From positions 32,001 to 96,000 of the forward strand of contig OZ245033.1 of the NCBI GenBank assembly GCA_965224025.1: a DNA stretch of 64,000 nucleotides, read 5' to 3'. Below the pieces are notes generated by a model. That model searched no databases. It saw only the letters and a list, made by a program, of their open reading frames with translations, and was not told the DNA's origin. A program made the position numbers and the translations under genes. The DNA comes from Candidatus Multivorans sp. Lineage in GTDB: Bacteria; Acidobacteriota; Thermoanaerobaculia; Multivoradales; Multivoraceae. Position 1 is the stretch's first letter, and every line of letters starts with the position of its first letter. Of the stretch, positions 1 to 64,000 are shown one piece after another.

Positions 1-2
1 CG

Positions 3-1184
3 GCCGGCCGGCCGCCGCGAGGCGACGATCCGGCCTTCTTGCAGATGACCAGCGGCTCGACCGGTCATCAGCGGGCGGTGGTCGTGGGACACTCTGCTTC
101 GACCTGGAGCGCCCGCGCCAGCATGGAAGCGGTGGCGATTCCGCGCGGCGGACAACTGATGGACGCCCTCGTCGGCTGGTTGCCGCTCTACCACGACATG
201 GGGTTGGGAGGCTGCCTGCTCGGCTCGCTGCTCACCGGCGCCGACCTGATCATGCTCAACCCGCGCGCTTTCCTGGCCCGGCCGTGGGTATGGCTGGAGC
301 AGTTCAAGCGCACGAAGACCGCGATGTCGGCGGCCCCGAACTTCTCCTTCCGGCAGTGCGTCGAACGGGTCGGCGACGATCGCCTCAAGACGCTCGACCT
401 GAGCGGTTGGCGCGACGTGTGCAGCGGTTCCGAGATGGTACGGCCAGAGACCATGGCCGGGTTCAGCCGCCGCTTCGAGGCCGCGGGCCTCGATCCGGGA
501 GCGCTGCGCGCCGCCTACGGCATGGCCGAGAACACCCTGCTCATCTCGATCAGCCAGAGCGTCGACGGCCTGCACACCGCGGCGCCGTCGGGCGGCGGCC
601 CCGAAGTGACGTCGAACGGCCCGCCGATGGACCGCACGGATATCGAGATCGCGGCGCCCGACGGGCGCGCGCTGCCGGCGGGCGAAGTGGGCGAGATCCG
701 GCTGCGCTCGCCGTCCCTCATGCTGGGGTACTGGAACGACCCCGAAGCGACCGCCGAGGTGCTGCGCGACGGCTGGCTCTACACCGGCGACCTCGGCTTC
801 CTGAGCGCCGCTGGCGAGGTCCACATCACCGGCCGCACCAAGGAGCTGCTCATCCTGGGCGGCTCGAACGTGATGCCCCACGAGATCGAATGGGTCGCCG
901 AGTCCGTTCTTGGCGCGGGGGGAAGGGAGCGCGCCGCCGCCTTCTCCGTCGACGCGCCGCACGGCGAGCGGGCCATCCTGGTGATGGAGACCGGCGGCGC
1001 CCGCGCCGGCGCCGCGCTGCTGCGCAGCGAAGTCGGCCGCGGCGTCGGCCGCGCCCTGGGCATCCGGCTCGCCGATCTGCTCCTCGTGCGCCGGGGTAGG
1101 ATCCCCCGCACGAGCAGCGGCAAGGTCCGGCGCCGGTCGCTCCGCGAGCAGTATCTACGCGGCGAACTCGCGGCCGACTTCTGA
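3..1184 (+). CDS. Fatty acyl-AMP ligase / AMP-binding enzyme (5' partial)
   Basis: FLQMTSGSTG, WLPLYHDMGL, YGMAE, WLYTGDLG and IPRTSSGK motifs; frame open to the window edge. Confidence 0.88.
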   Translation, partial: AGRPPRGDDPAFLQMTSGSTGHQRAVVVGHSASTWSARASMEAVAIPRGGQLMDALVGWLPLYHDMGLGGCLLGSLLTGADLIMLNPRAFLARPWVWLEQFKRTKTAMSAAPNFSFRQCVERVGDDRLKTLDLSGWRDVCSGSEMVRPETMAGFSRRFEAAGLDPGALRAAYGMAENTLLISISQSVDGLHTAAPSGGGPEVTSNGPPMDRTDIEIAAPDGRALPAGEVGEIRLRSPSLMLGYWNDPEATAEVLRDGWLYTGDLGFLSAAGEVHITGRTKELLILGGSNVMPHEIEWVAESVLGAGGRERAAAFSVDAPHGERAILVMETGGARAGAALLRSEVGRGVGRALGIRLADLLLVRRGRIPRTSSGKVRRRSLREQYLRGELAADF

Positions 1185-1235
1185 CCCGGCCTCGCCGGAC
1201 TTGGCAGCAACGGTTGGCGGAGGAGCAGAGGAGCA

Positions 1236-1475
1236 ATGGACCTACGTGCAGCGGCGAGCAAGATACTCGCTCGCGCCAGCGGCCGGGACGAAGGCGAACT
1301 GCGCCCCGAGTTCGACCTGGTGGCCGACCTCGGCATCGACTCTCCCAAGCAACTCGAACTGCTGATCGAGCTCGAAGAGGCCCTGGACACCGAAATCAGC
1401 GACGAAGACGCCGCCGCCATGGAGACCGTCGGCGATGTCCTCGACTACGCCGCCGGCGTCGGTGCGACTGCCTAG
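1236..1475 (+). CDS. Acyl carrier protein
   Basis: 79 aa, acidic, DLGIDS phosphopantetheine site; GAGGAG RBS; follows the FAAL. Confidence 0.9.
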   Translation: MDLRAAASKILARASGRDEGELRPEFDLVADLGIDSPKQLELLIELEEALDTEISDEDAAAMETVGDVLDYAAGVGATA

Positions 1476-1481
1476 GCGACG

Positions 1482-1560
1482 CTGGGCGCCACTGGGCGCC
1501 CCGGCCGTGGCGCGGGCCTTCTGGCCCGCGTTTACGGCATCCGGCGCGGCGGCGCGAGGC
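1482..1560 (+). repeat. REP-like hairpin repeat copy
   Basis: CTGGGCGCC..GCGGGCCTTCTGGCCCGC, shared with many other copies in the window. Confidence 0.8.
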
Positions 1561-1571
1561 GGCACCGTCCC

Positions 1572-2240
1572 ATGAAAGTCCGCGGCGCCGCCCTGCCCGC
1601 GGCCGCCGTGGCGGTCCGCCTCCTCTCCCAGACCCTCACCGCCTCCTACCGCCTGCACCGCCTGGAAGGCGCCGGGCACCTCGACCGCGTCCTCGACCCG
1701 CCGGCCATGCTCGCGTGCTGGCACGAGCAGTTGGCGCTCTCCCTGCTCCTCGTCCGCCGGCGGCTGCTGCCGGCCGGCGGACCAGTGTCCATCCTCTCCA
1801 GCCACTCCGCCGACGGGGCACTGGCGGCGCGGGTCGCCCATGCCTGGGGCATCCGCGTCACCCGCGGCTCGACCTCCCGGGGCGGCCGGGAGGCGGCGCT
1901 CACCCTCTACCGCGAGCTCGTCAAACACCGGTCGACGCTGCTGCTCATGCCCGACGGTCCGCGTGGACCGGCGCGTACGCCGAAGGCCGGGAGCATCGTC
2001 CTGGCGGCCATGTCCGGCGCGCCGATCGTCCCCGCCGGCCTCGCCGCGTCACGCAGCCTGAGGTTGAGGAGCTGGGACCGCATGATCGTCGGCGCCCCGT
2101 TCACGCGAGTGGCGGTCGCGGTCGGGGAACCGATCGTGCTCGATCGCGGGTCTACCGACGACCAGCGGGAAGAGGCCCGGCTCGAACTCGGCGCCCGGCT
2201 CGACGACCTGACCGCGCGGGCCGGCCGTCTGCTCCCTTAG
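1572..2240 (+). CDS. DUF374 / lysophospholipid acyltransferase family protein
   Basis: CWHEQ, SHSADG, RGSTSRGG, MPDGPRGP and SWDRM motifs. Confidence 0.85.
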   Translation: MKVRGAALPAAAVAVRLLSQTLTASYRLHRLEGAGHLDRVLDPPAMLACWHEQLALSLLLVRRRLLPAGGPVSILSSHSADGALAARVAHAWGIRVTRGSTSRGGREAALTLYRELVKHRSTLLLMPDGPRGPARTPKAGSIVLAAMSGAPIVPAGLAASRSLRLRSWDRMIVGAPFTRVAVAVGEPIVLDRGSTDDQREEARLELGARLDDLTARAGRLLP

Positions 2241-2319
2241 AGCAGGACTGGGTGCGCCCACTGGGACTCTCCACCCTTTAGCAAGTGTGTTTTGGGGAGG
2301 CTGCTGCGGGTCAGGGAGG

Positions 2320-3573
2320 TCATGCGACCTGGGCATGGCATCGCTTGTTGGGGTCGAAGAGAGTTCGGTCTCGGAGCATGGCGCAGGCGACGCCGAGGAG
2401 TCGGTCGACGAGTTGTCTGATGGCGCGTCCGTGCGTCTTTCCCTGGGCTTTCATGGCGTCGTACTTGGCGCGGCTGATCGGGTCATGCTCGATGGCGACT
2501 CGTCCCCAGTGATAGACGGCGTCGCTGAGGTGTTCGTTGGCGGCGAGTCGTCGCATGACGATGAGCTTCTTGCCGGACTTGACGGTCACCGGCGCCACTC
2601 CGCAGAGGCAACGCAGTGCCTCGTGGTCTCTGCGGCCCAGGCTTTGATCGGCCTCGGAGAGCAGGGTGGCGAGGCCGACCTTGCCGAGTCCGGGCAGCGA
2701 CCTGAGGATGGCGGCGTCGCTCGGCTTAGGGGAGTCGTCGTCGTTTTCCCGTTGGGCCGGGGCCTCGAGTGCGCGGGTCATCCGCTCCAGCCGCTTGTCG
2801 GCGTCGGCGAGTTGGCGGCAGACGGTGTCGAGCACCGGCCGGAGGAGTCCTATGTGTTCGACGGCGGCCTTAACGGTGTCCGGGGAAACGGCGATCGGCT
2901 CGGCCCGCAGTTGATCGCGCAGTTGGGCGGAGGTCAGGCGCCGGATGCGGTGTTCCTTGAGCAGTTTGGCGAGCGTGGCTTCGCGCAGCCGTCGAGCCTT
3001 GCCGGGGGTCGGCGCCAGTCGCCACAAGGCCAGCGCGAAGGGCGCCGACACCTCGTTCTTGACCACGGCGAGAAACTGCGGGTAGTAGCGCCAGAGCTGG
3101 TCGCGGACCTGGTTCTCCAGGCGGTTCTTCTGGTTGACCAACTGCTTGCGGGCGCGGGACACCTCGCGCAGCATGACGATGGCGGCATCGGATGGTTGCA
3201 CGCGGTTCAGGCACTCGGGGTCGGTGCGAAGCGCGGCGGCGAGCACCCGTGCATCGCGGCGGTCATCCTTGGCGCCGGCGACGGAGAAGCGGTCCCTGAA
3301 GCGGTCGAGCTGCTTGGGGTTGATCGAATGGACGGCGAAACCCCGCTCCAGGAGAGTCTCGACCACCGGTCCGTGCGGCACCTCGATGGCGACGCCGATC
3401 TCGTCCGGAGACGTCGGTCGGGTATGTCCAAGGAGCCAGTCGGCCATGGCGGCAAGTCCCTTGCCGCTGTGGTCGAACGCCCGCTCCCCCCTCACCTTGC
3501 CGTCCCGATCCAGCACACACACGTGGTGGGTCTCGGACCCCCAGTCCACGCCGACGAACCACGTCCTGGTCAT
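2320..3573 (-). CDS. IS110 family transposase (DEDD RuvC-like recombinase)
   Basis: GVDWG..AIEVPHG..KDDRRDA (DEDD), SLPGLG, APVTVKSGK (catalytic Ser); AAGGAGG RBS before ATG 3573. Confidence 0.95.
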   Translation of the reverse strand: MTRTWFVGVDWGSETHHVCVLDRDGKVRGERAFDHSGKGLAAMADWLLGHTRPTSPDEIGVAIEVPHGPVVETLLERGFAVHSINPKQLDRFRDRFSVAGAKDDRRDARVLAAALRTDPECLNRVQPSDAAIVMLREVSRARKQLVNQKNRLENQVRDQLWRYYPQFLAVVKNEVSAPFALALWRLAPTPGKARRLREATLAKLLKEHRIRRLTSAQLRDQLRAEPIAVSPDTVKAAVEHIGLLRPVLDTVCRQLADADKRLERMTRALEAPAQRENDDDSPKPSDAAILRSLPGLGKVGLATLLSEADQSLGRRDHEALRCLCGVAPVTVKSGKKLIVMRRLAANEHLSDAVYHWGRVAIEHDPISRAKYDAMKAQGKTHGRAIRQLVDRLLGVACAMLRDRTLFDPNKRCHAQVA

Positions 3574-3604
3574 CTCGTCCTCCTTCTCCCTTGCGGTAGT
3601 GTTG

Positions 3605-3960
3605 CCTGGTCGGCATGCCGCGTTGCCTGCCCGTACCTGTACTGGTGCTCTAAGGCACTGACTCTCCACTGGGCGTCCAACGCGGCGAAGCAGCCAGGGC
3701 ACGGGTCCCAGCCAGGTGCTCGAAGCACAGTGCGCCGGTGGTCGCTCCTGGCTGCTTGCCGACCTTCCTTCAGTGACTCCGGCAGGCCGGAAACGAAACC
3801 GACCGGCGGTCCCGGCTGCGGAAGCTGCCGGTCCCGCGGAAAACGGCAGACCGTTTCCCGCCGGACCTTGGAAAACCGGCAAGCCGGTTTCCCACAGCTA
3901 CCGCAGCCGCGACGGCTACTAGTCGATTCCACCTCTCTCAACGACCCACCAGAATCCACC
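3605..3960 (-). ncRNA. IS110 bridge RNA (target-binding and donor-binding loops at about 3608-3764)
   Basis: Stems 3608-3615/3757-3764, 3617-3625/3678-3686 and 3690-3698/3747-3755; guide segments match the target and the donor junction; outer RNA ends are estimated. Confidence 0.82.
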
Positions 3961-3973
3961 CGAGAAAGGTACA

Positions 3974-4052
3974 GGTGCGCCGGCCGTTGCGCGGGCCTTC
4001 TGGCCCGCGACTGGGTGCGGCCCTCTGGCCGGCATCCGGCGCGAAGCGCCGG
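3974..4052 (+). repeat. Right part of the REP cluster interrupted by IS110
   Basis: GGTGCGCCGGCCGTTGCGCGGGCCTTCTGGCCCGC followed by CTGGGTGCGGCCCTCTGGCCGGC. Confidence 0.8.
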
Positions 4053-4081
4053 CGTCTGGCTCACCGTGAAACCCGCGACAA

Positions 4082-4090
4082 TGCTAGAAT
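4082..4090 (+). promoter_or_regulatory. Putative extended -10 promoter element
   Basis: TGCTAGAAT (TGn-TAGAAT) about 70 nt upstream of ATG 4163. Confidence 0.45.
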
Positions 4091-4162
4091 CCGACGGCTT
4101 TCGCCTTGCCTTCCGTGCTGGGCGGGGTCTTGAACCATGTCCAGGCATCGTCTCTAATCGCC

Positions 4163-6655
4163 ATGTCTCTCCGCTCCGGGCTTACCGCGCTGCTCATCGC
4201 GGCCGCGCTGATCGCCGCGCCCGGGGAGGCGATCGTCTACGTCACGCCGACCGACGAGTCGTTGGTGGACCGGTCGCCGGTGATCGTCTTCGGCGAGATT
4301 CTGGCCGCGGAACCGGCGCCGGTCGACGGACTGCTGTCGACCGACTTCATGTTCCAGGTCGAAGACGTGCTGAAGGGGTTCGTCCCGGGCAGCATCATCG
4401 TCGTTCGCCAGCCGGGCGGCCGCAGGTCGGACGGGCTGGTCGGTTCGGTCATGGGCTTGCCGACTCTGGCCGAGGGCGACCGCGTGCTGCTCTTCCTCGA
4501 TCCGGCGAACGCCGTGTACCGGACGGTCGAGTTGTCCCTCGGCATGTTCTTCGAGGTGCCGGTGCGCGGCGGCACGGTGCTGCTGCGCGAGGCGTCGCTG
4601 CGCGAAGACATGTCCCCGCCCGGCAGCCCGGCGGCTCGGCGGCAGCCAAACCAGCCACGCGAGGCGGAGCGCTTCCGGCGCTGGATCGCCGACCGGGCCA
4701 GCGGCCTCGAGCGGGCGGCCGACTACTTCGCGCCTGAACTGGGCGAGAACCCGGCGGCCGTCGCCGAGGCGTTCCGGCTCACCGTGTCACCGGGCGAGTG
4801 CGACCGCGTGGGCGTGCCCGTCCGCTGGCGGGAGTTCGACCGCAACCGCGGCGTCGGTCTGGTGGTGCAGGCCGGAGGTCAGCCCGGTGTGCCGGGCGGC
4901 GGCATGGCCCAGGTACTTGCCGGTATGCGGGCCTGGAACGGCGATCCGCGGAGCCGCACGCGACTGATCAGCCTGGGCAGGTCGAACGAGGAGTTCTCGC
5001 TCAAGGTCGACGAGCAGAACTCGATCAGCTTCGAGGATCCGCACGACGAGATTGCGGGTTCCTTCAATCCGCGGCTCGGCGGCATTCTGGCCATCAACTG
5101 GGTGTTCTTCTACTGCGGCCAGGTGACCGAGCCGCACCGGATTCCGGGAGGCGGATCGCGGCAGGCTCTGCCGATCGTGGAGTCGAACATCACGACGCAG
5201 GACGGGTTCGAGGACTGGTTGGCCGCCAGTGCGGACCCCCGCCGCGACTTCGAGGAGATCATCGGCCACGAACTCGGCCACGCGCTGGGGATCAACCACG
5301 CCTGCGACCCGTCGGGGGGCTCGCCTTGCGATGAGGTGACGAACGAGGCCCTGATGCGCGCGAATGTCCACGGGGACGGGCGCGGCGCCGCGCTGAGCCG
5401 GGACGACCGGAACGCCGTGCGCGCCCTCTACCCGGAGATCGGCCCGGTGGGCCCGGTGGCGCCGGCGGCGGCGACCGACCTGACGGTCTCCGCGATCAGC
5501 CAGAACGAACTCGAACTCCGGTGGCGGGACCGCTCCGGCGACGAGACCGGCTTCGACATCTACGAGCGGATGGTCGACAGCGACTTCGAGCGCATCGCCA
5601 CCCTGGAGCGGAACAGCACTTCGGTCGTGATCCAGAACATCCCGCCCGCGACCTACCGCGCCTACCAGGTCGTGGCGCGGAACAACCGCGGCAGCTCCGA
5701 GCCGACACCGGAAGCGGGCGCCACGACTCTCGCTGGAGTGGCCGCCTGCGTGGAGGACGGCGACACGTTGTGTCTGAATGAGGGTCGCTTTCGGGTCGAA
5801 GTGCAATGGGAGACCGACAAGGAAAGCGACCGGGGCGATGCCGAGCCCTTGACCAACGACTCGGGCGATTTCTGGTTTTTCTCTCCGGACAACATCGAAC
5901 TCGTGGTCAAGGTCCTGGACGGGTGCGCCTTCAACGAACGCTTCTGGGTGTCCGCCGGCGGCTTGACCGACGTGAAGGTCATCATGACCGTGATCGACTC
6001 CGCGACCGGAGTCGCCGCGACGTACTACAACCCGCCGGGCACTCCCTTCCTGCCGGTTCAGGACAACGAGTCCTTCGCCGTCTGCTCCCAGGGACAGAAC
6101 CTGTACGGTCAAAGCCGGTACCTGCTGCCGGCTGGAGAGATGGAGTCCGTGCGCGGCGGCATGAACCGGGCGTCCCGGTTTGGTGAGCCGCTTACCGGAT
6201 CGCTCCGTCCCGGTTGGGCCGGGCTGCCCCAGGAAGAAGGCGGCGCCTGCGAGGTCGACGATCTCACGCTCTGCCTCGAAGGCGGCCGCTTCGCGGTCCA
6301 CGCGCGCTGGGAAACGGAAGACGGCCGCGGTGACGCCACGGCCTGGCCGCTCACCCGGGACACCGGCCTCTATTGGTTCTTCGGTCCGAACAACGTCGAG
6401 ATGGTGATCAAGGTGCTCGACGGGTGCGCGCTCAACGGCCACCGCTGGGTGTTCGCGGCTGGACTGACGGACGTGGCCGTGACGATGACGGTCATCGACA
6501 GTGAGACCGGCGAGAAGAGGGCCTACGAGAACCCCGCCGGCACCCTGTTCCAGCCGATCCAGGACGCGAAGGCGTTTTCCTGTTCGGCGCCGGCGCCGAC
6601 GGCTGCGGCAGGCGCTCGAGATCCTGGTCCGCATCCACGCGAAGCAGCGCGGTAG
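4163..6655 (+). CDS. Secreted zinc metalloprotease (matrixin/M10-like) with FN3 domain and two C-terminal WFF-KVLDGC domains
   Basis: Signal peptide; HELGHALGINH; Met-turn ALM; FN3-like LRWRDRSGDETGF; two CL..GRF.V..W...FWFF..KVLDGC repeats. Confidence 0.85.
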   Translation: MSLRSGLTALLIAAALIAAPGEAIVYVTPTDESLVDRSPVIVFGEILAAEPAPVDGLLSTDFMFQVEDVLKGFVPGSIIVVRQPGGRRSDGLVGSVMGLPTLAEGDRVLLFLDPANAVYRTVELSLGMFFEVPVRGGTVLLREASLREDMSPPGSPAARRQPNQPREAERFRRWIADRASGLERAADYFAPELGENPAAVAEAFRLTVSPGECDRVGVPVRWREFDRNRGVGLVVQAGGQPGVPGGGMAQVLAGMRAWNGDPRSRTRLISLGRSNEEFSLKVDEQNSISFEDPHDEIAGSFNPRLGGILAINWVFFYCGQVTEPHRIPGGGSRQALPIVESNITTQDGFEDWLAASADPRRDFEEIIGHELGHALGINHACDPSGGSPCDEVTNEALMRANVHGDGRGAALSRDDRNAVRALYPEIGPVGPVAPAAATDLTVSAISQNELELRWRDRSGDETGFDIYERMVDSDFERIATLERNSTSVVIQNIPPATYRAYQVVARNNRGSSEPTPEAGATTLAGVAACVEDGDTLCLNEGRFRVEVQWETDKESDRGDAEPLTNDSGDFWFFSPDNIELVVKVLDGCAFNERFWVSAGGLTDVKVIMTVIDSATGVAATYYNPPGTPFLPVQDNESFAVCSQGQNLYGQSRYLLPAGEMESVRGGMNRASRFGEPLTGSLRPGWAGLPQEEGGACEVDDLTLCLEGGRFAVHARWETEDGRGDATAWPLTRDTGLYWFFGPNNVEMVIKVLDGCALNGHRWVFAAGLTDVAVTMTVIDSETGEKRAYENPAGTLFQPIQDAKAFSCSAPAPTAAAGARDPGPHPREAAR

Positions 6656-6797
6656 CGGCAGCAGCGGAGGCCTTCCACGACGGCGCGGCCACCCTCAGGC
6701 GCTAGGATTGGGAGGCGCGATCCGGCGTACTGTCTGAAGGGGCGCCTGCCTGCCGCGTGAAATGTTTCTTTGTCAGTGACCAAGAGGAGGTTGGATG

Positions 6798-7991
6798 ATG
6801 TTTCGAATCTGGGTTTGTTTGTGTTCTGTGTTCCTCGCATTCTTGCTCGTTCCGGCGTCGGCGCCGCTCGCGGCCCAGGAAGGGCGCGACCTGCTGGTCC
6901 CGGAAAGGACCGGGAAGGCTCATTTGAGCTTCGTTGACCGCGTGGACGCTGAACCGGTCTTGGCGCGAGACCGCCGGGTGTCGTCGGTTGGCTACCCTGC
7001 AGTCCGCGTCGCGCAACCCGCGACGGAGGTCTACGAGTACGACGACGGCGATCTCGATGAAGGTGTGTACCTCGTCGACGATGAAACCGAGGAGGTGTCC
7101 TTCGGGTTCGAGTTCGCTCAGCAGTTTCGTCTACGGCGAGCCGGAACGGTGCAATACGCGGTTGTTTGCCTGGGGAGGGGACCCGACGACACGAGCAGCG
7201 ACGCGGCATTCTCGCTGCACTTCTACTCGGGCGCCGGAAGTGTGCCGGGAGCGCTGTTGGCCGAGTACGACGCGCCCGACGCGCGACTTGACGAGCCCGG
7301 AACCTACAATTGCTTCGAAGTCGGAGGCGACGTGGAGGGTCTGCGGCTGGCTGGCGCCCAGGTCTGGGTTTCCGTGTCGTGGCAGCGCGGATCGCCGCCG
7401 GAGAACACGAAGTTCATGATGATCGACGAGAATGGCCCGGGCGGCGGCAGGCGAGCCTTCCGTGGTCGTTCGGAGGAGGGTGGCGAGTGGGACGAGTGGC
7501 TGGCCGACACGGATCAGGACACGAAGGCCTACGGCATTCGACTGGCGGTAGACCATCTGGACGAACCGGACCCCGACCCGGATCCCCCCGACCCCGATCC
7601 CGATCCCGATCCGCCGCCGACCGATGAGGGCTACACCGACTGCGTGCCCGAGACGACGCCGCTCGTCTTCGGCGACTACAAGGTCAGCATGTGTTACGAG
7701 ACGCAAGAAGCGAAGATCGGCGAGGGCAAGGCGGGTATCTGGGCGTCGGAGGAATCGGGCCTGCTCTGGTTCTTCAGCCGGAGCAACGCGGAAGTCCTGA
7801 TCAAGGTGCTGAACGGTTGCTCCTACAACGGCCACCGCTGGGTGTTCGTGGCGCCGGTGACCGACCTCGCCTTCAACCTCTACGTGACGGACAGCGGAGA
7901 CAGCGGAGGCCGTAGGTGGTCCCATCGCAATCGGCTGGGCGATCCGGCCACAAACAGGGTCGATACGTCGGCGTTCCGGTGCCGCGAGTAG
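6798..7991 (+). CDS. Secreted protein with Asp-Pro linker and C-terminal WFF-KVLNGC domain
   Basis: GAGGAGG RBS, signal peptide, YEYDDG motif, DPDPDPPDPDPDPDPPP linker, SGLLWFFSRSNAEVLIKVLNGC. Confidence 0.8.
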   Translation: MFRIWVCLCSVFLAFLLVPASAPLAAQEGRDLLVPERTGKAHLSFVDRVDAEPVLARDRRVSSVGYPAVRVAQPATEVYEYDDGDLDEGVYLVDDETEEVSFGFEFAQQFRLRRAGTVQYAVVCLGRGPDDTSSDAAFSLHFYSGAGSVPGALLAEYDAPDARLDEPGTYNCFEVGGDVEGLRLAGAQVWVSVSWQRGSPPENTKFMMIDENGPGGGRRAFRGRSEEGGEWDEWLADTDQDTKAYGIRLAVDHLDEPDPDPDPPDPDPDPDPPPTDEGYTDCVPETTPLVFGDYKVSMCYETQEAKIGEGKAGIWASEESGLLWFFSRSNAEVLIKVLNGCSYNGHRWVFVAPVTDLAFNLYVTDSGDSGGRRWSHRNRLGDPATNRVDTSAFRCRE

Positions 7992-9649
7992 TTCGAGCGC
8001 TCTCTCTGGTTGCAACGGCACTCGCGGCGGTGCCCGCGGCGGCGATCGTATACGTCTTTCCAACCGACGAGTCGATCGTGGCGCGGTCGGAAGTGATCGT
8101 GTTCGCCGAGGTGCGGTCCGCCGCGCCGGCGGCTGACGCGAGCCAGCCGTCCACGGACTACGCGGTCGAGGTCGTGGAGGTGCTGAAGGGCTTCGTACCC
8201 GGCGGCACGATCATCGTCCGTCAACCTGGGGGCGTCGGCGCCAACGGCGTGGCGATGAAGGTCCTCGGCGTGCCCATGTTGGCCGACGGAGATCGGGTCC
8301 TCCTCTTTCTCGATCCGGTGGACGATGTGTACCGTCCGGTCGAATTCGCGCTGGGCATGTTCTTCGAGGTCCGCGTCGGGGAACGTGTCCTGCTGGTTCG
8401 CGAACCCTCGCTTCGGGGCGAGGCGCCGGCCCCGGGCGACCCGGCGGCCGCCGAGCGGGTCCGGCGCCGCCGGCCCCGCGACGCGGCCCGTTTCCGCCGT
8501 TGGATCGTGGACCAGGCTTCCGGTGTCGAGCGGCCGGCCGACTACTTCGACGCCGGCTGGCCGGATTGGCCTCTCGCGGTCGCCGAGCCGTTCCGGGTCA
8601 CCCGCAGTCCTTCGGTCTGCCTCCACGAGGGCCTCCCAATCCGGTGGCGAGAGTTCGACCGCGGCGAGAGAGTGGGCTTGACCGTCCAGGCGGGCGATCA
8701 GCCGGGGGTGCCCGGCGGCGGCCTGTCCCAGGTGCGCGCAGCCATCCGCGCGTGGAACGAGGATCCCGAGAGCCGCGTGAACCTGGTCCTTGACGGCACA
8801 TCGAGCAAGGAGTTCCTGATCGACGATGTCGACGGAGTGAACTCGATCTCCTACGAAGATCCGTTCGACGAGATCCCGGGATCCTACGAGCACGGCGGTG
8901 GCGGCGTGATCGCGATCACGTACGCGTTCTTCTTCTGCGACGCGTCGGTCACGCCGCACGGCATTCCGGGCAACGAATCGATCGAGGCGCTTGTGATCGT
9001 CGAGGCGAACGTGACCACCCAGGACGGCTACGAGGAGTGGGTGAGCTCGAACTCGAATCCGCGCAAAGCGCACGAGGAGGTCATGGCCCACGAGTTCGGC
9101 CATGTACTGGGGATATCCCACCCCTGCGGCGATCGCGCCAGCGGCAACTGCGACAGCGTGACCGCGGAGGCGCTGATGCGCGCCAGGGTCCACGGCGACG
9201 GCCGCGGCGCCGCGCTCAACAGCGACGACCGGGCCGCCGTGCGCCACCTGTATCCGGTTCCGCGCGATCCGTATCCCGACCCGCCGCAGGGACCTGGATA
9301 CACGAGTTGCCGTCCGGAGACCACGCCGCTCGTTTTCGACGGGGGCTATGAGGTGCGCATGTGCTACGAGACGCCGGCCGGCGAGGTCGGCGAGGCGAAG
9401 TCCGGCATCTGGGCCTCGTCCGAGTCGGGCCTGCTCTGGTTCTTCAGCCGCACCAATGCGGAGGTCCTGATCAAGGTGCTGGACGGGTGTCGTTTCAACG
9501 GTCACCGCTGGGTCTTCGCGGCCCCGGTCACCGACGTGGCCTTCAATCTGTACGTCACGGACGGCAACGGGCACTATTGGCGCCACTTCAACCGGCAGGG
9601 TGAGAAGGCGGCGACGAAGACGGACACCATGGCCTTCAGGTGCAACTGA
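7979..9649 (+). CDS. Secreted zinc metalloprotease, paralogue of 4163-6655, with one C-terminal domain
   Basis: Probable GTG start, signal peptide, HEFGHVLGISH, ALM Met-turn, SGLLWFFSRTNAEVLIKVLDGC. Confidence 0.85.
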   Translation: MPRVVRALSLVATALAAVPAAAIVYVFPTDESIVARSEVIVFAEVRSAAPAADASQPSTDYAVEVVEVLKGFVPGGTIIVRQPGGVGANGVAMKVLGVPMLADGDRVLLFLDPVDDVYRPVEFALGMFFEVRVGERVLLVREPSLRGEAPAPGDPAAAERVRRRRPRDAARFRRWIVDQASGVERPADYFDAGWPDWPLAVAEPFRVTRSPSVCLHEGLPIRWREFDRGERVGLTVQAGDQPGVPGGGLSQVRAAIRAWNEDPESRVNLVLDGTSSKEFLIDDVDGVNSISYEDPFDEIPGSYEHGGGGVIAITYAFFFCDASVTPHGIPGNESIEALVIVEANVTTQDGYEEWVSSNSNPRKAHEEVMAHEFGHVLGISHPCGDRASGNCDSVTAEALMRARVHGDGRGAALNSDDRAAVRHLYPVPRDPYPDPPQGPGYTSCRPETTPLVFDGGYEVRMCYETPAGEVGEAKSGIWASSESGLLWFFSRTNAEVLIKVLDGCRFNGHRWVFAAPVTDVAFNLYVTDGNGHYWRHFNRQGEKAATKTDTMAFRCN

Positions 9650-9764
9650 AGCTCCCTGGGAACGCGGGCGCGCCGCCGCGCGGCGGCGTGCGCGAGTCGT
9701 TGGAAGCCCCACGTCCGTAGCGACACGTTCCCCGCCACATCCCCGTCCTGTAGCGTCGCGCATC

Positions 9765-10928
9765 ATGCGGATCGCCGTCGTCTGGAACCACGGCACGCCC
9801 CTGAGCCGGTGCTCGTTCCGGTTCGAGGAGTACATCCGCGGCCTCGAAGAACTCGGCCACGAGGCGTTCGTCGTCTGCCCGCAGTCCTCTGACGACGGCT
9901 TCCCCGTGCCGACCTTCTGCCCACCAGTCGGCGAGGGGCTGGCGAACCGGGACTTCTGGTTCGATCTCAAGGTCCACGTCGCGATTCTGCCGTCTTTCCA
10001 CCAGATGTCCGGCCTGCTCGAGTTGCTGGTGGGTATCGGTGTGCGCACGATCGCCATGGGGGACTCGGACGGGCAGATGGGGTTGCGGGCCTTTCCGCTC
10101 GCGACGATGAGACGGACGGTCTACGCCGGCGCCTTCGACCGGAGGCAGCGGCGCCGGCAGTTGGCCAGGCTCGGGCTTCGCTACCTGCGCTCGTTCCAGC
10201 GCCGCGATCCGCAGGACGCCGAGTTCCTGCGCAGCGCCAGGTTCTCCGACCTGCTGATCCTGGGCAACGCGGAGTCGCGCGACCACTTCCGTCGTTTCCT
10301 GCGCAAGGCCGGCGCCGGCGACCATGCCGAACGGGTCCACGTGGCGCCGCTCGCGATCAACAGGGTCTTTTGCGAGTTCCCCGGCCTCGAACGGGAGCGC
10401 CGCGGCCTGGTGGCGATCGGCCGCTGGGACGACCCCCAGAAGAACGCGCCTCTGTTGGCCGGGGCGCTGACCCGCTATCTCGCCACCGCCGGCGACGAGG
10501 AAGAACAGCCGGTCCACATCTTCGGCGACGGCGGCGAAGAGCACTTCCGAGACCTGTGCGGGCGGTTCCCCGGTGTCGTCTACAGGGGTCCTCGGCACCC
10601 GCCGGTGCTGGCCGAGGCGCTCGCCGGCAGCCGCTCCATCGTCTTTTCCTCGCGCTGGGAGGGCTCCCCGCACGCCGGCTGCGAGGCCCTCTCCATGGGC
10701 GCGACGATCATCGGCACGCCGATCCCGAGCTTCCGGAGCTGGTCCGAAGACGGCGCTTACGGCCGGGTCGCATCCGCCCACCGCGCCGGTCCCCTGGCCA
10801 ATGCGATCGCGGCGGAGCAGGCCGCCTGGCGCCGCGGCGAGCGAGACCCGGTTAGCATCGCCGCGGTGTGGCGCGAAAGGAGTTCCGGCCGCGGCGTCTG
10901 CAAGGCGATGCTGGCGGCCCTGTCGTGA
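9765..10928 (+). CDS. Glycosyltransferase family 4 (GT-B)
   Basis: MRIAVV N-terminus, IGRWDDPQKN, SRWEGSPHAGCEALSMG. Confidence 0.85.
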   Translation: MRIAVVWNHGTPLSRCSFRFEEYIRGLEELGHEAFVVCPQSSDDGFPVPTFCPPVGEGLANRDFWFDLKVHVAILPSFHQMSGLLELLVGIGVRTIAMGDSDGQMGLRAFPLATMRRTVYAGAFDRRQRRRQLARLGLRYLRSFQRRDPQDAEFLRSARFSDLLILGNAESRDHFRRFLRKAGAGDHAERVHVAPLAINRVFCEFPGLERERRGLVAIGRWDDPQKNAPLLAGALTRYLATAGDEEEQPVHIFGDGGEEHFRDLCGRFPGVVYRGPRHPPVLAEALAGSRSIVFSSRWEGSPHAGCEALSMGATIIGTPIPSFRSWSEDGAYGRVASAHRAGPLANAIAAEQAAWRRGERDPVSIAAVWRERSSGRGVCKAMLAALS

Positions 10929-13099
10929 CCGCCCGACCGCTCGAGGTCATCCTCGACACCACCGAGCGCTGCAACCTGAAGTGCAAGATGTGCTACTTCT
11001 CCGCGGTCGACCGGCTGCAGTTCCTGCCCTTCGACCGGAACCTGTCGCGCACCGGCATGATGCCGCTCGATACCTTCGGCCAAGTCGCGGCCGACCTGTT
11101 CCCGCGCGCCCACCGCGTCGCCCTCGGATGCGCCGCCGAGCCCCTGGTGCATCCGAAGTTCATCGACATCGTCCGCGAGGCGGGGAGCTACCGCATCCCG
11201 GACCTCTGGTTCCCCACCAATCTGCTGCCGCTCACTCCGCCCAAGGCGGAGGCGATCTGCGAGGCGGGGGTCAAGACGGTCGGCGTGTCGATGGACGGCA
11301 CCCGACCTGAGACCTACGAGACGATCCGGGTCGGCGCCACGTTCGCCCGGCTGATGCGCTCGCTCGATCTTCTGAACGAGGTTCGGCGGGGCGCCGCCAC
11401 CCGCCTGCGGCTCATCTTCGTCTGGATGCAAACGAACCGCGCCGACCTCGCCGATCTGCCGCGCTTCGCCGAGGAGGTCGGCGCCAGCGAGCTCGACGTC
11501 CGGTTCGTCGCGCCGACCGCCCACGTCACTGCCGAGGACGAACTGCTCGACGGCGAGGATCCGGGCGCCCTGCGGGCCGAGCTGGCCGCGGCCGCCGAAG
11601 ACGCGGCCGCCCGGGGCCTCCGGCTCGTGTCCTACCCCGACTTCGACGACGGCGGCGCGATCGGGCTCCGCGGCCACCTGCTGCGCTGGCGCGCCGGGCT
11701 CTACGACCGCCGGCGCCTGCGCGGTCGCGTCCGGACCGCGGTCGCCGGCTGCGCCTGGCCCCGCCACACCGTCGTCGTGCGGCCGAACGGCGCCGTCTCG
11801 CCGTGCATTTTCTGGGAAGAGCAGCCGATTGGCCTCTACCCCGAGACGACGCTCGCCGAAGTCGAGCGCTCACCGCTCCTTTCCTCGATCACCGACGGCC
11901 TGCGCACCGGCAACCCCTGCGGCACCTGCCGCACCTGCTCCGAACGCAAGCACGCCCTGTACTTCCGGCTCCAGTGGCGGCAGCAGGTCGAAGAACGCCT
12001 CGAACAACTCGGCCCCGGCCCCGGGACCGCCGGCCTTGTCCCCGCTTCGTCCCCTTCCAGGGACGCCCGCGGCGACACGAGGTCGGTTGCAGTAGAGCAC
12101 CCCGGTCCCTCTGACGCCGTATCTCTGCGCGCGCGGGCCTTCGGGCCCGCCGGTAACGCGGGTCTTCTGACCCGCGAGGCAACCAGGGCGCGAAGCGGCG
12201 AGCGCGAGCCGCCCACCCCCACATGGGGCCTGCCCGCCCCCGTCCGCGCCGCCTCCTCCGCCTCCGCCCCCGGCGACTGGATCGCCGAGCACGCCCCCGA
12301 CGCACCGCACGACCGCGTCCTCCTCGTCGGCGACGCCGCCTGGGCCCCCGAGCTCCTCCGCACCGGCTTCGCCGCCCATGTCGACATCGTCGCACCCCCT
12401 GGGACCGCGGGCGTCCCGTCCGCATCAAGCGCGCCGCCGCGCAACGGCGCGCCCGAGCCGCGGTCCGATCCCCCCATCCAGCACCTCCTCCTCGACCCCC
12501 GCCGCCCCGAACTCCCCGCGGCCGCCTACGAGGCCGTGTGCTGCATCGGCGGCTTCTCCGCCCACCTGCGGCTTGAGCGCCTCCTGATCGCCGTGCTCGA
12601 GGCCCTCGAACCCGGCGGCAAGTTGATCGTCGACGACTACGTCGGTCCGGCCCGGCACCAGTGGAACGGCCGCGCCGCCGCCGCCGCCGCCGCGGCCTTT
12701 CGCCGCCTCCCGGCTACCGCCCGCCGATTCGGCCGGCTGCCCCTGCCCCCGATCGAGGGCGACTGCGCCCACGCCATCCGTTCCCGGGACCTGGGTCGCC
12801 TGATCCGCACCGGCTTCCGGGTCGAATCCGTCCGCCCCTACGGCGGCGATCTGGTCGCCCCCCTTGGTTCCTGCGTGGACTGGCGTCGACTTTCCGCGGA
12901 CGAGCTGCGCCGCCTGGCGCGGGGCTCCGGCCGCTTGAGAGCCCACTACGCGCTGACCGTCGCGAGACCGCATAGCGGCTTGGCCAGACGGCTCGCGCGA
13001 CTGCGCTACCAGGTCGGGCCGAAGGTGCGCCGCGTGTTGATCTACGAGCCGCGCCGCGCCCGCGACCTGGTCCTCCAGGCGCTGCGGGGGCAGGTGTAG
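10925..13099 (+). CDS. Radical SAM / SPASM protein fused to a methyltransferase-like domain
   Basis: CNLKCKMC; CAWP..NGAVSPC..CRTC; C-terminal LEPGGKLIVDDYVGP; GTGA coupling to the GT4 gene; linker contains REP sequence. Confidence 0.8.
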   Translation: MTARPLEVILDTTERCNLKCKMCYFSAVDRLQFLPFDRNLSRTGMMPLDTFGQVAADLFPRAHRVALGCAAEPLVHPKFIDIVREAGSYRIPDLWFPTNLLPLTPPKAEAICEAGVKTVGVSMDGTRPETYETIRVGATFARLMRSLDLLNEVRRGAATRLRLIFVWMQTNRADLADLPRFAEEVGASELDVRFVAPTAHVTAEDELLDGEDPGALRAELAAAAEDAAARGLRLVSYPDFDDGGAIGLRGHLLRWRAGLYDRRRLRGRVRTAVAGCAWPRHTVVVRPNGAVSPCIFWEEQPIGLYPETTLAEVERSPLLSSITDGLRTGNPCGTCRTCSERKHALYFRLQWRQQVEERLEQLGPGPGTAGLVPASSPSRDARGDTRSVAVEHPGPSDAVSLRARAFGPAGNAGLLTREATRARSGEREPPTPTWGLPAPVRAASSASAPGDWIAEHAPDAPHDRVLLVGDAAWAPELLRTGFAAHVDIVAPPGTAGVPSASSAPPRNGAPEPRSDPPIQHLLLDPRRPELPAAAYEAVCCIGGFSAHLRLERLLIAVLEALEPGGKLIVDDYVGPARHQWNGRAAAAAAAAFRRLPATARRFGRLPLPPIEGDCAHAIRSRDLGRLIRTGFRVESVRPYGGDLVAPLGSCVDWRRLSADELRRLARGSGRLRAHYALTVARPHSGLARRLARLRYQVGPKVRRVLIYEPRRARDLVLQALRGQV
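12083..12210 (+). repeat. REP composite lying in frame within a CDS
   Basis: CGGTTGCAGTAGAG and CCGGTAACGCGGGTCTTCTGACCCGCGAGGCAACCAG, the latter matching the intergenic copy near 14172-14210. Confidence 0.8.
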
Positions 13100-13101
13100 C
13101 C

Positions 13102-14130
13102 GTGGGCTCAGCCGTTCGTTGGGGCATCCTCGGCCCCGGCGCCATCGCGCGCTCCTTCGCCACCGCCGTCGACGCGCTGGACGGTCACGAAGTGACCGCC
13201 ACCGGCAGCCGCGACCCGGACCGCGCCCGCGCCTTCAACGCTGAGCGCGGTTACGCCGCCGCCGGGGCGGGGACCTACCCTCAGCTCGCGCGGAGCGAGG
13301 CGGTCGATGCCGTCTACGTGGCCACGCCCCATCCCGGCCATCTCGAGCACGCGGCGCTGGCGCTTCGGCAGGGCAAGGCGGTCCTGTGCGAAAAGCCGCT
13401 CACCGTGAACGCCTCGGAGGCCCGCGCGATGTGCGGCATCGCCCGGCGGCACGGCGTCCTGCTCATGGAGGCCATGTGGAGCCGCTTTCTGCCGGCGACC
13501 CGCCACGTCGCGCGCTGGCTGGCCGAGGGTGCGATCGGCGAACCCCGGCGGCTCGCCTGCTCCTTCGGCTTCAGGGCCCCGTTCGACCCGAAGAGCCGGT
13601 TGTTCGCACCCGAACTCGCCGGCGGCAGCCTGCTCGACATCGGCTGCTACACCCTCTCGCTCGCCGCGCTCGTCTTCGGTGACGCGGTCACCGGCGCCGA
13701 ATCGCCGGCCCTCGACGTCGACGCGGAACTCGCGCCGACCGGTGTCGACCAGCACTGCCGCACGACCCTGCGGTTTTCCTCCGGCGCCGAGGCGCACCTC
13801 GAAAGCTCCGTCAGCCGTCACACCGATCACACCGCCGTGATCGAGGGAAGCGAAGGCCGCATCGAGATCCTCCGGTTCTGGCGCGCCCAGCGCGCGGTGC
13901 TCCACCGCGGCGCCCGCCGCGCTGCGACCGCCGAGTTTCCCTTCCTCGCCAACGGTTACGAGTACCAGGCCCTGGAGGTCGAACGTCTGCTGGGTGAAGG
14001 CGCGCTCGAGAGCCCCCTGCTGCCCCACGCCGAATCGATCGCGCTGGTTGAACTGATGGACGAGATCCGCCGGCGGATGGGAGTCCGGTACCCGTTCGAG
14101 ACCGCCATCGGCGTGACGGAGGGGGCGTAG
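13102..14130 (+). CDS. Gfo/Idh/MocA family oxidoreductase
   Basis: WGILGPGAIA, VYVATPH, LCEKP, GGSLLDIGCY. Confidence 0.93.
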   Translation: MGSAVRWGILGPGAIARSFATAVDALDGHEVTATGSRDPDRARAFNAERGYAAAGAGTYPQLARSEAVDAVYVATPHPGHLEHAALALRQGKAVLCEKPLTVNASEARAMCGIARRHGVLLMEAMWSRFLPATRHVARWLAEGAIGEPRRLACSFGFRAPFDPKSRLFAPELAGGSLLDIGCYTLSLAALVFGDAVTGAESPALDVDAELAPTGVDQHCRTTLRFSSGAEAHLESSVSRHTDHTAVIEGSEGRIEILRFWRAQRAVLHRGARRAATAEFPFLANGYEYQALEVERLLGEGALESPLLPHAESIALVELMDEIRRRMGVRYPFETAIGVTEGA

Positions 14131-14134
14131 GAGT

Positions 14135-14236
14135 GCGGCGCCGGCGGCGGGTGGAGCCGGCCTTCGGCCGGCCGGTAACGCGGGTCTTCTGACCCGCGAG
14201 GCAACCAGAGCGCGAAGCGGCGCGCGCGAGCTGTAC

Positions 14237-14240
<4 letters not shown>
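14135..14240 (+). repeat. REP composite between convergent genes
   Basis: GCCGGCCTTCGGCCGGC, GCGGGTCTTCTGACCCGC, GCGCGAAGCGGCGCGCGCGAGCTGTACTCA. Confidence 0.8.
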
Positions 14241-15913
<1,673 letters not shown>

Positions 15914-16051
15914 GGCCGCGGACTATGGCATGGGGCGCCTGCTCCTTCCTCTCAGGCGGCGCACCCGAGCCGCTTGCCCGCTCTCTGCCGTGCTAGTCTG
16001 TTCGGTATGACCGTTTCCAACACCCGCCTTGAAGCAACTGGAGGATTTCGC

Positions 16052-16396
16052 ATGAAGAAGGCACTGTTTGCGGTACTGGCTCTTTCGTTGATGGTCGGTG
16101 CCCCGGCGCTGGCTGGTGACACCTGGACCGGCGAGGTCCTCGACATGGTCTGCTTCGGGGACGGTCGGAAGGGCGCCGGTCACGCCGGCTGCGCCGTGAC
16201 CTGCCTGAAAAAGGGCAACGACATGGGTCTCCTGGTCGGCGATGAGGTCGTCAAGATCGACCGCGCCGGCTCCGACGCCGATGCGATCAAGACCCTCGAG
16301 GGTCTCGGCGGCAAGGCCGCCAAGGTCACCGGCAAGGCCATGACGGCCGACGACGGCGGCGTCACCGTGACCGTCAGCGCCGCCGAAGCCGCCTGA
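16052..16396 (+). CDS. Small secreted hypothetical protein with Cys/His motif
   Basis: GGAGGA RBS, signal peptide MKKALFAVLALSLMVGAPALA, DMVC..HAGCAVTC. Confidence 0.8.
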   Translation: MKKALFAVLALSLMVGAPALAGDTWTGEVLDMVCFGDGRKGAGHAGCAVTCLKKGNDMGLLVGDEVVKIDRAGSDADAIKTLEGLGGKAAKVTGKAMTADDGGVTVTVSAAEAA

Positions 16397-16420
16397 CCGC
16401 CGCGTCAGCGACTTTTCTGA

Positions 16421-16446
16421 GAGCGGGCCTCCGGGCCCGCTTTCGT
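16421..16446 (+). terminator. Putative intrinsic terminator hairpin
   Basis: GCGGGCC-TCCG-GGCCCGC then TTTCGT, between convergent genes; also resembles the REP hairpin. Confidence 0.5.
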
Positions 16447-16456
16447 CCGCCCCAGT

Positions 16457-17563
16457 TCAGAACCAGAACCACGCCGCCACCGCTGCCGCGGTCAACAGCA
16501 GCGCCAGCAGCGGACCGATCAGCACTCGCCACAGTGCCGGTGCCGGGCGCTCGCGGGCGAGGCGGCGGCGTTGGTCCCTGATCCGCGAGATCCCGGACTG
16601 CCATTCGGGCTCGGCCGGGCTGGCGGCGGAGCGATCGGCGGCGGCCGCCGCCTTCCGGGCCTGCGTACGAGCCACGCTGTCGATCGCCGGCCGAACGCTC
16701 GGGCGGAGTTCCGCGCTTGTCTGCCGCAACCGGCCGATCACGTCGTCCAGGGCCGCGCGGCGACGGTCCACGTCCCGGTCGAAAGCGGCGGCGAACACAG
16801 CCTCGAAGGCGTCGGGCGCGCTGCCCGGAAGGGCGCCGGTCAGGTCCAGGGGCTGGGCCTTGATGGCACGCCTCATCGCCGGGTAGGTATTCGCGATGAA
16901 GGGGAACTCGCCGGTGAGCAACTCGTAGAGCACGACTCCGAGGGTCCAGACATCGTCCGCGGTCGTGAAGTCCGCCGGGGCGCCGGTGATCGCCGCCTCC
17001 GCCCCGTCGACCTGCTCGGGCGAAAGGTAGGCCGCGGTCCACAGGTTCGGCGATTCGACGGCCTCGTTGGCCACGGCCAGCGTCACCGGCCCCAGGCTCG
17101 CCGGCGCCAGCAGGACGACCTTGCCGGCGTCCTGCAGTTGGACGTTCGCCGGACGCAGGCCGCCGTGAACCACCCCGGCCCGGTGCAGAGCGCGCACCGC
17201 GCGGGCCAGCGTGAGGCCAACGTCGGCGGTTTGCTCGGGGCTGAGCGGCGACCGCTGGAGGCGACGACGAATCGTCTCACCCCCGCCCAGGGACCAGGCG
17301 AGGAGCGCGGGCGGATCGAACGATCGATCGACAAGGCGCGAAGAGCCCAGTTCCCCTTCCTCGGCAGCGGCCGCCAGGACCTCCGCCCGCTCCGCCGCTG
17401 CCTCCACCTCCGCCCGCGGCGCGTCCTCGGGGAAGCGCTGGACCAGCACCCACGACCTGGCGCCGATGTCCTGGGCGCGGTAGAGCGGCAACGGCAACTC
17501 GCCCGGCAGGCAGGGAAGCGAGCCGTGCACGCGGAACCGCGAGACGATGTCGCCGGCCTTCAT
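16457..17563 (-). CDS. Membrane-anchored Ser/Thr kinase-like protein, probably a pseudokinase
   Basis: C-lobe motifs YLSPEQ and DVWTLGVVLYELLTG present; HRD replaced by HGG; no DFG; C-terminal TM helix. Confidence 0.8.
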   Translation of the reverse strand: MKAGDIVSRFRVHGSLPCLPGELPLPLYRAQDIGARSWVLVQRFPEDAPRAEVEAAAERAEVLAAAAEEGELGSSRLVDRSFDPPALLAWSLGGGETIRRRLQRSPLSPEQTADVGLTLARAVRALHRAGVVHGGLRPANVQLQDAGKVVLLAPASLGPVTLAVANEAVESPNLWTAAYLSPEQVDGAEAAITGAPADFTTADDVWTLGVVLYELLTGEFPFIANTYPAMRRAIKAQPLDLTGALPGSAPDAFEAVFAAAFDRDVDRRRAALDDVIGRLRQTSAELRPSVRPAIDSVARTQARKAAAAADRSAASPAEPEWQSGISRIRDQRRRLARERPAPALWRVLIGPLLALLLTAAAVAAWFWF

Positions 17564-17608
17564 GGCCGTGGATGTTGGCACGAGCCGGCGCCCGCAGCGA
17601 GAACGCTT

Positions 17609-17715
17609 CGGTTGCAGTAGAGAGTTGCGTCACGTGGCGGTGGTTCTCTGGGTGCGCGGGCCTTCTGGCCCGCGTCAAGCGCGCTGCCGCGAAGCGGCGC
17701 GCGAGTCGTCAACCC
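17609..17715 (+). repeat. REP composite
   Basis: CGGTTGCAGTAGAG..CTGGGTGCGCGGGCCTTCTGGCCCGCGTCAAGCGCGCTGCCGCGAAGCGGCG. Confidence 0.85.
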
Positions 17716-17850
17716 ACGCCTGCCGCCCCCCCGAGACGGAATCTCCCATGGCCCGTCGACGTTGCCGCCATCCGAACGCCACCCTCCGAACGCCTCCATC
17801 AGTTAGTCTTCTCCCCCGCTGACGACGTAACCAAGTTGGAAACCGAACCC

Positions 17851-19593
17851 ATGACGAAGCTCCGACGAACCTTCGCCAAGCCCTGGACTCTCGCCGCGGC
17901 GGCCCTGGTGCTGCTTGCGGCCATGGCGCCGGCCCCGGCGCCGGCCCAGCAAGAGGACCTGCCGGCCGTGTTCTCCGAAGTGATCGATGTCCGGGTCGTG
18001 AACGTCGAGGTCGTGGTCACCGACAAGCAGGGCAACCGCGTCCACGGTTTGAAGGCGTCGGACTTCGAACTCCTGGTCGACCGCGAGCCGACGCCGATCA
18101 ACTACTTCACGGAGATCGACGAGGGTCTGGCCAGGGAGACGGCCGGCGCCGACGTGGCGGGCGTGCCGAACCTGGACCCGAACGCGCCGGTGGGCACGAG
18201 CTTCCTCCTCTTCATCGACGACTTCTTCTCGATCAGCCGCGACCGCGACCGGGTGCTCGACCGCCTGGAGAACGATCTGACGCAGCTTGGGCCTGCCGAC
18301 CGGGTGGCGGCCGTCGCCTTCGACGGCAAGACGGTCACCATGCTCACCACCTGGACCAACTCGCCGACCCAGTTGTCGGATGCGCTGCGGCAGGCCCGCC
18401 GGCGCAAGACCCATGGCCTGATGCGCCTCGCCGAACTGCGCACGAATGACCAGGAACGGACCGAGCAGGCGAACCTGCGTGCCATCGCCAACCGGTTCGC
18501 CGAGGAGGGCGGCGTCCAACTGCCCGAGGACGTGCTGCGCAACAGCCTGCGCGGCACCGAGCTGCGCTACGCGACGAACCTGGAGAGCCAGTTGGAGCGC
18601 TCCGTGCTGGCGGCCGTGGCGACCCTGCGCAGCTTCGCCAACCGGCCGGGGCGCAAGGTAATGCTCCTGCTCGCGGGCGGCTGGCCCGAATCGCCGGCGC
18701 TCTACACGATCGCCGACCGCGGCATAGGCCCCGAGAGCCTCGGCGCCTCGTCCGACTCCCGGCTCATGAGCCAGGACGACCTCTACGGCCCCCTCGTCTC
18801 CGCCGCAAACCTGATCGGCTACACCCTCTACCCGGTCGACGTGCCGGGATTCCGCCCGGAGTTCTCGCTGGATGCGTCGGTGGGGTTCGACGGCAACTCG
18901 GCGGCCGACCCGTCCCGGGGCGCCGGCGCGTTCCAGGAGCGCGAGCTGCTCCAGCACAGCACGCTCCAACTGCTGGCCCATTCGACCGGCGGCGTGCCGA
19001 TGATCAACTCCGGACGCGACACGGCCCTGGCCGACGCGGTGGCTGACACCCGCTCCTACTACTGGCTCGGTTTCGAGCCGCGGCGGCGCGAGGACGACGA
19101 GGTCCACGACATCGACGTGCGCCTGGTGGGCTATCCGGAGTACAGGGTGCGTTCGCGCGAGGGCTATGTGGACATGTCGCGCGGCTCCGAGGTCACGATG
19201 ATGGTCGAGGGCTCGCTGCTGTTCGGCAATCCGCCCTCCGCCAAGCCTCTCGGCGTCCGCTTCGGCAAGCCGCGGCGGGCCGGGCGGGGCAAGATGATCG
19301 TGCCCATCGCCGTCGCGATCCCCCTCGACGAAGTGACGCTCCTGCCCGTGGCGGGCGTGTGGCAGAACGAGCTGGAGTTCCGCGTCACGGTGATGGACGA
19401 GAACGGCAACCGCTCGGAAACGCCGGTCGAGACGATTCGCATCGCCGGTAGCCAGCAACCGCAGCCGGGCCAGTACTTCACCTACGAGAGCGGCCTGGAA
19501 CTCCGCCGCCGCGAGCATACCTTCGTCATCGCCGTCTACGACCCGCTCACCGGCGCGATCCTGTCCTCGAGCGGGGACATCGGCCCGCGGTAG
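17851..19593 (+). CDS. VWA domain-containing protein (VWFA-related acidobacterial type)
   Basis: Signal peptide, DVRVVNVEVVVTDKQG, GRKVMLL, STGG, SYYWLGFEP, VRSREGY. Confidence 0.85.
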   Translation: MTKLRRTFAKPWTLAAAALVLLAAMAPAPAPAQQEDLPAVFSEVIDVRVVNVEVVVTDKQGNRVHGLKASDFELLVDREPTPINYFTEIDEGLARETAGADVAGVPNLDPNAPVGTSFLLFIDDFFSISRDRDRVLDRLENDLTQLGPADRVAAVAFDGKTVTMLTTWTNSPTQLSDALRQARRRKTHGLMRLAELRTNDQERTEQANLRAIANRFAEEGGVQLPEDVLRNSLRGTELRYATNLESQLERSVLAAVATLRSFANRPGRKVMLLLAGGWPESPALYTIADRGIGPESLGASSDSRLMSQDDLYGPLVSAANLIGYTLYPVDVPGFRPEFSLDASVGFDGNSAADPSRGAGAFQERELLQHSTLQLLAHSTGGVPMINSGRDTALADAVADTRSYYWLGFEPRRREDDEVHDIDVRLVGYPEYRVRSREGYVDMSRGSEVTMMVEGSLLFGNPPSAKPLGVRFGKPRRAGRGKMIVPIAVAIPLDEVTLLPVAGVWQNELEFRVTVMDENGNRSETPVETIRIAGSQQPQPGQYFTYESGLELRRREHTFVIAVYDPLTGAILSSSGDIGPR

Positions 19594-19607
19594 GCCGAGC
19601 GAGTTCC

Positions 19608-19810
19608 ATTGCAGTAGAGGACTCCGCCACGGCACCGCCGTACCGCTGGGTGCGCGGGCCTTCTGGCCCGCATCAGGCGCGCTGCCGCGCAGCGGCGCGC
19701 GCGAGCTGTACTCAACGACGCACTCCGGCCCTGGCGGCGCCGGCCCGCGGCCGGCGCCTTTCCTGGCCGCCACCGGCGGCAGCGGGCCAGAAGGCCCGCG
19801 CACCCAGAAA
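19608..19810. repeat. REPIN-like inverted REP pair
   Basis: CTGGGTGCGCGGGCCTTCTGGCCCGC at about 19646 and its reverse complement GCGGGCCAGAAGGCCCGCGCACCCAG at about 19782. Confidence 0.85.
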
Positions 19811-19888
19811 CACGCCGTCGTGTTGCTTCCAGGCCATGCCGCGGTTGAAATGCCGCCGCGCGCGAGTCCACCGCGTTACAGTCCGCGG

Positions 19889-22327
19889 ATGCCCGACGAC
19901 GCCTCATCCCACCGCGAGCCGACGCCCTACGGCGCCTGGACGTCGCCGATCACGGCCCGGGACGTCGCGGAGGGCGCACGGCGCATCGACGACATCGCCG
20001 CTGCCGGCGACCGCGTCTGCTGGATCGAGCGGCGGCCCGACGAAGGCGGCCGCAACGTCCTCGTCTGCCGCGGACCGGACGGCGAAACCCACACCCTGAC
20101 GCCAGTCGGCTACGATGTCCGCAGCCGCGTTCACGAGTACGGCGGCGGGGCCTTCTGCCTCTTCTCTCCGGTCCGTCCGCGGCTCGGCGACACGGCCCCG
20201 GTTCCAGCACGGGGTTCCGCCAACGCCGCCGATGGTGCTCTGGGTGCGCGGGCCTTCTGGCCCGCGTCAAGTGCGATGCCGCGAAGCGGCGAGCACGAGT
20301 CGCCCGGCTCCGTTGCCCACGCCTTCGTCAACTTCAACGACCAGCGCGTCTACCTCGCCGGCGCCGGCTCGCCGATCCCCCTGACCCCTGCCGACGGCGC
20401 CCACTACGCCGACCTCACGTCCGACCCGCACCGCCGCCGCCTGATCGCCGTCCAGGAGCGTCCCGACACCGCCGGCGGTGAGGAGATCGCCGCCCTGGTC
20501 GCGATCCCCTTGCCCACGGCCGCGCCCGACCCGCTCCCGCCGCCCACCGACCCGCCCTCGCCCACCGAACTCGTCTCCGGCGCCGACTTCTACAGCAGTC
20601 CCCGGCTCTCGCCCGACGGCTCGAAGCTCGCCTGGCTGAGCTGGAACCACCCCGACATGCCCTGGGACGCCACCGAACTCCGGCTGGCCGACCTCGACGA
20701 ACGCGGGCTCCCGGTAACGCCGCGCCTCGTTGCCGGCGGCGCCGCCGCCGCGCCCGAGGCGATCCAGCAACCGAGCTTCGACGCCCACGGCCGGCTCACC
20801 TTCATCTCCGACCGCAGCGGCTGGTGGAACCTCTACCGCCTGGATCTCGCATCCGCCCGCAGCGACGCCGCGCCGATTCCAGAAGAGAGCTCCACCGACA
20901 CCAACGCCCGCGCTCTGGGTGCGCGGGCCTGTAGCCGCGGGTCTTCCGACCCGCGGAGAAGAACGGGCGCGACGCCGCGAAGCGGCTCCCACGAGTCGCC
21001 GCCACCCCCTGAGCCTCCCGCCACGCCTCGAACCCACCCCCACCACCCCCTCCTCCCCCGGAACGCCGAGTTCGGCGTCCCGCCCTGGCTGTTCGGCATG
21101 TCGACCTACGCCCACACCGCCTCGGGCATCGTCGCCGCCTGCTGCGACCAGGGCGCGTGGCGCCTCCTCTTCCTCCCCGCCGCCGCGACCGGACCCGACG
21201 CCGCGACCGGGCCCGCCGCCGCCGCCACCGACACCGCACCACCGCAGCCCGTCGCCATCCCGTCGCCCTACGCCTCGATCTCCTGGCTGCGCCCCGTCGA
21301 CGGCGCCACGCCCACCGACGCCGCCCTCTTCCTCGGCGCCGCCCCCGACCGGCACGCCGAGCTCGTTCGGCTCAGCCTGCCCGGCGGCGCCGCCGACTCC
21401 GCCGCCGGCGCCACCAACCCCGAAGCCCCCGAACTCGAAGCCCCCGAACTCGAAGTCCTCGCCACCACCGGCCCGGCCCCGGACCCCCGCTACCTCTCCC
21501 GCGGCCGGCCGATCGAATTCCCCTCCGCCGCCGGCCGCCGCGCCTTCGCGTTCTTCTACCCGCCCAAGAATGACGACGCGCAGGCCCCGGACGGCGCCAG
21601 GCCGCCCCTGATCGTCAAGAGCCACGGCGGTCCGACCTCCGCCGCCGAGCACGTCTACGACCCCGGCGTGCAGTACTGGACCTCCCGCGGCTTCGCGGTC
21701 GTCGACGTGAACTACGGCGGCAGCACCGGCCACGGCCGCGCCTACCGCGAGTCCCTGCGCGACCGCTGGGGGATCGTCGACGTCGAGGACTGCGCCGCCG
21801 CCGCCGAGGCGCTCGCGGCCCGCGGCGCGGTCGACCAGCGGAAACTCGTGATCCGCGGCGGCAGCGCCGGCGGCTACACCACCCTCGCCGCGCTCGCGTT
21901 CAAAGACACCTTCGCCGCCGGCGCCAGCCACTACGGCGTCGCCGACCTCGCGGCCCTCGCCCGCGACACGCACAAGTTCGAGTCGCGCTACCTCGACCGC
22001 CTGGTCGGTCCGTACCCGGAACGGAGCGACCTCTACGACGAGCGCTCGCCGATCAGCGCCCGCGACGGTTTCTCCCGCCCGGTCATTTTCTTCCAGGGCG
22101 CGGAAGACCGGATCGTGCCGCCCAACCAGGCCGAGTCCATGGTCGAGGCGCTGCGCGCCAAGGGCGTCCCCGTCGCCTACGTCCTGTTCGAGGGCGAGCA
22201 GCACGGCTTCCGCCGCGCCGAGAACATCCTCCGCGCCCTGGAGGCCGAGCTCAGCTTCTACGGCCAGGTCCTCGGCTTCGAGCCCGCCGGCGGCATCGAG
22301 CCCGTGACCCTCCTGGGGATTCTGTAG
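19889..22327 (+). CDS. S9 family prolyl oligopeptidase / dipeptidyl peptidase with in-frame repeat insertions
   Basis: PYGAWTSPI, HGGPT, NYGGSTG, GGSAGG nucleophile, QGAEDRIV, EQHGF. Confidence 0.93.
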   Translation: MPDDASSHREPTPYGAWTSPITARDVAEGARRIDDIAAAGDRVCWIERRPDEGGRNVLVCRGPDGETHTLTPVGYDVRSRVHEYGGGAFCLFSPVRPRLGDTAPVPARGSANAADGALGARAFWPASSAMPRSGEHESPGSVAHAFVNFNDQRVYLAGAGSPIPLTPADGAHYADLTSDPHRRRLIAVQERPDTAGGEEIAALVAIPLPTAAPDPLPPPTDPPSPTELVSGADFYSSPRLSPDGSKLAWLSWNHPDMPWDATELRLADLDERGLPVTPRLVAGGAAAAPEAIQQPSFDAHGRLTFISDRSGWWNLYRLDLASARSDAAPIPEESSTDTNARALGARACSRGSSDPRRRTGATPRSGSHESPPPPEPPATPRTHPHHPLLPRNAEFGVPPWLFGMSTYAHTASGIVAACCDQGAWRLLFLPAAATGPDAATGPAAAATDTAPPQPVAIPSPYASISWLRPVDGATPTDAALFLGAAPDRHAELVRLSLPGGAADSAAGATNPEAPELEAPELEVLATTGPAPDPRYLSRGRPIEFPSAAGRRAFAFFYPPKNDDAQAPDGARPPLIVKSHGGPTSAAEHVYDPGVQYWTSRGFAVVDVNYGGSTGHGRAYRESLRDRWGIVDVEDCAAAAEALAARGAVDQRKLVIRGGSAGGYTTLAALAFKDTFAAGASHYGVADLAALARDTHKFESRYLDRLVGPYPERSDLYDERSPISARDGFSRPVIFFQGAEDRIVPPNQAESMVEALRAKGVPVAYVLFEGEQHGFRRAENILRALEAELSFYGQVLGFEPAGGIEPVTLLGIL
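20236..20302 (+). repeat. REP in frame in the S9 peptidase (insertion 1)
   Basis: CTGGGTGCGCGGGCCTTCTGGCCCGCGTCAAG, translated as ALGARAFWPASS. Confidence 0.85.
20911..21000 (+). repeat. REP in frame in the S9 peptidase (insertion 2)
   Basis: CTGGGTGCGCGGGCC..GCGGGTCTTCCGACCCGC..GCCGCGAAGCGGC, translated as ALGARACSRGSSDPRR. Confidence 0.8.
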
Positions 22328-22380
22328 GAGCCTGTCTGGTGGAGGATCGAAGTCCAGCCCAGAATTCTCGAGGAGTACCC

Positions 22381-22716
22381 ATGACCGACACCGCCGCCGC
22401 CGTCAGCGACATCTTCGCGCAGATGCCCGGCCGTCTCGACCCGGAAGCCGCCGCCGGTCTCGACGCCGTGATCCAGTTCGACCTCTCGGGCGATGGCGGC
22501 GGCGTCTGGCACTGCGCGATCAAGGACGGCGCCTGCGCGGTGGGCGAGGGCGCCCACGAGGCGCCGACGATGACCGTGTCGATGGAAGCGGCCGACTACG
22601 TCGAGCTCACCGCCGGCAGCCTGGACGGCATGACCGCCTTCATGACCGGCCGCCTGCGCATCGCCGGCGACATGGGCCTGGCGATGCGGATGCAGAACCT
22701 GTTCAGCATGGGCTGA
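22381..22716 (+). CDS. SCP2 sterol-binding domain protein
   Basis: IQFDLSGDGGG..LDGMTAFMTGRLRIAGDMGLAM; GAGGAG RBS. Confidence 0.9.
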   Translation: MTDTAAAVSDIFAQMPGRLDPEAAAGLDAVIQFDLSGDGGGVWHCAIKDGACAVGEGAHEAPTMTVSMEAADYVELTAGSLDGMTAFMTGRLRIAGDMGLAMRMQNLFSMG

Positions 22717-22734
22717 GGCCGCCGGTACGCCGGC

Positions 22735-22795
22735 AGGGTGCGCCGACCTTCCGGCCGGCATCAGGCGCGCTGCCGCGTAGCGGCGAGCGCGGAAC
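22735..22795 (+). repeat. REP copy
   Basis: GGGTGCGCCGACCTTCCGGCCGGCATCAGGCGCGCTGCCGCGTAGCGGCG. Confidence 0.75.
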
Positions 22796-23032
22796 TCAGT
22801 AGTCGTCTCTCTTGAAGTCCCCAGGGTGGAAGGTCTGGATGCCTTCGAGCCGCTGGACGTACAACCCGTACGACTCGGCGCTCCCGTCCGGGTCGGGACG
22901 GGTCACGCAGTTGACCGCACCACGCGCGTCAAGGCGGCCCGCCCCCACCCCGCCGTCAAACGTCCTTGCCCGTTGCCCTCTCCCCGCCGCACCCGCTACG
23001 CTCCCCGCGCCCCGCCTGCCCCCAAGTCCCAC

Positions 23033-24211
23033 TTGGCCGGCCCGCGCAACATCGCACTCTGCTTCGACGGCACCTGGAACAGCGACGACCGGGCGTCGCC
23101 CACGAACGTCGTCAAGACGAGCCAGGCGCTCGCGCCGCGGACCGCGGCGGGCACGCCGCAGCTCCGCTACTACGACCGCGGCGTCGGTACCGGGCGCTTC
23201 GACCGCGTGCGGGGCGGGGTGGTGGGTCTCGGCCTCGCCCGCAACGTGGAACTGGCCTACGCCTGGCTGAGCTCCCACTATCGCCCCGGCGACCGGCTCT
23301 TCCTGTTCGGCTACAGCCGCGGGGCCTATACCGCGCGCAGCCTGGCCGGGCTGCTCGGCCTCTGCGGCGTCCCCGACCCGCAGCGCTGCGCCGCCGCCGG
23401 CCTCCGGGTGGCCGATGTCGCGCTGCGGGGCATGGCGATCTACCGGCTGCGGCCCGGCGCCGCGCGCAGCGAGCGCGCCGCCTGCCACGTCGAGACCTTC
23501 GCCGTGACCCGCGGCGCCGGCGGCCGCCGGCAGGGGCCGCCCGCCGCCGGGCCCCCGTGCACGGTCCACTTCATCGGCGTGTGGGACACCGTGGGCGCCC
23601 TCGGCGTGCCGGTCACCTGGTTGAACTGGATCGGCGCCCGCCGCCACCGCTTCCACGACGTGCGCCTAGACCGCCACATCCGGCACGCCTGCCACGCGGT
23701 GGCGATCGACGAGGCCCGCCGCCCCTTCGCCCCCACCCTGTGGACCAACCGGCCGGCGCCGGGCCAGAACGTCGAGCAGCTCTGGTTCCCGGGCGTTCAC
23801 AGCGATGTCGGCGGCGGGCGTCCGAACACCGGGCTCTCCGACCGCGCGCTGCTCTGGATCTGGGCAAGGGCCCACGCCGCCGGCCTCGCGCTGCGGCCCG
23901 ATGCCGCCCGCGCCGGCATGGCGCCCGACGAACTCGGCCCGCAGGGCGACTCGATGTCGCTGGTCTACCGGCTCTGGGGCCGTTACGACCGGCCGGTCGG
24001 CGAGCGCGGCGAGGACGGCCGGCCCCTGGCGACGGGCGAACGCGTCCACTTCTCCGCCATGCGGCGCCTGGAGGCCCGGGAAACCAGCGCCTACCGCGAG
24101 GGAACCGCCGGCCGCACCCTGCTTCCGGCCCTGGAGCGCGACCTGGTCCGCGCGGCGCCGCCGGCGCCGGGCGAGGAAAACCCCGAGGAAGTCTCTTGGG
24201 ACGGCCCCTAA
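23033..24211 (+). CDS. DUF2235 (Tle1-like alpha/beta hydrolase) protein
   Basis: CFDGTWN, GYSRGA, GVWDTV, WFPGVHSDVGGG; TTG start uncertain. Confidence 0.88.
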   Translation: MAGPRNIALCFDGTWNSDDRASPTNVVKTSQALAPRTAAGTPQLRYYDRGVGTGRFDRVRGGVVGLGLARNVELAYAWLSSHYRPGDRLFLFGYSRGAYTARSLAGLLGLCGVPDPQRCAAAGLRVADVALRGMAIYRLRPGAARSERAACHVETFAVTRGAGGRRQGPPAAGPPCTVHFIGVWDTVGALGVPVTWLNWIGARRHRFHDVRLDRHIRHACHAVAIDEARRPFAPTLWTNRPAPGQNVEQLWFPGVHSDVGGGRPNTGLSDRALLWIWARAHAAGLALRPDAARAGMAPDELGPQGDSMSLVYRLWGRYDRPVGERGEDGRPLATGERVHFSAMRRLEARETSAYREGTAGRTLLPALERDLVRAAPPAPGEENPEEVSWDGP

Positions 24212-24252
24212 CCCCAACCCCATCAACAATTTGACTTCCACACCCCTACCTC

Positions 24253-24281
24253 TTGACGAATCCCCTTGAAGGGCCTATAGT
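24253..24281 (+). promoter_or_regulatory. Sigma70 promoter of the paralogue trio
   Basis: TTGACG-17 bp-TATAGT; IHF-like CATCAACAATTTG just upstream (about 24221-24233). Confidence 0.75.
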
Positions 24282-24658
24282 GGCGGTGCTCGGAGGAACT
24301 TGATTCGGCAGGAGGCTGCATTCGATCCACCCGCGCCCCGACGCTTTGCGACATTCCGTGCAACGCTGGGCGCCACTGGATCTATTCGGTCGTTTCGGCT
24401 AAGGTTCCACCTACGTTTGGACAGACGGCCTTGAAGTCTTTTATCGGGAGGTGATGCGCAGCATCAGCGTAGGACGGTCGGCGGCTCGGTTCTGCCGGGG
24501 TCTGATCGTCCAGACAGAAACGTCAGCGGCCAGGGCAGCGCGGAACGTCCGCATCGCAGTGGCCTGATCTTCGGATCAAACGAAACTCCCGGTCCGGCAA
24601 ACGGCCGGTCCGGCAAATGAACGGCGGTTTGAAAGCCGCTCAAGGAGAAAACAAACTG

Positions 24659-25714
24659 ATGAAGCTGATGAAGCACATCACTATCGCGCTGGTGCTCAGC
24701 GTGATCCCGGCGATGGCCTTCGGTCAGGTCGGCGCAATCGATCCGGCCATGGTCGACGTCCTGTGTCCGGCGGACGAATGCCACACCGCCACCTACTTCC
24801 AGGGTTCGGGCGGCTTCGTGGGCATGGCCACGGCCGACAACCCGAAGACGATGGACACGGACGAGAGCGAAGTCGCGTTCATCGTGTCCTGCGGCAACGT
24901 GACCACCAGGGCGGTCGCCGCGAAGGACGCCATGGGCGTCGTCCGGCAGGTGTTCAGCGAGGAGAACGGTCTGGCCTGCGCGGCCGACGGCGAGATCAAC
25001 ATTCATCGCCTGATGCCCGGAGGCTGGTACTGGATCAACGACGACATGAACTCGGCGGTGGCCAGCCTGATGCCGAAGACGGTTCTGAACAACGCCAAGA
25101 CCACTCCGATCGATCCGGGCGGCTTGGTGTTCAACACGGGCGACAGCGAGAGGGCGACCTACGTCAAGCACGAGATGACCGGCCGGGTCGGCATCCTCCA
25201 GCACATCCAGCCGGTTGAGCCGAAGAGGCCCTGCGGTGGCGAGCTCAACAGAGACAACGACTGTGTCCTGGATGCTACGTACCACATCACGATGATGGTC
25301 GGCGCCAAGCCAGTCGGCGCCAGTGTCGAACGGGGCGCGGCCGACATCGTAGTCACTCTCGGCCTCGGTGGCAGCGGTTTCATCGACAACACCGCTAGCG
25401 GCACCGATCCGGGTGCGACCTGGATGATCGGCGGACCGGGCGGAGTCAGCATGCCGGGCGTGATCGCCAATGCGGGTGACGGGATGTTTACGATCACTGC
25501 CTCGACCGACGCTCGTTGTGCGGCCACCAACGCGGACCGGGCGTCGCCCGTCATGGTCAAGGTCGATGCCGCGGATTCGACGGGCGTAGTTCCTGGCTTC
25601 GGCGCCATGGGGGGCCCAAGCAGGACAATCGGTGTCACCTGCCCCAAGGCGTCGGCGGCGGCGAACCAGGGCCTGGAGCTCGTGCCGGACAACCCGTTCC
25701 CGGTCAGCCAGTAA
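24659..25714 (+). CDS. Secreted hypothetical protein, 8-Cys family paralogue 1
   Basis: AAGGAG RBS, signal peptide, GGWYWINDD and YVKHEMTGRVGI shared with the two downstream genes. Confidence 0.85.
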   Translation: MKLMKHITIALVLSVIPAMAFGQVGAIDPAMVDVLCPADECHTATYFQGSGGFVGMATADNPKTMDTDESEVAFIVSCGNVTTRAVAAKDAMGVVRQVFSEENGLACAADGEINIHRLMPGGWYWINDDMNSAVASLMPKTVLNNAKTTPIDPGGLVFNTGDSERATYVKHEMTGRVGILQHIQPVEPKRPCGGELNRDNDCVLDATYHITMMVGAKPVGASVERGAADIVVTLGLGGSGFIDNTASGTDPGATWMIGGPGGVSMPGVIANAGDGMFTITASTDARCAATNADRASPVMVKVDAADSTGVVPGFGAMGGPSRTIGVTCPKASAAANQGLELVPDNPFPVSQ

Positions 25715-26003
25715 GGGAACATACGAGAGGTGTCTTGTGGCCTGAGGGTCTTGAAGAAGCCTCCCAGGACATAGAGAACCACTCTTGAGCGGCGCTTCCG
25801 CGTCGGGCCCTTGCCCGGCGCGGAGGTTGCCGCTCCTTTCGTTGGGGCGGGGGTCTTGCGCCGCCGGGCTGGAGGAAACGTGTGCGGAAGCTGCTCCAGA
25901 CTGGATCTTGTGGCCGGCTTCTTCTAGGGTTGTGCCTTGTGGACTTGGCCGCGGCCGTTGGATCCCGCGTGCGACCGGAGGAGTTGAGAGGAAGTTCGAA
26001 GCG

Positions 26004-27011
26004 ATGAAACGCTTGATCCTTGCCTTGGCGGTCGTTCCGCCGGCCTCGGTCGTATCTGGCCAGACCGGTACGGCGGACGCGGCGGAGGTCCGGGTCACCT
26101 GTTCGGCTCCGTGCTATGTGGCGCCTTTCTTCGCGGGACGGGGTGGTTTCGTGGCGGAGGCCGTGAGAGGAGGCCCGTTCGGTCCCGTAGACTTCGCGCT
26201 CACCTGCGGCTCGACGGTGACCACGGGCACCGTCGAGCCGGACGAGGACCGCATCGTCCGCCAGGTGTTCACCCGCGCCAACGGCCTGGCTTGCGACGCG
26301 GAGAGCGGCAAGATCGAGATCTCTGGACTCAAGGCTGGCGGCTGGTACTGGATCAACGACGACCGAAACTCGGCGGTGTCTTCCCTTGTCAACGGCAATG
26401 TACTGGGCGAAGGCCACGTGAGGGTTCGGCCCCTCGCTCCGGGCGGCGTCACGATCACATCTATGGAGGGCGGCGACGCGAGCTTCGTCAAGCACGAGAT
26501 GAGCGGCCGCGTGGGGATCATCTCCCACATCTTGCCGGTGCCGGAAATGCCGCCCTGCGCCGATCAGGAGAACCTGAGGAACAACTGCGAGCTTCGCGGG
26601 TCCTACGAGATCGTTCTGAAGTCGGGCGATGCCGTTGTCGGTTCGGACGTCGTGCGCGGCGGCGACGACGGCGAGACGTACTTCATCGTTACCGCCTCGC
26701 TTGCCGGGAGCGGCTACATCCCTATCGACCCGGCGACGCCTCCGGTCGCCGCCTACCGGATCGCCGGCCCGGGCGGTACGGAGGAGAATCCGGTCGGCAC
26801 GCCCGGCGTGAACCATGCCTTTCCGTCGGCGGATATCGGCATTGAGGCGAAGGCTGGTTCGGGGGAACGGTGCGGTGAGACGAGTTCGCTCCGGGACGTT
26901 CCGGTCACGGTGGTCATTGCGGCGATCAATCCGGAGGCCGGGCTCGGCGCGGTGCCGCGGCTGCCGGAGGAAGGGATCAGGAGGACCGTCACCGTCTCCT
27001 GCCCCGAATAG
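26004..27011 (+). CDS. Secreted hypothetical protein, 8-Cys family paralogue 2
   Basis: MKRLILALAV signal, GGWYWINDD, FVKHEMSGRVGI, ends VSCPE. Confidence 0.82.
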   Translation: MKRLILALAVVPPASVVSGQTGTADAAEVRVTCSAPCYVAPFFAGRGGFVAEAVRGGPFGPVDFALTCGSTVTTGTVEPDEDRIVRQVFTRANGLACDAESGKIEISGLKAGGWYWINDDRNSAVSSLVNGNVLGEGHVRVRPLAPGGVTITSMEGGDASFVKHEMSGRVGIISHILPVPEMPPCADQENLRNNCELRGSYEIVLKSGDAVVGSDVVRGGDDGETYFIVTASLAGSGYIPIDPATPPVAAYRIAGPGGTEENPVGTPGVNHAFPSADIGIEAKAGSGERCGETSSLRDVPVTVVIAAINPEAGLGAVPRLPEEGIRRTVTVSCPE

Positions 27012-27097
27012 GCATGACCCGGAGTCTGGCGCTTGTCGGGCCCTCGTGGCCTGGTCGCAGCCGGGTCCCGGGTCGGGCGGCGGCCGCGAACGGGGCG

Positions 27098-28120
27098 GTG
27101 ACGCGGTTGAAGTTCATCTTCGCCTATCTCCTGGCCGGCGCGGTTCCCGCACTGGCGTTGGGCCAGAGCGTCAACATCGTGTGCTCTGCCGAGAGCTGCC
27201 ACTTCGCGCCCTACTTCCGGGGTGAAGGCGGCTTCGTTGGCGAGCGGGCGCCGACCCACGTGGACGACCGAGGCGCGCCGCTGCCGATCCGATTCGTGCT
27301 GGAATGTGGGCGCGTGACGGTGTCCGGCGAGGTCGAGCCGGACGCGGACGGAATCATCCGGCAGCTACTGACCGGGCGAGAAGGTCTGGCCTGTTGGGGG
27401 GACGGCGGCACCTTCGAGCTTCGAGGTCTCCGCGACGGGGGTTGGTACTGGATCAACGACAGGAGGAACTCCGCGGTCTCTCCCCTGGTCAGGCTGGGCG
27501 CCCGCGCCAATCCGGAGACGAAGCCGTTCGATCCCGGCGGCGTGACGATGACGACGATCCGTAGGGGCGCCGCGACCTACGTGAAGCACGAGCCGACCGG
27601 CCGGGTCGGCATCATCCCGAACATCCTGCCCGTGGCGGCGACCCCGGACTGCAGCGGTGAGGCGCCCAACGGTGAAGCTTGCCTCCTGGGGTCGCCGGAG
27701 GATTGGTCTCTCGTACTGACCACGGGCGATGGCGACGCGCCCGTCGGCGCCGGGGCGATCGAGCGCGGGGCCGACGTGTCGGTCAAGGTCAGCCTCGTGG
27801 GACGGAACTTCGTCAGGACGGGGACCGTGGCGACCGACATCTCTCTCTCCGGCGGCACGCGCGGCGAGACGATCCTGAGCGCCCCGGCCGAAGTGACGAT
27901 CTCGGGCACGCCGCCGGACGCCGCCGAGGGCGGCGAGCTGGCGTGGACGATCCTGGTGGCCGACGACCCGGACCTCTGCGCCGCGACGCACCCGGACCGG
28001 CTGCTCGAGCAGACCGTCGTGGTTACCGCTTCCGCCGCGCTGGCGGGCGCGGTCCCGGCCTACGCCGCCGGTGAGGGTCCATCGGCCAGCTTCACGATCA
28101 ATTGCCCGGATTCGGGGTAG
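27098..28120 (+). CDS. Secreted hypothetical protein, 8-Cys family paralogue 3
   Basis: Signal peptide, GGWYWINDR, YVKHEPTGRVGI, ends INCPDSG; start uncertain (27014 is an alternative). Confidence 0.82.
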   Translation: MTRLKFIFAYLLAGAVPALALGQSVNIVCSAESCHFAPYFRGEGGFVGERAPTHVDDRGAPLPIRFVLECGRVTVSGEVEPDADGIIRQLLTGREGLACWGDGGTFELRGLRDGGWYWINDRRNSAVSPLVRLGARANPETKPFDPGGVTMTTIRRGAATYVKHEPTGRVGIIPNILPVAATPDCSGEAPNGEACLLGSPEDWSLVLTTGDGDAPVGAGAIERGADVSVKVSLVGRNFVRTGTVATDISLSGGTRGETILSAPAEVTISGTPPDAAEGGELAWTILVADDPDLCAATHPDRLLEQTVVVTASAALAGAVPAYAAGEGPSASFTINCPDSG

Positions 28121-28194
28121 CCGGTAGCCGCATCCTCGGTGCGAGCTCACCAGTAGACGCCACGCCGTGGGAAAGACAGCTCCCGCACGCCGCT

Positions 28195-28252
28195 TCCCGG
28201 CGGCGCGGCGGACGCGGGCCGGAAGGCCCGCGCAACGGCCGGCGCGCCCGGT
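28195..28252 (-). repeat. REP copy
   Basis: GCGGGCCGGAAGGCCCGCGCAACGGCCGGCGC, close to the reverse complement of 3977-4008. Confidence 0.75.
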
Positions 28253-28565
28253 CTCTTCGACGGCCCCAGAATCGATGAAAACAAACGGCTTCCAGAAGCG
28301 ATATAAGAACTGGGACGGTTTTCCGTCTTAGTCTATGGAAGCGCTACTTCCATGCAGACCTGCAGGTCACAGAACGCCGGTTTGGCTTCTCCGGGGTTCA
28401 CCGAACGGCCGCGGCGAGTGGGCGGGCGCTTCGGGGGGGTCGGCCTGCTCCGGAGAAAAGGGGCACCTCCAAGGGCCGGCGCCCCCATCTCCCCGATCGG
28501 GGATAATCGGCTCTTGACTACCCACGCAAGACTCGGCGAGCGTCGCACGGTGGTGGAGATCCGCC

Positions 28566-29363
28566 GTGGTTGATTCCGCATTGGACCGTCGCCGCTTCTC
28601 GCAGTCCATGTTCCTGCTGCGGGAGCTGGTGGCGCGGAACCTGCGGTCGCGTTACGCGGGCTCGCTGCTGGGTCTCGCGTGGTCGCTGCTCAACCCGCTG
28701 TGGCAACTCCTGCTGTTCACGTTCGTCTTTTCTCTCCTGCTCCGCGTTCCGCTCGAAGGCGAGCAGACGCAGAACTTCGGCGTCTTCCTGTTCTGCGGCC
28801 TGCTGCCCTGGATCGCGGTCCACGAGGGACTGAGCCGCTCGGCATCGGCAGTCACGGACAACGCCGACCTGGTCAAGAAGATGCTCCTGCCGGTCGAACT
28901 CCTGGTGGCGTCCCTGGTGATCGGCGCGCTGCTCCACGCCGGCGTCGGCGCGCTGGCGTTCATCGTCGTCCTGGCCGTGATGGGCGAACTCTCCGTCGCC
29001 AGCCTTCCTCTTCTGATGGTCGCGGCGCCCCTGCAGGCGGCGCTGACGTTCGGCCTGGGAGTGGGTTTGGCGGGGGCCAACGTCTATTTCCGGGATGTTG
29101 CACAGGCCGCGGGCCTGATCCTGAACACCTGGTTCTACGTGACGCCGATCATCTACCCGGTGAACTTCATCCAGAAGGAGACCCTCCGGCAGGTGCTGGA
29201 ACTCAACCCACTGACGGGCCTGGTCTACCTCTACCGAGCCGCGTTCCTGGGCGGAGGGATTCAGGTCAGCCTGGTCCCGCTGCTCGCCTGCGCCGCCGCC
29301 TCCGTGGTCCTGGGCGGGGCGCTGTTTGCCCGGTTGAAGGACGGTCTCGCGGACGAAATATGA
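28566..29363 (+). CDS. ABC-2 type polysaccharide export permease (Wzm-like)
   Basis: RYAGSLLGLAWSLLNPL, YFRDV, WFYVTPIIYP, LNPL. Confidence 0.9.
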   Translation: MVDSALDRRRFSQSMFLLRELVARNLRSRYAGSLLGLAWSLLNPLWQLLLFTFVFSLLLRVPLEGEQTQNFGVFLFCGLLPWIAVHEGLSRSASAVTDNADLVKKMLLPVELLVASLVIGALLHAGVGALAFIVVLAVMGELSVASLPLLMVAAPLQAALTFGLGVGLAGANVYFRDVAQAAGLILNTWFYVTPIIYPVNFIQKETLRQVLELNPLTGLVYLYRAAFLGGGIQVSLVPLLACAAASVVLGGALFARLKDGLADEI

Positions 29364-30409
29364 AGCCGTGCTTCGGCATCACGGCGGTTATCGTCCACTA
29401 CCGCACACCGGACCTCCTCGAGGCCGCGGTGGATGCCCTCAAGGCGAACGCGCGGGCTTCGGGGTTGGCGCTCCAGGTCATTGTCGTGGACAACGGCGCG
29501 GACTCGGCCAAGGGGAATCATCTCGACTTGGCGCGTCTGAAGACGTGGGTCCTCGAGCCGTCCTCGAATCTGGGCTACGCGGGCGGGATCAATCTCGGCG
29601 CCCGCAAGCCGGCAGGCGATGTCGTGCTGCTGATGAACGCGGATGTCGTTGTGGAACCGGGGTGCCTGCGGGCGCTCGTCGATGCGCTCGGCGAGGCCGA
29701 CATCGCCGGGCCGCGGTTGTTCTGGGATCGGGACTGCCGGCTGATGCTGCCGCCGCAGCAGGTCCGCACGCGCGCCGCCGAGCTGGACGCGCTCTGTGCC
29801 GAGCGGTCGGTGGTCTGGGGGCGTTCCTACCGCCGCCGGTGGCGGCGCCGCGCCCGTGCTCTCTGGTCGGCTCGGGAACCCGTGCCCTGCTTCGAGCTGA
29901 CGGGCGCCTGCCTGGCCATGACAAGGGACTGCTGGCACCGGGTTGGACCGTTCGACGAAGGCTACCGGCTCTACTTCGAGGAGACCGACTGGCTGCTTCG
30001 CGCGCGGGCGCTGGGCGCGCGGGCGGTCCTGGTTCCGGCCGCGCGCGCGGTTCACGCCTACGACCAGAGCGGGAAGCTTGAACCTCGCGCGCAGATGTGG
30101 TTCGAGCAGTCGATGGCGCGCTTCCGCCGGCGCCGTTACGGCGCCTGGTTCGCGGCGCTGCTCCGGTTCCTCGAACGCGTGCCTCGGCGCTTCGCCGATC
30201 CGCCGCCGCTTCCCGCCGGGCCGGTGGACGGCGAGGCGTGGGTCGAGGTCACGCCGCTGCCGCTGGGCGTTCCCGCCGCCGGTTGCCGCCTCGACGGTGG
30301 CGGTGTGCGGGATTTCGAGTTGCCGCCGGATGTCGCGCAGGGCGCCGGGTCCGACCTGCGGATTCGCGTCAGCGACGGCGCCCGCCGGGATCTCGGCGGG
30401 CCGAAGTAG
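29360..30409 (+). CDS. Glycosyltransferase family 2
   Basis: VVDNG, NLGYAGGIN, LMNAD, FDEGYRLYFEETD; ATGA coupling. Confidence 0.9.
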   Translation: MKPCFGITAVIVHYRTPDLLEAAVDALKANARASGLALQVIVVDNGADSAKGNHLDLARLKTWVLEPSSNLGYAGGINLGARKPAGDVVLLMNADVVVEPGCLRALVDALGEADIAGPRLFWDRDCRLMLPPQQVRTRAAELDALCAERSVVWGRSYRRRWRRRARALWSAREPVPCFELTGACLAMTRDCWHRVGPFDEGYRLYFEETDWLLRARALGARAVLVPAARAVHAYDQSGKLEPRAQMWFEQSMARFRRRRYGAWFAALLRFLERVPRRFADPPPLPAGPVDGEAWVEVTPLPLGVPAAGCRLDGGGVRDFELPPDVAQGAGSDLRIRVSDGARRDLGGPK

Positions 30410-30419
30410 CATCGGCGGC

Positions 30420-31799
30420 GTGAACGCGGAGCGCGGCGCAGAGACAGCCGCCGCGGCGGTCGCGGCCTGGCATCGTTGCCTCGAACGCCGCCGCGCGGGG
30501 GTGGCGCCGGAGGGCGGTCTCGACCAGGCGGTAACGGCGGTGCTGCGCCGGGGCGGTGTGGAGGCCGTGCAACCGGACGGCTTTCGCCTAGTGCTCGGCT
30601 CGGAGTCGGTCGGCGCCGCGGAGGAACTGCCGGACGAGGTGGTGATCGGGTGGGCGTACGATGCCGCCACTTGCGAGTCCGAGCCGAGCGGCTACGATCG
30701 GCTGATCGTGGATCTGTTCGGGGCGGGGTTCCGGCCGGTCGCCGAGCGGGCCGGTCTGCCGGAGTCGGTAGCGGGGTACGAGGCGGCGCCGCCGTTCCGC
30801 GTGGTGCGCGCGCGCCGCGACGGCTACCGCATCCGCAGCTACCGGCCGGGTGACGAGCAGGCGATTCTCGACCTGTTCCGGCACAGTTTCCGGAGCGACC
30901 TTTGCCTGGAGCGCTGGACCTGGAAGTACCTCGACAACCCGCGGGGCGGTCCCCGGATCTCGCTCGCGTTCTCGCCCGGCGGCGAACTTGTCTGCCAGTA
31001 CTGCGCGTACCCGGTGCGCTGGCACGGCCTGCCGCCGACGAGCCCGGCCGACAGCCACCAGGTCGGCGACACGATGACGCGCCGGAGCGCCCGCGCCGTC
31101 GGCCGCGGGCCGACCAGTCTGCTCGCGCGGTCGGCGAGGCACTTCTGTCTCGTGAACTGCAAGGGCCGGATCGCGTTCAACTACGGCTTCAACACCGGCA
31201 ACATCCAGAAGTTCTCCAGCCGTTTCCTGGATGTGCGGCAGGTGGAGGACGTGCCGTACCGGGAACTGCCGCCCGCGGCGCGGCTCGGCCGCAACGCCCG
31301 GCTCGGGCGCCGCTACGAGCTGCGGCGGATCACGGACCGTTCAGAGGTCGACGCCGGGTTCGATGCCCTGTTCGCGCGCGTGAGCGACCGCTACGGATTG
31401 CTCGTCGAGCGCTCCGCCGAGTACCTGCGCTGGCGCTATGTCGACTGCCCGCCCGAAGGCCCCGAGTTGATCGCCGCCTACCGGCGGGGACGTCTGGCGG
31501 CGTGGGCGGCGGCGGCGCATCTTCCCGATCGGGTGGAATGGGGCGATGCCCTGGTCGATCCGGCCGAGCGGCCGGCCCTGCGCGCGCTGCTCGTCGAGAT
31601 GCGGGCGCCCGGCCTCCCGATCGTCGGTTGGTTCAGCGACCGGCCCCGCTGGTTGTCAAGGGAACTGAACGCTCTCGGCCTGGTCCGTCGCCCCGAGCCG
31701 CAGGGGCTGGTGACGGGGCTGTCGCCCTTCGTCCGCGGCGATGCCGTGTCGCTGCTGCGCCGGGGTTACTACACGAAGGGTGACAGCGATCTGTTCTAG
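30420..31799 (+). CDS. GNAT family N-acetyltransferase domain protein
   Basis: IRSYRPGDE, WTWKY, QVGDTMT, YGFN, RSAEYLRWRY, TKGDSDLF. Confidence 0.78.
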   Translation: MNAERGAETAAAAVAAWHRCLERRRAGVAPEGGLDQAVTAVLRRGGVEAVQPDGFRLVLGSESVGAAEELPDEVVIGWAYDAATCESEPSGYDRLIVDLFGAGFRPVAERAGLPESVAGYEAAPPFRVVRARRDGYRIRSYRPGDEQAILDLFRHSFRSDLCLERWTWKYLDNPRGGPRISLAFSPGGELVCQYCAYPVRWHGLPPTSPADSHQVGDTMTRRSARAVGRGPTSLLARSARHFCLVNCKGRIAFNYGFNTGNIQKFSSRFLDVRQVEDVPYRELPPAARLGRNARLGRRYELRRITDRSEVDAGFDALFARVSDRYGLLVERSAEYLRWRYVDCPPEGPELIAAYRRGRLAAWAAAAHLPDRVEWGDALVDPAERPALRALLVEMRAPGLPIVGWFSDRPRWLSRELNALGLVRRPEPQGLVTGLSPFVRGDAVSLLRRGYYTKGDSDLF

Positions 31800-32016
31800 G
31801 AGTCGAGTCGCGGCCTCCGCGCCGAAGCGAGTTCTGCGACGCTGACGTGCGCCGGGCGCGAGGGCCCGGGTTCGGCGGTGAAACGCGATCTTCATCGGTA
31901 CGTTAGAATCGATCCGCTTCGACAGTTACGGCAGACAGTTTCGGAAACCGTCGCTCGCGGGCCGCTAGAACGAAGGGGTCGGTGCGGCCTTCGGCGGGCA
32001 GCTTGGGGAGTAGGTT

Positions 32017-32544
32017 GTGGCCGTCAGGATGAACGATACGCTGCTCGAACTGATCGAGGGCGACATCACTGAACTGCAAGTCGACGCGATCGTCAATCCG
32101 GCAAACCAGGATTTGCAGCTTGGCGGCGGTGTCGCCGGCGCCGTCCGCGAGAAAGGCGGCGCCTCGATCCAGGACGAGTGCAACCGCATCGGCGGCACGG
32201 CGGTCGGCACCGCGGTGATGACCGGCGCCGGCACGCTGAAGGCGAAGCAGGTGATCCACGCCGTCGGTCCCCGCATGGGCGAGGGCGACGAGGACCGCAA
32301 GCTGGCCGCCGCGGTGCGGGCGTCGCTGGCCCTCGCCGATCGCAACGGCCAGCGCACCATCGCCATCCCGGCGATCTCCACCGGCGTGTTCGGCTACCCG
32401 GTCGACCGCTGCGCCCGCATCCTGCTGACGGAGGTTCACCGCTACCTTCAGGGCGGCACGAAGCTGGAGCGCGTCGTCGTCTGTCTGCACGGCGACCAGA
32501 ACTACCGGACGTTCCGCAACGAACTCCGCCGCGGCTTCCGCTAA
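32017..32544 (+). CDS. Macro domain protein (YmdB-like ADP-ribose deacylase)
   Basis: GDIT, AIVNPAN, GGGVAGA, VIHAVGP, PAISTGVFGYP. Confidence 0.93.
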   Translation: MAVRMNDTLLELIEGDITELQVDAIVNPANQDLQLGGGVAGAVREKGGASIQDECNRIGGTAVGTAVMTGAGTLKAKQVIHAVGPRMGEGDEDRKLAAAVRASLALADRNGQRTIAIPAISTGVFGYPVDRCARILLTEVHRYLQGGTKLERVVVCLHGDQNYRTFRNELRRGFR

Positions 32545-32608
32545 GCCGCGCGCCGTGGCGGCGCACGCGGGCTGATAGCCTGCATCGCTTCGCTGGCGGC
32601 GACCCCGA

Positions 32609-33025
32609 ATGAGCCCGAACGTACAGCCGCTCCACATGGCCTTCACCGCCACGCCGGAGATCTTCGCGACCGACAGCAAGGGGGCCTTCGTCTATCCGTT
32701 GACGCACGAGCTGGGTGAGCGCGTGGACACGCTCCGCTACGACGAGATGCGGTTCGTCGTCTCGGTCTGGCACCCGCGGGAAGGCAAGAACATCGACCTC
32801 GACAAGGCGTACCTCGAACTGCGGGCGAACCTCGTCGAGGACGGTCACTGGACGCGGCTGGCCGAGCTCGAACCGGTCGTGTCGCCTTACCAGCGGGGCG
32901 AGACGTTCGACGGCTGGATCGTCCTGCCCGTGCTGTCCGGGGACACGGCGTTTCGGCTTCACGGCGGCGGCTTCCAGCCCCGGACGCGGGTGCAGATCCG
33001 CGCTTCGGCCTACTTCGTAGCCTGA
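32609..33025 (+). CDS. Hypothetical protein
   Basis: Globular-looking 138 aa ORF filling the gap between same-strand genes. Confidence 0.65.
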   Translation: MSPNVQPLHMAFTATPEIFATDSKGAFVYPLTHELGERVDTLRYDEMRFVVSVWHPREGKNIDLDKAYLELRANLVEDGHWTRLAELEPVVSPYQRGETFDGWIVLPVLSGDTAFRLHGGGFQPRTRVQIRASAYFVA

Positions 33026-33036
33026 ACGGACCTGCC

Positions 33037-34299
33037 GTGAGGCGTCAAGAACTCTTGGCACGCCTGGCGCGGCGGAACGAGCGCCGGATCGTCCTGCTGG
33101 TGCTCGACGGCATAGGCGACCTGCGAACCGCCGTCCAGCCGCGGACGGCCCTGGACGAGGCCCGCACCCCGAACCTCGACCGGCTGGCGGCGCGGTCGGC
33201 GCTGGGCCGCCTGGCGCCGTGCGGCACCGGCATCACGCCGGGCAGCGGGCCCGGCCACCTGGCCCTGTTCGGGTACGAGCCGACCGCGCGGGATGCGGAC
33301 ATCGGCCGCGGCGTGCTGGAGGCGCTCGGCCTCGGTCTGGATTTGCCGCCCGAAGTGGTTGCGGCGCGTGGCAACTTCGCCACTGTCGACGAGGGCGGAC
33401 TGCTCCTGGACCGGCGCGCCGGGCGCATCCCGACCGCGGAGGGCGAGCGGATCTGTGCGCTCCTCGCCCGCCGGATCGAGGCCGCCGGCGGGGTGCTCGG
33501 CGACGGCGTCCGGGTCGAGGTCCACCCGGGCGAGGCGTATCGCTTCGTGCTCCTGTTCCGGGCGGCCTCTGGTACGCCGCCGCTCGATCCCGGGCTGTTG
33601 GACACGGACCCGCAGCAGCTCGGCATGCCGCCGCTGCCGCTCGAGGCGGCCGCGGGCTCGGGCGGCGCCGGGGAGGCGGCTCGGGAAACGGCCCGCCGCA
33701 TGGCGCCTGCCGTCGAGACGCTTCAGCGGGAGCTGCGGGCTGATGAGCGCGCGAACACGTTCCTGCTCCGGGGCTTCTCCAAGCTGCCGGCGTTGCCCGG
33801 CGTGGGCGAGCTCTACCGTCTGCGCCCGGCCGCCCTGGCGGGCTATTCCCTCTACCGCGGCGTGGCGAAGGTCTGCGGCATGGAGGTCATCGATTGCGGC
33901 AAGCCCTTCGAGCAGGTGCTGGACCGCCTCGAGGAGCGCTGGCGTGACTTCGACTTCTTCTTCCTCCACGTCAAGGGCACGGACATGGCCGGCGAGGACG
34001 GCAACCTCGCCGAGAAGGCGGAGGTCATCGAGACCGTGGACGCCCTGCTGCCGCGCCTGCTCGACCTGGGCCCGGACGTGCTGGCCATCACCGGCGACCA
34101 CTCGACTCCGGCGCCGATGAAGGCCCACAGTTGGCACCCCGTGCCGCTTCTTGTGTGGTCGGAGCGGTGCTTCGTCGACGACTGCCAGCGGTTCAGCGAG
34201 GTCGAAGCGATCCGCGGCGCCGTGGGCACGATCCCGGCGAGCGAGTTGATGGGGCTGTTGCTGGCGAACGCGGGGAAGCTGGCGAAGTTCGGGGCCTGA
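33037..34299 (+). CDS. apgM: 2,3-bisphosphoglycerate-independent phosphoglycerate mutase (ApgM type)
   Basis: LDGIGD, PGSGPGHLALFGY, GRGVLEALG, DRRAGRI, TGDHSTP, HSWHPVP. Confidence 0.9.
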   Translation: MRRQELLARLARRNERRIVLLVLDGIGDLRTAVQPRTALDEARTPNLDRLAARSALGRLAPCGTGITPGSGPGHLALFGYEPTARDADIGRGVLEALGLGLDLPPEVVAARGNFATVDEGGLLLDRRAGRIPTAEGERICALLARRIEAAGGVLGDGVRVEVHPGEAYRFVLLFRAASGTPPLDPGLLDTDPQQLGMPPLPLEAAAGSGGAGEAARETARRMAPAVETLQRELRADERANTFLLRGFSKLPALPGVGELYRLRPAALAGYSLYRGVAKVCGMEVIDCGKPFEQVLDRLEERWRDFDFFFLHVKGTDMAGEDGNLAEKAEVIETVDALLPRLLDLGPDVLAITGDHSTPAPMKAHSWHPVPLLVWSERCFVDDCQRFSEVEAIRGAVGTIPASELMGLLLANAGKLAKFGA

Positions 34300-34310
34300 C
34301 ACCGCTCGCA

Positions 34311-34333
34311 GGGTGCGCCGGCCTCCGGCCGGC
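34311..34333 (+). repeat. REP at the left edge of the foreign segment
   Basis: GGGTGCGCCGGCC-TCC-GGCCGGC. Confidence 0.8.
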
Positions 34334-34476
34334 TACCCGGTATCGATGAGGGCGTCTCCCCGGACCGCGGCGGAGTGGACTCCAAGAACTCCCTGCTCTC
34401 GTTGCAGATCCCGGGGAAGTCGAAGCTCTACCTGGACGATGGCGCCGAAGTGCTCACTAAGTTGGATTCTCGGCAT
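34333..34476 (-). pseudogene. Truncated retropepsin-like aspartyl protease
   Basis: Manual translation MPRIQLSEHFGAIVQVELRLPRDLQREQGVLGVHSAAVRGDALIDTG*; stops right after DTG at the REP. Confidence 0.65.
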
Positions 34477-34746
34477 CGGAGGGCGAGAGGGTTCTCGTCA
34501 CGATAGGCATCTCCACGGTAGGCAACGCTGGTTCGCCGGCCTTCTTCACCAGGTAGCCGCGACCTTCGGTTCCGGTTCGCCACACCTGCCGGTAGCCGTC
34601 GTAGTCGGCCTCCAACTCGTCCTCGTAGACGCCGATCAACTCGGCACCGTGAATCAGGAGGAACAGGCCGGCGTACTGTCGGCGGTATTCCTCCAAGTGC
34701 TTCTCGTAGAAAGCGATCTCTTCCGCTAGCGCGGGAGCTCCGCCAT
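34457..34746 (-). pseudogene. DUF5678-like small protein, possibly frameshifted at the 5' end
   Basis: LAEEIAFYEKHLEEYRRQYAGLFLLIHGAELIGVY; the nearest ATG (34746) is one base out of frame. Confidence 0.55.
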
Positions 34747-37700
34747 GTGGACTTCCCGGGATACGGCGAAGGGCAGCGCCTAGGTTGGGACGGTCGTGTG
34801 GAGGCCAGAGCGGCGACGCCTTGGGTCCCGGAGGGCCGGTCGGGCTGGGAGCTGAGTACATCAAAGGACCCGGCGAGAAAGGCCACCTCCGACTTCAGGA
34901 ATCGGCTGGCTCTGCCGGCCGAGGAGAGAGCCCAGACCACGTTCGTTTACGTCTCGTCGCGCAACTGGGCGAAGAAGAACCAGTGGGCAGAGAAACGAAG
35001 GTCGGAGGACCACTGGAAGGACGTTAAGGTTCTGGACGCGAGCGATCTGGAGCAGTGGCTGGAGGAGTCCATCGAGGGCCAGGTCTGGCTTGCCGAGCAG
35101 CTCGATCTACCGTCGATCGAAGACTGCATGACTCTCGACCGGGCTTGGGAGCGATGGGCTGAAGTCACGCAGCCTCGGCTCTCAGAAGCCATCTTCGAGC
35201 CAGCCGTTCGCGCACATCGCAGAGAGTTCGTCTCCTGGCTCAGGAGGCCGGACCCGGAAGGGCCGTTCGCGGTCGCGGCGGACTCCACGGACGAGGCAAT
35301 CGCCTTCCTCGCTTGCTTGTTCAGGGACGAGGGCGTTCTAGCAGAGTCCGGCGATCGTGCTGTCGTCGTCAGCGCGGCGCAGACACTGAGGACCTTGGTA
35401 GGTGCCACCTCGTCGTTCATCCCGATCGTCAGCGACGCCCAGGCAGAGCCTGAACTGGCTCACTGGCGGCGTCACGCAATCGTCGTCCGACCACGTAATG
35501 CGGTAGGCCCGAAGCCGAACATCGACCTCGGACTGCTGGGGCACGAGGCGTTCGGGAAATCGCTCATGGCCATGGGGTTTAGTCGAGCGCGGGTCGACCG
35601 GTTGGCCCGGGAGTCGGGCCGCTCTCCGACGATTCTGAGACGCCGTCTCTCGGAGAACGCCGCGCTCAGGAAGCCGCGATGGGCCGGCGAGTTTGAGACG
35701 GCGCGAAAGATCGTTCCGATGGCCCTCGTCGGGTCATGGCACGTTGATTCGAAGGCTGATCGCGAGGTTTTCTCCACTCTCGCCGACCGGCCGTTTCGCG
35801 AGGTCGAAGTGGACTTGGCGGCTCTGCGGACGTGGAACGACAGTCCGGTTTGGTCCGCTGGCAGGTACCGGGGCGTCGTCTCCAAGATCGATGCGTTGTT
35901 TGCCGTCGCACGGCACATGACGCCGGAAGACCTGGACGACTTCCTCCTTCTTTCCGAGTACGTCCTGTCTGAAGCCGACCCTGCTTTGGAGCTCGCCCCC
36001 GATCGGAGATGGGCGGCTGCCCTCTACGACAAACCGCGCGACCATTCGGACGCACTCAGGACGGGGATCAGCGAAACGCTCGTTCTGCTGTCCGTGCATG
36101 GGAATGACCTGTTCCAGACGCGGCTGGGGATCGACCTTGAAGCCCAGGTCTCGGACCTCGTCAGGCGGCTCTTGGCGCCTGACGGAGTGGAGGCGCCGTT
36201 GACGGTTGAGACGCTGATGTCCTATGACCGCGACCTTCCGAGGCTTGCGGAAGCGGCTCCGAACGCCTTCCTTGAGCTCCTTGAAAGGGACCTCGGGCGG
36301 GACGACTCGGCACTGTTCGAACTCCTGAAGTCGGCTCCTCCGGGTCCCTTCGCGGACTGCCCGCGTACCGGTCTTCTCTGGGCGCTGGAGTGTCTGGCCT
36401 GGAACCCGCGGAATCTCTCGCGCGTGGTTCTAATCCTGGGACAGCTCTCGAAGACGCCGGTAGACGACAACTGGGTCAATCGGCCGATCAACAGCCTGAA
36501 GGCGATCTTCCGGTCCTGGATGCCGCAGACGGCGGCGTCCCTCGACGATCGGTTTCGGGCGCTTGAGTTGTTGTGCGGGCGCACCCCGGAGGTGGGTTGG
36601 CAGATCTGCATGGGGCAGTGCCGCGGCGGCCCGCGGACAGGCGACTACAGCTATCGGCCGAGGTGGCGGGGCGATGCCGCGGACGCGGGCGAGCCGATTC
36701 TCGTCGACGACCGCCTTGAGTTTGAGCGTAAGGCGCTTGAGCTGCTCCTGGAATGGCCAGAGGAGCTGGATGCCCGGAGACTGGGCGACCTGGTCGATCT
36801 GCTCGGCGGCATGGCGGGCGAGAACGTGGAGCGGGTATGGGCGCTCATCGAAGGTTGGCTGGAAGGGAGACCTGAGGAGGCAGAGCGGGGAGCACTGCGG
36901 GAGCGCCTCCGGCGCTTCGGTTACGCGAATGCCCATCCTGCTCGCGCGGTCAAGCCTGCCCTGAGAGAGCGGGCGAAGGACCTGTACGAGCAGCTCGCGC
37001 CGCGGGATCCGGCGAGTCGGCACGCTTGGTTGTTCGCGGAACATTGGATTCGCGAATGGCCCGAGGACCGCGACGAGGCGATGGACTTCTCCAAGCGTGA
37101 GGAACGCATCAGAGCACGGCGCACCCAAGCGATGAAGGAGATCTGGTCCAGCAAGGGTCTGGGCGGTGCCTTGACGCTTCTCTCTTCAAGCAACGCGCCC
37201 GACACGGTCGGCATCTTCGCTTCCAGGTGCGTCCCTGACCGGCGCGCTCAAGCCGATGTTCTCCGGGCCTGTCTTTCGGGCGACTTGCCGCGTTCGTTCG
37301 GGGTGGACGAGACCAAGCTGGACGGGTTCCTTCAAGGCTTCGTGTCGGCAGGTGTTGAAGAGTCTCGGGAGGAGTTGCTTCGCGGCTTGGCGGAGGAACT
37401 GCCTTCAGAGCAGGTTGCTCGTCTGCTGCGCAGCGCACCGTTCAGCTCGGAGACGCGGCGCCTCGTCAGCGAACAGGACGGTGACATCCGGAAGAAGTAC
37501 TGGCGCGAGGTCTGGCCCTATCCTCTCGTCCGCGTACACACCGACGAACTCACGGACTTGGTCGACCGTCTCCTCGCTGCGGGTCGGCCCCGTGCCGCGC
37601 TCCTGGCCCTGCACCTTGATTGGGATGCGGTCGAGACATCGCGGCTCAGACGGCTGCTGAACGGGATCGTCCTCGGCCCGGAGCCGGATCGTAGTATCCA

Positions 37701-38445
37701 GATTGACGGGTACGACGTTTGCCGGGCGATCGAATCCCTGAGCAAGAGAAGCGGAGTCGCCGCCGATGAGATGGCGGACTTCGAATTCGTGTTCTTCGAC
37801 CGGTTGGAGTACGACGACTACGGCGTCCCCAGCCTTGAGCGCCGAGTTGCCGAGGACCCCAGCTACTTCGTCTGGCTTGTGGCTCTTCTGCACAAGCGCA
37901 AAGACGGGCGAGAGGATCCGGATGACTGGCCCGTAGCGAACCCGGACAAGAGAGCGTACCTGGGTCAACTGGCCTTCTCCGTGCTTCAAAGAGTGGCGCG
38001 AATTCCTGGCGCGAAGTCGGGAAACGGCGAGATCGATGTCGAGGCTCTCCAAGGCTGGGTGTCCGAAGTGAGGCGGCAGGGCGGCCAGTGTGGTAGAGCT
38101 AGCGCAGTTGACGAGTGCGTCGGCCAGCTTCTCTCCAAGGGGCCGCCCGACGGCAATGGTTCATGGCCGAGCCGACAGGTGTGCGAGGCGATGGAGGCGC
38201 TAGCGACCAAAGCGTTGGCGGGCGGCTTCCATGTCGGCGTCCTGAACTCCCGCGGCACCGTAACCCGTGCGGAAGGCGGCGGGCAGGAACGAGAACTCGC
38301 AGCCAGGTACCGGGCTTGGGCGGAACCCCTGGCTTTCGAGTTTCCCTTCGTGAGCCAGGTCCTGGAGCGAATCGCCAGGTCTTACGACCGGAACGCGACG
38401 TACTGGGACTCGGAAGCGGCCCGACGGCAGCGGTTGGAACTCTGA
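34747..38445 (+). CDS. Large helical protein with nuclease-like N-terminus, probably 5'-truncated; candidate defence protein
   Basis: 1232 aa ORF, visibly less GC-rich than its neighbours; VDFP..GWDG..WELST..KA..DF; no RBS. Confidence 0.65.
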   Translation: MDFPGYGEGQRLGWDGRVEARAATPWVPEGRSGWELSTSKDPARKATSDFRNRLALPAEERAQTTFVYVSSRNWAKKNQWAEKRRSEDHWKDVKVLDASDLEQWLEESIEGQVWLAEQLDLPSIEDCMTLDRAWERWAEVTQPRLSEAIFEPAVRAHRREFVSWLRRPDPEGPFAVAADSTDEAIAFLACLFRDEGVLAESGDRAVVVSAAQTLRTLVGATSSFIPIVSDAQAEPELAHWRRHAIVVRPRNAVGPKPNIDLGLLGHEAFGKSLMAMGFSRARVDRLARESGRSPTILRRRLSENAALRKPRWAGEFETARKIVPMALVGSWHVDSKADREVFSTLADRPFREVEVDLAALRTWNDSPVWSAGRYRGVVSKIDALFAVARHMTPEDLDDFLLLSEYVLSEADPALELAPDRRWAAALYDKPRDHSDALRTGISETLVLLSVHGNDLFQTRLGIDLEAQVSDLVRRLLAPDGVEAPLTVETLMSYDRDLPRLAEAAPNAFLELLERDLGRDDSALFELLKSAPPGPFADCPRTGLLWALECLAWNPRNLSRVVLILGQLSKTPVDDNWVNRPINSLKAIFRSWMPQTAASLDDRFRALELLCGRTPEVGWQICMGQCRGGPRTGDYSYRPRWRGDAADAGEPILVDDRLEFERKALELLLEWPEELDARRLGDLVDLLGGMAGENVERVWALIEGWLEGRPEEAERGALRERLRRFGYANAHPARAVKPALRERAKDLYEQLAPRDPASRHAWLFAEHWIREWPEDRDEAMDFSKREERIRARRTQAMKEIWSSKGLGGALTLLSSSNAPDTVGIFASRCVPDRRAQADVLRACLSGDLPRSFGVDETKLDGFLQGFVSAGVEESREELLRGLAEELPSEQVARLLRSAPFSSETRRLVSEQDGDIRKKYWREVWPYPLVRVHTDELTDLVDRLLAAGRPRAALLALHLDWDAVETSRLRRLLNGIVLGPEPDRSIQIDGYDVCRAIESLSKRSGVAADEMADFEFVFFDRLEYDDYGVPSLERRVAEDPSYFVWLVALLHKRKDGREDPDDWPVANPDKRAYLGQLAFSVLQRVARIPGAKSGNGEIDVEALQGWVSEVRRQGGQCGRASAVDECVGQLLSKGPPDGNGSWPSRQVCEAMEALATKALAGGFHVGVLNSRGTVTRAEGGGQERELAARYRAWAEPLAFEFPFVSQVLERIARSYDRNATYWDSEAARRQRLEL

Positions 38446-38665
38446 ACTCCGCGGGCGTGACCCTCCGGGACGTTACACGAACCCAGAACGGGAGTCCTTG
38501 GCCACCGGCACATGCCGGCGCCGCCGGGAGGTTGCGCCCGCGGCCACACCCGACCTACTTCTTCTTCGGAGGCGATGGCGGAGGCTTGACAGGCTTGATC
38601 TTCGCCTGTCTCGTCGGCTTCCCCGAGGAGCCTTGCAGCGGTTCGCCGCGGCCTTCGAGGGCGGT

Positions 38666-38702
38666 GCCGGCCCGCGGCCGGCGCACCCACTGGCGCACCC
38701 AG
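38666..38702 (-). repeat. REP at the right edge of the foreign segment
   Basis: Reverse complement reads CTGGGTGCGCCAGTGGGTGCGCCGGCC-GCG-GGCCGGC. Confidence 0.8.
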
Positions 38703-38705
38703 TGA

Positions 38706-39368
38706 CTACCGCCGGAACGCCCTCACGTCACTCCCCGCTCCTTCGAACAACTGCCGCACCGTCGGCAGCGGCAGGCCGACGACGTTGCTGTAGTTGCCGT
38801 CGATCTCGGAGACGAACAGAGCGCCGAGCCCCTGCACGGCGTAGGCGCCGGCCTTGTCGTCGGGCTCGCCGGTGGCGGCGTACCAGGCGATCTGCTCGGG
38901 GGTCAGTTCGGCGAACAGGACGCGGGTGCTCTCGACGGCGTGCAGGGTGTCGCCGTCGGGCGGCCGGAGAGCGACGCCGGTGAGCACCAGGTGCCAGCGG
39001 CCCTGGAGACGCTCCAGCATGTTGCGGGCTTCGGTCCGGTCGGCCGGTTTGCCCAGCACGTCGCCGTCCTTGACGACGATGGTGTCGGCGGCCAGGACCC
39101 ACTCGCCGTCTTGGGCCCCGGCCTCGGCCTTCTCGCGGGCGAGACGCCGCACCAGGTCGCGGGGCCGCTCGCCGGGGTTGGGCGTTTCGTCGACGGTGGC
39201 GGGGCGAACGGTGAAGTCGAGGTCGAGGGAGGCGAGGAGCTCGCGGCGGCGTGGGGAGGCGGAGGCGAGAATGAGGGGCCCCGGGGTCGCCCGCTCGTGC
39301 GTGCCGCTTCGCAGCGCGCTTGATGCCGGCGGGGACGCCGGCGCACCCAGTGGGGCGGCCCTGGTCAC
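38706..39368 (-). CDS. maf: Maf family nucleoside triphosphate pyrophosphatase
   Basis: LILASASPRRRELL, ADTIV, LGKP, DKAGAY, NVVGLP; REP-derived N-terminus. Confidence 0.95.
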   Translation of the reverse strand: MTRAAPLGAPASPPASSALRSGTHERATPGPLILASASPRRRELLASLDLDFTVRPATVDETPNPGERPRDLVRRLAREKAEAGAQDGEWVLAADTIVVKDGDVLGKPADRTEARNMLERLQGRWHLVLTGVALRPPDGDTLHAVESTRVLFAELTPEQIAWYAATGEPDDKAGAYAVQGLGALFVSEIDGNYSNVVGLPLPTVRQLFEGAGSDVRAFRR

Positions 39369-42214
39369 TGAAAGTAGCCCGGAATCGTCTGGATCGTCAG
39401 GCGGCGTTTGCCGCGGCCGGCGCGGGGATTGGCGAGTTTCACGTCGACCTTGCGGAAGGTGTCGGGTTCGCCCTCGGGCGATTCGAACACGAGCAGGTAC
39501 TGGGAGCGGACTTCGGTCTCGATCCGCTCGTAGACGCGCGGCAACTCGGCGACCGAGGAGATGAAGAAGCAGCGGCCGCCGGTTGCGTCGCAGAGCTGCT
39601 TCAGCCGGCCGCGGAACAGCAGCTCGCGCGGGTCGATGTCGATGCCGATGCTGTAGATCGCCACCTGGGAACGGCGGGCGAACTCCAGCACGTCCTCGAA
39701 GCGGTACTCGCTGCTCGAGTCTCCGCCGTCCGTGAGCAGGATCAGAGCCCGCTTTCCGCGCAGTCCGCCGAAGTAGTAGAGGGCGTAGAGGACGCTGTCG
39801 TAGAGCGCGGTCTCGCCTTCCGCGACGAGGTCGGCGAGACCACCGGCGAGGGCTTCGCTCGAACCGGTGAAGCCGACGGCCAGCTCGGGCCGGTCGTTGA
39901 AGGTGATCAGGCAGGCGCGGTCGCGCGGCCCGAGGACGAGTTCGAAGAAATGGAGCGCCGCCTCCTCGGCCGCGTCGAGGCGGTCGGTCATGGAGGTCGA
40001 GGTGTCGAAAAGGATGCCGGCGTGGACGGGCAGGTTGGCGGCGTTGTCGAATCGCCGCAGTTCCTGCCGCTCACCGTCGACGAAGACCTCGAAGCCCTCG
40101 CTGCCGAACCCCCGAGCCGGATCTCCGGAACGGTCGGTGACGGAAACGTAGAGCTCGATGAGGGCGACCTCGACCTCCTCCACCAGGTTGCGGGAGTTGA
40201 CGAAGACCAGGTCCTCGGCCCACGCGCCGCTCGCGAGGTGCGCCACGGCGCGAACGTAGGAGAGGGGCTCGCCGGGATCGATCTGGATCGGCTGTTCGAA
40301 CGGCGGCTGGTAGAGGGTGGCGGTGCGAGTGTCGTTGAGAAAGAACTCGACCCGGTCCAGCCGCTCATGGCGAGGCGCCTGAACCTCGGCGACCGCGCGC
40401 ACGCTTCGGGTCTCGGCGGCGCCGCGCTGGGGCGATGTGAGGCGGACGGCGAAGCGGTGCGGACCCGAGTTGAGGGTCACCTGGTCCGTGGCCAGGACGC
40501 TGCCCTGCTCATCGTAGGCGTCGACTCGCAGGGTGTGGGCCCGCGGCGCAGGCCCGATGTCGATCTCGACCTCGTAGGGCGGCCGCCGCTTGCTGAGCAG
40601 CTCGCGACCGTCGACCGAGAAGGCCAAGTGATGGATATTGGAACCCTCGGCGTCGGCGCCGACCCGAACCCGACCCGTGATCAGACGTTCGGGCGGGGGG
40701 CGGATGCGGACGAGATGGTCGGGCGCGTCGAGCACGCGGGGGCTGACGGCGTTCGCTTCGGCCAACCAGTCCGGTAGGCCCGGAACGGCTCTTTCCCGGT
40801 CCGGTGCGGCGCCGCCATGGCCGCCGCTGGCGGCGGCCGCGACCACGCCGGCGACGGAGGCGGAGTCGGTCCGTGCCGCCCTCATCGGCACGAGCGGTAC
40901 CTCGATGTCGGCGTCGGCGGCGAAGTAGCGGTCGGCGTCCAGGTCGCGCACCTTGACCACCAGGCGGTAGGCGCCCGGCCGCAGGTAGCGCTGCATGACC
41001 AGGGGGACCGCCCCGCCGTCCGCGGCGCCGGCACGGGTCTGGGCCCGCGGCTCGAACCGGTAGCGGAAGTTCTCGAACAGCTCGCCCTGCCGCAGCACCT
41101 CGCCGTCGAGCACGAAGCGCCGGCGGTCGTCCTCGGCCGCAGGCAACAGGGCCGGGTCGATGCCGACGATCGCCTGGACCACGGTGCGGCTGCCCCGGCG
41201 GCCCGGGTAGCGCATGGCGATCTCGGCCGGTAGCTGCTCGGCGCCGGCGGGCGCCTCCGTGCTGCGGTCGAGGAAGGCGAGCGCCCATTCGTCGTTCGCC
41301 CTCCCGGGCTCGGGCCCGCCCATCGCCTCCCAGTCGAGCGCCAGCCCCAAGGCGGCCAGCACGTCGCCGCCGTGCGCGCACTCGCGGCCGATCTCCGCGA
41401 TCTGCGACGTGCGGTCGGTCAGCGAACCGGTGAAGAGCAGGATGCCGGACAGCCCGTCCGCCGCCGTCCACGGCCGGTAGCGGCCGCCCTGGCGGAGGAA
41501 GACGAGATAGAACTCGCCGCGCACGACCGGGCTGTGCGGGTAGTGCCAGATCTCGAGCGTGCGGAGCAGAGAGCAGGTGGTGCGAAACGTGCGCTCCGGC
41601 TTCCCGTGCAGCAGCAGCGCCTCGAAACGTGCGCCCCGGGCGCCGCCGAAGCGCTCTTCGGCCGTCTCTCGCGCGCGGTCGAAATGCTCCCGGAACTCGT
41701 TCTGCGGCGTCTCGGGATAGGGGTCGCGGACGCTCCAGAAGCGCTTGATGAAGGAGTCGCGCTGGTAGCCGTGCCGCAGCTCGCCGAACACCCGGCGCTC
41801 GGTGTCGGTCAGGATCGCTTCGACCGCCTCGAGGAAGTCGGCGTGCCGCCGGTCCAGCCCGGGGGCGGCGGTGGTTTGGGCGAGGGCGGCGGTGGCGAGG
41901 AGGGTGAGGACGGTGAGAAGGAGACTCGCGCACGCCGCTGCTGCGAAGGTGCCGGCCTCCGGCCGGCGCGTGACCTGGCCGCCTTCGGCGGCGAGCGGGT
42001 CAGAAGACCCGCGCACCCAGAGCGCAACCTCTCCCGGAGCGAAAGTCTCTACCGTAAACCACCGCTCGCAGTGAGGTCGTGACGGTTGCAGAAGAGAAGC
42101 GCGTTCGCATTGACGCCGTGTCCCTGGGTGCGCGGGCCTTCTGGCCCGCATCCGGGCGTCGCCGCGTAGCGGCGTGCGCTCTGCTCTTCCGCATCCGTGC
42201 GGCCCGCACGTCAC
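39365..42214 (-). CDS. GWxTD-like + Ig-like + VWA domain protein
   Basis: FWSVRDPYPETPQNEF, DTSTSM MIDAS, TALYD, LLTDGGD; start uncertain because about 80 codons before the signal peptide are REP-derived. Confidence 0.82.
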   Translation of the reverse strand: MTCGPHGCGRAERTPLRGDARMRARRPAHPGTRRQCERASLLQPSRPHCERWFTVETFAPGEVALWVRGSSDPLAAEGGQVTRRPEAGTFAAAACASLLLTVLTLLATAALAQTTAAPGLDRRHADFLEAVEAILTDTERRVFGELRHGYQRDSFIKRFWSVRDPYPETPQNEFREHFDRARETAEERFGGARGARFEALLLHGKPERTFRTTCSLLRTLEIWHYPHSPVVRGEFYLVFLRQGGRYRPWTAADGLSGILLFTGSLTDRTSQIAEIGRECAHGGDVLAALGLALDWEAMGGPEPGRANDEWALAFLDRSTEAPAGAEQLPAEIAMRYPGRRGSRTVVQAIVGIDPALLPAAEDDRRRFVLDGEVLRQGELFENFRYRFEPRAQTRAGAADGGAVPLVMQRYLRPGAYRLVVKVRDLDADRYFAADADIEVPLVPMRAARTDSASVAGVVAAAASGGHGGAAPDRERAVPGLPDWLAEANAVSPRVLDAPDHLVRIRPPPERLITGRVRVGADAEGSNIHHLAFSVDGRELLSKRRPPYEVEIDIGPAPRAHTLRVDAYDEQGSVLATDQVTLNSGPHRFAVRLTSPQRGAAETRSVRAVAEVQAPRHERLDRVEFFLNDTRTATLYQPPFEQPIQIDPGEPLSYVRAVAHLASGAWAEDLVFVNSRNLVEEVEVALIELYVSVTDRSGDPARGFGSEGFEVFVDGERQELRRFDNAANLPVHAGILFDTSTSMTDRLDAAEEAALHFFELVLGPRDRACLITFNDRPELAVGFTGSSEALAGGLADLVAEGETALYDSVLYALYYFGGLRGKRALILLTDGGDSSSEYRFEDVLEFARRSQVAIYSIGIDIDPRELLFRGRLKQLCDATGGRCFFISSVAELPRVYERIETEVRSQYLLVFESPEGEPDTFRKVDVKLANPRAGRGKRRLTIQTIPGYFQ
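41950..42185. repeat. REPIN composite
   Basis: Oppositely oriented REPs around a spacer closely similar to 47320-47435. Confidence 0.8.
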
Positions 42215-44802
42215 GGGTAGTACCCCTTCAGCGTCCGGATCGACACCCCCGGCGCCCGGGCGTCGACCTCGATTTCGCGGAAGCGGCGGTCGCCGCTGGT
42301 GTTCGTCGACTGGTAGGTGATCAGGTACCGGGAGCGCAGTTCGCCGAGGATCTGCCGGTAGACGCCGGCGAGTTCACCGACGTTGCTGATGAAGAAGGAC
42401 TGGCCGCCTGTCTGGGCGGCGAGGCGCGAGAGCGCCCGCTTGGCCGGACCCGTCTGGCGGCCCAGTCCGATCGAATAGATCGCGACCCCGGAGCGCTGCG
42501 CGTACTCGAGCGCCTGCTCGAAGCTGAAGCGGCTGCTCTCGTCCTTGCCGTCGGAGAGCAGCAGCAGGGCCCGCTGGCCCTTGATTCCGTTCAGGTAGTA
42601 GAGGCCGAAGACGAGCGCGTCGTAGAGCGCGGTGCCGCGCTCGGCCTTGAGCCCGGCGAGCGACCCGGCGAGCTTCACGGGGTCGTTCGTGAAGTCGGCG
42701 GCGAGGTACGGGTGGTCGTTGAAGGTGACCAGGGCCGCCCGGTCGCGGGGGGTGATCTCGGACTGGAACAGGCCGAGGGCGGCCTTGCGGGCGGTGCCCA
42801 GGCGGTCGACCATGGAAGCCGAGACGTCGAGCATCACCTGGAGGTGGACCGGCAGGTCGGTGACCCGCTGGAAGCGCAGGATCTCCTGCGGCGCGCCGTC
42901 TTCGAGGATGGTGACCTGGTCGGCCTGGAGATCCTCATGCGGCCGGCCCGACCGGTCGAGCGCCGTCGCGTAGAGCTCGACGTACTGGATGTCGACGATC
43001 TCCAGGTAGTCCGGCGCGTTGACGTAAACGACGGCGTCGGTGGAGTTGCCGTCGACGAGGAAGGCGGCGGCGCGCAGGTAGGTGATCGCGTCTCCGGGCG
43101 GCAGGTCGACCCGGTGGCTGAAGGGCTCCTGGTAGAGGGTGGCGATCGGTTCGTCGCCCAAGAAGAGCTCCAGGCGCTCGACCAGGCTGCCGTCCGGGAC
43201 CGCGAGATCGACCTCGACCTGGACCTCGCCCTCGTACTTGACGCCCTCGCGCGGTTCGGCGAAGCGGAGCGCGAAGCGGTTGCGGCCGGAGTTCATGGAG
43301 ATCTCGTCCGAGGCGATCTCGGCGCCGTCCTCATCGTGCGCGGTGGCGCGCAGAAGGTGGACCCGGGGCACCGATCCCAGGTCGAGCTCGACCGAGAACG
43401 GGGCCCGGCGCTTGCGGGCGACCTGGTTGCCGTCGAGCCAGAAGCGCATCTCGGCGATGTCGCCGGTGGCCAGGGTGTCGAAGCGCACCAGGCCGGTCTG
43501 GAGTTCGCCGGGCGGTTCGAGGAGCTGCACCGTGGGCACGTCGCTGGCGAGCACCGCCTCCGCCTGGTCGATGATCTTCTGCACCGCCGGGTCGAGCTGG
43601 CGGGCGGCGGGCGCCTCCAGGGTCGGCACCTCGAGCGGCTGCTCCAGACGGGCGAAACGGGCCCCGTTCAGATCCTCGATCTTGAGCACGAGCCGGTAGT
43701 TGCCCGGTCGCAGCCGCCGTTCGAAGGAGAGCAGGATCGGCGGGCCGTCTGTGCCGTCCGCGTCGCCGGCTTCGCCGGCGCTGCCTGTGTTGCCCAGCGG
43801 CAGGTCGAACTTGTAGCGGAAGTTCTCGAACAGCGCGTCTTCGCGCAGCACCTCGCCGGTGAGGAAGAAGTTGTAGCTCGACTGCCCGCCCAGCGTGTCG
43901 CGGCTGGCCGAGGACGGGTCGACCTCGACCAGGGCCTCCACCACGGTGCGCGCCTGGTAGCGGGCCGGGTAGCGGACCTCGAGAGTGGCGCCCAAGGGCT
44001 CGGCGTCCGCGGGCAGGTCCGTGGTGTAGGCCTCGAAGGTGAGCGTCCATTCCGCCGAGGGCGCCTCCGGCGCTTCGATCAGGCGCCCCATCAGCATGGC
44101 GAACTCCATGCCGCCCGAGCGCAGCAGCCAGTTGATCGCGGACGCGGCGACATCGCCGTCCTTGCAGCTCTGGATGTCGAAGCCCGCGCCCTGAGCGCTG
44201 ACGCCGAAGTCCAGCAGCCGGTCGATGCCGTCCGAGGGGTGCCAGAGTTCGTAGTGGGGCTGGTTGGCGCGCCGGTAGAACAGCAGGAAGAACTCGTGGC
44301 CGACCCGGTCGCTGCGTTGGTAGAACCAGATCTCGATCGGCCAGGTGACCATCGTGCACTGGAACTTGAGTCGCCCCGAGGGTTCGCCGTTGAGCAGGAA
44401 CATCCGGGCCCGGTCCGAGCGCGGGCCCTCGAACTCCTGCTGGACGTAGAGCAGCCGCTCCTCCCAGCGGGCGCGCATCTCGTTGCGCGGCGTGTCGGCG
44501 TAGGGGTCGCGCACCCGCCAGAAGCGCTCGATCCAGGCGCGCCGCTGGTAGTCCTGCGTGATCTCGAGGAACGCCTCGCGTTCTCCGTCGGTGATGAGAA
44601 AGTGGACGTCGTCGAGGAACTTCTTGAACTCGAGCGGCAGCGCCGCTTCGACCGCCTCGAGGGCGGCGCGGCGTTCCCGCCTCTCCTTGCGGGTCTCCTT
44701 CCGCTCTTCCCGTGCGGCTTCCGGCGTGACGAGTGCAGGCGCAGCCGAGAGGAGAAACCCTGTCGCCAGGGCCAGGATCGTGGCGCGGCTTGCGGCTTTC
44801 AT
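42211..44802 (-). CDS. GWxTD-like + Ig-like + VWA domain protein (tandem paralogue)
   Basis: Signal peptide, FWRVRDPYADTPRNE, SDRARMFLLNGEP, DVSASM, TALYD, LLSDGKD. Confidence 0.85.
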   Translation of the reverse strand: MKAASRATILALATGFLLSAAPALVTPEAAREERKETRKERRERRAALEAVEAALPLEFKKFLDDVHFLITDGEREAFLEITQDYQRRAWIERFWRVRDPYADTPRNEMRARWEERLLYVQQEFEGPRSDRARMFLLNGEPSGRLKFQCTMVTWPIEIWFYQRSDRVGHEFFLLFYRRANQPHYELWHPSDGIDRLLDFGVSAQGAGFDIQSCKDGDVAASAINWLLRSGGMEFAMLMGRLIEAPEAPSAEWTLTFEAYTTDLPADAEPLGATLEVRYPARYQARTVVEALVEVDPSSASRDTLGGQSSYNFFLTGEVLREDALFENFRYKFDLPLGNTGSAGEAGDADGTDGPPILLSFERRLRPGNYRLVLKIEDLNGARFARLEQPLEVPTLEAPAARQLDPAVQKIIDQAEAVLASDVPTVQLLEPPGELQTGLVRFDTLATGDIAEMRFWLDGNQVARKRRAPFSVELDLGSVPRVHLLRATAHDEDGAEIASDEISMNSGRNRFALRFAEPREGVKYEGEVQVEVDLAVPDGSLVERLELFLGDEPIATLYQEPFSHRVDLPPGDAITYLRAAAFLVDGNSTDAVVYVNAPDYLEIVDIQYVELYATALDRSGRPHEDLQADQVTILEDGAPQEILRFQRVTDLPVHLQVMLDVSASMVDRLGTARKAALGLFQSEITPRDRAALVTFNDHPYLAADFTNDPVKLAGSLAGLKAERGTALYDALVFGLYYLNGIKGQRALLLLSDGKDESSRFSFEQALEYAQRSGVAIYSIGLGRQTGPAKRALSRLAAQTGGQSFFISNVGELAGVYRQILGELRSRYLITYQSTNTSGDRRFREIEVDARAPGVSIRTLKGYYP

Positions 44803-44870
44803 CGGCAACGGGGGGTCCTTGAGCGGGCGGGGGAACTCAGCGGTCAAGCGTAGCGTGCCGACGGCGAAGT

Positions 44871-44901
44871 AAGGTGCCGGCCTTCGGCCGGCGCCTTTCT
44901 T
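44871..44901 (+). repeat. REP-like hairpin with T tail between divergent genes
   Basis: AAGGTGCCGGCC-TTC-GGCCGGCGCCTT-TCTT. Confidence 0.55.
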
Positions 44902-44947
44902 GTGAACACCGCGTGCCCCAGTCTCTGAACGTACAATCCCCACCACC

Positions 44948-46126
44948 ATGCCCATGTCCGTCTACCTCGACCACAACGCCACGACGCCGCTTGATCCGCG
45001 GGTCGCTGAGGCGATGGCGCCGTGGCTCGGGGCGAGGCACGGCAACCCGTCGTCGGTCCACGCCTTCGGACGGGCGGCGCGGGCCGCGGTCGAGCTGGCG
45101 CGGGAGCAGGTGGCGGAGCTCGTCGGCGGGGAACCGGCGGAGGTGGTCTTCACCGCCTCGGGCACGGAGGCGAACAACGCGGTTCTGCTGTCGGCCTTTG
45201 CCGGCGCGGTCGGCGCCGGGGGTGGCCACCTGGTGATCTCGGAGCTCGAGCATCCGTCGATCCAGGCCGCCGCGGACCGGCTTGAGAGCCTCGGTGTCGA
45301 GGTGACGCGGCTCTGCCCAGGCGCCGACGGCGTGGTCGCGGCCGACGCGGTGGCGGCGGCGCTCCGCCCGGACACGCGGCTGGCGTGCCTCATGCTGGCG
45401 AACAACGAGCTGGGTACGGTGCAGCCGGTTGCGGAGGCGTCGGCGGCGTGCCGGGCCCGCGGCGTACCGCTTCTGTGCGACGCGGTGCAGGCGGCGGGCA
45501 AGCTCGCTATCGATGCCGGCGCCCTGGGCGCCGACTACCTCGTCGTCGCGGCGCATAAGTTCACCGGACCGGTGGGCGCGGCCGCGCTCTGGATCCGCGA
45601 GGGCGCCGCCTTTGAACCGCTCATCCTCGGCGGCGGCCAGGAGCGCCGGCGGCGGGCCGGTACCGAGAACGTCGCGGCCCTGGTGGGTTTCGGCGCCTGC
45701 GCGGCGCTGGCGTCAGAGGAACTGGACGTTCGCATCGAGCGGCTGAGCCGGCTGCGGGACGGGCTGGAGGCGGGTCTGGCCGGCATCCCCGACGCCCGGC
45801 TGCACTGTGCGTCGTCGCCGCGGCTGCCCCATGTGACCCACGTCGCCTTGCCGGGCTTGATCGGCGAGGAACTCGTCGTTCGCCTCGATCTGGCCGGCTT
45901 CGCGGTCTCGACCGGGGCCGCGTGCGCTTCGGGCGTCGTCGAGCCGAGCCGGACGCTCCTCGCGATGGGTGTCGAAGCGGCCGAAGCCATGGCGTCGATC
46001 CGGATCAGCTTGGGGACGACGAACGACGAGGCGGAGATCGCTCGCTTCCTGCCGGCGCTGGAGCGCGAAGTGGCGGCGCTGCGCGCCCTGTCCGGGGAGC
46101 CGGCGGCCCGGGCGGTGGCAGGGTGA
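44948..46126 (+). CDS. iscS: Cysteine desulfurase (IscS/NifS family)
   Basis: YLDHNATT, GNPSSVH, ANNELG, DAVQ, AHKF, STGAACASG; next to mnmA. Confidence 0.9.
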   Translation: MPMSVYLDHNATTPLDPRVAEAMAPWLGARHGNPSSVHAFGRAARAAVELAREQVAELVGGEPAEVVFTASGTEANNAVLLSAFAGAVGAGGGHLVISELEHPSIQAAADRLESLGVEVTRLCPGADGVVAADAVAAALRPDTRLACLMLANNELGTVQPVAEASAACRARGVPLLCDAVQAAGKLAIDAGALGADYLVVAAHKFTGPVGAAALWIREGAAFEPLILGGGQERRRRAGTENVAALVGFGACAALASEELDVRIERLSRLRDGLEAGLAGIPDARLHCASSPRLPHVTHVALPGLIGEELVVRLDLAGFAVSTGAACASGVVEPSRTLLAMGVEAAEAMASIRISLGTTNDEAEIARFLPALEREVAALRALSGEPAARAVAG

Positions 46127-47280
46127 GCGCGGGCGTCTCGCCCGCCCCTGGGAACGCGGGCGTCTCGCCCGCATCCGGGGCCGCTCCCCTGACCGCGGTG
46201 GCGATGAGCGGCGGTCTCGACTCCTCGGTCGCGGCGCTGCTCCTGGAACGCCAGGGGACGCCGGTCGTCGGCCTGTCGATGCTGCTCTGGGACCGTTCGC
46301 AGCAGGTTCGGCATGGCCGCTGCTGCGGTTCGCTCGACCTCGGCGACGCGCGGCGGGTGGCCGAGCAGATCGGCCTGCCCCACTACACGCTGCGCATGGA
46401 CGGGGAGTTCCGCCGGCACGTGGTCGATCCGTTCGTGGACAGCTACGTTGACGGCCGCACGCCGAGTCCGTGCATCTCCTGCAACACGGAGATCAAGTTC
46501 GAGGCCTTCTGGGAGCGGGCGCGGCGGCTGGGCGCCGGCCGCATCGCCACCGGCCACTACGCTCGCATCCGGCGCGGCGTGAACGGGAGCTACGAACTCC
46601 ATACCGCGGCCGACCGGTCGAAGGATCAGAGCTACTTCCTGTTCGAACTGACCCAGGAGCAACTGGCCCGCGCCGTGTTCCCGCTGGGCGAACTGACCAA
46701 GACGGAAGTGCGTGAGATCGCCCGCGAGGCTGGGCTGGCGGTGGCGGAGAAGGGCGAGAGCATGGAGATCTGCTTCGTCGACCGCGGCGTGCGGCAGTTC
46801 ATCGAGAGCGAGCGGCCGGACCTGCCGAAGGAGCCAGCCCGAGTGACGGCGAGCGACGGCGCAGAACTGGGCGCCGCCGCGCCGTACTACCGCTACACCG
46901 TGGGGCAGAGACGGGGCCTGGGCGTTGCCGCCGGCCGCCGGCTCTACGTGCTCGACGTGCAGCCGGAGGAGAACAGGGTCGTGGTCGGCGGACGCGACGA
47001 ACTCCTGGCGCCGGGTCTGATCGGCCGCGGCCTGCACTGGATCGCCGGGGCCGCCGCCGGCTCGGGGGTCGAGGTCGAGGTGCGGATCCGTTCGCGCCAT
47101 CCGGGGGTCGCGGCGACGGTCGAGAGCGTGCGCAGCACGGACGACGGACCCGGCGTCTGCCGGGTTGGCTTCGCGGAACCCCAGGCCGGGGTCGCGCCGG
47201 GCCAGGCGGCGGTCTTCTACCGCGGCACGAAGGTGCTCGGCGGCTGCTGGATCGAGCGGGCGTTGAACGCCCGTTGTTGA
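46123..47280 (+). CDS. mnmA: tRNA 2-thiouridine(34) synthase
   Basis: AMSGGLDS, TPSPCISCN, ATGHY, KDQSYFL, TVGQRRG, PGQAAV. Confidence 0.96.
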   Translation: MSAGVSPAPGNAGVSPASGAAPLTAVAMSGGLDSSVAALLLERQGTPVVGLSMLLWDRSQQVRHGRCCGSLDLGDARRVAEQIGLPHYTLRMDGEFRRHVVDPFVDSYVDGRTPSPCISCNTEIKFEAFWERARRLGAGRIATGHYARIRRGVNGSYELHTAADRSKDQSYFLFELTQEQLARAVFPLGELTKTEVREIAREAGLAVAEKGESMEICFVDRGVRQFIESERPDLPKEPARVTASDGAELGAAAPYYRYTVGQRRGLGVAAGRRLYVLDVQPEENRVVVGGRDELLAPGLIGRGLHWIAGAAAGSGVEVEVRIRSRHPGVAATVESVRSTDDGPGVCRVGFAEPQAGVAPGQAAVFYRGTKVLGGCWIERALNARC

Positions 47281-47282
47281 GT

Positions 47283-47435
47283 TGAGCTCGCGCGCGCCGC
47301 TTCGCGGCGGCGCGCTTGGTGCGGGCCAGAAGGCCCGCGCACCCAGAGCACGGCCTTTCCCGGAGCGAGAGTCTCTACTGCAAGCCCACCGCTCGCAGTG
47401 ACGCCGTGCCGGTTGCAGAACAGAGGCGCGCTCGT
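47283..47435 (-). repeat. REP composite
   Basis: GCGGGCCAGAAGGCCCGCGCACCCAG plus CACCGCTCGCAGTGA..CGGTTGCAGAA. Confidence 0.82.
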
Positions 47436-47559
47436 GTCGTGTACGAGGGTCAAGGACCGCCGGGCCTTCGCCGTATGGGTGCTCTTCGATAAGCCCCGAG
47501 ACTGACGGGCCTGCTGCTTGGAGCTTACGGCCATCAAGGGAAGCCACATCAGGCGATTG

Positions 47560-48285
47560 CTAGCGCCGGCCACACCCGCCGACCACGACCGTCACCTCGC
47601 CGCGCAGCTTCGGGAGCTCCCCGACCTCGCCCGCGAGTTCGTCGAGCGGACCGCGCAGCACCTCCTCGTGCAGCTTGGTCAACTCCCGGGCCAGCGCCGC
47701 GTCGCGGTCGGGGCCGAAGGCGTCGGCGGCATCGGCGAGCGAGGCGGCGGCGCGCTGCGGCGACTCGAAGAACACGACGGTGTGGGCGAATTTGGCGTGG
47801 GAGGCGAAGAAGCGCCGTCGTTTGCCCTTCTTTCTAGGCGGAAAGCCGAGGAAGGTGAACGGGTAGGGCGGCAGCCCGGAGACCACCAGCGCGGCCAGGA
47901 TCGCCGAGGGGCCGGGCAACGCTTCGACCGCGAAGCCCTGCCGCACCGCGGCCCGCACGAGGCGGAATCCGGGGTCGGAGACGAGGGGTGTGCCGGCGTC
48001 GGAGACCAGGGTCACGGCGCCGCCGTCTTCGAGCGTGCGCAGCACGCGGCCGATCTGCCGATCCTCGTTGTGGTCGTGAAGCGGCAGCAGAGGCGGCCGG
48101 TAGGCCGGGCCGCCGGCGCCGAGGCTCTGGAACAGCCGGCCGGTGCGGCGGGTGTCTTCGCAGGCGACGAGGTCGGCGGAGAGCAGCGCCTCCCGCGCGC
48201 GGGGGGAGAGGTCGGCCAAGTTGCCGATCGGCGTGGCCACGATCCGCAGCCGGCCCGCGGCGGCCGGCGGTTTCGGGGCGCTCAC
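47560..48285 (-). CDS. rsmI: 16S rRNA C1402 2'-O-methyltransferase
   Basis: VATPIGNL, CEDTR, VSDAGTPLVSDPG, RELTKLHEE. Confidence 0.95.
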   Translation of the reverse strand: MSAPKPPAAAGRLRIVATPIGNLADLSPRAREALLSADLVACEDTRRTGRLFQSLGAGGPAYRPPLLPLHDHNEDRQIGRVLRTLEDGGAVTLVSDAGTPLVSDPGFRLVRAAVRQGFAVEALPGPSAILAALVVSGLPPYPFTFLGFPPRKKGKRRRFFASHAKFAHTVVFFESPQRAAASLADAADAFGPDRDAALARELTKLHEEVLRGPLDELAGEVGELPKLRGEVTVVVGGCGRR

Positions 48286-48289
48286 GGCG

Positions 48290-50545
48290 TCAGCCTGCGG
48301 GGCCGGCGCCGTAGAGGTCGTGGTACTGGGCCACGTTGTGGAACACGCGCTCCAGGTAGTTCCTGGTCTCGCTGAAGCCGACTTTCGTGAAGTACTCGTC
48401 GGCGCCGCTGGTGTAGCAGTGACGGCGCCAGAGGCCGGCCTGCGCTTCACCGGCGTTGTAGGCGGCGATCATCATGTGCTGCTCGTTGCCGAACAGGGCG
48501 CGCAACTCTGCCAGGTGCGCGGCGCCGAGTTCGATCGCAAGCGAGGGATCTTCCAGGTCGCGCGGCGTTCGCAGGGGCCGGCCGGTGCTGGCCGCAAGCC
48601 GTGCCGCGGTGGGGTAGACGAACTGCATCAGGCCCCGCGCCGAGGCCGCCGACACCGCCTGGTGGTCGAAGCGGCTCTCCTGGCGCATGATCGCCGCCAT
48701 CAGGAAGGGATCCAGACCGCGTCGCGCCGCGGCGGATTCGATCATGTCGCCGTAGGCTCTGGGGTAGAGCGCTCGGCGGAGGGTGAGCGGGTGGAGCGGC
48801 GCCGGGACCCGGCTCGGCGCGCGCTCAGCGAGGATCTCGGCGATCAGGAGCGCGCGTCGCGGCCGGCTCTCGGCGAGGCCCTCGGCTGCGGTCAGGGCGA
48901 GACGCGGGCTCGCCACCGGGAAGTGCCGGTTCACGACCTCGACTGCGTCTCCCCACAGGCCGAGCGCCAGCATCAGTTCCTGTGGACGTGTGGCGGACTG
49001 GGTCCACAGCGGCCAGGTGTCGGGCGGCATGCTGCGCAGTGTCAGGAAAGAACGCACGCCCGAGTCGGAGACCAGCCGGCCCTGGAGGAGCTGCCGCGCG
49101 CCTTCGGCCTTGTCGCCGCGCCGACCATGGAGCAGCCAGGCGCGGTAGAGCAGGGAGGGGTTCTGGGAACGCGCCATCTCGCCCGCGAGCCGCTGGGCGT
49201 GAACCCGGAGCGGCTCGGCGGCAAGACGATTCGCGGCTTCCTGCGCCAGGGGGTGGTGCGGGTCGGCCGCGAGCACGTCGGCGTAGTTCTCGATCGCGCG
49301 GTCCAGACCGCCGCGGGCTTCGAGCAGCCGGCCCCGCCAGTAGCGCACTTCGAGGGCCACGCTGCGACTCGCGCGCTCGGCGTCGGCCAACCAGTCGCCG
49401 GCGCGGTCGAGGCGTCCCTGGACGAGGTCCGAAACGGCGAGGAAGAGGCTGCCGCGGGCGACCACGGCGCGGTCGCCCTGGAGCTGAAGCAGCACGGGAT
49501 AGAGCTTGAGCGCTTCGTCCTCGAGCCCGCGCCGCCAGTCGAGGCGCATCGCGCCGAGCAGCGCCGCGGCCGCGAAGTTGCCCTGGGGATGGGCCAGGTA
49601 GGTGCGCCGGAAGGTGTTGGAGGCGGCGCTCCAGTCGCCGGACAGCTCTTCCGACTTCGCCTTGTGGTAGAGCGCCTGGGCCGAGTAGCGCGCCGAGTTC
49701 ACGTTCGTGGCCAGCACTTCGTAGTGCCGGGCCGCGTCCTCGAGGCGGCCCTGCCAGAAGTGGCTGCGCGCCCACCGGTAGTGGATCTCGAAGTCGGAGT
49801 TCGTCCGCACCTCCAGGTCGATGACGATCCGGCCCAGCAGTTGATTGGAGCGGTCGAAAGCGCGATGTTCGTGAAACGTCGTGCCGAGCAGCAGCAGTTC
49901 CTGCGGGTTCTCGAGTTCCGGGCGCAGGCCGTGCAGCCGTTCGGCGGCCTCGAAGGCCACGACGTCGTTCGACCGCTCCTCGAGCAGGGCGACCAGGTCG
50001 AGAGCCCCTTCGTCCAGCTCGCCGGCCGCGAGCCGGCACTTGGCGCGGCTCAGGCTCAGGAGGCGGCGTTCGGTTGCGGGCAGGCGGGAAACGGTGATTC
50101 CGGCCAGCAGCCGGCAGTCTCCGCCCAGATCGAGACTCGACGCGAGCAGTTCAGCTGCCGGACGCACCAGGACCCGCGGCGGCCGGTTGCCGAGTAGCGT
50201 CGCCGTGACGCCGGCCGCGATCTCCGGGGCGCCGAGCCGGGTCTGGGCGACCGCCAGGCGGTGGCGTGCCCAGGGTTCGAGCGCCGGAGTCTCGGACAGG
50301 CAGGTGGCGAAGGCCTCGGAGGCGTCTTCGAGCCGTCCGAGTTCTTCCAGCAGCCTTCCCTGCAGGTAGCACATGCCGTACCCGGCCGCGAGGTCCGGTT
50401 GCTCGCTGCGAATCCGTTGCGTCTCTTCGAGGGCGGCCTCGTGCTGCCCGTCGGACTGGAGCTCGACCAGGCGGATACGCGGATCGTCGTCGGCCGCCAG
50501 CACCAGCAGCGGCAGCGTCCAGGCGATCATGGCTAACGAGGCCAT
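48290..50545 (-). CDS. Soluble lytic transglycosylase with TPR repeats
   Basis: IMRQESRF, ARGLMQ, AAYNAG, ETRNY; helical N-terminal region. Confidence 0.9.
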   Translation of the reverse strand: MASLAMIAWTLPLLVLAADDDPRIRLVELQSDGQHEAALEETQRIRSEQPDLAAGYGMCYLQGRLLEELGRLEDASEAFATCLSETPALEPWARHRLAVAQTRLGAPEIAAGVTATLLGNRPPRVLVRPAAELLASSLDLGGDCRLLAGITVSRLPATERRLLSLSRAKCRLAAGELDEGALDLVALLEERSNDVVAFEAAERLHGLRPELENPQELLLLGTTFHEHRAFDRSNQLLGRIVIDLEVRTNSDFEIHYRWARSHFWQGRLEDAARHYEVLATNVNSARYSAQALYHKAKSEELSGDWSAASNTFRRTYLAHPQGNFAAAALLGAMRLDWRRGLEDEALKLYPVLLQLQGDRAVVARGSLFLAVSDLVQGRLDRAGDWLADAERASRSVALEVRYWRGRLLEARGGLDRAIENYADVLAADPHHPLAQEAANRLAAEPLRVHAQRLAGEMARSQNPSLLYRAWLLHGRRGDKAEGARQLLQGRLVSDSGVRSFLTLRSMPPDTWPLWTQSATRPQELMLALGLWGDAVEVVNRHFPVASPRLALTAAEGLAESRPRRALLIAEILAERAPSRVPAPLHPLTLRRALYPRAYGDMIESAAARRGLDPFLMAAIMRQESRFDHQAVSAASARGLMQFVYPTAARLAASTGRPLRTPRDLEDPSLAIELGAAHLAELRALFGNEQHMMIAAYNAGEAQAGLWRRHCYTSGADEYFTKVGFSETRNYLERVFHNVAQYHDLYGAGPAG

Positions 50546-50632
50546 ACGAAACGATAACCGGAAAGCAGGATCCGGCATTCCGGCGGCCGCCGCCCGTGGC
50601 AGGATACGGAACCAACTGGAGGATCTCGGGCC

Positions 50633-51718
50633 ATGCTCGACAAGCTCGAACAGATAGAGCAGACCTTCGACGAGCTGACGGCCAAGCTCGCCGATCCGGA
50701 CGTGCTCGCCAACCCCGGAATCTTTCGCGACACGAGCCGGGCGCTGGCGGAGCTGAACCCGGTCGTCGAGCTCTTCCACCGGTACAAGAGGACCCGGGAG
50801 GAACTCGATCAGACCGCGGAGCTCCTCGGCGAACTGGACCGCGACGACGATCTGTTCCCCATGGCGACCGAGGAGCAGCGACTGCTGCGGGCGACGCTCG
50901 ACGCGCTCGCGGAGAAGGTGAAGCAGGAGCTGGCGCCCAAGGACCCGGACGAGAAGCGCAACGCGGTGCTCGAGATCCGCGCCGGGACCGGCGGCGACGA
51001 GGCGACCTTGTTCGCCGCGGAGCTCTTCCGCATGTACAGCCGCTTCGCCGATGCGCACGGCTGGAAGGTCGACATCCTCGACCTGTCCGAGTCCGGCATT
51101 CGCGGCGTCAAGGAGGTGTCGGCGATCGTCGAGGGCCGGGGCGCCTTCGCCACCCTGCGTTACGAGGCGGGCGTCCACCGCGTCCAGCGCGTGCCGGAGA
51201 CGGAGGCCTCCGGGCGCATCCACACCTCGGCGGTTACGGTCGCCGTGTTGCCCGAGGCGGAGGACATCGAGATCGAGATCGAACCCTCGGACCTGCGGGT
51301 GGACACCTACTGCGCGTCCGGCCCCGGCGGCCAGGGCGTCAACACGACCTACTCGGCGGTGCGCCTGACGCACCAGCCTACCGGCGTGGTCGTCACCTGC
51401 CAGGACGAACGGAGCCAGATCAAGAACAAGGCGAAGGCGATGCGGGTGCTCAAGAGCCGCCTGCTCGAGATCGAACAGGCGCGGGCCGAATCCGAGATCG
51501 GCGCGGAGCGCCGCCGGATGGTCGGCAGCGGCGACCGCTCCGAGAAGATCCGGACCTACAACTTCCCGCAGAACCGGGTCACCGACCACCGCGCCAGGCT
51601 GTCGATCCACAAGTTGCCTTCCATCCTCGAAGGGAATCTCGACCCGCTGATCGTCCCGCTGCACCGGCACTTCGAAGCGGAGCGGCTGCGGCAGTCGGGC
51701 GACAGCGGGGCGATCTGA
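50633..51718 (+). CDS. prfA: Peptide chain release factor 1
   Basis: GGQ, PET recognition motif, IRTYNF. Confidence 0.98.
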
Positions 51719-51733
51719 CGGGGCTGCCTCCCG

Positions 51734-52600
51734 GTGCCGGAGGGCCGCAGGCCTCAGCAGGGGGCCGCTCGAATCATCGATCTGCTTGACCTGGGCTCAA
51801 GTCACCTGAGCGGTTCGGTGGACATGCCGCGCCGGGAGGCGGCGCGGCTGCTGGGCGAGGTCCTGGGGCTCGCGGAGGCGCAGGTGTACGCGCGCTCTGA
51901 CGAGGATGTGTCCGAGCGCGCCGGGGTGAGCTACGGGCAGTTGATCCGGCGCCGGGCGGATCGGGTGCCGATGGCCTACCTGGTGGGCCGGCGCGAGTTC
52001 TACGGTCGCAGCTTCGAAGTCGATCCGCGGGCGCTCATTCCGCGGCCGGAGACGGAACATCTGGTGGAGGCGGCGCTGGAGTGCATCGGCGCCGGCGCCG
52101 GCGCCAGAGTGCTCGACCTGGGGACGGGGTGCGGCTGCATCGCGATCACGATGGCGCTGGAGCGCCCGGAGGCGTCGGTGGTCGCGACGGATCTTTCGCT
52201 CGGTGCGCTGGCAGTGGCGGCGTCGAACTGCCGCCGGCACGATGTAGACGGTCGGGTGCTTCTCGTCCGCGCGGACCTGCTGTCGTCTCTTCGGCTGCAG
52301 GCGTTCGACGTGGTCGTTTCGAACCCGCCCTACATCGACACAGGCGAATGGCACTCGCTCATGCCGGAGGTGCGTGACCACGAGCCGCCGGAAGCGCTGT
52401 TCGCCGGTGACGGGCTCGATTTCTACCGCCGGTTGTTGGGTGCGGGCGAGTCGTTCGCGGCGGGTCAGCGGTTGCTGGTCGAGATCGGGAAGGGGCAGCT
52501 CGACGGGGTGCGGGAACTGGCGGAGCGCGGCGGGTTCGAGGTGGAGGCTGTTGTTCTTGACCTGGCGGCGCTTGCGCGGGTTGTGCGGTTGCGGCGGTGA
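51734..52600 (+). CDS. prmC: Release factor glutamine methyltransferase
   Basis: LIPRPETE, DLGTG, SNPPY; follows prfA; start uncertain. Confidence 0.93.
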   Translation: MPEGRRPQQGAARIIDLLDLGSSHLSGSVDMPRREAARLLGEVLGLAEAQVYARSDEDVSERAGVSYGQLIRRRADRVPMAYLVGRREFYGRSFEVDPRALIPRPETEHLVEAALECIGAGAGARVLDLGTGCGCIAITMALERPEASVVATDLSLGALAVAASNCRRHDVDGRVLLVRADLLSSLRLQAFDVVVSNPPYIDTGEWHSLMPEVRDHEPPEALFAGDGLDFYRRLLGAGESFAAGQRLLVEIGKGQLDGVRELAERGGFEVEAVVLDLAALARVVRLRR

Positions 52601-52601
52601 T

Positions 52602-53285
52602 CTACTTGCGTCCCACCACGACCGCAATCCCCGCCTCCCGCCATACGCACTCGGCCTCGAAGCCCGCCGCGGCCATGGCCGCCAACTCGTCCTCGAGCGG
52701 GAAGTACGTGTCCTCCTCCGACCACTCCTCGAAGTGCTCGAAGGCGCGCCGCTCGTCGATGCCGTGACTCACCAGGTGGTCGGCCCACGCGCGCCATGCC
52801 GCCTCCGCCGCGGCGGGTTCCGCCGGCATGGTGGCGTCGGCGTTGACGAACACGCCGCCCGGCCCGAGTGCCTCGTGGATGCGCCGGTAGAGGCGCCGCT
52901 TCTCCTCCAGAGTGGGCACATGGTGCAACGCCAGCGACGCCGCCACACCGTCGCAGCCCGGCAGGTCTCCCAGGAACGAGCCCTCCGCGAAGCGCGCGCG
53001 GCCGCCGAACCGCGCGAGCCGGGTCCTGGCCTGCTCGAGCATCTCCGTATCGACGTCGATGAGTTCGACCGTCCCGGCGTCGGTCGACCCCAGGATCGCA
53101 TCGGAGAGGGCGCCGGCGCCGGCGCCGAGGTCGAGCACCAGGCCGGGTGCGACCGGCGCGAGTTCCCGCGCCGCGATGCGGAGCATCTCCTCGTAGCCGG
53201 GAATGAACCGCCGGATCGTGGCGTCGTAGGCGTCTATCGCGACCCGCAGATGGCGGCGAACGGAGTGAGGCTCGGCGCCGGTCAT
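52602..53285 (-). CDS. Class I SAM-dependent methyltransferase
   Basis: IPGYEEM, VLDLGAGAG, SLALHH, LGPGGVFVNAD. Confidence 0.9.
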   Translation of the reverse strand: MTGAEPHSVRRHLRVAIDAYDATIRRFIPGYEEMLRIAARELAPVAPGLVLDLGAGAGALSDAILGSTDAGTVELIDVDTEMLEQARTRLARFGGRARFAEGSFLGDLPGCDGVAASLALHHVPTLEEKRRLYRRIHEALGPGGVFVNADATMPAEPAAAEAAWRAWADHLVSHGIDERRAFEHFEEWSEEDTYFPLEDELAAMAAAGFEAECVWREAGIAVVVGRK

Positions 53286-53289
53286 GGTG

Positions 53290-55260
53290 CTAGGCCGAAG
53301 TTCTGAGGCTCCTGGGGCCTCCTCGTCGTCGAGAGGCGTTGCAGTGCTTGGGTTTTCGGGTGTTGGGCCGCCCCTGTTTTCTGCCATTGGTAGCCATGTA
53401 ATGATCTCGTGGCATGTAGATATTCTGAATGGTTTCGTCTACAATGAGAAGCCATGTACATCGAACGGGTACCCAACCGAAACTCACCACCAGCCGTCCT
53501 GCTGAGAGAGTCCTACCGACAGGACGGAAAGGTCAAGAAACGCACTCTCGCCAACCTCTCCAAGTGGCCCGACCAACTCGTCGAAGGACTCAGAACCCTG
53601 CTCAAGGGAGGAGTCGCCCTGCCTTCGCTCGAGGCAGCCTTCGAGATCCTGCGCGCCAGACCGCACGGCCACGTCGCCGCCGTCCTCGGCGCGGCCCGAA
53701 GCCTCGGCCTCGAACGGCTCCTCGATCGACGGCCCTCGCGGGCGCTGGCGCTGGCCATGATCGCGGCCCGCATCCTCGAGCCGCGATCCAAGCTCGCCAC
53801 CGCCCGCGGACTCGCAAGCGAGACCATGAGCCACACCCTCGGCGAGGAACTCGGCGTGCAGGAGGCCTCGGCCGACGAACTCTACGGCGCCATGGACTGG
53901 CTGCTCGAAAGACAGCCGCGCATCGAGCGGACTCTTGCCCGGCGGCATCTGGAAGACGGCTCGCTGGTGCTCTGCGACGTGACCTCGGTCTACTTTGAGG
54001 GCAGGAAGTGCACGCTGGCCAGGCACGGCTACTCCAGGGACAAGAAGAGAGGCAAGGTCCAGATCGTCTTCGGCCTGCTCTGCAGCCGGGACGGATGCCC
54101 GGTCGCGGTCGAGGTATTCGAGGGCAACACGGCCGATCCGACGACCCTGAACGCCCAGGTGCAGAAGCTCCGCGACCGCTTCTCGCTGGAGAGGATCGTG
54201 ATGGTCTCAGACCGGGGCCTGATCACCGACGCGCGCATCCGCGAGGACCTCGACCCCGCGGGCCTGTCCTGGATCAGCGCCCTGCGCGCGCCGGCGATCA
54301 GGACGCTGGCCCAGGAAGGCCACCTGCAACTGTCGCTCTTCGACCAGCGGAAGATGGCCGAGATCAGGGTCCCGGAGCTGTACCCGAAGGAGCGCCTCGT
54401 GGTGTGCCGGAACCCGCTTCTGGCGGAGGAACGCGGCCGCAAGCGCCAGGAGCTTCTCGAAGCCACCGAGCGCAAGCTCGACGCCGTCGTTGCGGCGACG
54501 CGGCGCAAGAAGAACCCCCTGCGCGGCAAGGACGCCATCGCCGTGCGCGCGGACCGCGCCCGGGGCGCCTACAAGGTCGGCAAGCACTTCGAGGTCGAGA
54601 TCGAAGAGGACGGCTTCCAATACCGCCGCAACGAGGCGCGCATCGCCGAGGAAGCCGCTCTCGACGGCTTCTACGTCATCCGCACCAACGTCCCCGAAAA
54701 CGAACTGCCGGCAGCCGATGCGGTCCGCGCCTACAAGAGCCTCAGCCGCGTCGAACGCGCCTTCCGCTCCTTCAAGAGCGTCGACCTCAAGGTGCGCCCC
54801 GTCCACCATCGCCTGGCCTCGAGGGTGCGCGCCCACGTCTTCCTCTGCATGCTCGCTTACTACGTCGAGTGGCACATGCGCCGGACCCTGGCGCCCATCC
54901 TCTTCGACGACCAACGCCGCGACGACCAACGCGAGTCGCCAGTCGATCCCGCGCGCAGGTCGCCCGAGGCGATGGCCAAGGCCAACTCCCGGAGCACCCC
55001 CGACGGACTCCCCGTCCACAGCTTCCAGACCTTGCTCGCCGACCTGGCCACGCTGACCCGAAACCGGGTGCGGATGCACGGCGACGCCGACTCCACAGCC
55101 GACGTCCTCGCACGGCCCACTCCACTCCAGAACGAAGCCTTCAAACTACTCGGCATCCGCCCCTGAAGCCGACGTACCCAGTACAAGACACCGCCGAACA
55201 ACTGAAAACGCCCACCACTACAGGCGATTTCACGACTTGAAGCTCAGAACTTCGGGCTAG
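53290..55260 (+). mobile_element. IS1634-family insertion sequence
   Basis: Left end CTAGGCCGAAGTTCTGAG and right end reverse complement CTAGCCCGAAGTTCTGAG (17/18 match); CTAG at both ends. Confidence 0.9.
53454..55166 (+). CDS. IS1634 family DDE transposase
   Basis: MYIERVPNRNSPPAVLLRES, DVTSVYFEG, GYSRD, GNTAD, SDRG, VERAFR, RVRAHV. Confidence 0.93.
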   Translation: MYIERVPNRNSPPAVLLRESYRQDGKVKKRTLANLSKWPDQLVEGLRTLLKGGVALPSLEAAFEILRARPHGHVAAVLGAARSLGLERLLDRRPSRALALAMIAARILEPRSKLATARGLASETMSHTLGEELGVQEASADELYGAMDWLLERQPRIERTLARRHLEDGSLVLCDVTSVYFEGRKCTLARHGYSRDKKRGKVQIVFGLLCSRDGCPVAVEVFEGNTADPTTLNAQVQKLRDRFSLERIVMVSDRGLITDARIREDLDPAGLSWISALRAPAIRTLAQEGHLQLSLFDQRKMAEIRVPELYPKERLVVCRNPLLAEERGRKRQELLEATERKLDAVVAATRRKKNPLRGKDAIAVRADRARGAYKVGKHFEVEIEEDGFQYRRNEARIAEEAALDGFYVIRTNVPENELPAADAVRAYKSLSRVERAFRSFKSVDLKVRPVHHRLASRVRAHVFLCMLAYYVEWHMRRTLAPILFDDQRRDDQRESPVDPARRSPEAMAKANSRSTPDGLPVHSFQTLLADLATLTRNRVRMHGDADSTADVLARPTPLQNEAFKLLGIRP

Positions 55261-55321
55261 AGTGTACGGATCCCATACACGGGAGTATTCGGACAGGAGA
55301 GGAACAGGAAGCTCACGCTCC

Positions 55322-58000
55322 ATGTCTAGGATTCCAGTCACTGTGCTCCCTGGAGGCAGTGTCAAGCGGACGAAGTTGTTCGTCGTTGCGCTGGTGCTGC
55401 TCGCGGCGCCGGCCGCATCTTTGACCTACGCTCCGGTGACGGACGCCGAACTGGTGGACGGCGCCGCGGCGATCGTCTTCGGCGAGGTGGTTTCGGTGCG
55501 TGAGACTCCGCGCTACCGTTACCTGACGGTCGCCGTCGATGGCGTGCTCAAGGGCGGCGCGGGAGCCACGGTGACGGTCGAGCAGGTCGGCGGTACGGAG
55601 TGGATCGTGCCCGGAGCGCCGCAGGCCGTGCTTGGCGACCGCGGCATCTGGTTCCTCGACGCCGACGGCCGCGCCGACCCCGCGCTCGGATGGATGCAGC
55701 GGGTAGGTGCGCGCTACGTCTCGACCGACGGGGAGGCCCGTGAGGCGGGGCGATTCCGGGCGTGGGTCGAGGACCGCCGCGCCGGGCGCCGGCGACCGGC
55801 GGACTACGAAGCCGTCGGTCCGGTCGCGGTCGTGCAGCCATACAAGTTGTACGACCGCCGATGCGGTGGCGGGCGGGTCTTGCGGTGGCGGACGTTCCCC
55901 ACATGGTCGGCCAACAGCATGGAACTGTCCGGCACGGACGGTTCGGTCGGCTGGTCCGATCTTGTGGCGTCGGCGGCGCGTTGGGAGGCGGCCTCGGCGG
56001 CGTCGCTGCCGTTGTCGCGCACGGAGGAGCGAGTGACGGGCGTCCTGAGAGTCTCTCTCAACGCCGCCGGCCTTGGCCTCGGCTACACCGATCCGCCGAC
56101 GGTGACGTTCTCGGAGCCTCCCGAGGGTGGGCGGAGAGCGGCGGGCACCGCGGTCCTGGGCCAGCGGCGGATGGTCGGACAGGGGAGTACCGACCTTGAA
56201 TTGGGCACCGTGAGCCGCGTCGACGTTTCCGACTCCGGCGACTACGGCCTTCTCGGCAACCCTCGGGTGACGTTCAGCGCGCCCGTCGACAAGGGCTCGC
56301 TCTCCCGGCTCAAGTGGAGCCACGGCAGCGGCTACGTGGAAGCCCCTGCGGTCACGGTCTCGGACGCGCCGGCCGGCGGCACGACGGCGCGCCTGCAAGC
56401 GCTGATCCTCAACGGCGAGGTGGTTGAGATCGTGCCGAACGACCGCGGCGCCGGCTACACGTCCGCTCCCACGGTCTCGATCGCGGCGCCGCCGGCGGGT
56501 GGAACGCAGGCGGAAGTCCTCGCGGTGGAAACGGCCCTTCGCACCGCTGCCGCCCCGGTGGACGGGGAACCAGACTTCGATGCGCTGCCGACTCCGACGC
56601 ACATCAGCGATACGGGGATCGGCGTTCGTCCCCTTAGGTTCGGGATCACTCTCGGCCGAGCCTGGCTGTTCTGCGGCACCTCCTATGACGCCGCGAACCT
56701 GGGGCCGGCAACGGAACCGTCCCGCGCCTATGTCACCGTGGTCCGCAACTTCCTTGACAACTACCCGCCTGACGACTGGCGGCAGGTGATGACCCATGAG
56801 TTGGGTCACGCGCTGGGCCTGCACCATTCGTCGGATCGGGAAGCGATCATGTGGTCGGCCAATATCAGTGGTCGCGGCTACCACCTGAACGACGACGACA
56901 TCGCCGGGATCCGGGCGCTCTACGGCGTCGAGAGCCCGGATCCGCCACCACCTCCGCCTCCTCCACCTCCGCCGCCACCTCCTCCGCCTCCTCCACCTCC
57001 TCCGCCTCCTCCGCCTCCTCCGCCTCCGCCTCCGCCACCTCCACCTCCACCTCCACCTCCGCCGCCACCGGAGCCGGAGCCCGAGCCGCCGCCACTGGTG
57101 GCGAGTCTGGCCGTGCCTTCGTCCCTGGAGACGGGATTGGCGGTGATGTTCGACGGCAGCGGTTCCGTGGGCGCCGAGAGCTACAGTTGGGACTTCGGCG
57201 ACGGCACGGCGATCGCTCATCCGAGCACGGAGTCCATGCCGTCGCACACCTACGTTGAGCCGGGTTCGTACGAGGTCCGTTTGGAAGTGGGGGCCGCGGG
57301 CGACTGCGGCGAGGAGTTGTGCCGGCACGATTCGGTGACGGCATCGGTCGAAGTGGGAGCGGGCGCCCTGCCGGCGGCGCGGTTCGACCTGGATGCCGAA
57401 TGCCGCGACGATTTGTGCAGCGTGCGGACCGGCGTCGAAGTCGCGCTACGCGACATGAGCAGCGGCACGGTGGCCACGACAAGCTGGGACTTCGGCGACG
57501 GGACCGTGTCGAGCGAGCGGGACCCGACGCACTCCTGGTCGTCGCCGGGCTTCTACAGGGTGGCGCTCGGCGCTTCCGGTCTGGGCGCCACGTCCACTGT
57601 GAGCCGGGACATCCTGGTCCTGGCCAGCGACCCGGCCGGTACGTGCGAGCCGGACCGCGGGACGCTGTGTTTGCGGGATTCACGGTACATGATCCGTGTG
57701 ACGTGGTGGACCGATGACGGAAGAAGCGGCGCGGGGAGCGTGGCGTACGCGGGAACGAACGACTCCGGCCTGTTCTGGTTCTTCGACAGGCAAAACTGGG
57801 AGGTGCTGGTCAAGGTGCTGGACGGCTGCGCGCTGAACGGCCGCATGTGGGTGTTCGGCGCGTCGACTACGGACCTGGGCTACTTGATCCACGTCACCGA
57901 TACCGTGACGGGCACGTTCAAGGAGTACCGCAACGAGCCGGGCCGGCCGGCGGCGGCGATCACGGATCCGACCGCGTTCCCCGGCGGCTGCGGGCGCTGA
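55322..58000 (+). CDS. Secreted matrixin-like metalloprotease with GxGY repeats, poly-Pro linker, two PKD domains and C-terminal WFF-KVLDGC domain
   Basis: HELGHALGLHH, AIM Met-turn, WDFGDG twice, SGLFWFFDRQNWEVLVKVLDGC; start uncertain. Confidence 0.85.
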   Translation: MSRIPVTVLPGGSVKRTKLFVVALVLLAAPAASLTYAPVTDAELVDGAAAIVFGEVVSVRETPRYRYLTVAVDGVLKGGAGATVTVEQVGGTEWIVPGAPQAVLGDRGIWFLDADGRADPALGWMQRVGARYVSTDGEAREAGRFRAWVEDRRAGRRRPADYEAVGPVAVVQPYKLYDRRCGGGRVLRWRTFPTWSANSMELSGTDGSVGWSDLVASAARWEAASAASLPLSRTEERVTGVLRVSLNAAGLGLGYTDPPTVTFSEPPEGGRRAAGTAVLGQRRMVGQGSTDLELGTVSRVDVSDSGDYGLLGNPRVTFSAPVDKGSLSRLKWSHGSGYVEAPAVTVSDAPAGGTTARLQALILNGEVVEIVPNDRGAGYTSAPTVSIAAPPAGGTQAEVLAVETALRTAAAPVDGEPDFDALPTPTHISDTGIGVRPLRFGITLGRAWLFCGTSYDAANLGPATEPSRAYVTVVRNFLDNYPPDDWRQVMTHELGHALGLHHSSDREAIMWSANISGRGYHLNDDDIAGIRALYGVESPDPPPPPPPPPPPPPPPPPPPPPPPPPPPPPPPPPPPPPPPPPPPEPEPEPPPLVASLAVPSSLETGLAVMFDGSGSVGAESYSWDFGDGTAIAHPSTESMPSHTYVEPGSYEVRLEVGAAGDCGEELCRHDSVTASVEVGAGALPAARFDLDAECRDDLCSVRTGVEVALRDMSSGTVATTSWDFGDGTVSSERDPTHSWSSPGFYRVALGASGLGATSTVSRDILVLASDPAGTCEPDRGTLCLRDSRYMIRVTWWTDDGRSGAGSVAYAGTNDSGLFWFFDRQNWEVLVKVLDGCALNGRMWVFGASTTDLGYLIHVTDTVTGTFKEYRNEPGRPAAAITDPTAFPGGCGR
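56942..57070 (+). repeat. 43-codon polyproline tract
   Basis: Uninterrupted CCG/CCA/CCT codons. Confidence 0.95.
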
Positions 58001-58111
58001 TCGTCGACGCTTGGGGGCTTCACCCCTACGTCTCCATGAGGTAGTGCGGGCGTCGTTCGTCTAGTCTAGAGTCGTTCGTGTCTGGAGCCCGCTGCCGGGA
58101 GGAGGAACGCC

Positions 58112-59506
<1,395 letters not shown>

Positions 59507-59514
59507 GAGATGAC

Positions 59515-60396
59515 ATGAGCAGAATGTTGAAATCCGGTCTGATCCAGATGTCGCTGCCGGAGGGCACCTGCGGGGACGGCGCGTCCGCGGACGAGGTCGC
59601 CGCGACGGTCGAGGCGATGACGGCCAAGCACATCCCGTACATCGAGGATGCGGGCCGGCAGGGCGTCCAGGTTCTCTGCCTGCAGGAGGTGTTCAACACG
59701 CCGTACTTCTGCCCCGGCCAGGACTTGAGCTGGTTCGCGGCCGCGGAGCCGGTTCCCGGCCCGACCACCGAGCGGATGGCGGAGTACGCGCGTCGCCACG
59801 CGATGGTCATCGTCGTGCCGATCTACGAGCGGGAGACGGCGGGCATCCTCTACAACACGGCGGCGGTAGTCGACGCCGACGGCAGCTACCTGGGCAAGTA
59901 CCGGAAGACGCACATTCCTCAGGTGGCCGGCTTCTGGGAGAAGTTCTTCTTCCGCCCGGGCAACCTCGGCTACCCGGTGTTCGACACCGCGTACGGCAGG
60001 GTCGGCGTCTACATCTGCTACGACCGCCACTTCCCCGAGGGCGCCCGGGCCCTGGGCTTGGCCGGCGCCGAGATCGTCTACAACCCGTCGGCCACGGTGG
60101 CGGGTCTCTCCGACCACCTGTGGACGATCGAGCAGCCCGCCCACGCGGTGGCGAACGGCTACTTCATGGGCTGCATCAACCGGGTCGGCACCGAAGAGCC
60201 GTGGGATCTCGGTTCGTTCTACGGCAGCAGCTACTTCGTCAGCCCGAGGGGGCAGATCGTCGCCCAGGCGTCAAAGGACGAAGACGAACTCCTGGTCGCG
60301 GACCTCGACCTCGGCATGATCGACGAGGTGCGGTCGGTCTGGCAGTTCTACCGCGACCGGCGACCGGAGGCCTACGACGGGCTCGTCAAGCCGTAG
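59515..60396 (+). CDS. Nitrilase-family hydrolase, probable beta-ureidopropionase
   Basis: CLQE, KYRKTHIP, ICYDRHFPEG; directly after hydA. Confidence 0.88.
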   Translation: MSRMLKSGLIQMSLPEGTCGDGASADEVAATVEAMTAKHIPYIEDAGRQGVQVLCLQEVFNTPYFCPGQDLSWFAAAEPVPGPTTERMAEYARRHAMVIVVPIYERETAGILYNTAAVVDADGSYLGKYRKTHIPQVAGFWEKFFFRPGNLGYPVFDTAYGRVGVYICYDRHFPEGARALGLAGAEIVYNPSATVAGLSDHLWTIEQPAHAVANGYFMGCINRVGTEEPWDLGSFYGSSYFVSPRGQIVAQASKDEDELLVADLDLGMIDEVRSVWQFYRDRRPEAYDGLVKP

Positions 60397-60601
60397 CGCG
60401 GCACTGGAACCCTGCCGGCGCGGATTCCGCCTGCGGCGGATGCGGACCAGAACCCGGGCGGCGCGATCCGCGCCACCCGCGAACCAGTCCGTGTGCCCGT
60501 CATCGGGCGCACGGATGGCAGGTCCGCGCACCCAGAGACAAGTCGGTGCCATGCCTTGCGCGTCAGCCCCCCTCGGCACCGACCTCAGCCCAGTCGGGGT
60601 T

Positions 60602-60752
60602 AGGAGGGGTCAGCTCCCAGGTGCCTCTGAACGAGCGACGCCCGACGACGTCGCACTCACCGACGACCAACCGGAGCGAGTGAAGCGGAGTGGGCGCCAT
60701 CCCCTCCCATCTCTTCTCAAGCGCTCACGCCACCTGGGAGCTGACCCCTCCT
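60602..60752. repeat. Element with perfect 22-bp terminal inverted repeats (REPIN/MITE-like)
   Basis: AGGAGGGGTCAGCTCCCAGGTG (60602-60623) and CACCTGGGAGCTGACCCCTCCT (60731-60752). Confidence 0.8.
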
Positions 60753-60822
60753 GCCCCAAGACGGGCGGGTGCGTCCTCCGCCGCCGCGGTGCACCTCCGT
60801 TCCTCGACGCAAGCGGCTAGCC

Positions 60823-62198
<1,376 letters not shown>

Positions 62199-62202
<4 letters not shown>

Positions 62203-63998
62203 GGCCCTTGCTCCCGCGGCGCTAGCGGCGGCGAGACCATCCGCGGCAGGCGGACGATGAACCGGCAGCCCGCAGGATCGAGGTTGGCGGCGGAGAGGTC
62301 ACCGCCGTGGCGGCGCACGATCTCCTTGCTGATGGAGAGACCGAGGCCGGTACCGCCGCTGGCCTTGCGAGTGGAGAAGAAAGGCTCGAATACACGTTCG
62401 AGGTGCTGTTCGCGAATGCCGGGGCCCGTGTCGTCGATAAGTACGTTGATCTGGCCGTCCAGGTTTCGCACCGTGAGCGTGAGGCATCTCGGTCCCGAGC
62501 CTTCTTCCGTCATCGCGTCGACCGCGTTCGCGAGCAGGTTGGCGAGCACCTGGCCCAGCTCGGTGTCGTTGCCGAGCACCCAGACCGTGTCGTCATGGTC
62601 GAGGTCGACGTGGACTTCGACGCCCGCCTCGGCGAAACGCTCGGCGAGCATGTCGCAGCTCTCCTGGATGACGGCGCCCAGGTCGACGGCGGCGGGCTCG
62701 TGCCGGCCACGGCGCGCGAAGTCCAGCAGCGTGTTCACGATGCGGGCGGCGCGGAAGGTCTGGCGCTCGACCTTGCGCAGCAGGCGCCGGCGCGGATCCC
62801 GGTCGGAGGTCTCGGCGAGGAGCATCTGGGCGTAGCTCGAGATGCCGGTCAGCGGCGTGTTCACCTCGTGGGCGACGCCGGCGGCCATGGCGCCGATCGC
62901 CACCAGGCGCTGGTTCTCGGCCAGTTTCCGCTTCATCGCTTCGCGTTCGGTGATGTCGAGGGCGACAACGACCCGGTGACCGTGGACGGCGCCCAGAAAC
63001 TCGGCGGCCGACAACTGCAACTGCTGCTCGCGCCCCTGCGAGTCCTCGAACCGGACCTCGACCGGCGGGTCGCCCTGCTTGGGGAAGAGCCGGAGAGGGA
63101 TCAGGTCGTCGAGGGCCTGGCCCTCGAGATCGCTCCGGGTGAGCGCGACGAGGGCCGCGAAGGCGCCGTTCGCGGTCACGATCCGATTCGCGGAGTCGAC
63201 GACGGCGATGCCGGCGGGGGAGGACTCGATGATCTCGTCGCTGAACTGCTTGAGTTCGGAGACGCGGTCCAACTGCCGCCGTCTCTGTTCGAGCAGTTGC
63301 GCGTTCTCGATCGCCAGCGCCGCCTGGTTCAGCAATTGGCGAATCAATGCCAGGTCGTCCCTGGACAGCGGTGCGCCGCCTGTGTGGTGGCCGACGTACA
63401 GGAGGCCGACCCGGCGATCGCGCACCTCCAGCGGGAAGACGTAGTGATAGCCGAGGACCGAGAGCCGCATCGGGGTGCTCTTCGCGGCGTCGGCGAGCGG
63501 TGCCGGCGCCAGCAGGAAGTGGGGCTCGCTCCAGACGAGAACGTCCACTTCACTGAGTTCGAGGGCGTGCGCCTCCGGTTCCTCCCTGACCGCGACGAGC
63601 TGATCGCCCTCGACCAGGAACAGGTTGCTCTGCTCGAGGTCCAGCCCCTCTTCCAGCTCCTTCAGCATGATCGAGGCGAGCCGGCCGAGATCCCGTTCGT
63701 GGAGCAGTTCTTCGCCCAGCCGCTCGAGGGCGCGCCGGCTCTGCTGCGCCCGGTACTGGAGCCGCTGGAGGCCGGTGCCGATGCCCCGCTTGACCGGGAT
63801 CGAGAGGGTGCCGATGACCAGAAGAGCGCTGGCGTTGAGAAAGCCCCTGGCGACGACCATGTCTTGGGACACGCCGCGGCGGATGAGCAGGCTGAGCAGG
63901 GAGAACCCGAGCACGGCCAGCAGCACGGTGAGAGCGTAGGTCGCGACATCGCGGGCGATCACGGCCACGTCCCAGAGCCGGTAGCGCAGCAGGGCGTA
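62199..63998 (-). CDS. Membrane sensor histidine kinase with GAF and PAS domains (5' partial)
   Basis: AHEVNTPL H-box, NAVDA, DTGPG, GTGLGL; frame open to the window edge. Confidence 0.93.
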
Positions 63999-64000
63999 GG

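Follow-up and report, generated by a model that had tools for sequence, protein, structure and literature searches.

IS621 of Escherichia coli, which comprises a bridge recombinase and a bridge RNA, is one of the known systems closest to the locus described here (Durrant et al., 2024, PMC11208160; Hiraizumi et al., 2024, PMC11208158; PDB 8wt6). According to PMC11208160, a long left end (LE) combined with a short right end (RE) is the pattern of the IS110 group, and the IS1111 group of the IS110 family carries the RNA in its right end together with subterminal inverted repeats of 7–17 bp. For ISPpu10 of Pseudomonas putida, the abstract of a preprint places all insertions in one conserved intergenic repeat (bioRxiv 10.64898/2026.03.19.712850).

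In the window, i.e., the whole 64-kb stretch of DNA that was analyzed, positions 2266–3975 very probably represent an autonomous element of the IS110 group which locates its landing site by its own bridge RNA, as judged from sequence comparisons. The initial annotation had proposed an IS621-type orthologue with a CC core, and the domains, the catalytic residues, the loop order, the polarity and the shared core all agree with this. Like IS621, the element has the same domain pair with catalytic D-E-D-D and Ser residues, and a long LE with a short RE, in which the RNA is located in the LE and the target loop precedes the donor loop. Furthermore, the same dinucleotide core occurs in target and donor, handshake bases follow the 3′ guides, the target is probably REP-like, and putative −35 and −10 elements lie in the RE and the LE, respectively. 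The polarity of the guides is that given by Durrant et al. (2024; PMC11208160), with a 5′ guide to the bottom strand of 9–10 nt (8–9 nt published) and a 3′ guide to the top strand of 5–7 nt (4–7 nt published).

In contrast to IS621, the core is CC instead of CT, one basal stem encloses both loops, and the LE of 400 nt contains a leader of about 210 nt ahead of the RNA core with a nested repeat inside it. The protein is distant (phmmer E 7.6e-12 in two stretches; 417 aa compared to 328 in the solved chain), and the host belongs to an uncultured Acidobacteriota lineage. The ISCro4 transposase (PDB 9t56) is a second solved relative (E 4.3e-10), of which the C-terminal 140 residues only can be aligned. 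The element shares the recombinase family and the RNA-guided logic with the IS1111 group, but its RNA lies upstream of the gene, where the sole match of the RNA model in the window was found, and its RE is only 54 nt long. Membership in IS1111 is ruled out by these two features, and the element belongs to the IS110 group.

Element, recombinase and landing site

The element and its insertion site comprise the following features, with coordinates given for the window:

2266–3975, minus strand: IS110-group insertion sequence of 1710 bp, with one copy of the CC core (3974–3975) counted in
2266–2319, minus strand: RE of 54 nt, whose last 9 nt (2266–2274) form the left donor half GTGGAGAGT
2320–3573, minus strand: recombinase gene of 417 aa plus stop, with predicted catalytic residues D10, E64, D104, D107 and S333
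3574–3973, minus strand: LE of 400 nt, non-coding
3974–3975, minus strand: the left one of the two CC core copies, which reads GG on the plus strand
2264–2265, minus strand: right copy of the CC core, as read from the sequence at these coordinates
3976–3983, minus strand: left half of the target (LT), which reads CCGGCGCA in element orientation; it forms the 3′ arm of a REP-like unit and is identical to 3731–3738 in the target guide LTG
2260–2263, minus strand: right half of the target (RT), which reads CAGT in element orientation

The limits 2266–3975, which had been proposed before, are set independently by the ends of 12 full-length copies in the genome, which have an identity of 97–100% and whose similarity breaks off precisely at these positions. 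CC is present at both ends of 12/12 copies. The core is identical in target and donor and occurs in two junction copies when a site is occupied, but in one copy in free sites, and the comparison of occupied and free sites showed insertion without duplication beyond the CC. In relatives, the ends were defined independently by 10 copies in genome G010 and by two in G016. CC follows the right end in 79/79 of the relatives' rows with ends found, a feature which was not imposed by the search.

The recombinase contains the Pfam domains PF01548 (9.6e-35) and PF02371 (2.4e-12) and reaches 177.2 bits (cut-off 140) against the NCBIfam model NF033542 "IS110 family RNA-guided transposase". In the alignment to PDB 8wt6, its residues D10, E64, D104, D107 and S333 line up with the catalytic residues of IS621, the roles of which were taken from Hiraizumi et al. 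(2024; PMC11208158). The protein is a DEDD/Ser recombinase, predicted to act as a bridge recombinase.

Four element copies are 100% identical over 1710 bp. They are scattered over unrelated places in the chromosome, where each occupies a separate REP unit, and the full 417 aa of the recombinase are matched without interruption in 10 copies. Frame defects of the recombinase occur in two of the 12 full-length copies, and several more copies are truncated or have lost part of the LE. Judged from these copies, the element is intact, multi-copy and autonomous, the four identical copies and the 10 uninterrupted matches being taken as signs of recent activity. The contigs of four sequencing runs contained neither the circle junction nor a precise empty site, but assembled contigs cannot show circles or transcripts; among the sequencing runs listed, none is entered as RNA. 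A joint of 2233 to 4068 in X1 and X2, which stem from one sample, was considered as an excision and rejected due to 15 differences in 134 bases with unknown letters between; it is read as a diverged relative without the insertion.

All 12 full-length copies are inserted in the same site, gCCGGCG[C/T]A-CC-C[A/G]G, and none of them lies at an unrelated sequence, which answers the question raised in the initial annotation of where other copies are located. The left flank is GCGCA in nine and GCGTA in three of these copies, and the right side reads CC-CAG in 11/12 and CC-CGG in one. The expectation of many landing sites is also borne out, since at least 40 unoccupied exact target sites are left in the genome: the 13-mer CCGGCGCACCCAG has 40 free exact copies, compared to about 1.8 expected from base composition. 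Most of them are located at the 3′ end of a GCCGGC-N6-GCCGGC hairpin, and recurrent longer units are visible. As far as the genome sequence tells, the target is a genuine repeat and probably REP-like. A few target sites appear to be intragenic. A second element of the IS110 family uses a neighboring part of the same host repeat.

ISPpu10 resembles this arrangement, as it is an IS110 element in one repeat type with a GC-rich stem-loop 5′ of the base-paired target, for which the abstract of the preprint reports that the stem-loop adds specificity. Here, in contrast, a GCCGG...CCGGCG hairpin is found at 12/17 occupied compared to 25/40 free exact sites. The hairpin is no more common at occupied than at free sites, which gives no support for a structural hairpin requirement.

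Predicted bridge RNA and its guides

The LE folds with −220.8 kcal/mol (z = −6.59), and 0/100 shuffles were as stable. The following structures are predicted in it:

3608–3764, minus strand: predicted bridge RNA core of 157 nt, with a basal stem (3757–3764/3608–3615) around both loops, from the minimum free energy (MFE) fold, model R1 and covariation
3689–3756, minus strand: predicted target-binding loop with LTG 3730–3738 (CCGGCGCAC), cap hairpin 3716–3728, RTG 3707–3711 (CUGGG) and handshake bases 3705–3706 (AC)
3617–3686, minus strand: predicted donor-binding loop with LDG 3660–3669 (GUGGAGAGUC), cap hairpin 3645–3658, RDG 3636–3642 (GUACAGG) and handshake bases 3634–3635 (UA)

The basal stem surrounds two units, each built of a stem, an internal loop and a hairpin. 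The two large internal loops seen before were recovered at the same positions in the MFE fold of 3590–3780 (minus strand), which contains the stems 3747–3756/3689–3698 and 3678–3686/3617–3625. Each of them is capped by a GUGC...GCAC hairpin, in line with the similar caps described in the initial annotation, and the order is as suggested there: within the long LE the target loop comes first and the donor loop lies 3′ of it, as in IS621.

A covariance model built from homologues had been named as a check. The model R1 was built for the bridge RNA and searched across 84 sources of relatives and the 64-kb window. Its sole match in the window lies at 3609–3763 (173.6 bits), and in 83/84 sources it places the RNA directly ahead of the start of the recombinase gene. 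The exception, L119, has no match because its locus begins 33 nt before the gene. Compensatory changes were found in 25/36 base pairs. Among 40 distinct rows, 93.9% of the cells are paired compared to 29.5–44% with partners slid, and 0/500 shuffles reach the observed values; the alignment behind these pair counts had itself been fitted to the model, and the relatives do not count as independent of each other. A search of 2000–4300 on both strands against Rfam 15 at a permissive threshold gave no match at E up to 1, so no curated family covers the bridge RNA or the nested repeat. The LE is predicted to encode a bridge RNA of the two-loop IS621 type.

The sequence matches on which the initial annotation was based are all present, namely CTGGG (2261–2265), GACTCTCCAC (2265–2274), GTACAGG (3969–3975) and GTGCGCCGG (3975–3983) at the ends and flanks, as well as CCCAG (3707–3711), GTGCGCCGG (3730–3738), GACTCTCCAC (3660–3669) and CCTGTAC (3636–3642) inside the loops. 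In the window copy the target guides match over 9 and 5 nt and the donor guides over 10 and 7 nt, the latter agreeing with the ends set by the 12 copies. In both loops the 5′ guide has the sequence of the top strand, and the 3′ guide is complementary to that strand. LTG repeats the top-strand sequence of LT together with the first base of the core and would thus pair with the bottom strand. The CAG of RT is complementary to CUG, the first three bases of RTG, and the last two RTG bases pair with the core. [quoted passage not shown]

When the interior of the LE was shuffled 2000 times with its dinucleotides preserved, the four matches never occurred together. The single matches are weak, as they were reached in 91 (LT), 1226 (RT), 22 (RE) and 269 (LE) shuffles; the longest match of the RT query was an unrelated 6-mer (CGCCCA), so this test did not measure the 5-nt RTG itself, whose match is not significant alone. 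What gives weight to the guide matches is where they lie within the loops and how they covary in relatives.

This covariation was counted over 27 guide classes with 69 distinct insertion events. Cognate pairs agree at 6.3/8 positions for LTG-LT and at 2.75/3 for RTG-RT, compared to 3.6/8 and 0.94/3 in non-cognate pairs, and the cognate values were reached in 0/20000 permutations. The proposed target guides thus track the insertion flanks. The register of LTG differs by one base between the lineage of the element (LT + C + U) and a Vicinamibacterales class (LT + CC + U). A single scoring register was discarded since it fitted only the element's own lineage, and two registers were allowed for cognate and non-cognate pairs alike. 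Rows in which the ends were not found (5/84; L031, L029, L106, L127 and L098) were excluded from the guide and flank counts. In G016 the right flank CC-TTT was forecast from the RNA alone and confirmed once the right end was retrieved. In addition, the LDG of relatives follows the RE changes GAGAGT, GGGAGT, GGAAGT and TAGGGAGT; donor matches in relatives arise partly by construction, as the donor guides were used to find the ends.

Handshake bases are also visible. In the window element, AC after RTG stands against GT of the RE, and U after RDG stands against A of the LT. Among relatives, 78/79 rows have an A after RTG, which pairs with the T at the end of the RE. In 68/69 insertion events the last base of the LT is complementary to the base that follows RDG; this agreement is unambiguous only where LT ends in A or G, since in a class with LT ending in C the base could belong to the LE.

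Guide base 3732 is polymorphic (C/T) within the genome. A copy with the T guide was found in 2/4 GCGTA and 3/11 GCGCA sites, so no significant association between C/T at this base and GCGCA/GCGTA in the target was detected within the genome. This result is compatible with action in trans and with U-G wobble, yet gives no support for the guide reading.

Nested repeat and mini-elements

One further structure lies in the leader, in the stretch that separates the LE tip from the bridge RNA:

3798–3920, minus strand: nested Y-shaped structured repeat of about 120 nt

It is near-invariant among IS110 relatives whose neighboring LE sequence has diverged, is also found inside an IS21-family element and in 10/41 related genomes, and is mostly absent from two otherwise complete copies of the element.

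The related genome G024 contains at least eight mini-elements which consist of the LE tip and the nested repeat only, with CC on both sides, and which are located in the same REP target. They keep the LE tip matched by RDG and end in ...GGCAGCTT-CC, a right end that does not match LDG. A full-length element of this IS110 family was not found in G024, and Pfam scans around the nested repeat in this genome gave a CoA-transferase, a sulfatase and an RF-1 domain, but no transposase. It is conceivable, though rather doubtful, that the nested repeat is not passive cargo and that the mini-elements are natural non-autonomous derivatives which were moved or repeatedly generated by the bridge recombinase via partial donor recognition. 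If so, they would show in a genome what in vitro work has reported as "half-match" recombination, and the nested repeat itself would act on the expression of the bridge RNA.

Proposed transposition, rival readings and significance

A putative promoter may be split between the two ends:

2279–2284, minus strand: putative −35 hexamer TTGCTA, in the RE
3966–3971, minus strand: putative −10 hexamer TACCTT, in the LE

A TTG-initial RE hexamer at a fixed spacing of 17 nt from the LE hexamer is present in 40/42 distinct RE/LE pairs of relatives, and the LE hexamer is TACCTT in 29/42 and TACCCT in 7/42 of the distinct end pairs. The combination TTGCTA-17 nt-TACCTT matches the E. coli consensus at 7/12 positions. 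The −10 hexamer overlaps the bases bound by RDG, which offers a second explanation for its conservation. A promoter scan of 2200–4100 found 0 sigma-70-like sites, but such a scan is blind to a promoter split between two ends; three weak terminator-like sites were detected in the same region.

By analogy with IS621, the element would leave its site as a circle, and the joining of RE and LE would assemble the promoter TTGCTA-17 nt-TACCTT, which would drive the bridge RNA. Recombinase subunits would then hold both loops, and the RNA would link the circle junction to a REP-like site CCGGCGCA-CC-CAG. Strand exchange would take place at the CC core, helped by the handshake of AC with GT of the RE end and of U with A of the LT end, and the element would be inserted with nothing duplicated beyond the core.

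Internal matches of this kind could also be debris, if the LE had absorbed fragments of the REP and of the element's own ends and the protein alone picked the target. The motif GCCGG-N3-9-CCGGC has 2746 raw starts in the genome, a rough upper bound in which overlapping starts are counted repeatedly, the 9-mer match to the LT region was reached in 91/2000 shuffles, and a separate structured repeat was in fact absorbed into the LE. Debris would, however, not give 3′ guides which are complementary instead of identical to the flank, nor does it account for donor guides that match a junction absent from the integrated state. In relatives inserted at quite different, non-REP sites, the corresponding two places in the loops again hold sequence that matches (27 classes, 0/20000), and an origin of the matches as debris is extremely improbable. 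It is likewise very improbable that the folded LE is a mere leader which governs translation or stability of the recombinase without a separate guide RNA. The end of the RNA lies about 35 nt ahead of the start codon with no terminator-like site between, and a regulatory role of IS110 ends appears in earlier literature cited in PMC11208160, but a leader leaves unexplained that the loop bases change in step with the flanking DNA and with the ends of the element itself. The leader role and the guide role are not exclusive.

An unlikely, yet less remote, reading accepts the guide system as real but takes the lineage as immobile now, with copies that are fossils of past activity or products of duplication. 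Here the frame defects and the truncated copies fit, as does the fact that neither a circle nor a precise empty-site read was seen in the contigs, which cannot show circles. Against this stand the four identical copies in separate REP units, the 10 uninterrupted recombinase matches and the guides of the window copy, which match its target and donor perfectly. The preferred reading remains that of an autonomous element guided by its own bridge RNA.

The element is a further example of the bridge recombinase system described in 2024 and no new kind of system, its protein type being already named "IS110 family RNA-guided transposase" by NCBIfam, and it leaves the understanding of the mechanism unchanged. 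It adds to the bridge recombinases a natural orthologue with a CC core and a 417-aa enzyme from a high-GC Acidobacteriota host, the genome sequence being enough to identify its target, donor and handshake bases as well as the free landing sites. The nested repeat, the mini-elements and the second IS110-family element might bear on how such elements decay or spawn non-autonomous forms. Finally, the clade of about 80 relatives provides 27 natural target-guide programs on a nearly constant donor and could be useful for the comparative study of guide rules and as a source of enzymes for high-GC hosts.

The element and its insertion sites

The element shows the long left end (LE) and short right end (RE) described for the IS110 group by Durrant et al. 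(PMC11208160), with 400 and 54 non-coding nt, respectively.

2266-3975, minus strand: IS110-group element, 1710 bp
3573 to 2320, minus strand: recombinase gene, 417 aa

The recombinase contains the Pfam domains PF01548 (9.6e-35) and PF02371 (2.4e-12) and scores 177.2 bits, above the cut-off of 140, with the NCBIfam model NF033542, 'IS110 family RNA-guided transposase'. Its alignment with the solved IS621 recombinase 8wt6 is weak (E 7.6e-12) and places D10, E64, D104, D107, and S333 opposite the IS621 residues named catalytic by Hiraizumi et al. (PMC11208158).

In the host genome (5.14 Mb, G+C 67.5%), 12 full-length copies with an identity of 97-100% were identified, as well as two copies short of part of the LE and several truncated ones. 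All 12 read, in element orientation, gCCGGCG[C/T]A / CC-TGTACC ... GGAGAGT / CC-C[A/G]G (spaced slashes mark the boundaries), the left flank being GCGCA in nine and GCGTA in three, and the right flank CCCAG in 11 and CCCGG in one. Since flanks and ends agree across these copies, the element is site-specific with the core CC and without further duplication. The CC core, which the initial annotation had proposed, and the shared insertion site, which it had suggested checking, were recovered in 12/12 full-length copies. The annotation had also anticipated many genomic landing sites, and the unoccupied site CCGGCGCACCCAG was indeed counted 40 times, where base composition predicts about 1.8; a relaxed target pattern yields 57 matches. 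Most of the free sites are located where a GCCGGC-N6-GCCGGC hairpin ends on its 3′ side, inside longer recurrent units, and the target is therefore regarded as a REP-like repeat of the host. Four copies do not differ from one another along their entire length, and ten give an uninterrupted match to the 417-aa recombinase, which suggests recent movement of the element.

For ISPpu10, a structural gate at the target was reported (bioRxiv 10.64898/2026.03.19.712850). Here, the hairpin upstream of the target is present at 12 of 17 occupied and 25 of 40 free sites and is no commoner when the site is occupied, so that such a gate finds no support.

The insertion itself lies among clustered partial REP units (2240-2265, 3976-4030), flanked by two plus-strand genes, an ORF ending at 2240 and an ORF starting at 4106. 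Near-targets are located at 2248-2259 (CTGGGTGCGCCC), 12 nt away, and at 4010-4022 (ACTGGGTGCGGCC). Elsewhere in the host genome, solo LE remnants lie in REP targets at G000 C1:550050 and C1:5037673-5037774; one consists of just 14 nt of LE after GCCGGCGTA-CC, whilst in the other, about 100 nt remain from a variant with a short leader.

Predicted bridge RNA and its guides

All eight sequence strings of the initial annotation were found in place by a string check. Folding of the minus strand at 3590-3780 gives a basal stem (3757-3764 / 3608-3615) around two units, each composed of a stem, a large internal loop and a small GUGC...GCAC hairpin, which reproduces the two capped loops described before. 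The 5′ side of loop 1 carries CCGGCGCAC, corresponding to the top strand of the left target half (LT) and the first core base, and its 3′ side CUGGG, the complement of CC-CAG. In loop 2, the 5′ side carries GUGGAGAGUC, the end of RE with the first core base, and the 3′ side GUACAGG, the complement of CC-TGTAC at the LE start. In the IS621 RNA, loop 1 is the target and loop 2 the donor loop; 8-9 nt of the 5′ sides pair with the bottom strand and 4-7 nt of the 3′ sides with the top strand (PMC11208160). The same strand polarity and, as had been claimed, the same order of target before donor loop are found here. All four guide matches together were obtained in none of 2000 dinucleotide shuffles; each match alone is not unusual, and that of the right target guide (RTG), with 5 nt, is by itself too short to inform. 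A single guide base, 3732 (C or T), is polymorphic in the 12 copies, and it does not track the C/T variant of the target, as copies with a T guide occupy 2 of 4 GCGTA and 3 of 11 GCGCA sites.

Handshake bases lie just 3′ of RTG and of the right donor guide (RDG) and, once the strands are exchanged, pair with the other DNA (Hiraizumi et al., PMC11208158). In this element, AC after RTG could pair with the GT ending RE, and U after RDG with the A ending LT. Among relatives, the post-RDG base is complementary to the base that ends LT in 68 of 69 events. Where LT ends in C, this base could instead belong to LE; lineages in which LT ends in A or G are unambiguous.

With RE and LE joined, TTGCTA - 17 nt - TACCTT would result, and a hexamer starting with TTG occurs at the same spacing in 40 of the 42 distinct pairs of ends. 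This putative junction promoter fits the published one (PMC11208160), with a weak consensus match and a -10 region overlapping guide-bound bases. A promoter scan found no promoter-like sites within the integrated element, and neither the circle junction nor a precise empty site was seen in assembled contigs. Among the sequencing runs recorded as containing the sequence, none is listed as RNA.

Covariation of guides and flanks among relatives

Genomes of the same genus contain related elements with recombinases of 55-59% identity. The related genome G010 carries ten copies at the same REP site, whose RE differs by one base (GGGGAGT), and this change is echoed in the donor guide. The single copy in G013 is inserted at GTCGGCGCA and its target loop holds UCGGCGCAC. 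For the element of G016, which has a very unlike target loop, the right flank CC-TTT was predicted from the loop, and the sequence fetched afterwards reads ...GGGGAGT / CC / TTTTCATG. Scanning a single genome for each species added 80 loci (53-92% identity), with record titles naming Candidatus Multivorans, Thermoanaerobaculia, Vicinamibacterales, Rhodothermales, Azospirillum, and others.

A covariance model based on four sequences, the check on homologous IS110 ends that the initial annotation had suggested, located the bridge RNA in 83 of 84 sources, its 3′ end about 35-40 nt ahead of the start codon in nearly all of them, and has a single match in the 64-kb window. Across 40 distinct rows of the alignment, 93.9% of cells are paired versus 29.5-44% with partners slid, and 25 of 36 base pairs show changes on both sides, figures that are somewhat flattering because the sequences are related and were aligned to the model itself. 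The observed covariation values were reached in 0/500 shuffles.

The donor guides are near-constant among relatives (GUGG[G/A][G/A]AGU, GUACAGG), the target guides vary widely. The upstream end was placed where CC and the complement of RDG bases 1-5 matched exactly, the downstream end at the first position that agreed with the nine bases of the left donor guide, one mismatch being tolerated. This located the ends, at consistent distances, in 79 of 84 rows, all 79 of which have CC after RE. The resulting guide-flank set comprises 69 distinct insertion events, which fall into 27 guide classes. Before the cap hairpin, the register is LT + C + U in the lineage of the element versus LT + CC + U in the Vicinamibacterales class, and both were permitted in every comparison. 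Cognate guides match the left target at 6.3 of 8 positions versus 3.6 for non-cognate ones, and the right target at 2.75 of 3 versus 0.94; with flanks shuffled among classes, the observed total was reached in 0/20000 trials.

The loci L084, L086, L117, and L029/L034 of relatives show 3.7-4.2 kb between the same ends and hence carry passenger DNA 3′ of the recombinase gene.

Leader repeat, mini-elements, and a second IS110 family

LE tip and RNA core are separated by a leader of about 210 nt, compared with 43-54 nt in relatives outside the lineage of the element. It folds into a long hairpin, the centre of which is a structured repeat.

3798-3920, minus strand: Y-shaped repeat, about 120 nt
G000 C1:2474162-2474283, 3672584-3672705, 4048788-4048902, 1301954-1302034: Y-shaped repeat at other places in the host genome

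The repeat consists of two GGGAAAC(C)GG...CCGUUUUCC hairpins within an outer stem, has no match in Rfam and is nearly unchanged among relatives in which the neighbouring sequence has diverged. With 86-88% identity, it also occurs past istB of an IS21-family element in the host genome and in two related genomes (G016, G005). Of 41 related genomes, 10 contain the repeat, and these belong to a single genus. Two element copies that are otherwise complete (G000 C1:598849-600478, 3853427-3855044) lack most of it (about 75-85 nt) and retain the bridge RNA and a recombinase match over residues 1-409 of 417; these are natural leader-deletion variants.

The related genome G024 contains at least eight mini-elements consisting of an LT-CC-LE tip and the Y-shaped repeat (loci L145, L147, L149 and pattern matches). 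They show CC on both sides and the same REP target, GCCGGCGCA-CC ... GGCAGCTT-CC-C[G/A]GT. A full-length element of the same family was not found in G024 at E up to 1e-40. The mini-elements may have arisen by deletion or may represent non-autonomous derivatives.

Finally, a second, distant IS110-family element of about 1666 bp (31% identity over the N-terminal domain) is present in 14 copies outside the window (G000 C1:111512-113178 and 13 more). Its left flanks are variable, whereas its right flank is conserved (CTGCGCGGCAGAA; nCTGCGCGGCAGAA) and represents the neighbouring part of the composite host repeat targeted by the first element. As the right flank runs directly into the REP unit of the first element in two copies, the two IS110 families exploit adjoining segments of a single host repeat.

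The bridge-RNA reading of the element at 2266-3975, as a further IS621-type orthologue, is supported at the sequence level by its ends, its copies, the RNA fold and the guide-flank covariation. The RNA-guided IS110 system was published in 2024 with thousands of orthologues analysed (PMC11208160), and a standard annotation model names the protein RNA-guided, so that the element adds to an already known kind. The side observations alone might open something new.

Follow-up and report, generated by a model that had tools for sequence, protein, structure and literature searches.

Three secreted eight-cysteine paralogues of an undescribed Acidobacteriota family: a candidate dimeric envelope or surface protein in Candidatus Multivorans

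Introduction

S-layer systems of the SLH/CWB2 type share an anchor domain, to which the conserved part of the protein family described here can be likened. In PMC3666127, S-layer genes are described as highly expressed and as having an expression site besides silent copies, and S-layer proteins as low in sulphur amino acids. The window analysed here, a 64,000-nt stretch of DNA from Candidatus Multivorans sp. (GCA_965224025.1 OZ245033.1:32001-96000), contains a trio of tandem genes for secreted paralogues that recall such systems: a conserved association or anchoring part is combined with a variable part, the conserved part is also present in other envelope-associated exoproteins, several family paralogues occur per genome, and gene 1 combines strong expression signals with its own terminator. 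In contrast to S-layer proteins, the trio has neither SLH, CWB2 nor any other Pfam domain, and it carries eight cysteines, which is unusual for classical S-layer proteins. Moreover, with a mature size of ~33 kDa the proteins would be small as coat proteins, and they presumably belong to a diderm host; dimerisation is what the models predict for the module, and binding to an envelope polymer or a lattice of the trio would be hypothetical.

Major pilin genes often have strong expression signals and a terminator of their own. Donor-strand pili, both of the chaperone-usher type and of type V of Bacteroidota, resemble the locus in having tandem secreted beta-rich subunits, one of them highly expressed (in the trio, probably so), and a terminal extension on some subunits that is absent from others. 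However, the usher and PapD-like chaperone of the chaperone-usher pathway were not found near the trio or related loci, the signal peptides of the trio are not followed by the lipoprotein Cys of type V pilins (FimA/Mfa), and the tail is proline-rich and is placed in no interface by the models.

The presence of one module on the ends of many unrelated secreted enzymes of a single lineage is reminiscent of cohesin-dockerin pairs, the T9SS C-terminal domain and PEP-CTERM. Neither sequence nor fold searches matched the module to any of these, and by prediction it pairs with itself and not with a distinct receptor; for T9SS, no Por secretion-tail model of Pfam or NCBIfam matched at E <= 1. The tail differs from PEP-CTERM substrates of exosortases in leaving no room for a helix or Arg-rich cluster and in having no NCBIfam model at E <= 1, and from LPXTG substrates of sortases in that its motif lies 2-4 residues from the end, with no helix, basic tail or nearby sortase. 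Tandem Ig-like surface proteins (nectin/contactin ectodomains, SbsB, Sap, PKD) share the all-beta, Ig-like character of the C-terminal part, but the TM-scores do not exceed 0.21 and the N-terminal module alone has no match at E <= 1e-3.

Results

Three tandem open reading frames were found on the plus strand between 24659 and 28120 (Table 1), just where the preliminary description had placed them; the likely starts of gene 3 are GTG 27098 or TTG 27107. The products of genes 2 and 3 are 42% and 40% identical to that of gene 1 (alignment A1), and the family profile detects the three proteins with E = 6e-123, 3e-94 and 1e-112, so the similarity is far beyond chance. All three begin with a signal peptide, judged by eye from a basic N-terminus and a hydrophobic stretch followed by A/G-x-G↓Q (junctions AFG↓QVG, VSG↓QTG and ALG↓QSV). 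The eight cysteines, C36, C41, C78, C107, C192, C202, C287 and C328 in gene-1 numbering, are invariant across the trio, and the motifs quoted earlier (GGFV, GLAC, GGWYWIND..NSAV, VKHE..GRVGI and the final CP) were all found again. Each protein consists of a signal peptide, a new all-beta module of ~150 residues, within which all shared motifs of the trio fall, and a divergent Ig-like C-domain ending in Cys-Pro. A c-type cytochrome or haem motif at CPADECH was considered and dropped because its His is not conserved: a conserved CXnCH is absent, gene 2 reads C-S-A-P-C-Y, and many homologues have Q or T.

Table 1. Coordinates of the features in the window, counted from its first nucleotide; residues refer to gene 1.
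Feature	Residues	Position	Strand	Remarks
Promoter-like site		24377..24405	+	TGGATC 24377-24382, 17-nt spacer, TAAGGT 24400-24405; inferred from pattern
Structured 5' leader (predicted)		24398..24658	+	~250 nt RNA if start near 24412; ends in SD
Gene 1		24659..25714	+	ATG 24659, 351 aa
Gene 1 signal peptide	1-22			
Gene 1 module, new all-beta	~36-190	24764..25228	+	carries GGWYWINDDMNSAV and VKHEMTGRVGI; predicted dimer interface
Gene 1 divergent Ig-like C-domain	~191-329			ends CP
Gene 1 Ala/Ser linker and ELVPDNPFPV tail	330-351	25646..25711	+	KASAAANQG-LELVPDNPFPV-SQ
Terminator-like hairpin		25787..25843	+	stem 25787-25835, ~22 bp, then CUUUCGUU
Gene 2		26004..27011	+	ATG 26004, 335 aa; tail-less paralogue, ends CPE
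Gene 3		27098..28120	+	340 aa; tail-less paralogue, ends CPDSG
ABC-2 membrane (Wzm-type) gene		28566-29363	+	
GT2 gene		29360-30409	+	start overlaps stop of ABC-2 gene

The family had been called unrecognised, and the searches agree. Neither Pfam nor NCBIfam matched any of the three proteins at E <= 1, a profile search of PDB sequences gave nothing (best E = 0.72), and the ESM Atlas held no usable match. With Foldseek, the whole gene-1 model returned only generic tandem-Ig matches from PDB (E 9e-5 to 2e-3), weak ones with TM-scores <= 0.21 and identities of 5-12%, and the module alone had no match in PDB and BFVD at E <= 1e-3. An enzyme family, named beforehand as an outcome that would speak against a new surface system, did not appear among these results. 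At E <= 1e-3, 304 homologues were collected, every source name seen being 'hypothetical protein'; 256 clusters were found among the 1.84 billion representatives searched. The genomic loci (54/54) came from Acidobacteriota MAGs, so far the only source of the family (Candidatus Multivorans, Thermoanaerobaculia, Holophagales and the like), and one representative, P0129, contains two full family units in a single chain. The literature searched contained no mention of 'Candidatus Multivorans' and a single mention only of related taxon names, a limited search that cannot show the family to be undescribed elsewhere.

When modelled, the module forms one compact all-beta unit (pLDDT 88, pTM 0.80), by its predicted fold a new domain with no structural match. 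A homodimer of the gene-1 protein was predicted with an ipSAE of 0.74 (runs 0.74, 0.72 and 0.75), whereas the highest of 3 controls gave 0.00; among proteins of solved structure, 20 of 30 one-chain pairs and 1 of 23 single chains attain the mark, counts that are only rough because the analysis used its own alignment. At least 96% of the contacts are common to the runs, the partner pLDDT is >= 85, and the predicted interface is symmetric, formed by residues 119-153 and 169-206. Trio-invariant residues occupy 28 of the 60 interface positions versus 54 of 246 elsewhere in the mature protein, an enrichment that is tied to the alignment from which the fold was predicted. The models support a two-fold symmetric pairing of the module with itself, in which the GGWYWIND..NSAV and VKHE..GRVGI segments make the contact, and so the trio proteins would probably act as homodimers; since the interface residues are common to all three paralogues, heterodimers are possible as well. 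Of the tail-linked oligomer envisaged earlier, self-association was retained, in symmetric form and through the N-terminal module, but head-to-tail contact was not seen, the homodimer being the only assembly folded.

Two copies of the module were present in 34 of the 130 newly fetched representatives. The copies were adjacent in 30 of these, the pair lying at the C-terminal end in 24 and close to the N-terminus in 6, and the partner domains comprised S8, M10, M12B, LRR, cadherin, FN3, Calx-beta, CARDB, Spondin_N, FGE-sulfatase and LTD-EEP. These fusions include proteases, nucleases and proteins with LRR, cadherin or FN3 parts in the same bacteria, and the tandem module is 74-87% identical between most of the listed proteins with different passenger parts. 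The adjacent copies would form a pseudo-dimer within one chain. As an observation apart from the dimer models, such pairs are an independent hint of module self-pairing.

The region upstream of gene 1 is conserved as well. In a 31-sequence alignment (A3), the second hexamer of the promoter-like site varies at its middle positions but has an invariant T, A and final T, and CACTGGATCT is at least 90% conserved; a consensus promoter/terminator scanner reported neither the proposed -10 site nor the proposed hairpin behind gene 1. A search with nhmmer located 33 copies of the leader, all directly upstream of family genes, the copy in the window covering 24398-24654 (E = 1.7e-71). RNAalifold predicted 64 pairs, in which 97% of cells pair, versus 23-49% with partners slid, and 12 pairs are changed on both sides, versus 2-7 when slid. 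Rfam has no matching family for the leader (best E-value 7.6, none near the gathering score), the best scores being 17.1 bits against 49.9 for freshwater-2 and 16.8 bits against 70 for P13. Two long-range helices were predicted, CAUCAGC (24462-24468) with GCUGAUG (24664-24670) and CGUCAG (24521-24526) with CUGAUG (24656-24661, start codon included); covariation cannot support these two because their columns are invariant. As modelled, the structured leader may mask or gate the start codon of gene 1. A small upstream ORF within the leader was rejected, its frame being broken in A3 by indels that are not multiples of three.

A strong ribosome-binding site had been attributed to gene 1 only. Gene 1 indeed has a consensus SD (AAGGAGA, 24642-24648, 10 nt before the ATG), and the restriction to this gene was confirmed in part: the duplex-energy estimates were -8.3 kcal/mol for gene 1, -6.6 kcal/mol for gene 2 and -10.6 kcal/mol for gene 3, the last from a G-rich, non-canonical match. 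A link between SD strength and tail status was discarded, as the difference in the share of genes at or below -8 kcal/mol (83% vs 51%, p = 0.02) was weak and drawn from non-independent data. Within 200 nt after the stop, a hairpin comparable to that behind gene 1 (-35 to -56 kcal/mol) was present in 30/30 leader-bearing first genes examined, and most of these hairpins share GGCGCCUCCGCG..CGCGGAGGUUGCC followed by a U-rich run. Overall, the promoter-like site, leader, consensus SD and hairpin are conserved in ~30 loci, and the signal peptide of gene 1 across deep subfamilies. The earlier view of gene 1 as the major product fits the conserved promoter and leader, the consensus SD and the strong terminator-like hairpin, and its protein is probably abundant; smaller amounts would be expected of the products of genes 2 and 3, arising from read-through or from weak signals that belong to these genes.

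Within the trio, the 22-residue tail KASAAANQGLELVPDNPFPVSQ is carried by gene 1 only, as first described, and gene 3 orthologues with the same ending as in the window are present in L001 and L013. The strict tail motif was found in 70/88 aligned homologues and 61/112 locus members, conservation on which the fibre proposal had been made to depend, and ELVPxNPFP ends 2-4 residues from the C-terminus in 61/61 strict matches. There are 38 distinct DNA versions of the tail, with synonymous variation at every codon; from these sequences the tail is judged conserved, and under selection, at the protein level. It was nonetheless lost at least 14 times on the tree, some losses having occurred via a visible frameshift or premature stop, partly in recent duplicates, and its canonical form is missing from 3 of 29 complete leader-bearing first genes. 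The monomer model of gene 1 (pLDDT 87 overall) leaves the tail unplaced and not folded back on itself, its pLDDT running from 66 to 50, and tail residues are absent from the named confident dimer contacts, a result to be read with the tool's warning that unnamed residues may still touch.

In ~1.1 Mb of fetched DNA, a sample biased towards family neighbourhoods, the tail motif occurred outside profile hits in two further terminal ORFs only, one a C-terminus of the family truncated where L002 ends and the other a motif-ending ORF in L021 of unconfirmed family membership. A general sorting signal on other families was rejected on this ground, the motif being essentially confined to family members in that sample. 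PEP-CTERM or VPDSG-CTERM was likewise dropped, because no transmembrane segment follows the motif, which ends 2-4 residues before the stop.

Among the same-strand downstream genes listed earlier, the ABC-2 (Wzm-type) and GT2 genes were confirmed, but the 'GNAT' gene is weak (Acetyltransf_9 at E = 9.2e-4, 19.7 bits vs a cut-off of 25). Family clusters are followed by the order Wzm-type then GT2 in ~16-18 of 54 loci, possibly the same chromosomal region in related genomes; a link to surface glycosylation is suggested only by this gene order kept among related genomes. Pfam searches of the 12 window neighbours and of 17 conserved neighbour clusters of related loci revealed no usher, PapD-like chaperone or sortase, nor any adjacent secretion or anchoring machinery.

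Discussion

The best explanation, to which we give slightly less than even credence, is that the trio belongs to an undescribed Acidobacteriota family of proteins that are exported by Sec and stabilised by disulfides, and that it comprises a highly expressed dimeric envelope or surface protein and two low-expression paralogues, with the module as the self-association unit. The major protein would serve as an envelope or surface coat or as an adhesin; its module would give dimerisation and perhaps envelope attachment, leaving the variable C-domain exposed. Periplasm, outer surface and medium are the conceivable locations, and a placement in the envelope or at the surface is what we infer. By analogy, an S-layer-like role is possible, since the trio resembles an S-layer system in logic. 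Carried on a flexible linker of Ala and Ser, the short ELVPxNPFP motif would dock to a partner and is probably not a donor strand.

It had been proposed instead that gene 1 encodes the major subunit of a fibre, which donates its C-terminal tail as a strand, and that genes 2 and 3 encode tail-less caps. Such a fibre would account for a conserved tail at the very C-terminus, for the recurrence across loci of a tail-bearing gene followed by a tail-less one, and for the strong expression signals and own terminator of gene 1, yet we regard it as very improbable. With three prolines in six residues, LVPxNPFP would make a poor inserted beta strand; together with the low tail pLDDT and a supported oligomer that is a symmetric module dimer rather than head-to-tail (unnamed contacts aside), this tells against a donor strand. 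The repeated tail losses and the leader-bearing first genes devoid of a canonical tail speak against caps, many loci (e.g., L007 and L026) have tail-bearing genes only, and the neighbourhoods covered held no usher, chaperone or sortase.

The two remaining alternatives both seem unlikely to us. The module could be a ligand-binding unit of the lectin/CBM type, in which case the trio would consist of binding proteins, soluble and either secreted or periplasmic, and the copies borne by the larger enzymes would target a substrate or host glycan. Module pairs are indeed appended to many secreted enzymes and adhesin-like proteins, GGWYW is an aromatic-rich conserved motif, and polysaccharide-related genes adjoin the cluster; however, the dimer prediction buries that motif in its interface, a glycoside hydrolase accompanied the module in 0/34 scanned fusion proteins, and no lectin or CBM fold was matched at E <= 1e-3. 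Equally, a putative route of outer-membrane export or anchoring might use the module, the tail or both as a tag for sorting or attachment, with the trio as its most abundant cargo, in a logic like that of the T9SS C-terminal domain or of SLH and CWB2 anchors. This would suit the position of 24/30 adjacent module pairs at the extreme C-terminus of otherwise unrelated secreted proteins, their high identity across most listed passengers, and a short conserved terminal motif under protein-level selection. On the other hand, the module of the trio is N-terminal, right after the signal peptide, and 6/30 of the pairs are N-terminal too; no candidate machinery is conserved beside the genes and no NCBIfam sorting-domain model matches; and the tail, found only on family members in the ~1.1 Mb, is missing from the listed tandem-module proteins longer than 430 residues.

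The dimeric envelope or surface protein preferred here could be part of something wider, a lineage-specific surface-display system of these Acidobacteriota with the module as common envelope-attachment and assembly unit and with bodies swapped in a fixed cassette, an extension that we hold to be somewhat unlikely. A dimerising major coat protein would then use a single copy of the module, and exoproteases, nucleases and adhesin-like proteins, dozens in all, would contain two copies that form a built-in pseudo-dimer. For the coat gene, a single conserved cassette is envisaged, made up of promoter, leader, fixed signal peptide, docking peptide and terminator, inside which the protein body would be exchanged among three deep subfamilies, giving surface variation.

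If true, this would mean that a new domain, unmatched in Pfam, NCBIfam, PDB and viral folds, underlies the organisation of a large part of the secreted proteome in an uncultured and little-known Acidobacteriota lineage; a new C-terminal peptide motif and a new leader RNA, structured and conserved, would come with it. The module and cassette could also serve as display and expression parts. Overall, the trio would provide a concrete candidate for the major envelope protein, through which the form taken (dimer, lattice or fibre), the anchoring ligand, the regulation and with them the cell-surface biology of these bacteria become testable.

The trio and its neighbourhood

The three tandem plus-strand ORFs singled out in the preliminary description are present in the window (G+C about 65–75%), together with their eight conserved cysteines and all the quoted motifs. 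Genes 2 and 3 share 42% and 40% identity with gene 1 in the trio alignment, in which the eight cysteines are invariant, and, as had been described, only gene 1 extends 22 residues beyond the final Cys-Pro (KASAAANQGLELVPDNPFPVSQ, the tail). The N-termini look like Sec-type signal peptides, cut before a nearly invariant Gln. The putative signal peptide of gene 1, MKLMKHITIALVL(S/C).IPAMAFGQ, recurs at the same position in about 30 loci; with an in-frame upstream GENKL in the Shine-Dalgarno (SD) region, it is more conserved than the mature proteins and common to three deep subfamilies.

Features of the window in and around the trio
Feature	Position	Strand	Remarks
M10-like cluster ORFs	4088-6655, 6780-7991, 55241-58000		three ORFs
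S9 peptidase, SCP2 protein			upstream of trio
Putative dispersed repeat	22736-22791		56 nt, between SCP2 and Tle1-like genes
Tle1-like hydrolase	22826-24211		directly upstream of trio
Promoter-like site TGGATC-17 nt-TAAGGT	24377-24405		T, A and last T of TAAGGT invariant, middle varies
Promoter-like site plus structured leader (~250 nt)	24377-24658		upstream of gene 1
Gene 1	24659-25714	+	351 residues, most plausible start
Putative signal peptide of gene 1	24659-24727
Terminator-like hairpin	25787-25843		~22 bp then CUUUCGUU; ~70 nt after gene 1 stop
Gene 2	26004-27011	+	335 residues, most plausible start
Gene 3	27098-28120	+	340 residues, most plausible start
ABC-2 (Wzm-type) permease, GT2 transferase			downstream of trio
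ATGA overlap	29360-29363		GT2 start ATG with permease stop
GNAT-like ORF (weak), macro-domain protein, phosphoglycerate mutase			further downstream of GT2

Among the neighbours, the ABC-2 and GT2 genes were borne out, and the GNAT assignment is weak, under the Pfam cut-off. The ATGA overlap suggests translational coupling of permease and transferase; no ABC ATPase (Wzt) gene adjoins the pair. The order S9 peptidase, SCP2, Tle1-like, family cluster, ABC-2, GT2, GNAT-like, macro and mutase recurs in about 16–18 loci, which probably represent one chromosomal region across related genomes, so that the recurrence of the ABC-2/GT2 order does not establish the proposed functional link to surface glycosylation. 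Elsewhere the family genes lie beside other neighbours, among them integrases, a sensor kinase and M10-like genes, and no conserved usher, chaperone, sortase or secretion gene was found beside the family loci. The closest relative, locus L001, aligns with window positions 22940-28151 at 83% and has a fourth, tail-bearing paralogue (L001:13511-14694) between gene 3 and the ABC-2 gene, where the window has only about 130 nt (28151-28280).

The Tle1-like ORF matches the catalytic domain of T6SS Tle1-like phospholipases (E = 5.4e-70) and is kept at the same position in 13 loci; no T6SS genes were seen near it. The 56 nt preceding it have five matches in L001 (86–88% identity) and may be a small dispersed repeat. 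Three further ORFs of the window group by BLAST with a 33-member cluster, whose representative matches matrixin (M10) weakly (E = 2.2e-5) and whose genes elsewhere often flank family members (L009, L017, L023, L025 and L052).

Novelty, distribution and fold of the family

The family had been described as unrecognised, and the searches agree. Pfam and NCBIfam gave no match at E ≤ 1 for any trio protein, a profile built from 88 homologues retrieved nothing from the PDB sequences (best E-value 0.72), and the ESM Atlas gave no usable match. The 304 homologues at E ≤ 1e-3 were, where named in the source, all "hypothetical protein", and a profile search among 1.84 billion representative proteins returned only 256 clusters. 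The pattern GGWYW[IV][NHT]D, run against species-representative genomes, matched 115 stretches, 84 of them encoding relatives, in 54 loci. By their record titles, all 54 are from Acidobacteriota MAGs, labelled Candidatus Multivorans or Multivoraceae, Thermoanaerobaculia, Holophagales and, once, Vicinamibacteraceae. Nothing on the family or genus was found in the literature searched, which is not proof that the family is undescribed. One chromosome (OZ220482.1; loci L034, L035, L044 and L045) has at least ten long-form members of 580–600 residues with the variant tail ELLPDNAWSP(F/S)RR, on both strands and some beside repeated short ORFs, which looks like a local expansion.

The AlphaFold2 model of gene 1 (88-row alignment) is all-beta, with a pLDDT of 87 and a pTM of 0.63. 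As a whole it matched in Foldseek only generic tandem Ig-like proteins of the PDB (E 9e-5 or weaker, TM ≤ 0.21), including nectins, contactins, the S-layer proteins SbsB and Sap and a PKD protein. Modelled alone, residues 24-206 form one compact domain (pLDDT 88, pTM 0.80), for which neither the PDB (best E 0.029) nor a viral structure library (best 5.4e-3) gave a match at E ≤ 1e-3. Since the lone model is compact and its fold unmatched, the shared N-terminal part is, as modelled, one new module about 150 residues long, and the Ig-like domain after it is more variable. When conservation in the family alignment is scored by how frequent the commonest residue is on average, it peaks in the second half of the module (0.64) and the ten tail residues (0.71), with 0.43 in the C-terminal domain.

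Predicted self-pairing of the module

Two copies of mature gene 1 folded together gave an ipSAE of 0.74 (runs 0.74, 0.72 and 0.75), as opposed to 0.00 for the best of three controls, with a contact agreement between runs of at least 96% and a partner pLDDT of at least 85. Of 30 proteins solved as one-chain pairs, 20 reached the mark, as did 1 of 23 single-chain ones; these counts are only rough here because our own alignment was used. The model supports, but does not show, homodimer binding. The predicted contact lists are the same for both copies, which places a two-fold axis in the predicted dimer. Its interface comprises residues 54-56, 94-96, 119-153 (GGWYWINDDMNSAV) and 169-206 (VKHEMTGRVGI...), plus a few residues of the C-terminal domain. 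Residues invariant in the trio make up 28 of 60 interface positions vs. 54 of the 246 positions in the rest of the mature protein (odds ratio 3.1), an enrichment not independent of the alignment used for folding. Mixed dimers are plausible, because genes 2 and 3 share the interface residues.

Domain arrangements give a second, separate indication. Two copies of the module occur in 34 of 130 newly fetched representatives, adjacent in 30 of them (24 pairs at the extreme C-terminus, 6 near the N-terminus). The rest of these proteins comprises parts typical of secreted proteins, namely proteases (S8 subtilase with P-domain, M10 and M12B metalloproteases) and LRR, cadherin, FN3, Calx-beta, CARDB, Spondin_N, FGE-sulfatase and LTD-EEP nuclease parts; between most of the listed proteins the module pair is 74–87% identical while the passenger parts differ. 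Several tandem-module proteins lie on the same chromosomes as family members. A lone dimerising domain with tandem duplicates elsewhere would be the pattern expected of a self-pairing unit.

Examples of adjacent pairs at protein ends are among representatives P0202-P0250. Moreover, a full family unit is fused behind an LTD-EEP nuclease-FN3 protein (L012:7304-10945, P0132), and P0129 has two full units in one chain.

Putative expression cassette of gene 1

The roughly 280 nt before the gene 1 ATG are near-identical in 31 loci, the downstream proteins belonging to three deep subfamilies only about 35–45% identical. An nhmmer profile found 33 copies of the leader, each immediately before a family gene, and none at any other place in the fetched DNA; Rfam had no matching family. 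The upstream site is a putative promoter with a -10-like pattern. RNAalifold predicted 64 pairs in the leader: 97% of the cells pair, compared to 23–49% with slid partners; 12 pairs changed on both sides (2–7 when slid), and such cells number 44, against 15.1 ± 3.8 in shuffles. Helices 4, 5, 7 and 10 covary. The leader is predicted to mask the start codon by two long-range helices, in which CAUCAGC and CGUCAG would pair with the repeated CUGAUG-AAG-CUGAUG at the start codon, all segments being invariant. Each of the 30 leader-bearing genes examined is followed by a hairpin of comparable stability (-35 to -56 kcal/mol), and most of these hairpins have the same stem sequence and a U-rich run.

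The dedicated promoter-like site and leader, a consensus SD (AAGGAGA) and its own terminator point to gene 1 being highly expressed and largely monocistronic, and genes 2 and 3 less expressed. As far as sequence can indicate, this fits the earlier suggestion of gene 1 as the major product.

The tail and alternative readings

The tail is a conserved feature: its strict motif, [LIVA][VILAD]PxNx[FV]P, is present in 70 of 88 aligned homologues and 61 of 112 locus members (71 with a looser pattern including LLPDNAWSP-type variants), always ending 2–4 residues before the stop. Its DNA exists in 38 distinct versions with synonymous changes at every codon, a pattern indicating that the tail is conserved as a peptide. 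Across about 1.1 Mb of fetched DNA, no other identifiable family carried the motif; outside profile matches it was found only in two terminal ORFs, one of them a family C-terminus truncated where locus L002 ends and the other a motif-ending candidate member in L021.

The tail had been proposed as a possible donor strand polymerising gene 1 subunits into a fibre, with the tail-less paralogues as caps. This is the least supported reading: the tail has three prolines in six residues, its pLDDT is down to 66–50 in the monomer model, and the modelled oligomer is a symmetric dimer formed mainly via the module, with no tail contact confidently placed, the tool warning that unnamed residues may touch. 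On a quick family tree (LG+G4, several long branches flagged), the tail changed state at least 14 times, or 20 by parsimony, and in some cases the loss can be seen to be a recent frameshift or early stop. Across loci, a tail-bearing gene commonly precedes a tail-less one, though L007 and L026 have tail-bearing genes only and lone tail-less genes occur in other loci. For these reasons, the tail is more likely a short docking motif carried by a flexible Ala/Ser linker, its partner being hypothetical. As for the module, it may instead be a ligand-binding unit, and a role as a sorting tag may likewise be considered.

Resemblance to S-layer systems

The trio system is similar in logic to S-layer systems: a conserved part for association or anchoring that other envelope proteins share, an exposed part that varies, several paralogues and an expression site. 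Properties of this kind are supported by passages of a review (PMC3666127), which also describe S-layer proteins as low in sulphur amino acids. The eight cysteines of the trio proteins, their small size and a localisation that is a prediction speak against a classical S-layer protein. The best-supported reading, in which dimerisation, expression level and localisation are predictions, is that gene 1 would encode a secreted dimeric protein expressed at a high level and based on a new self-pairing module, with two minor paralogues beside it; the same bacteria also attach this module to many exoenzymes and adhesin-like proteins.
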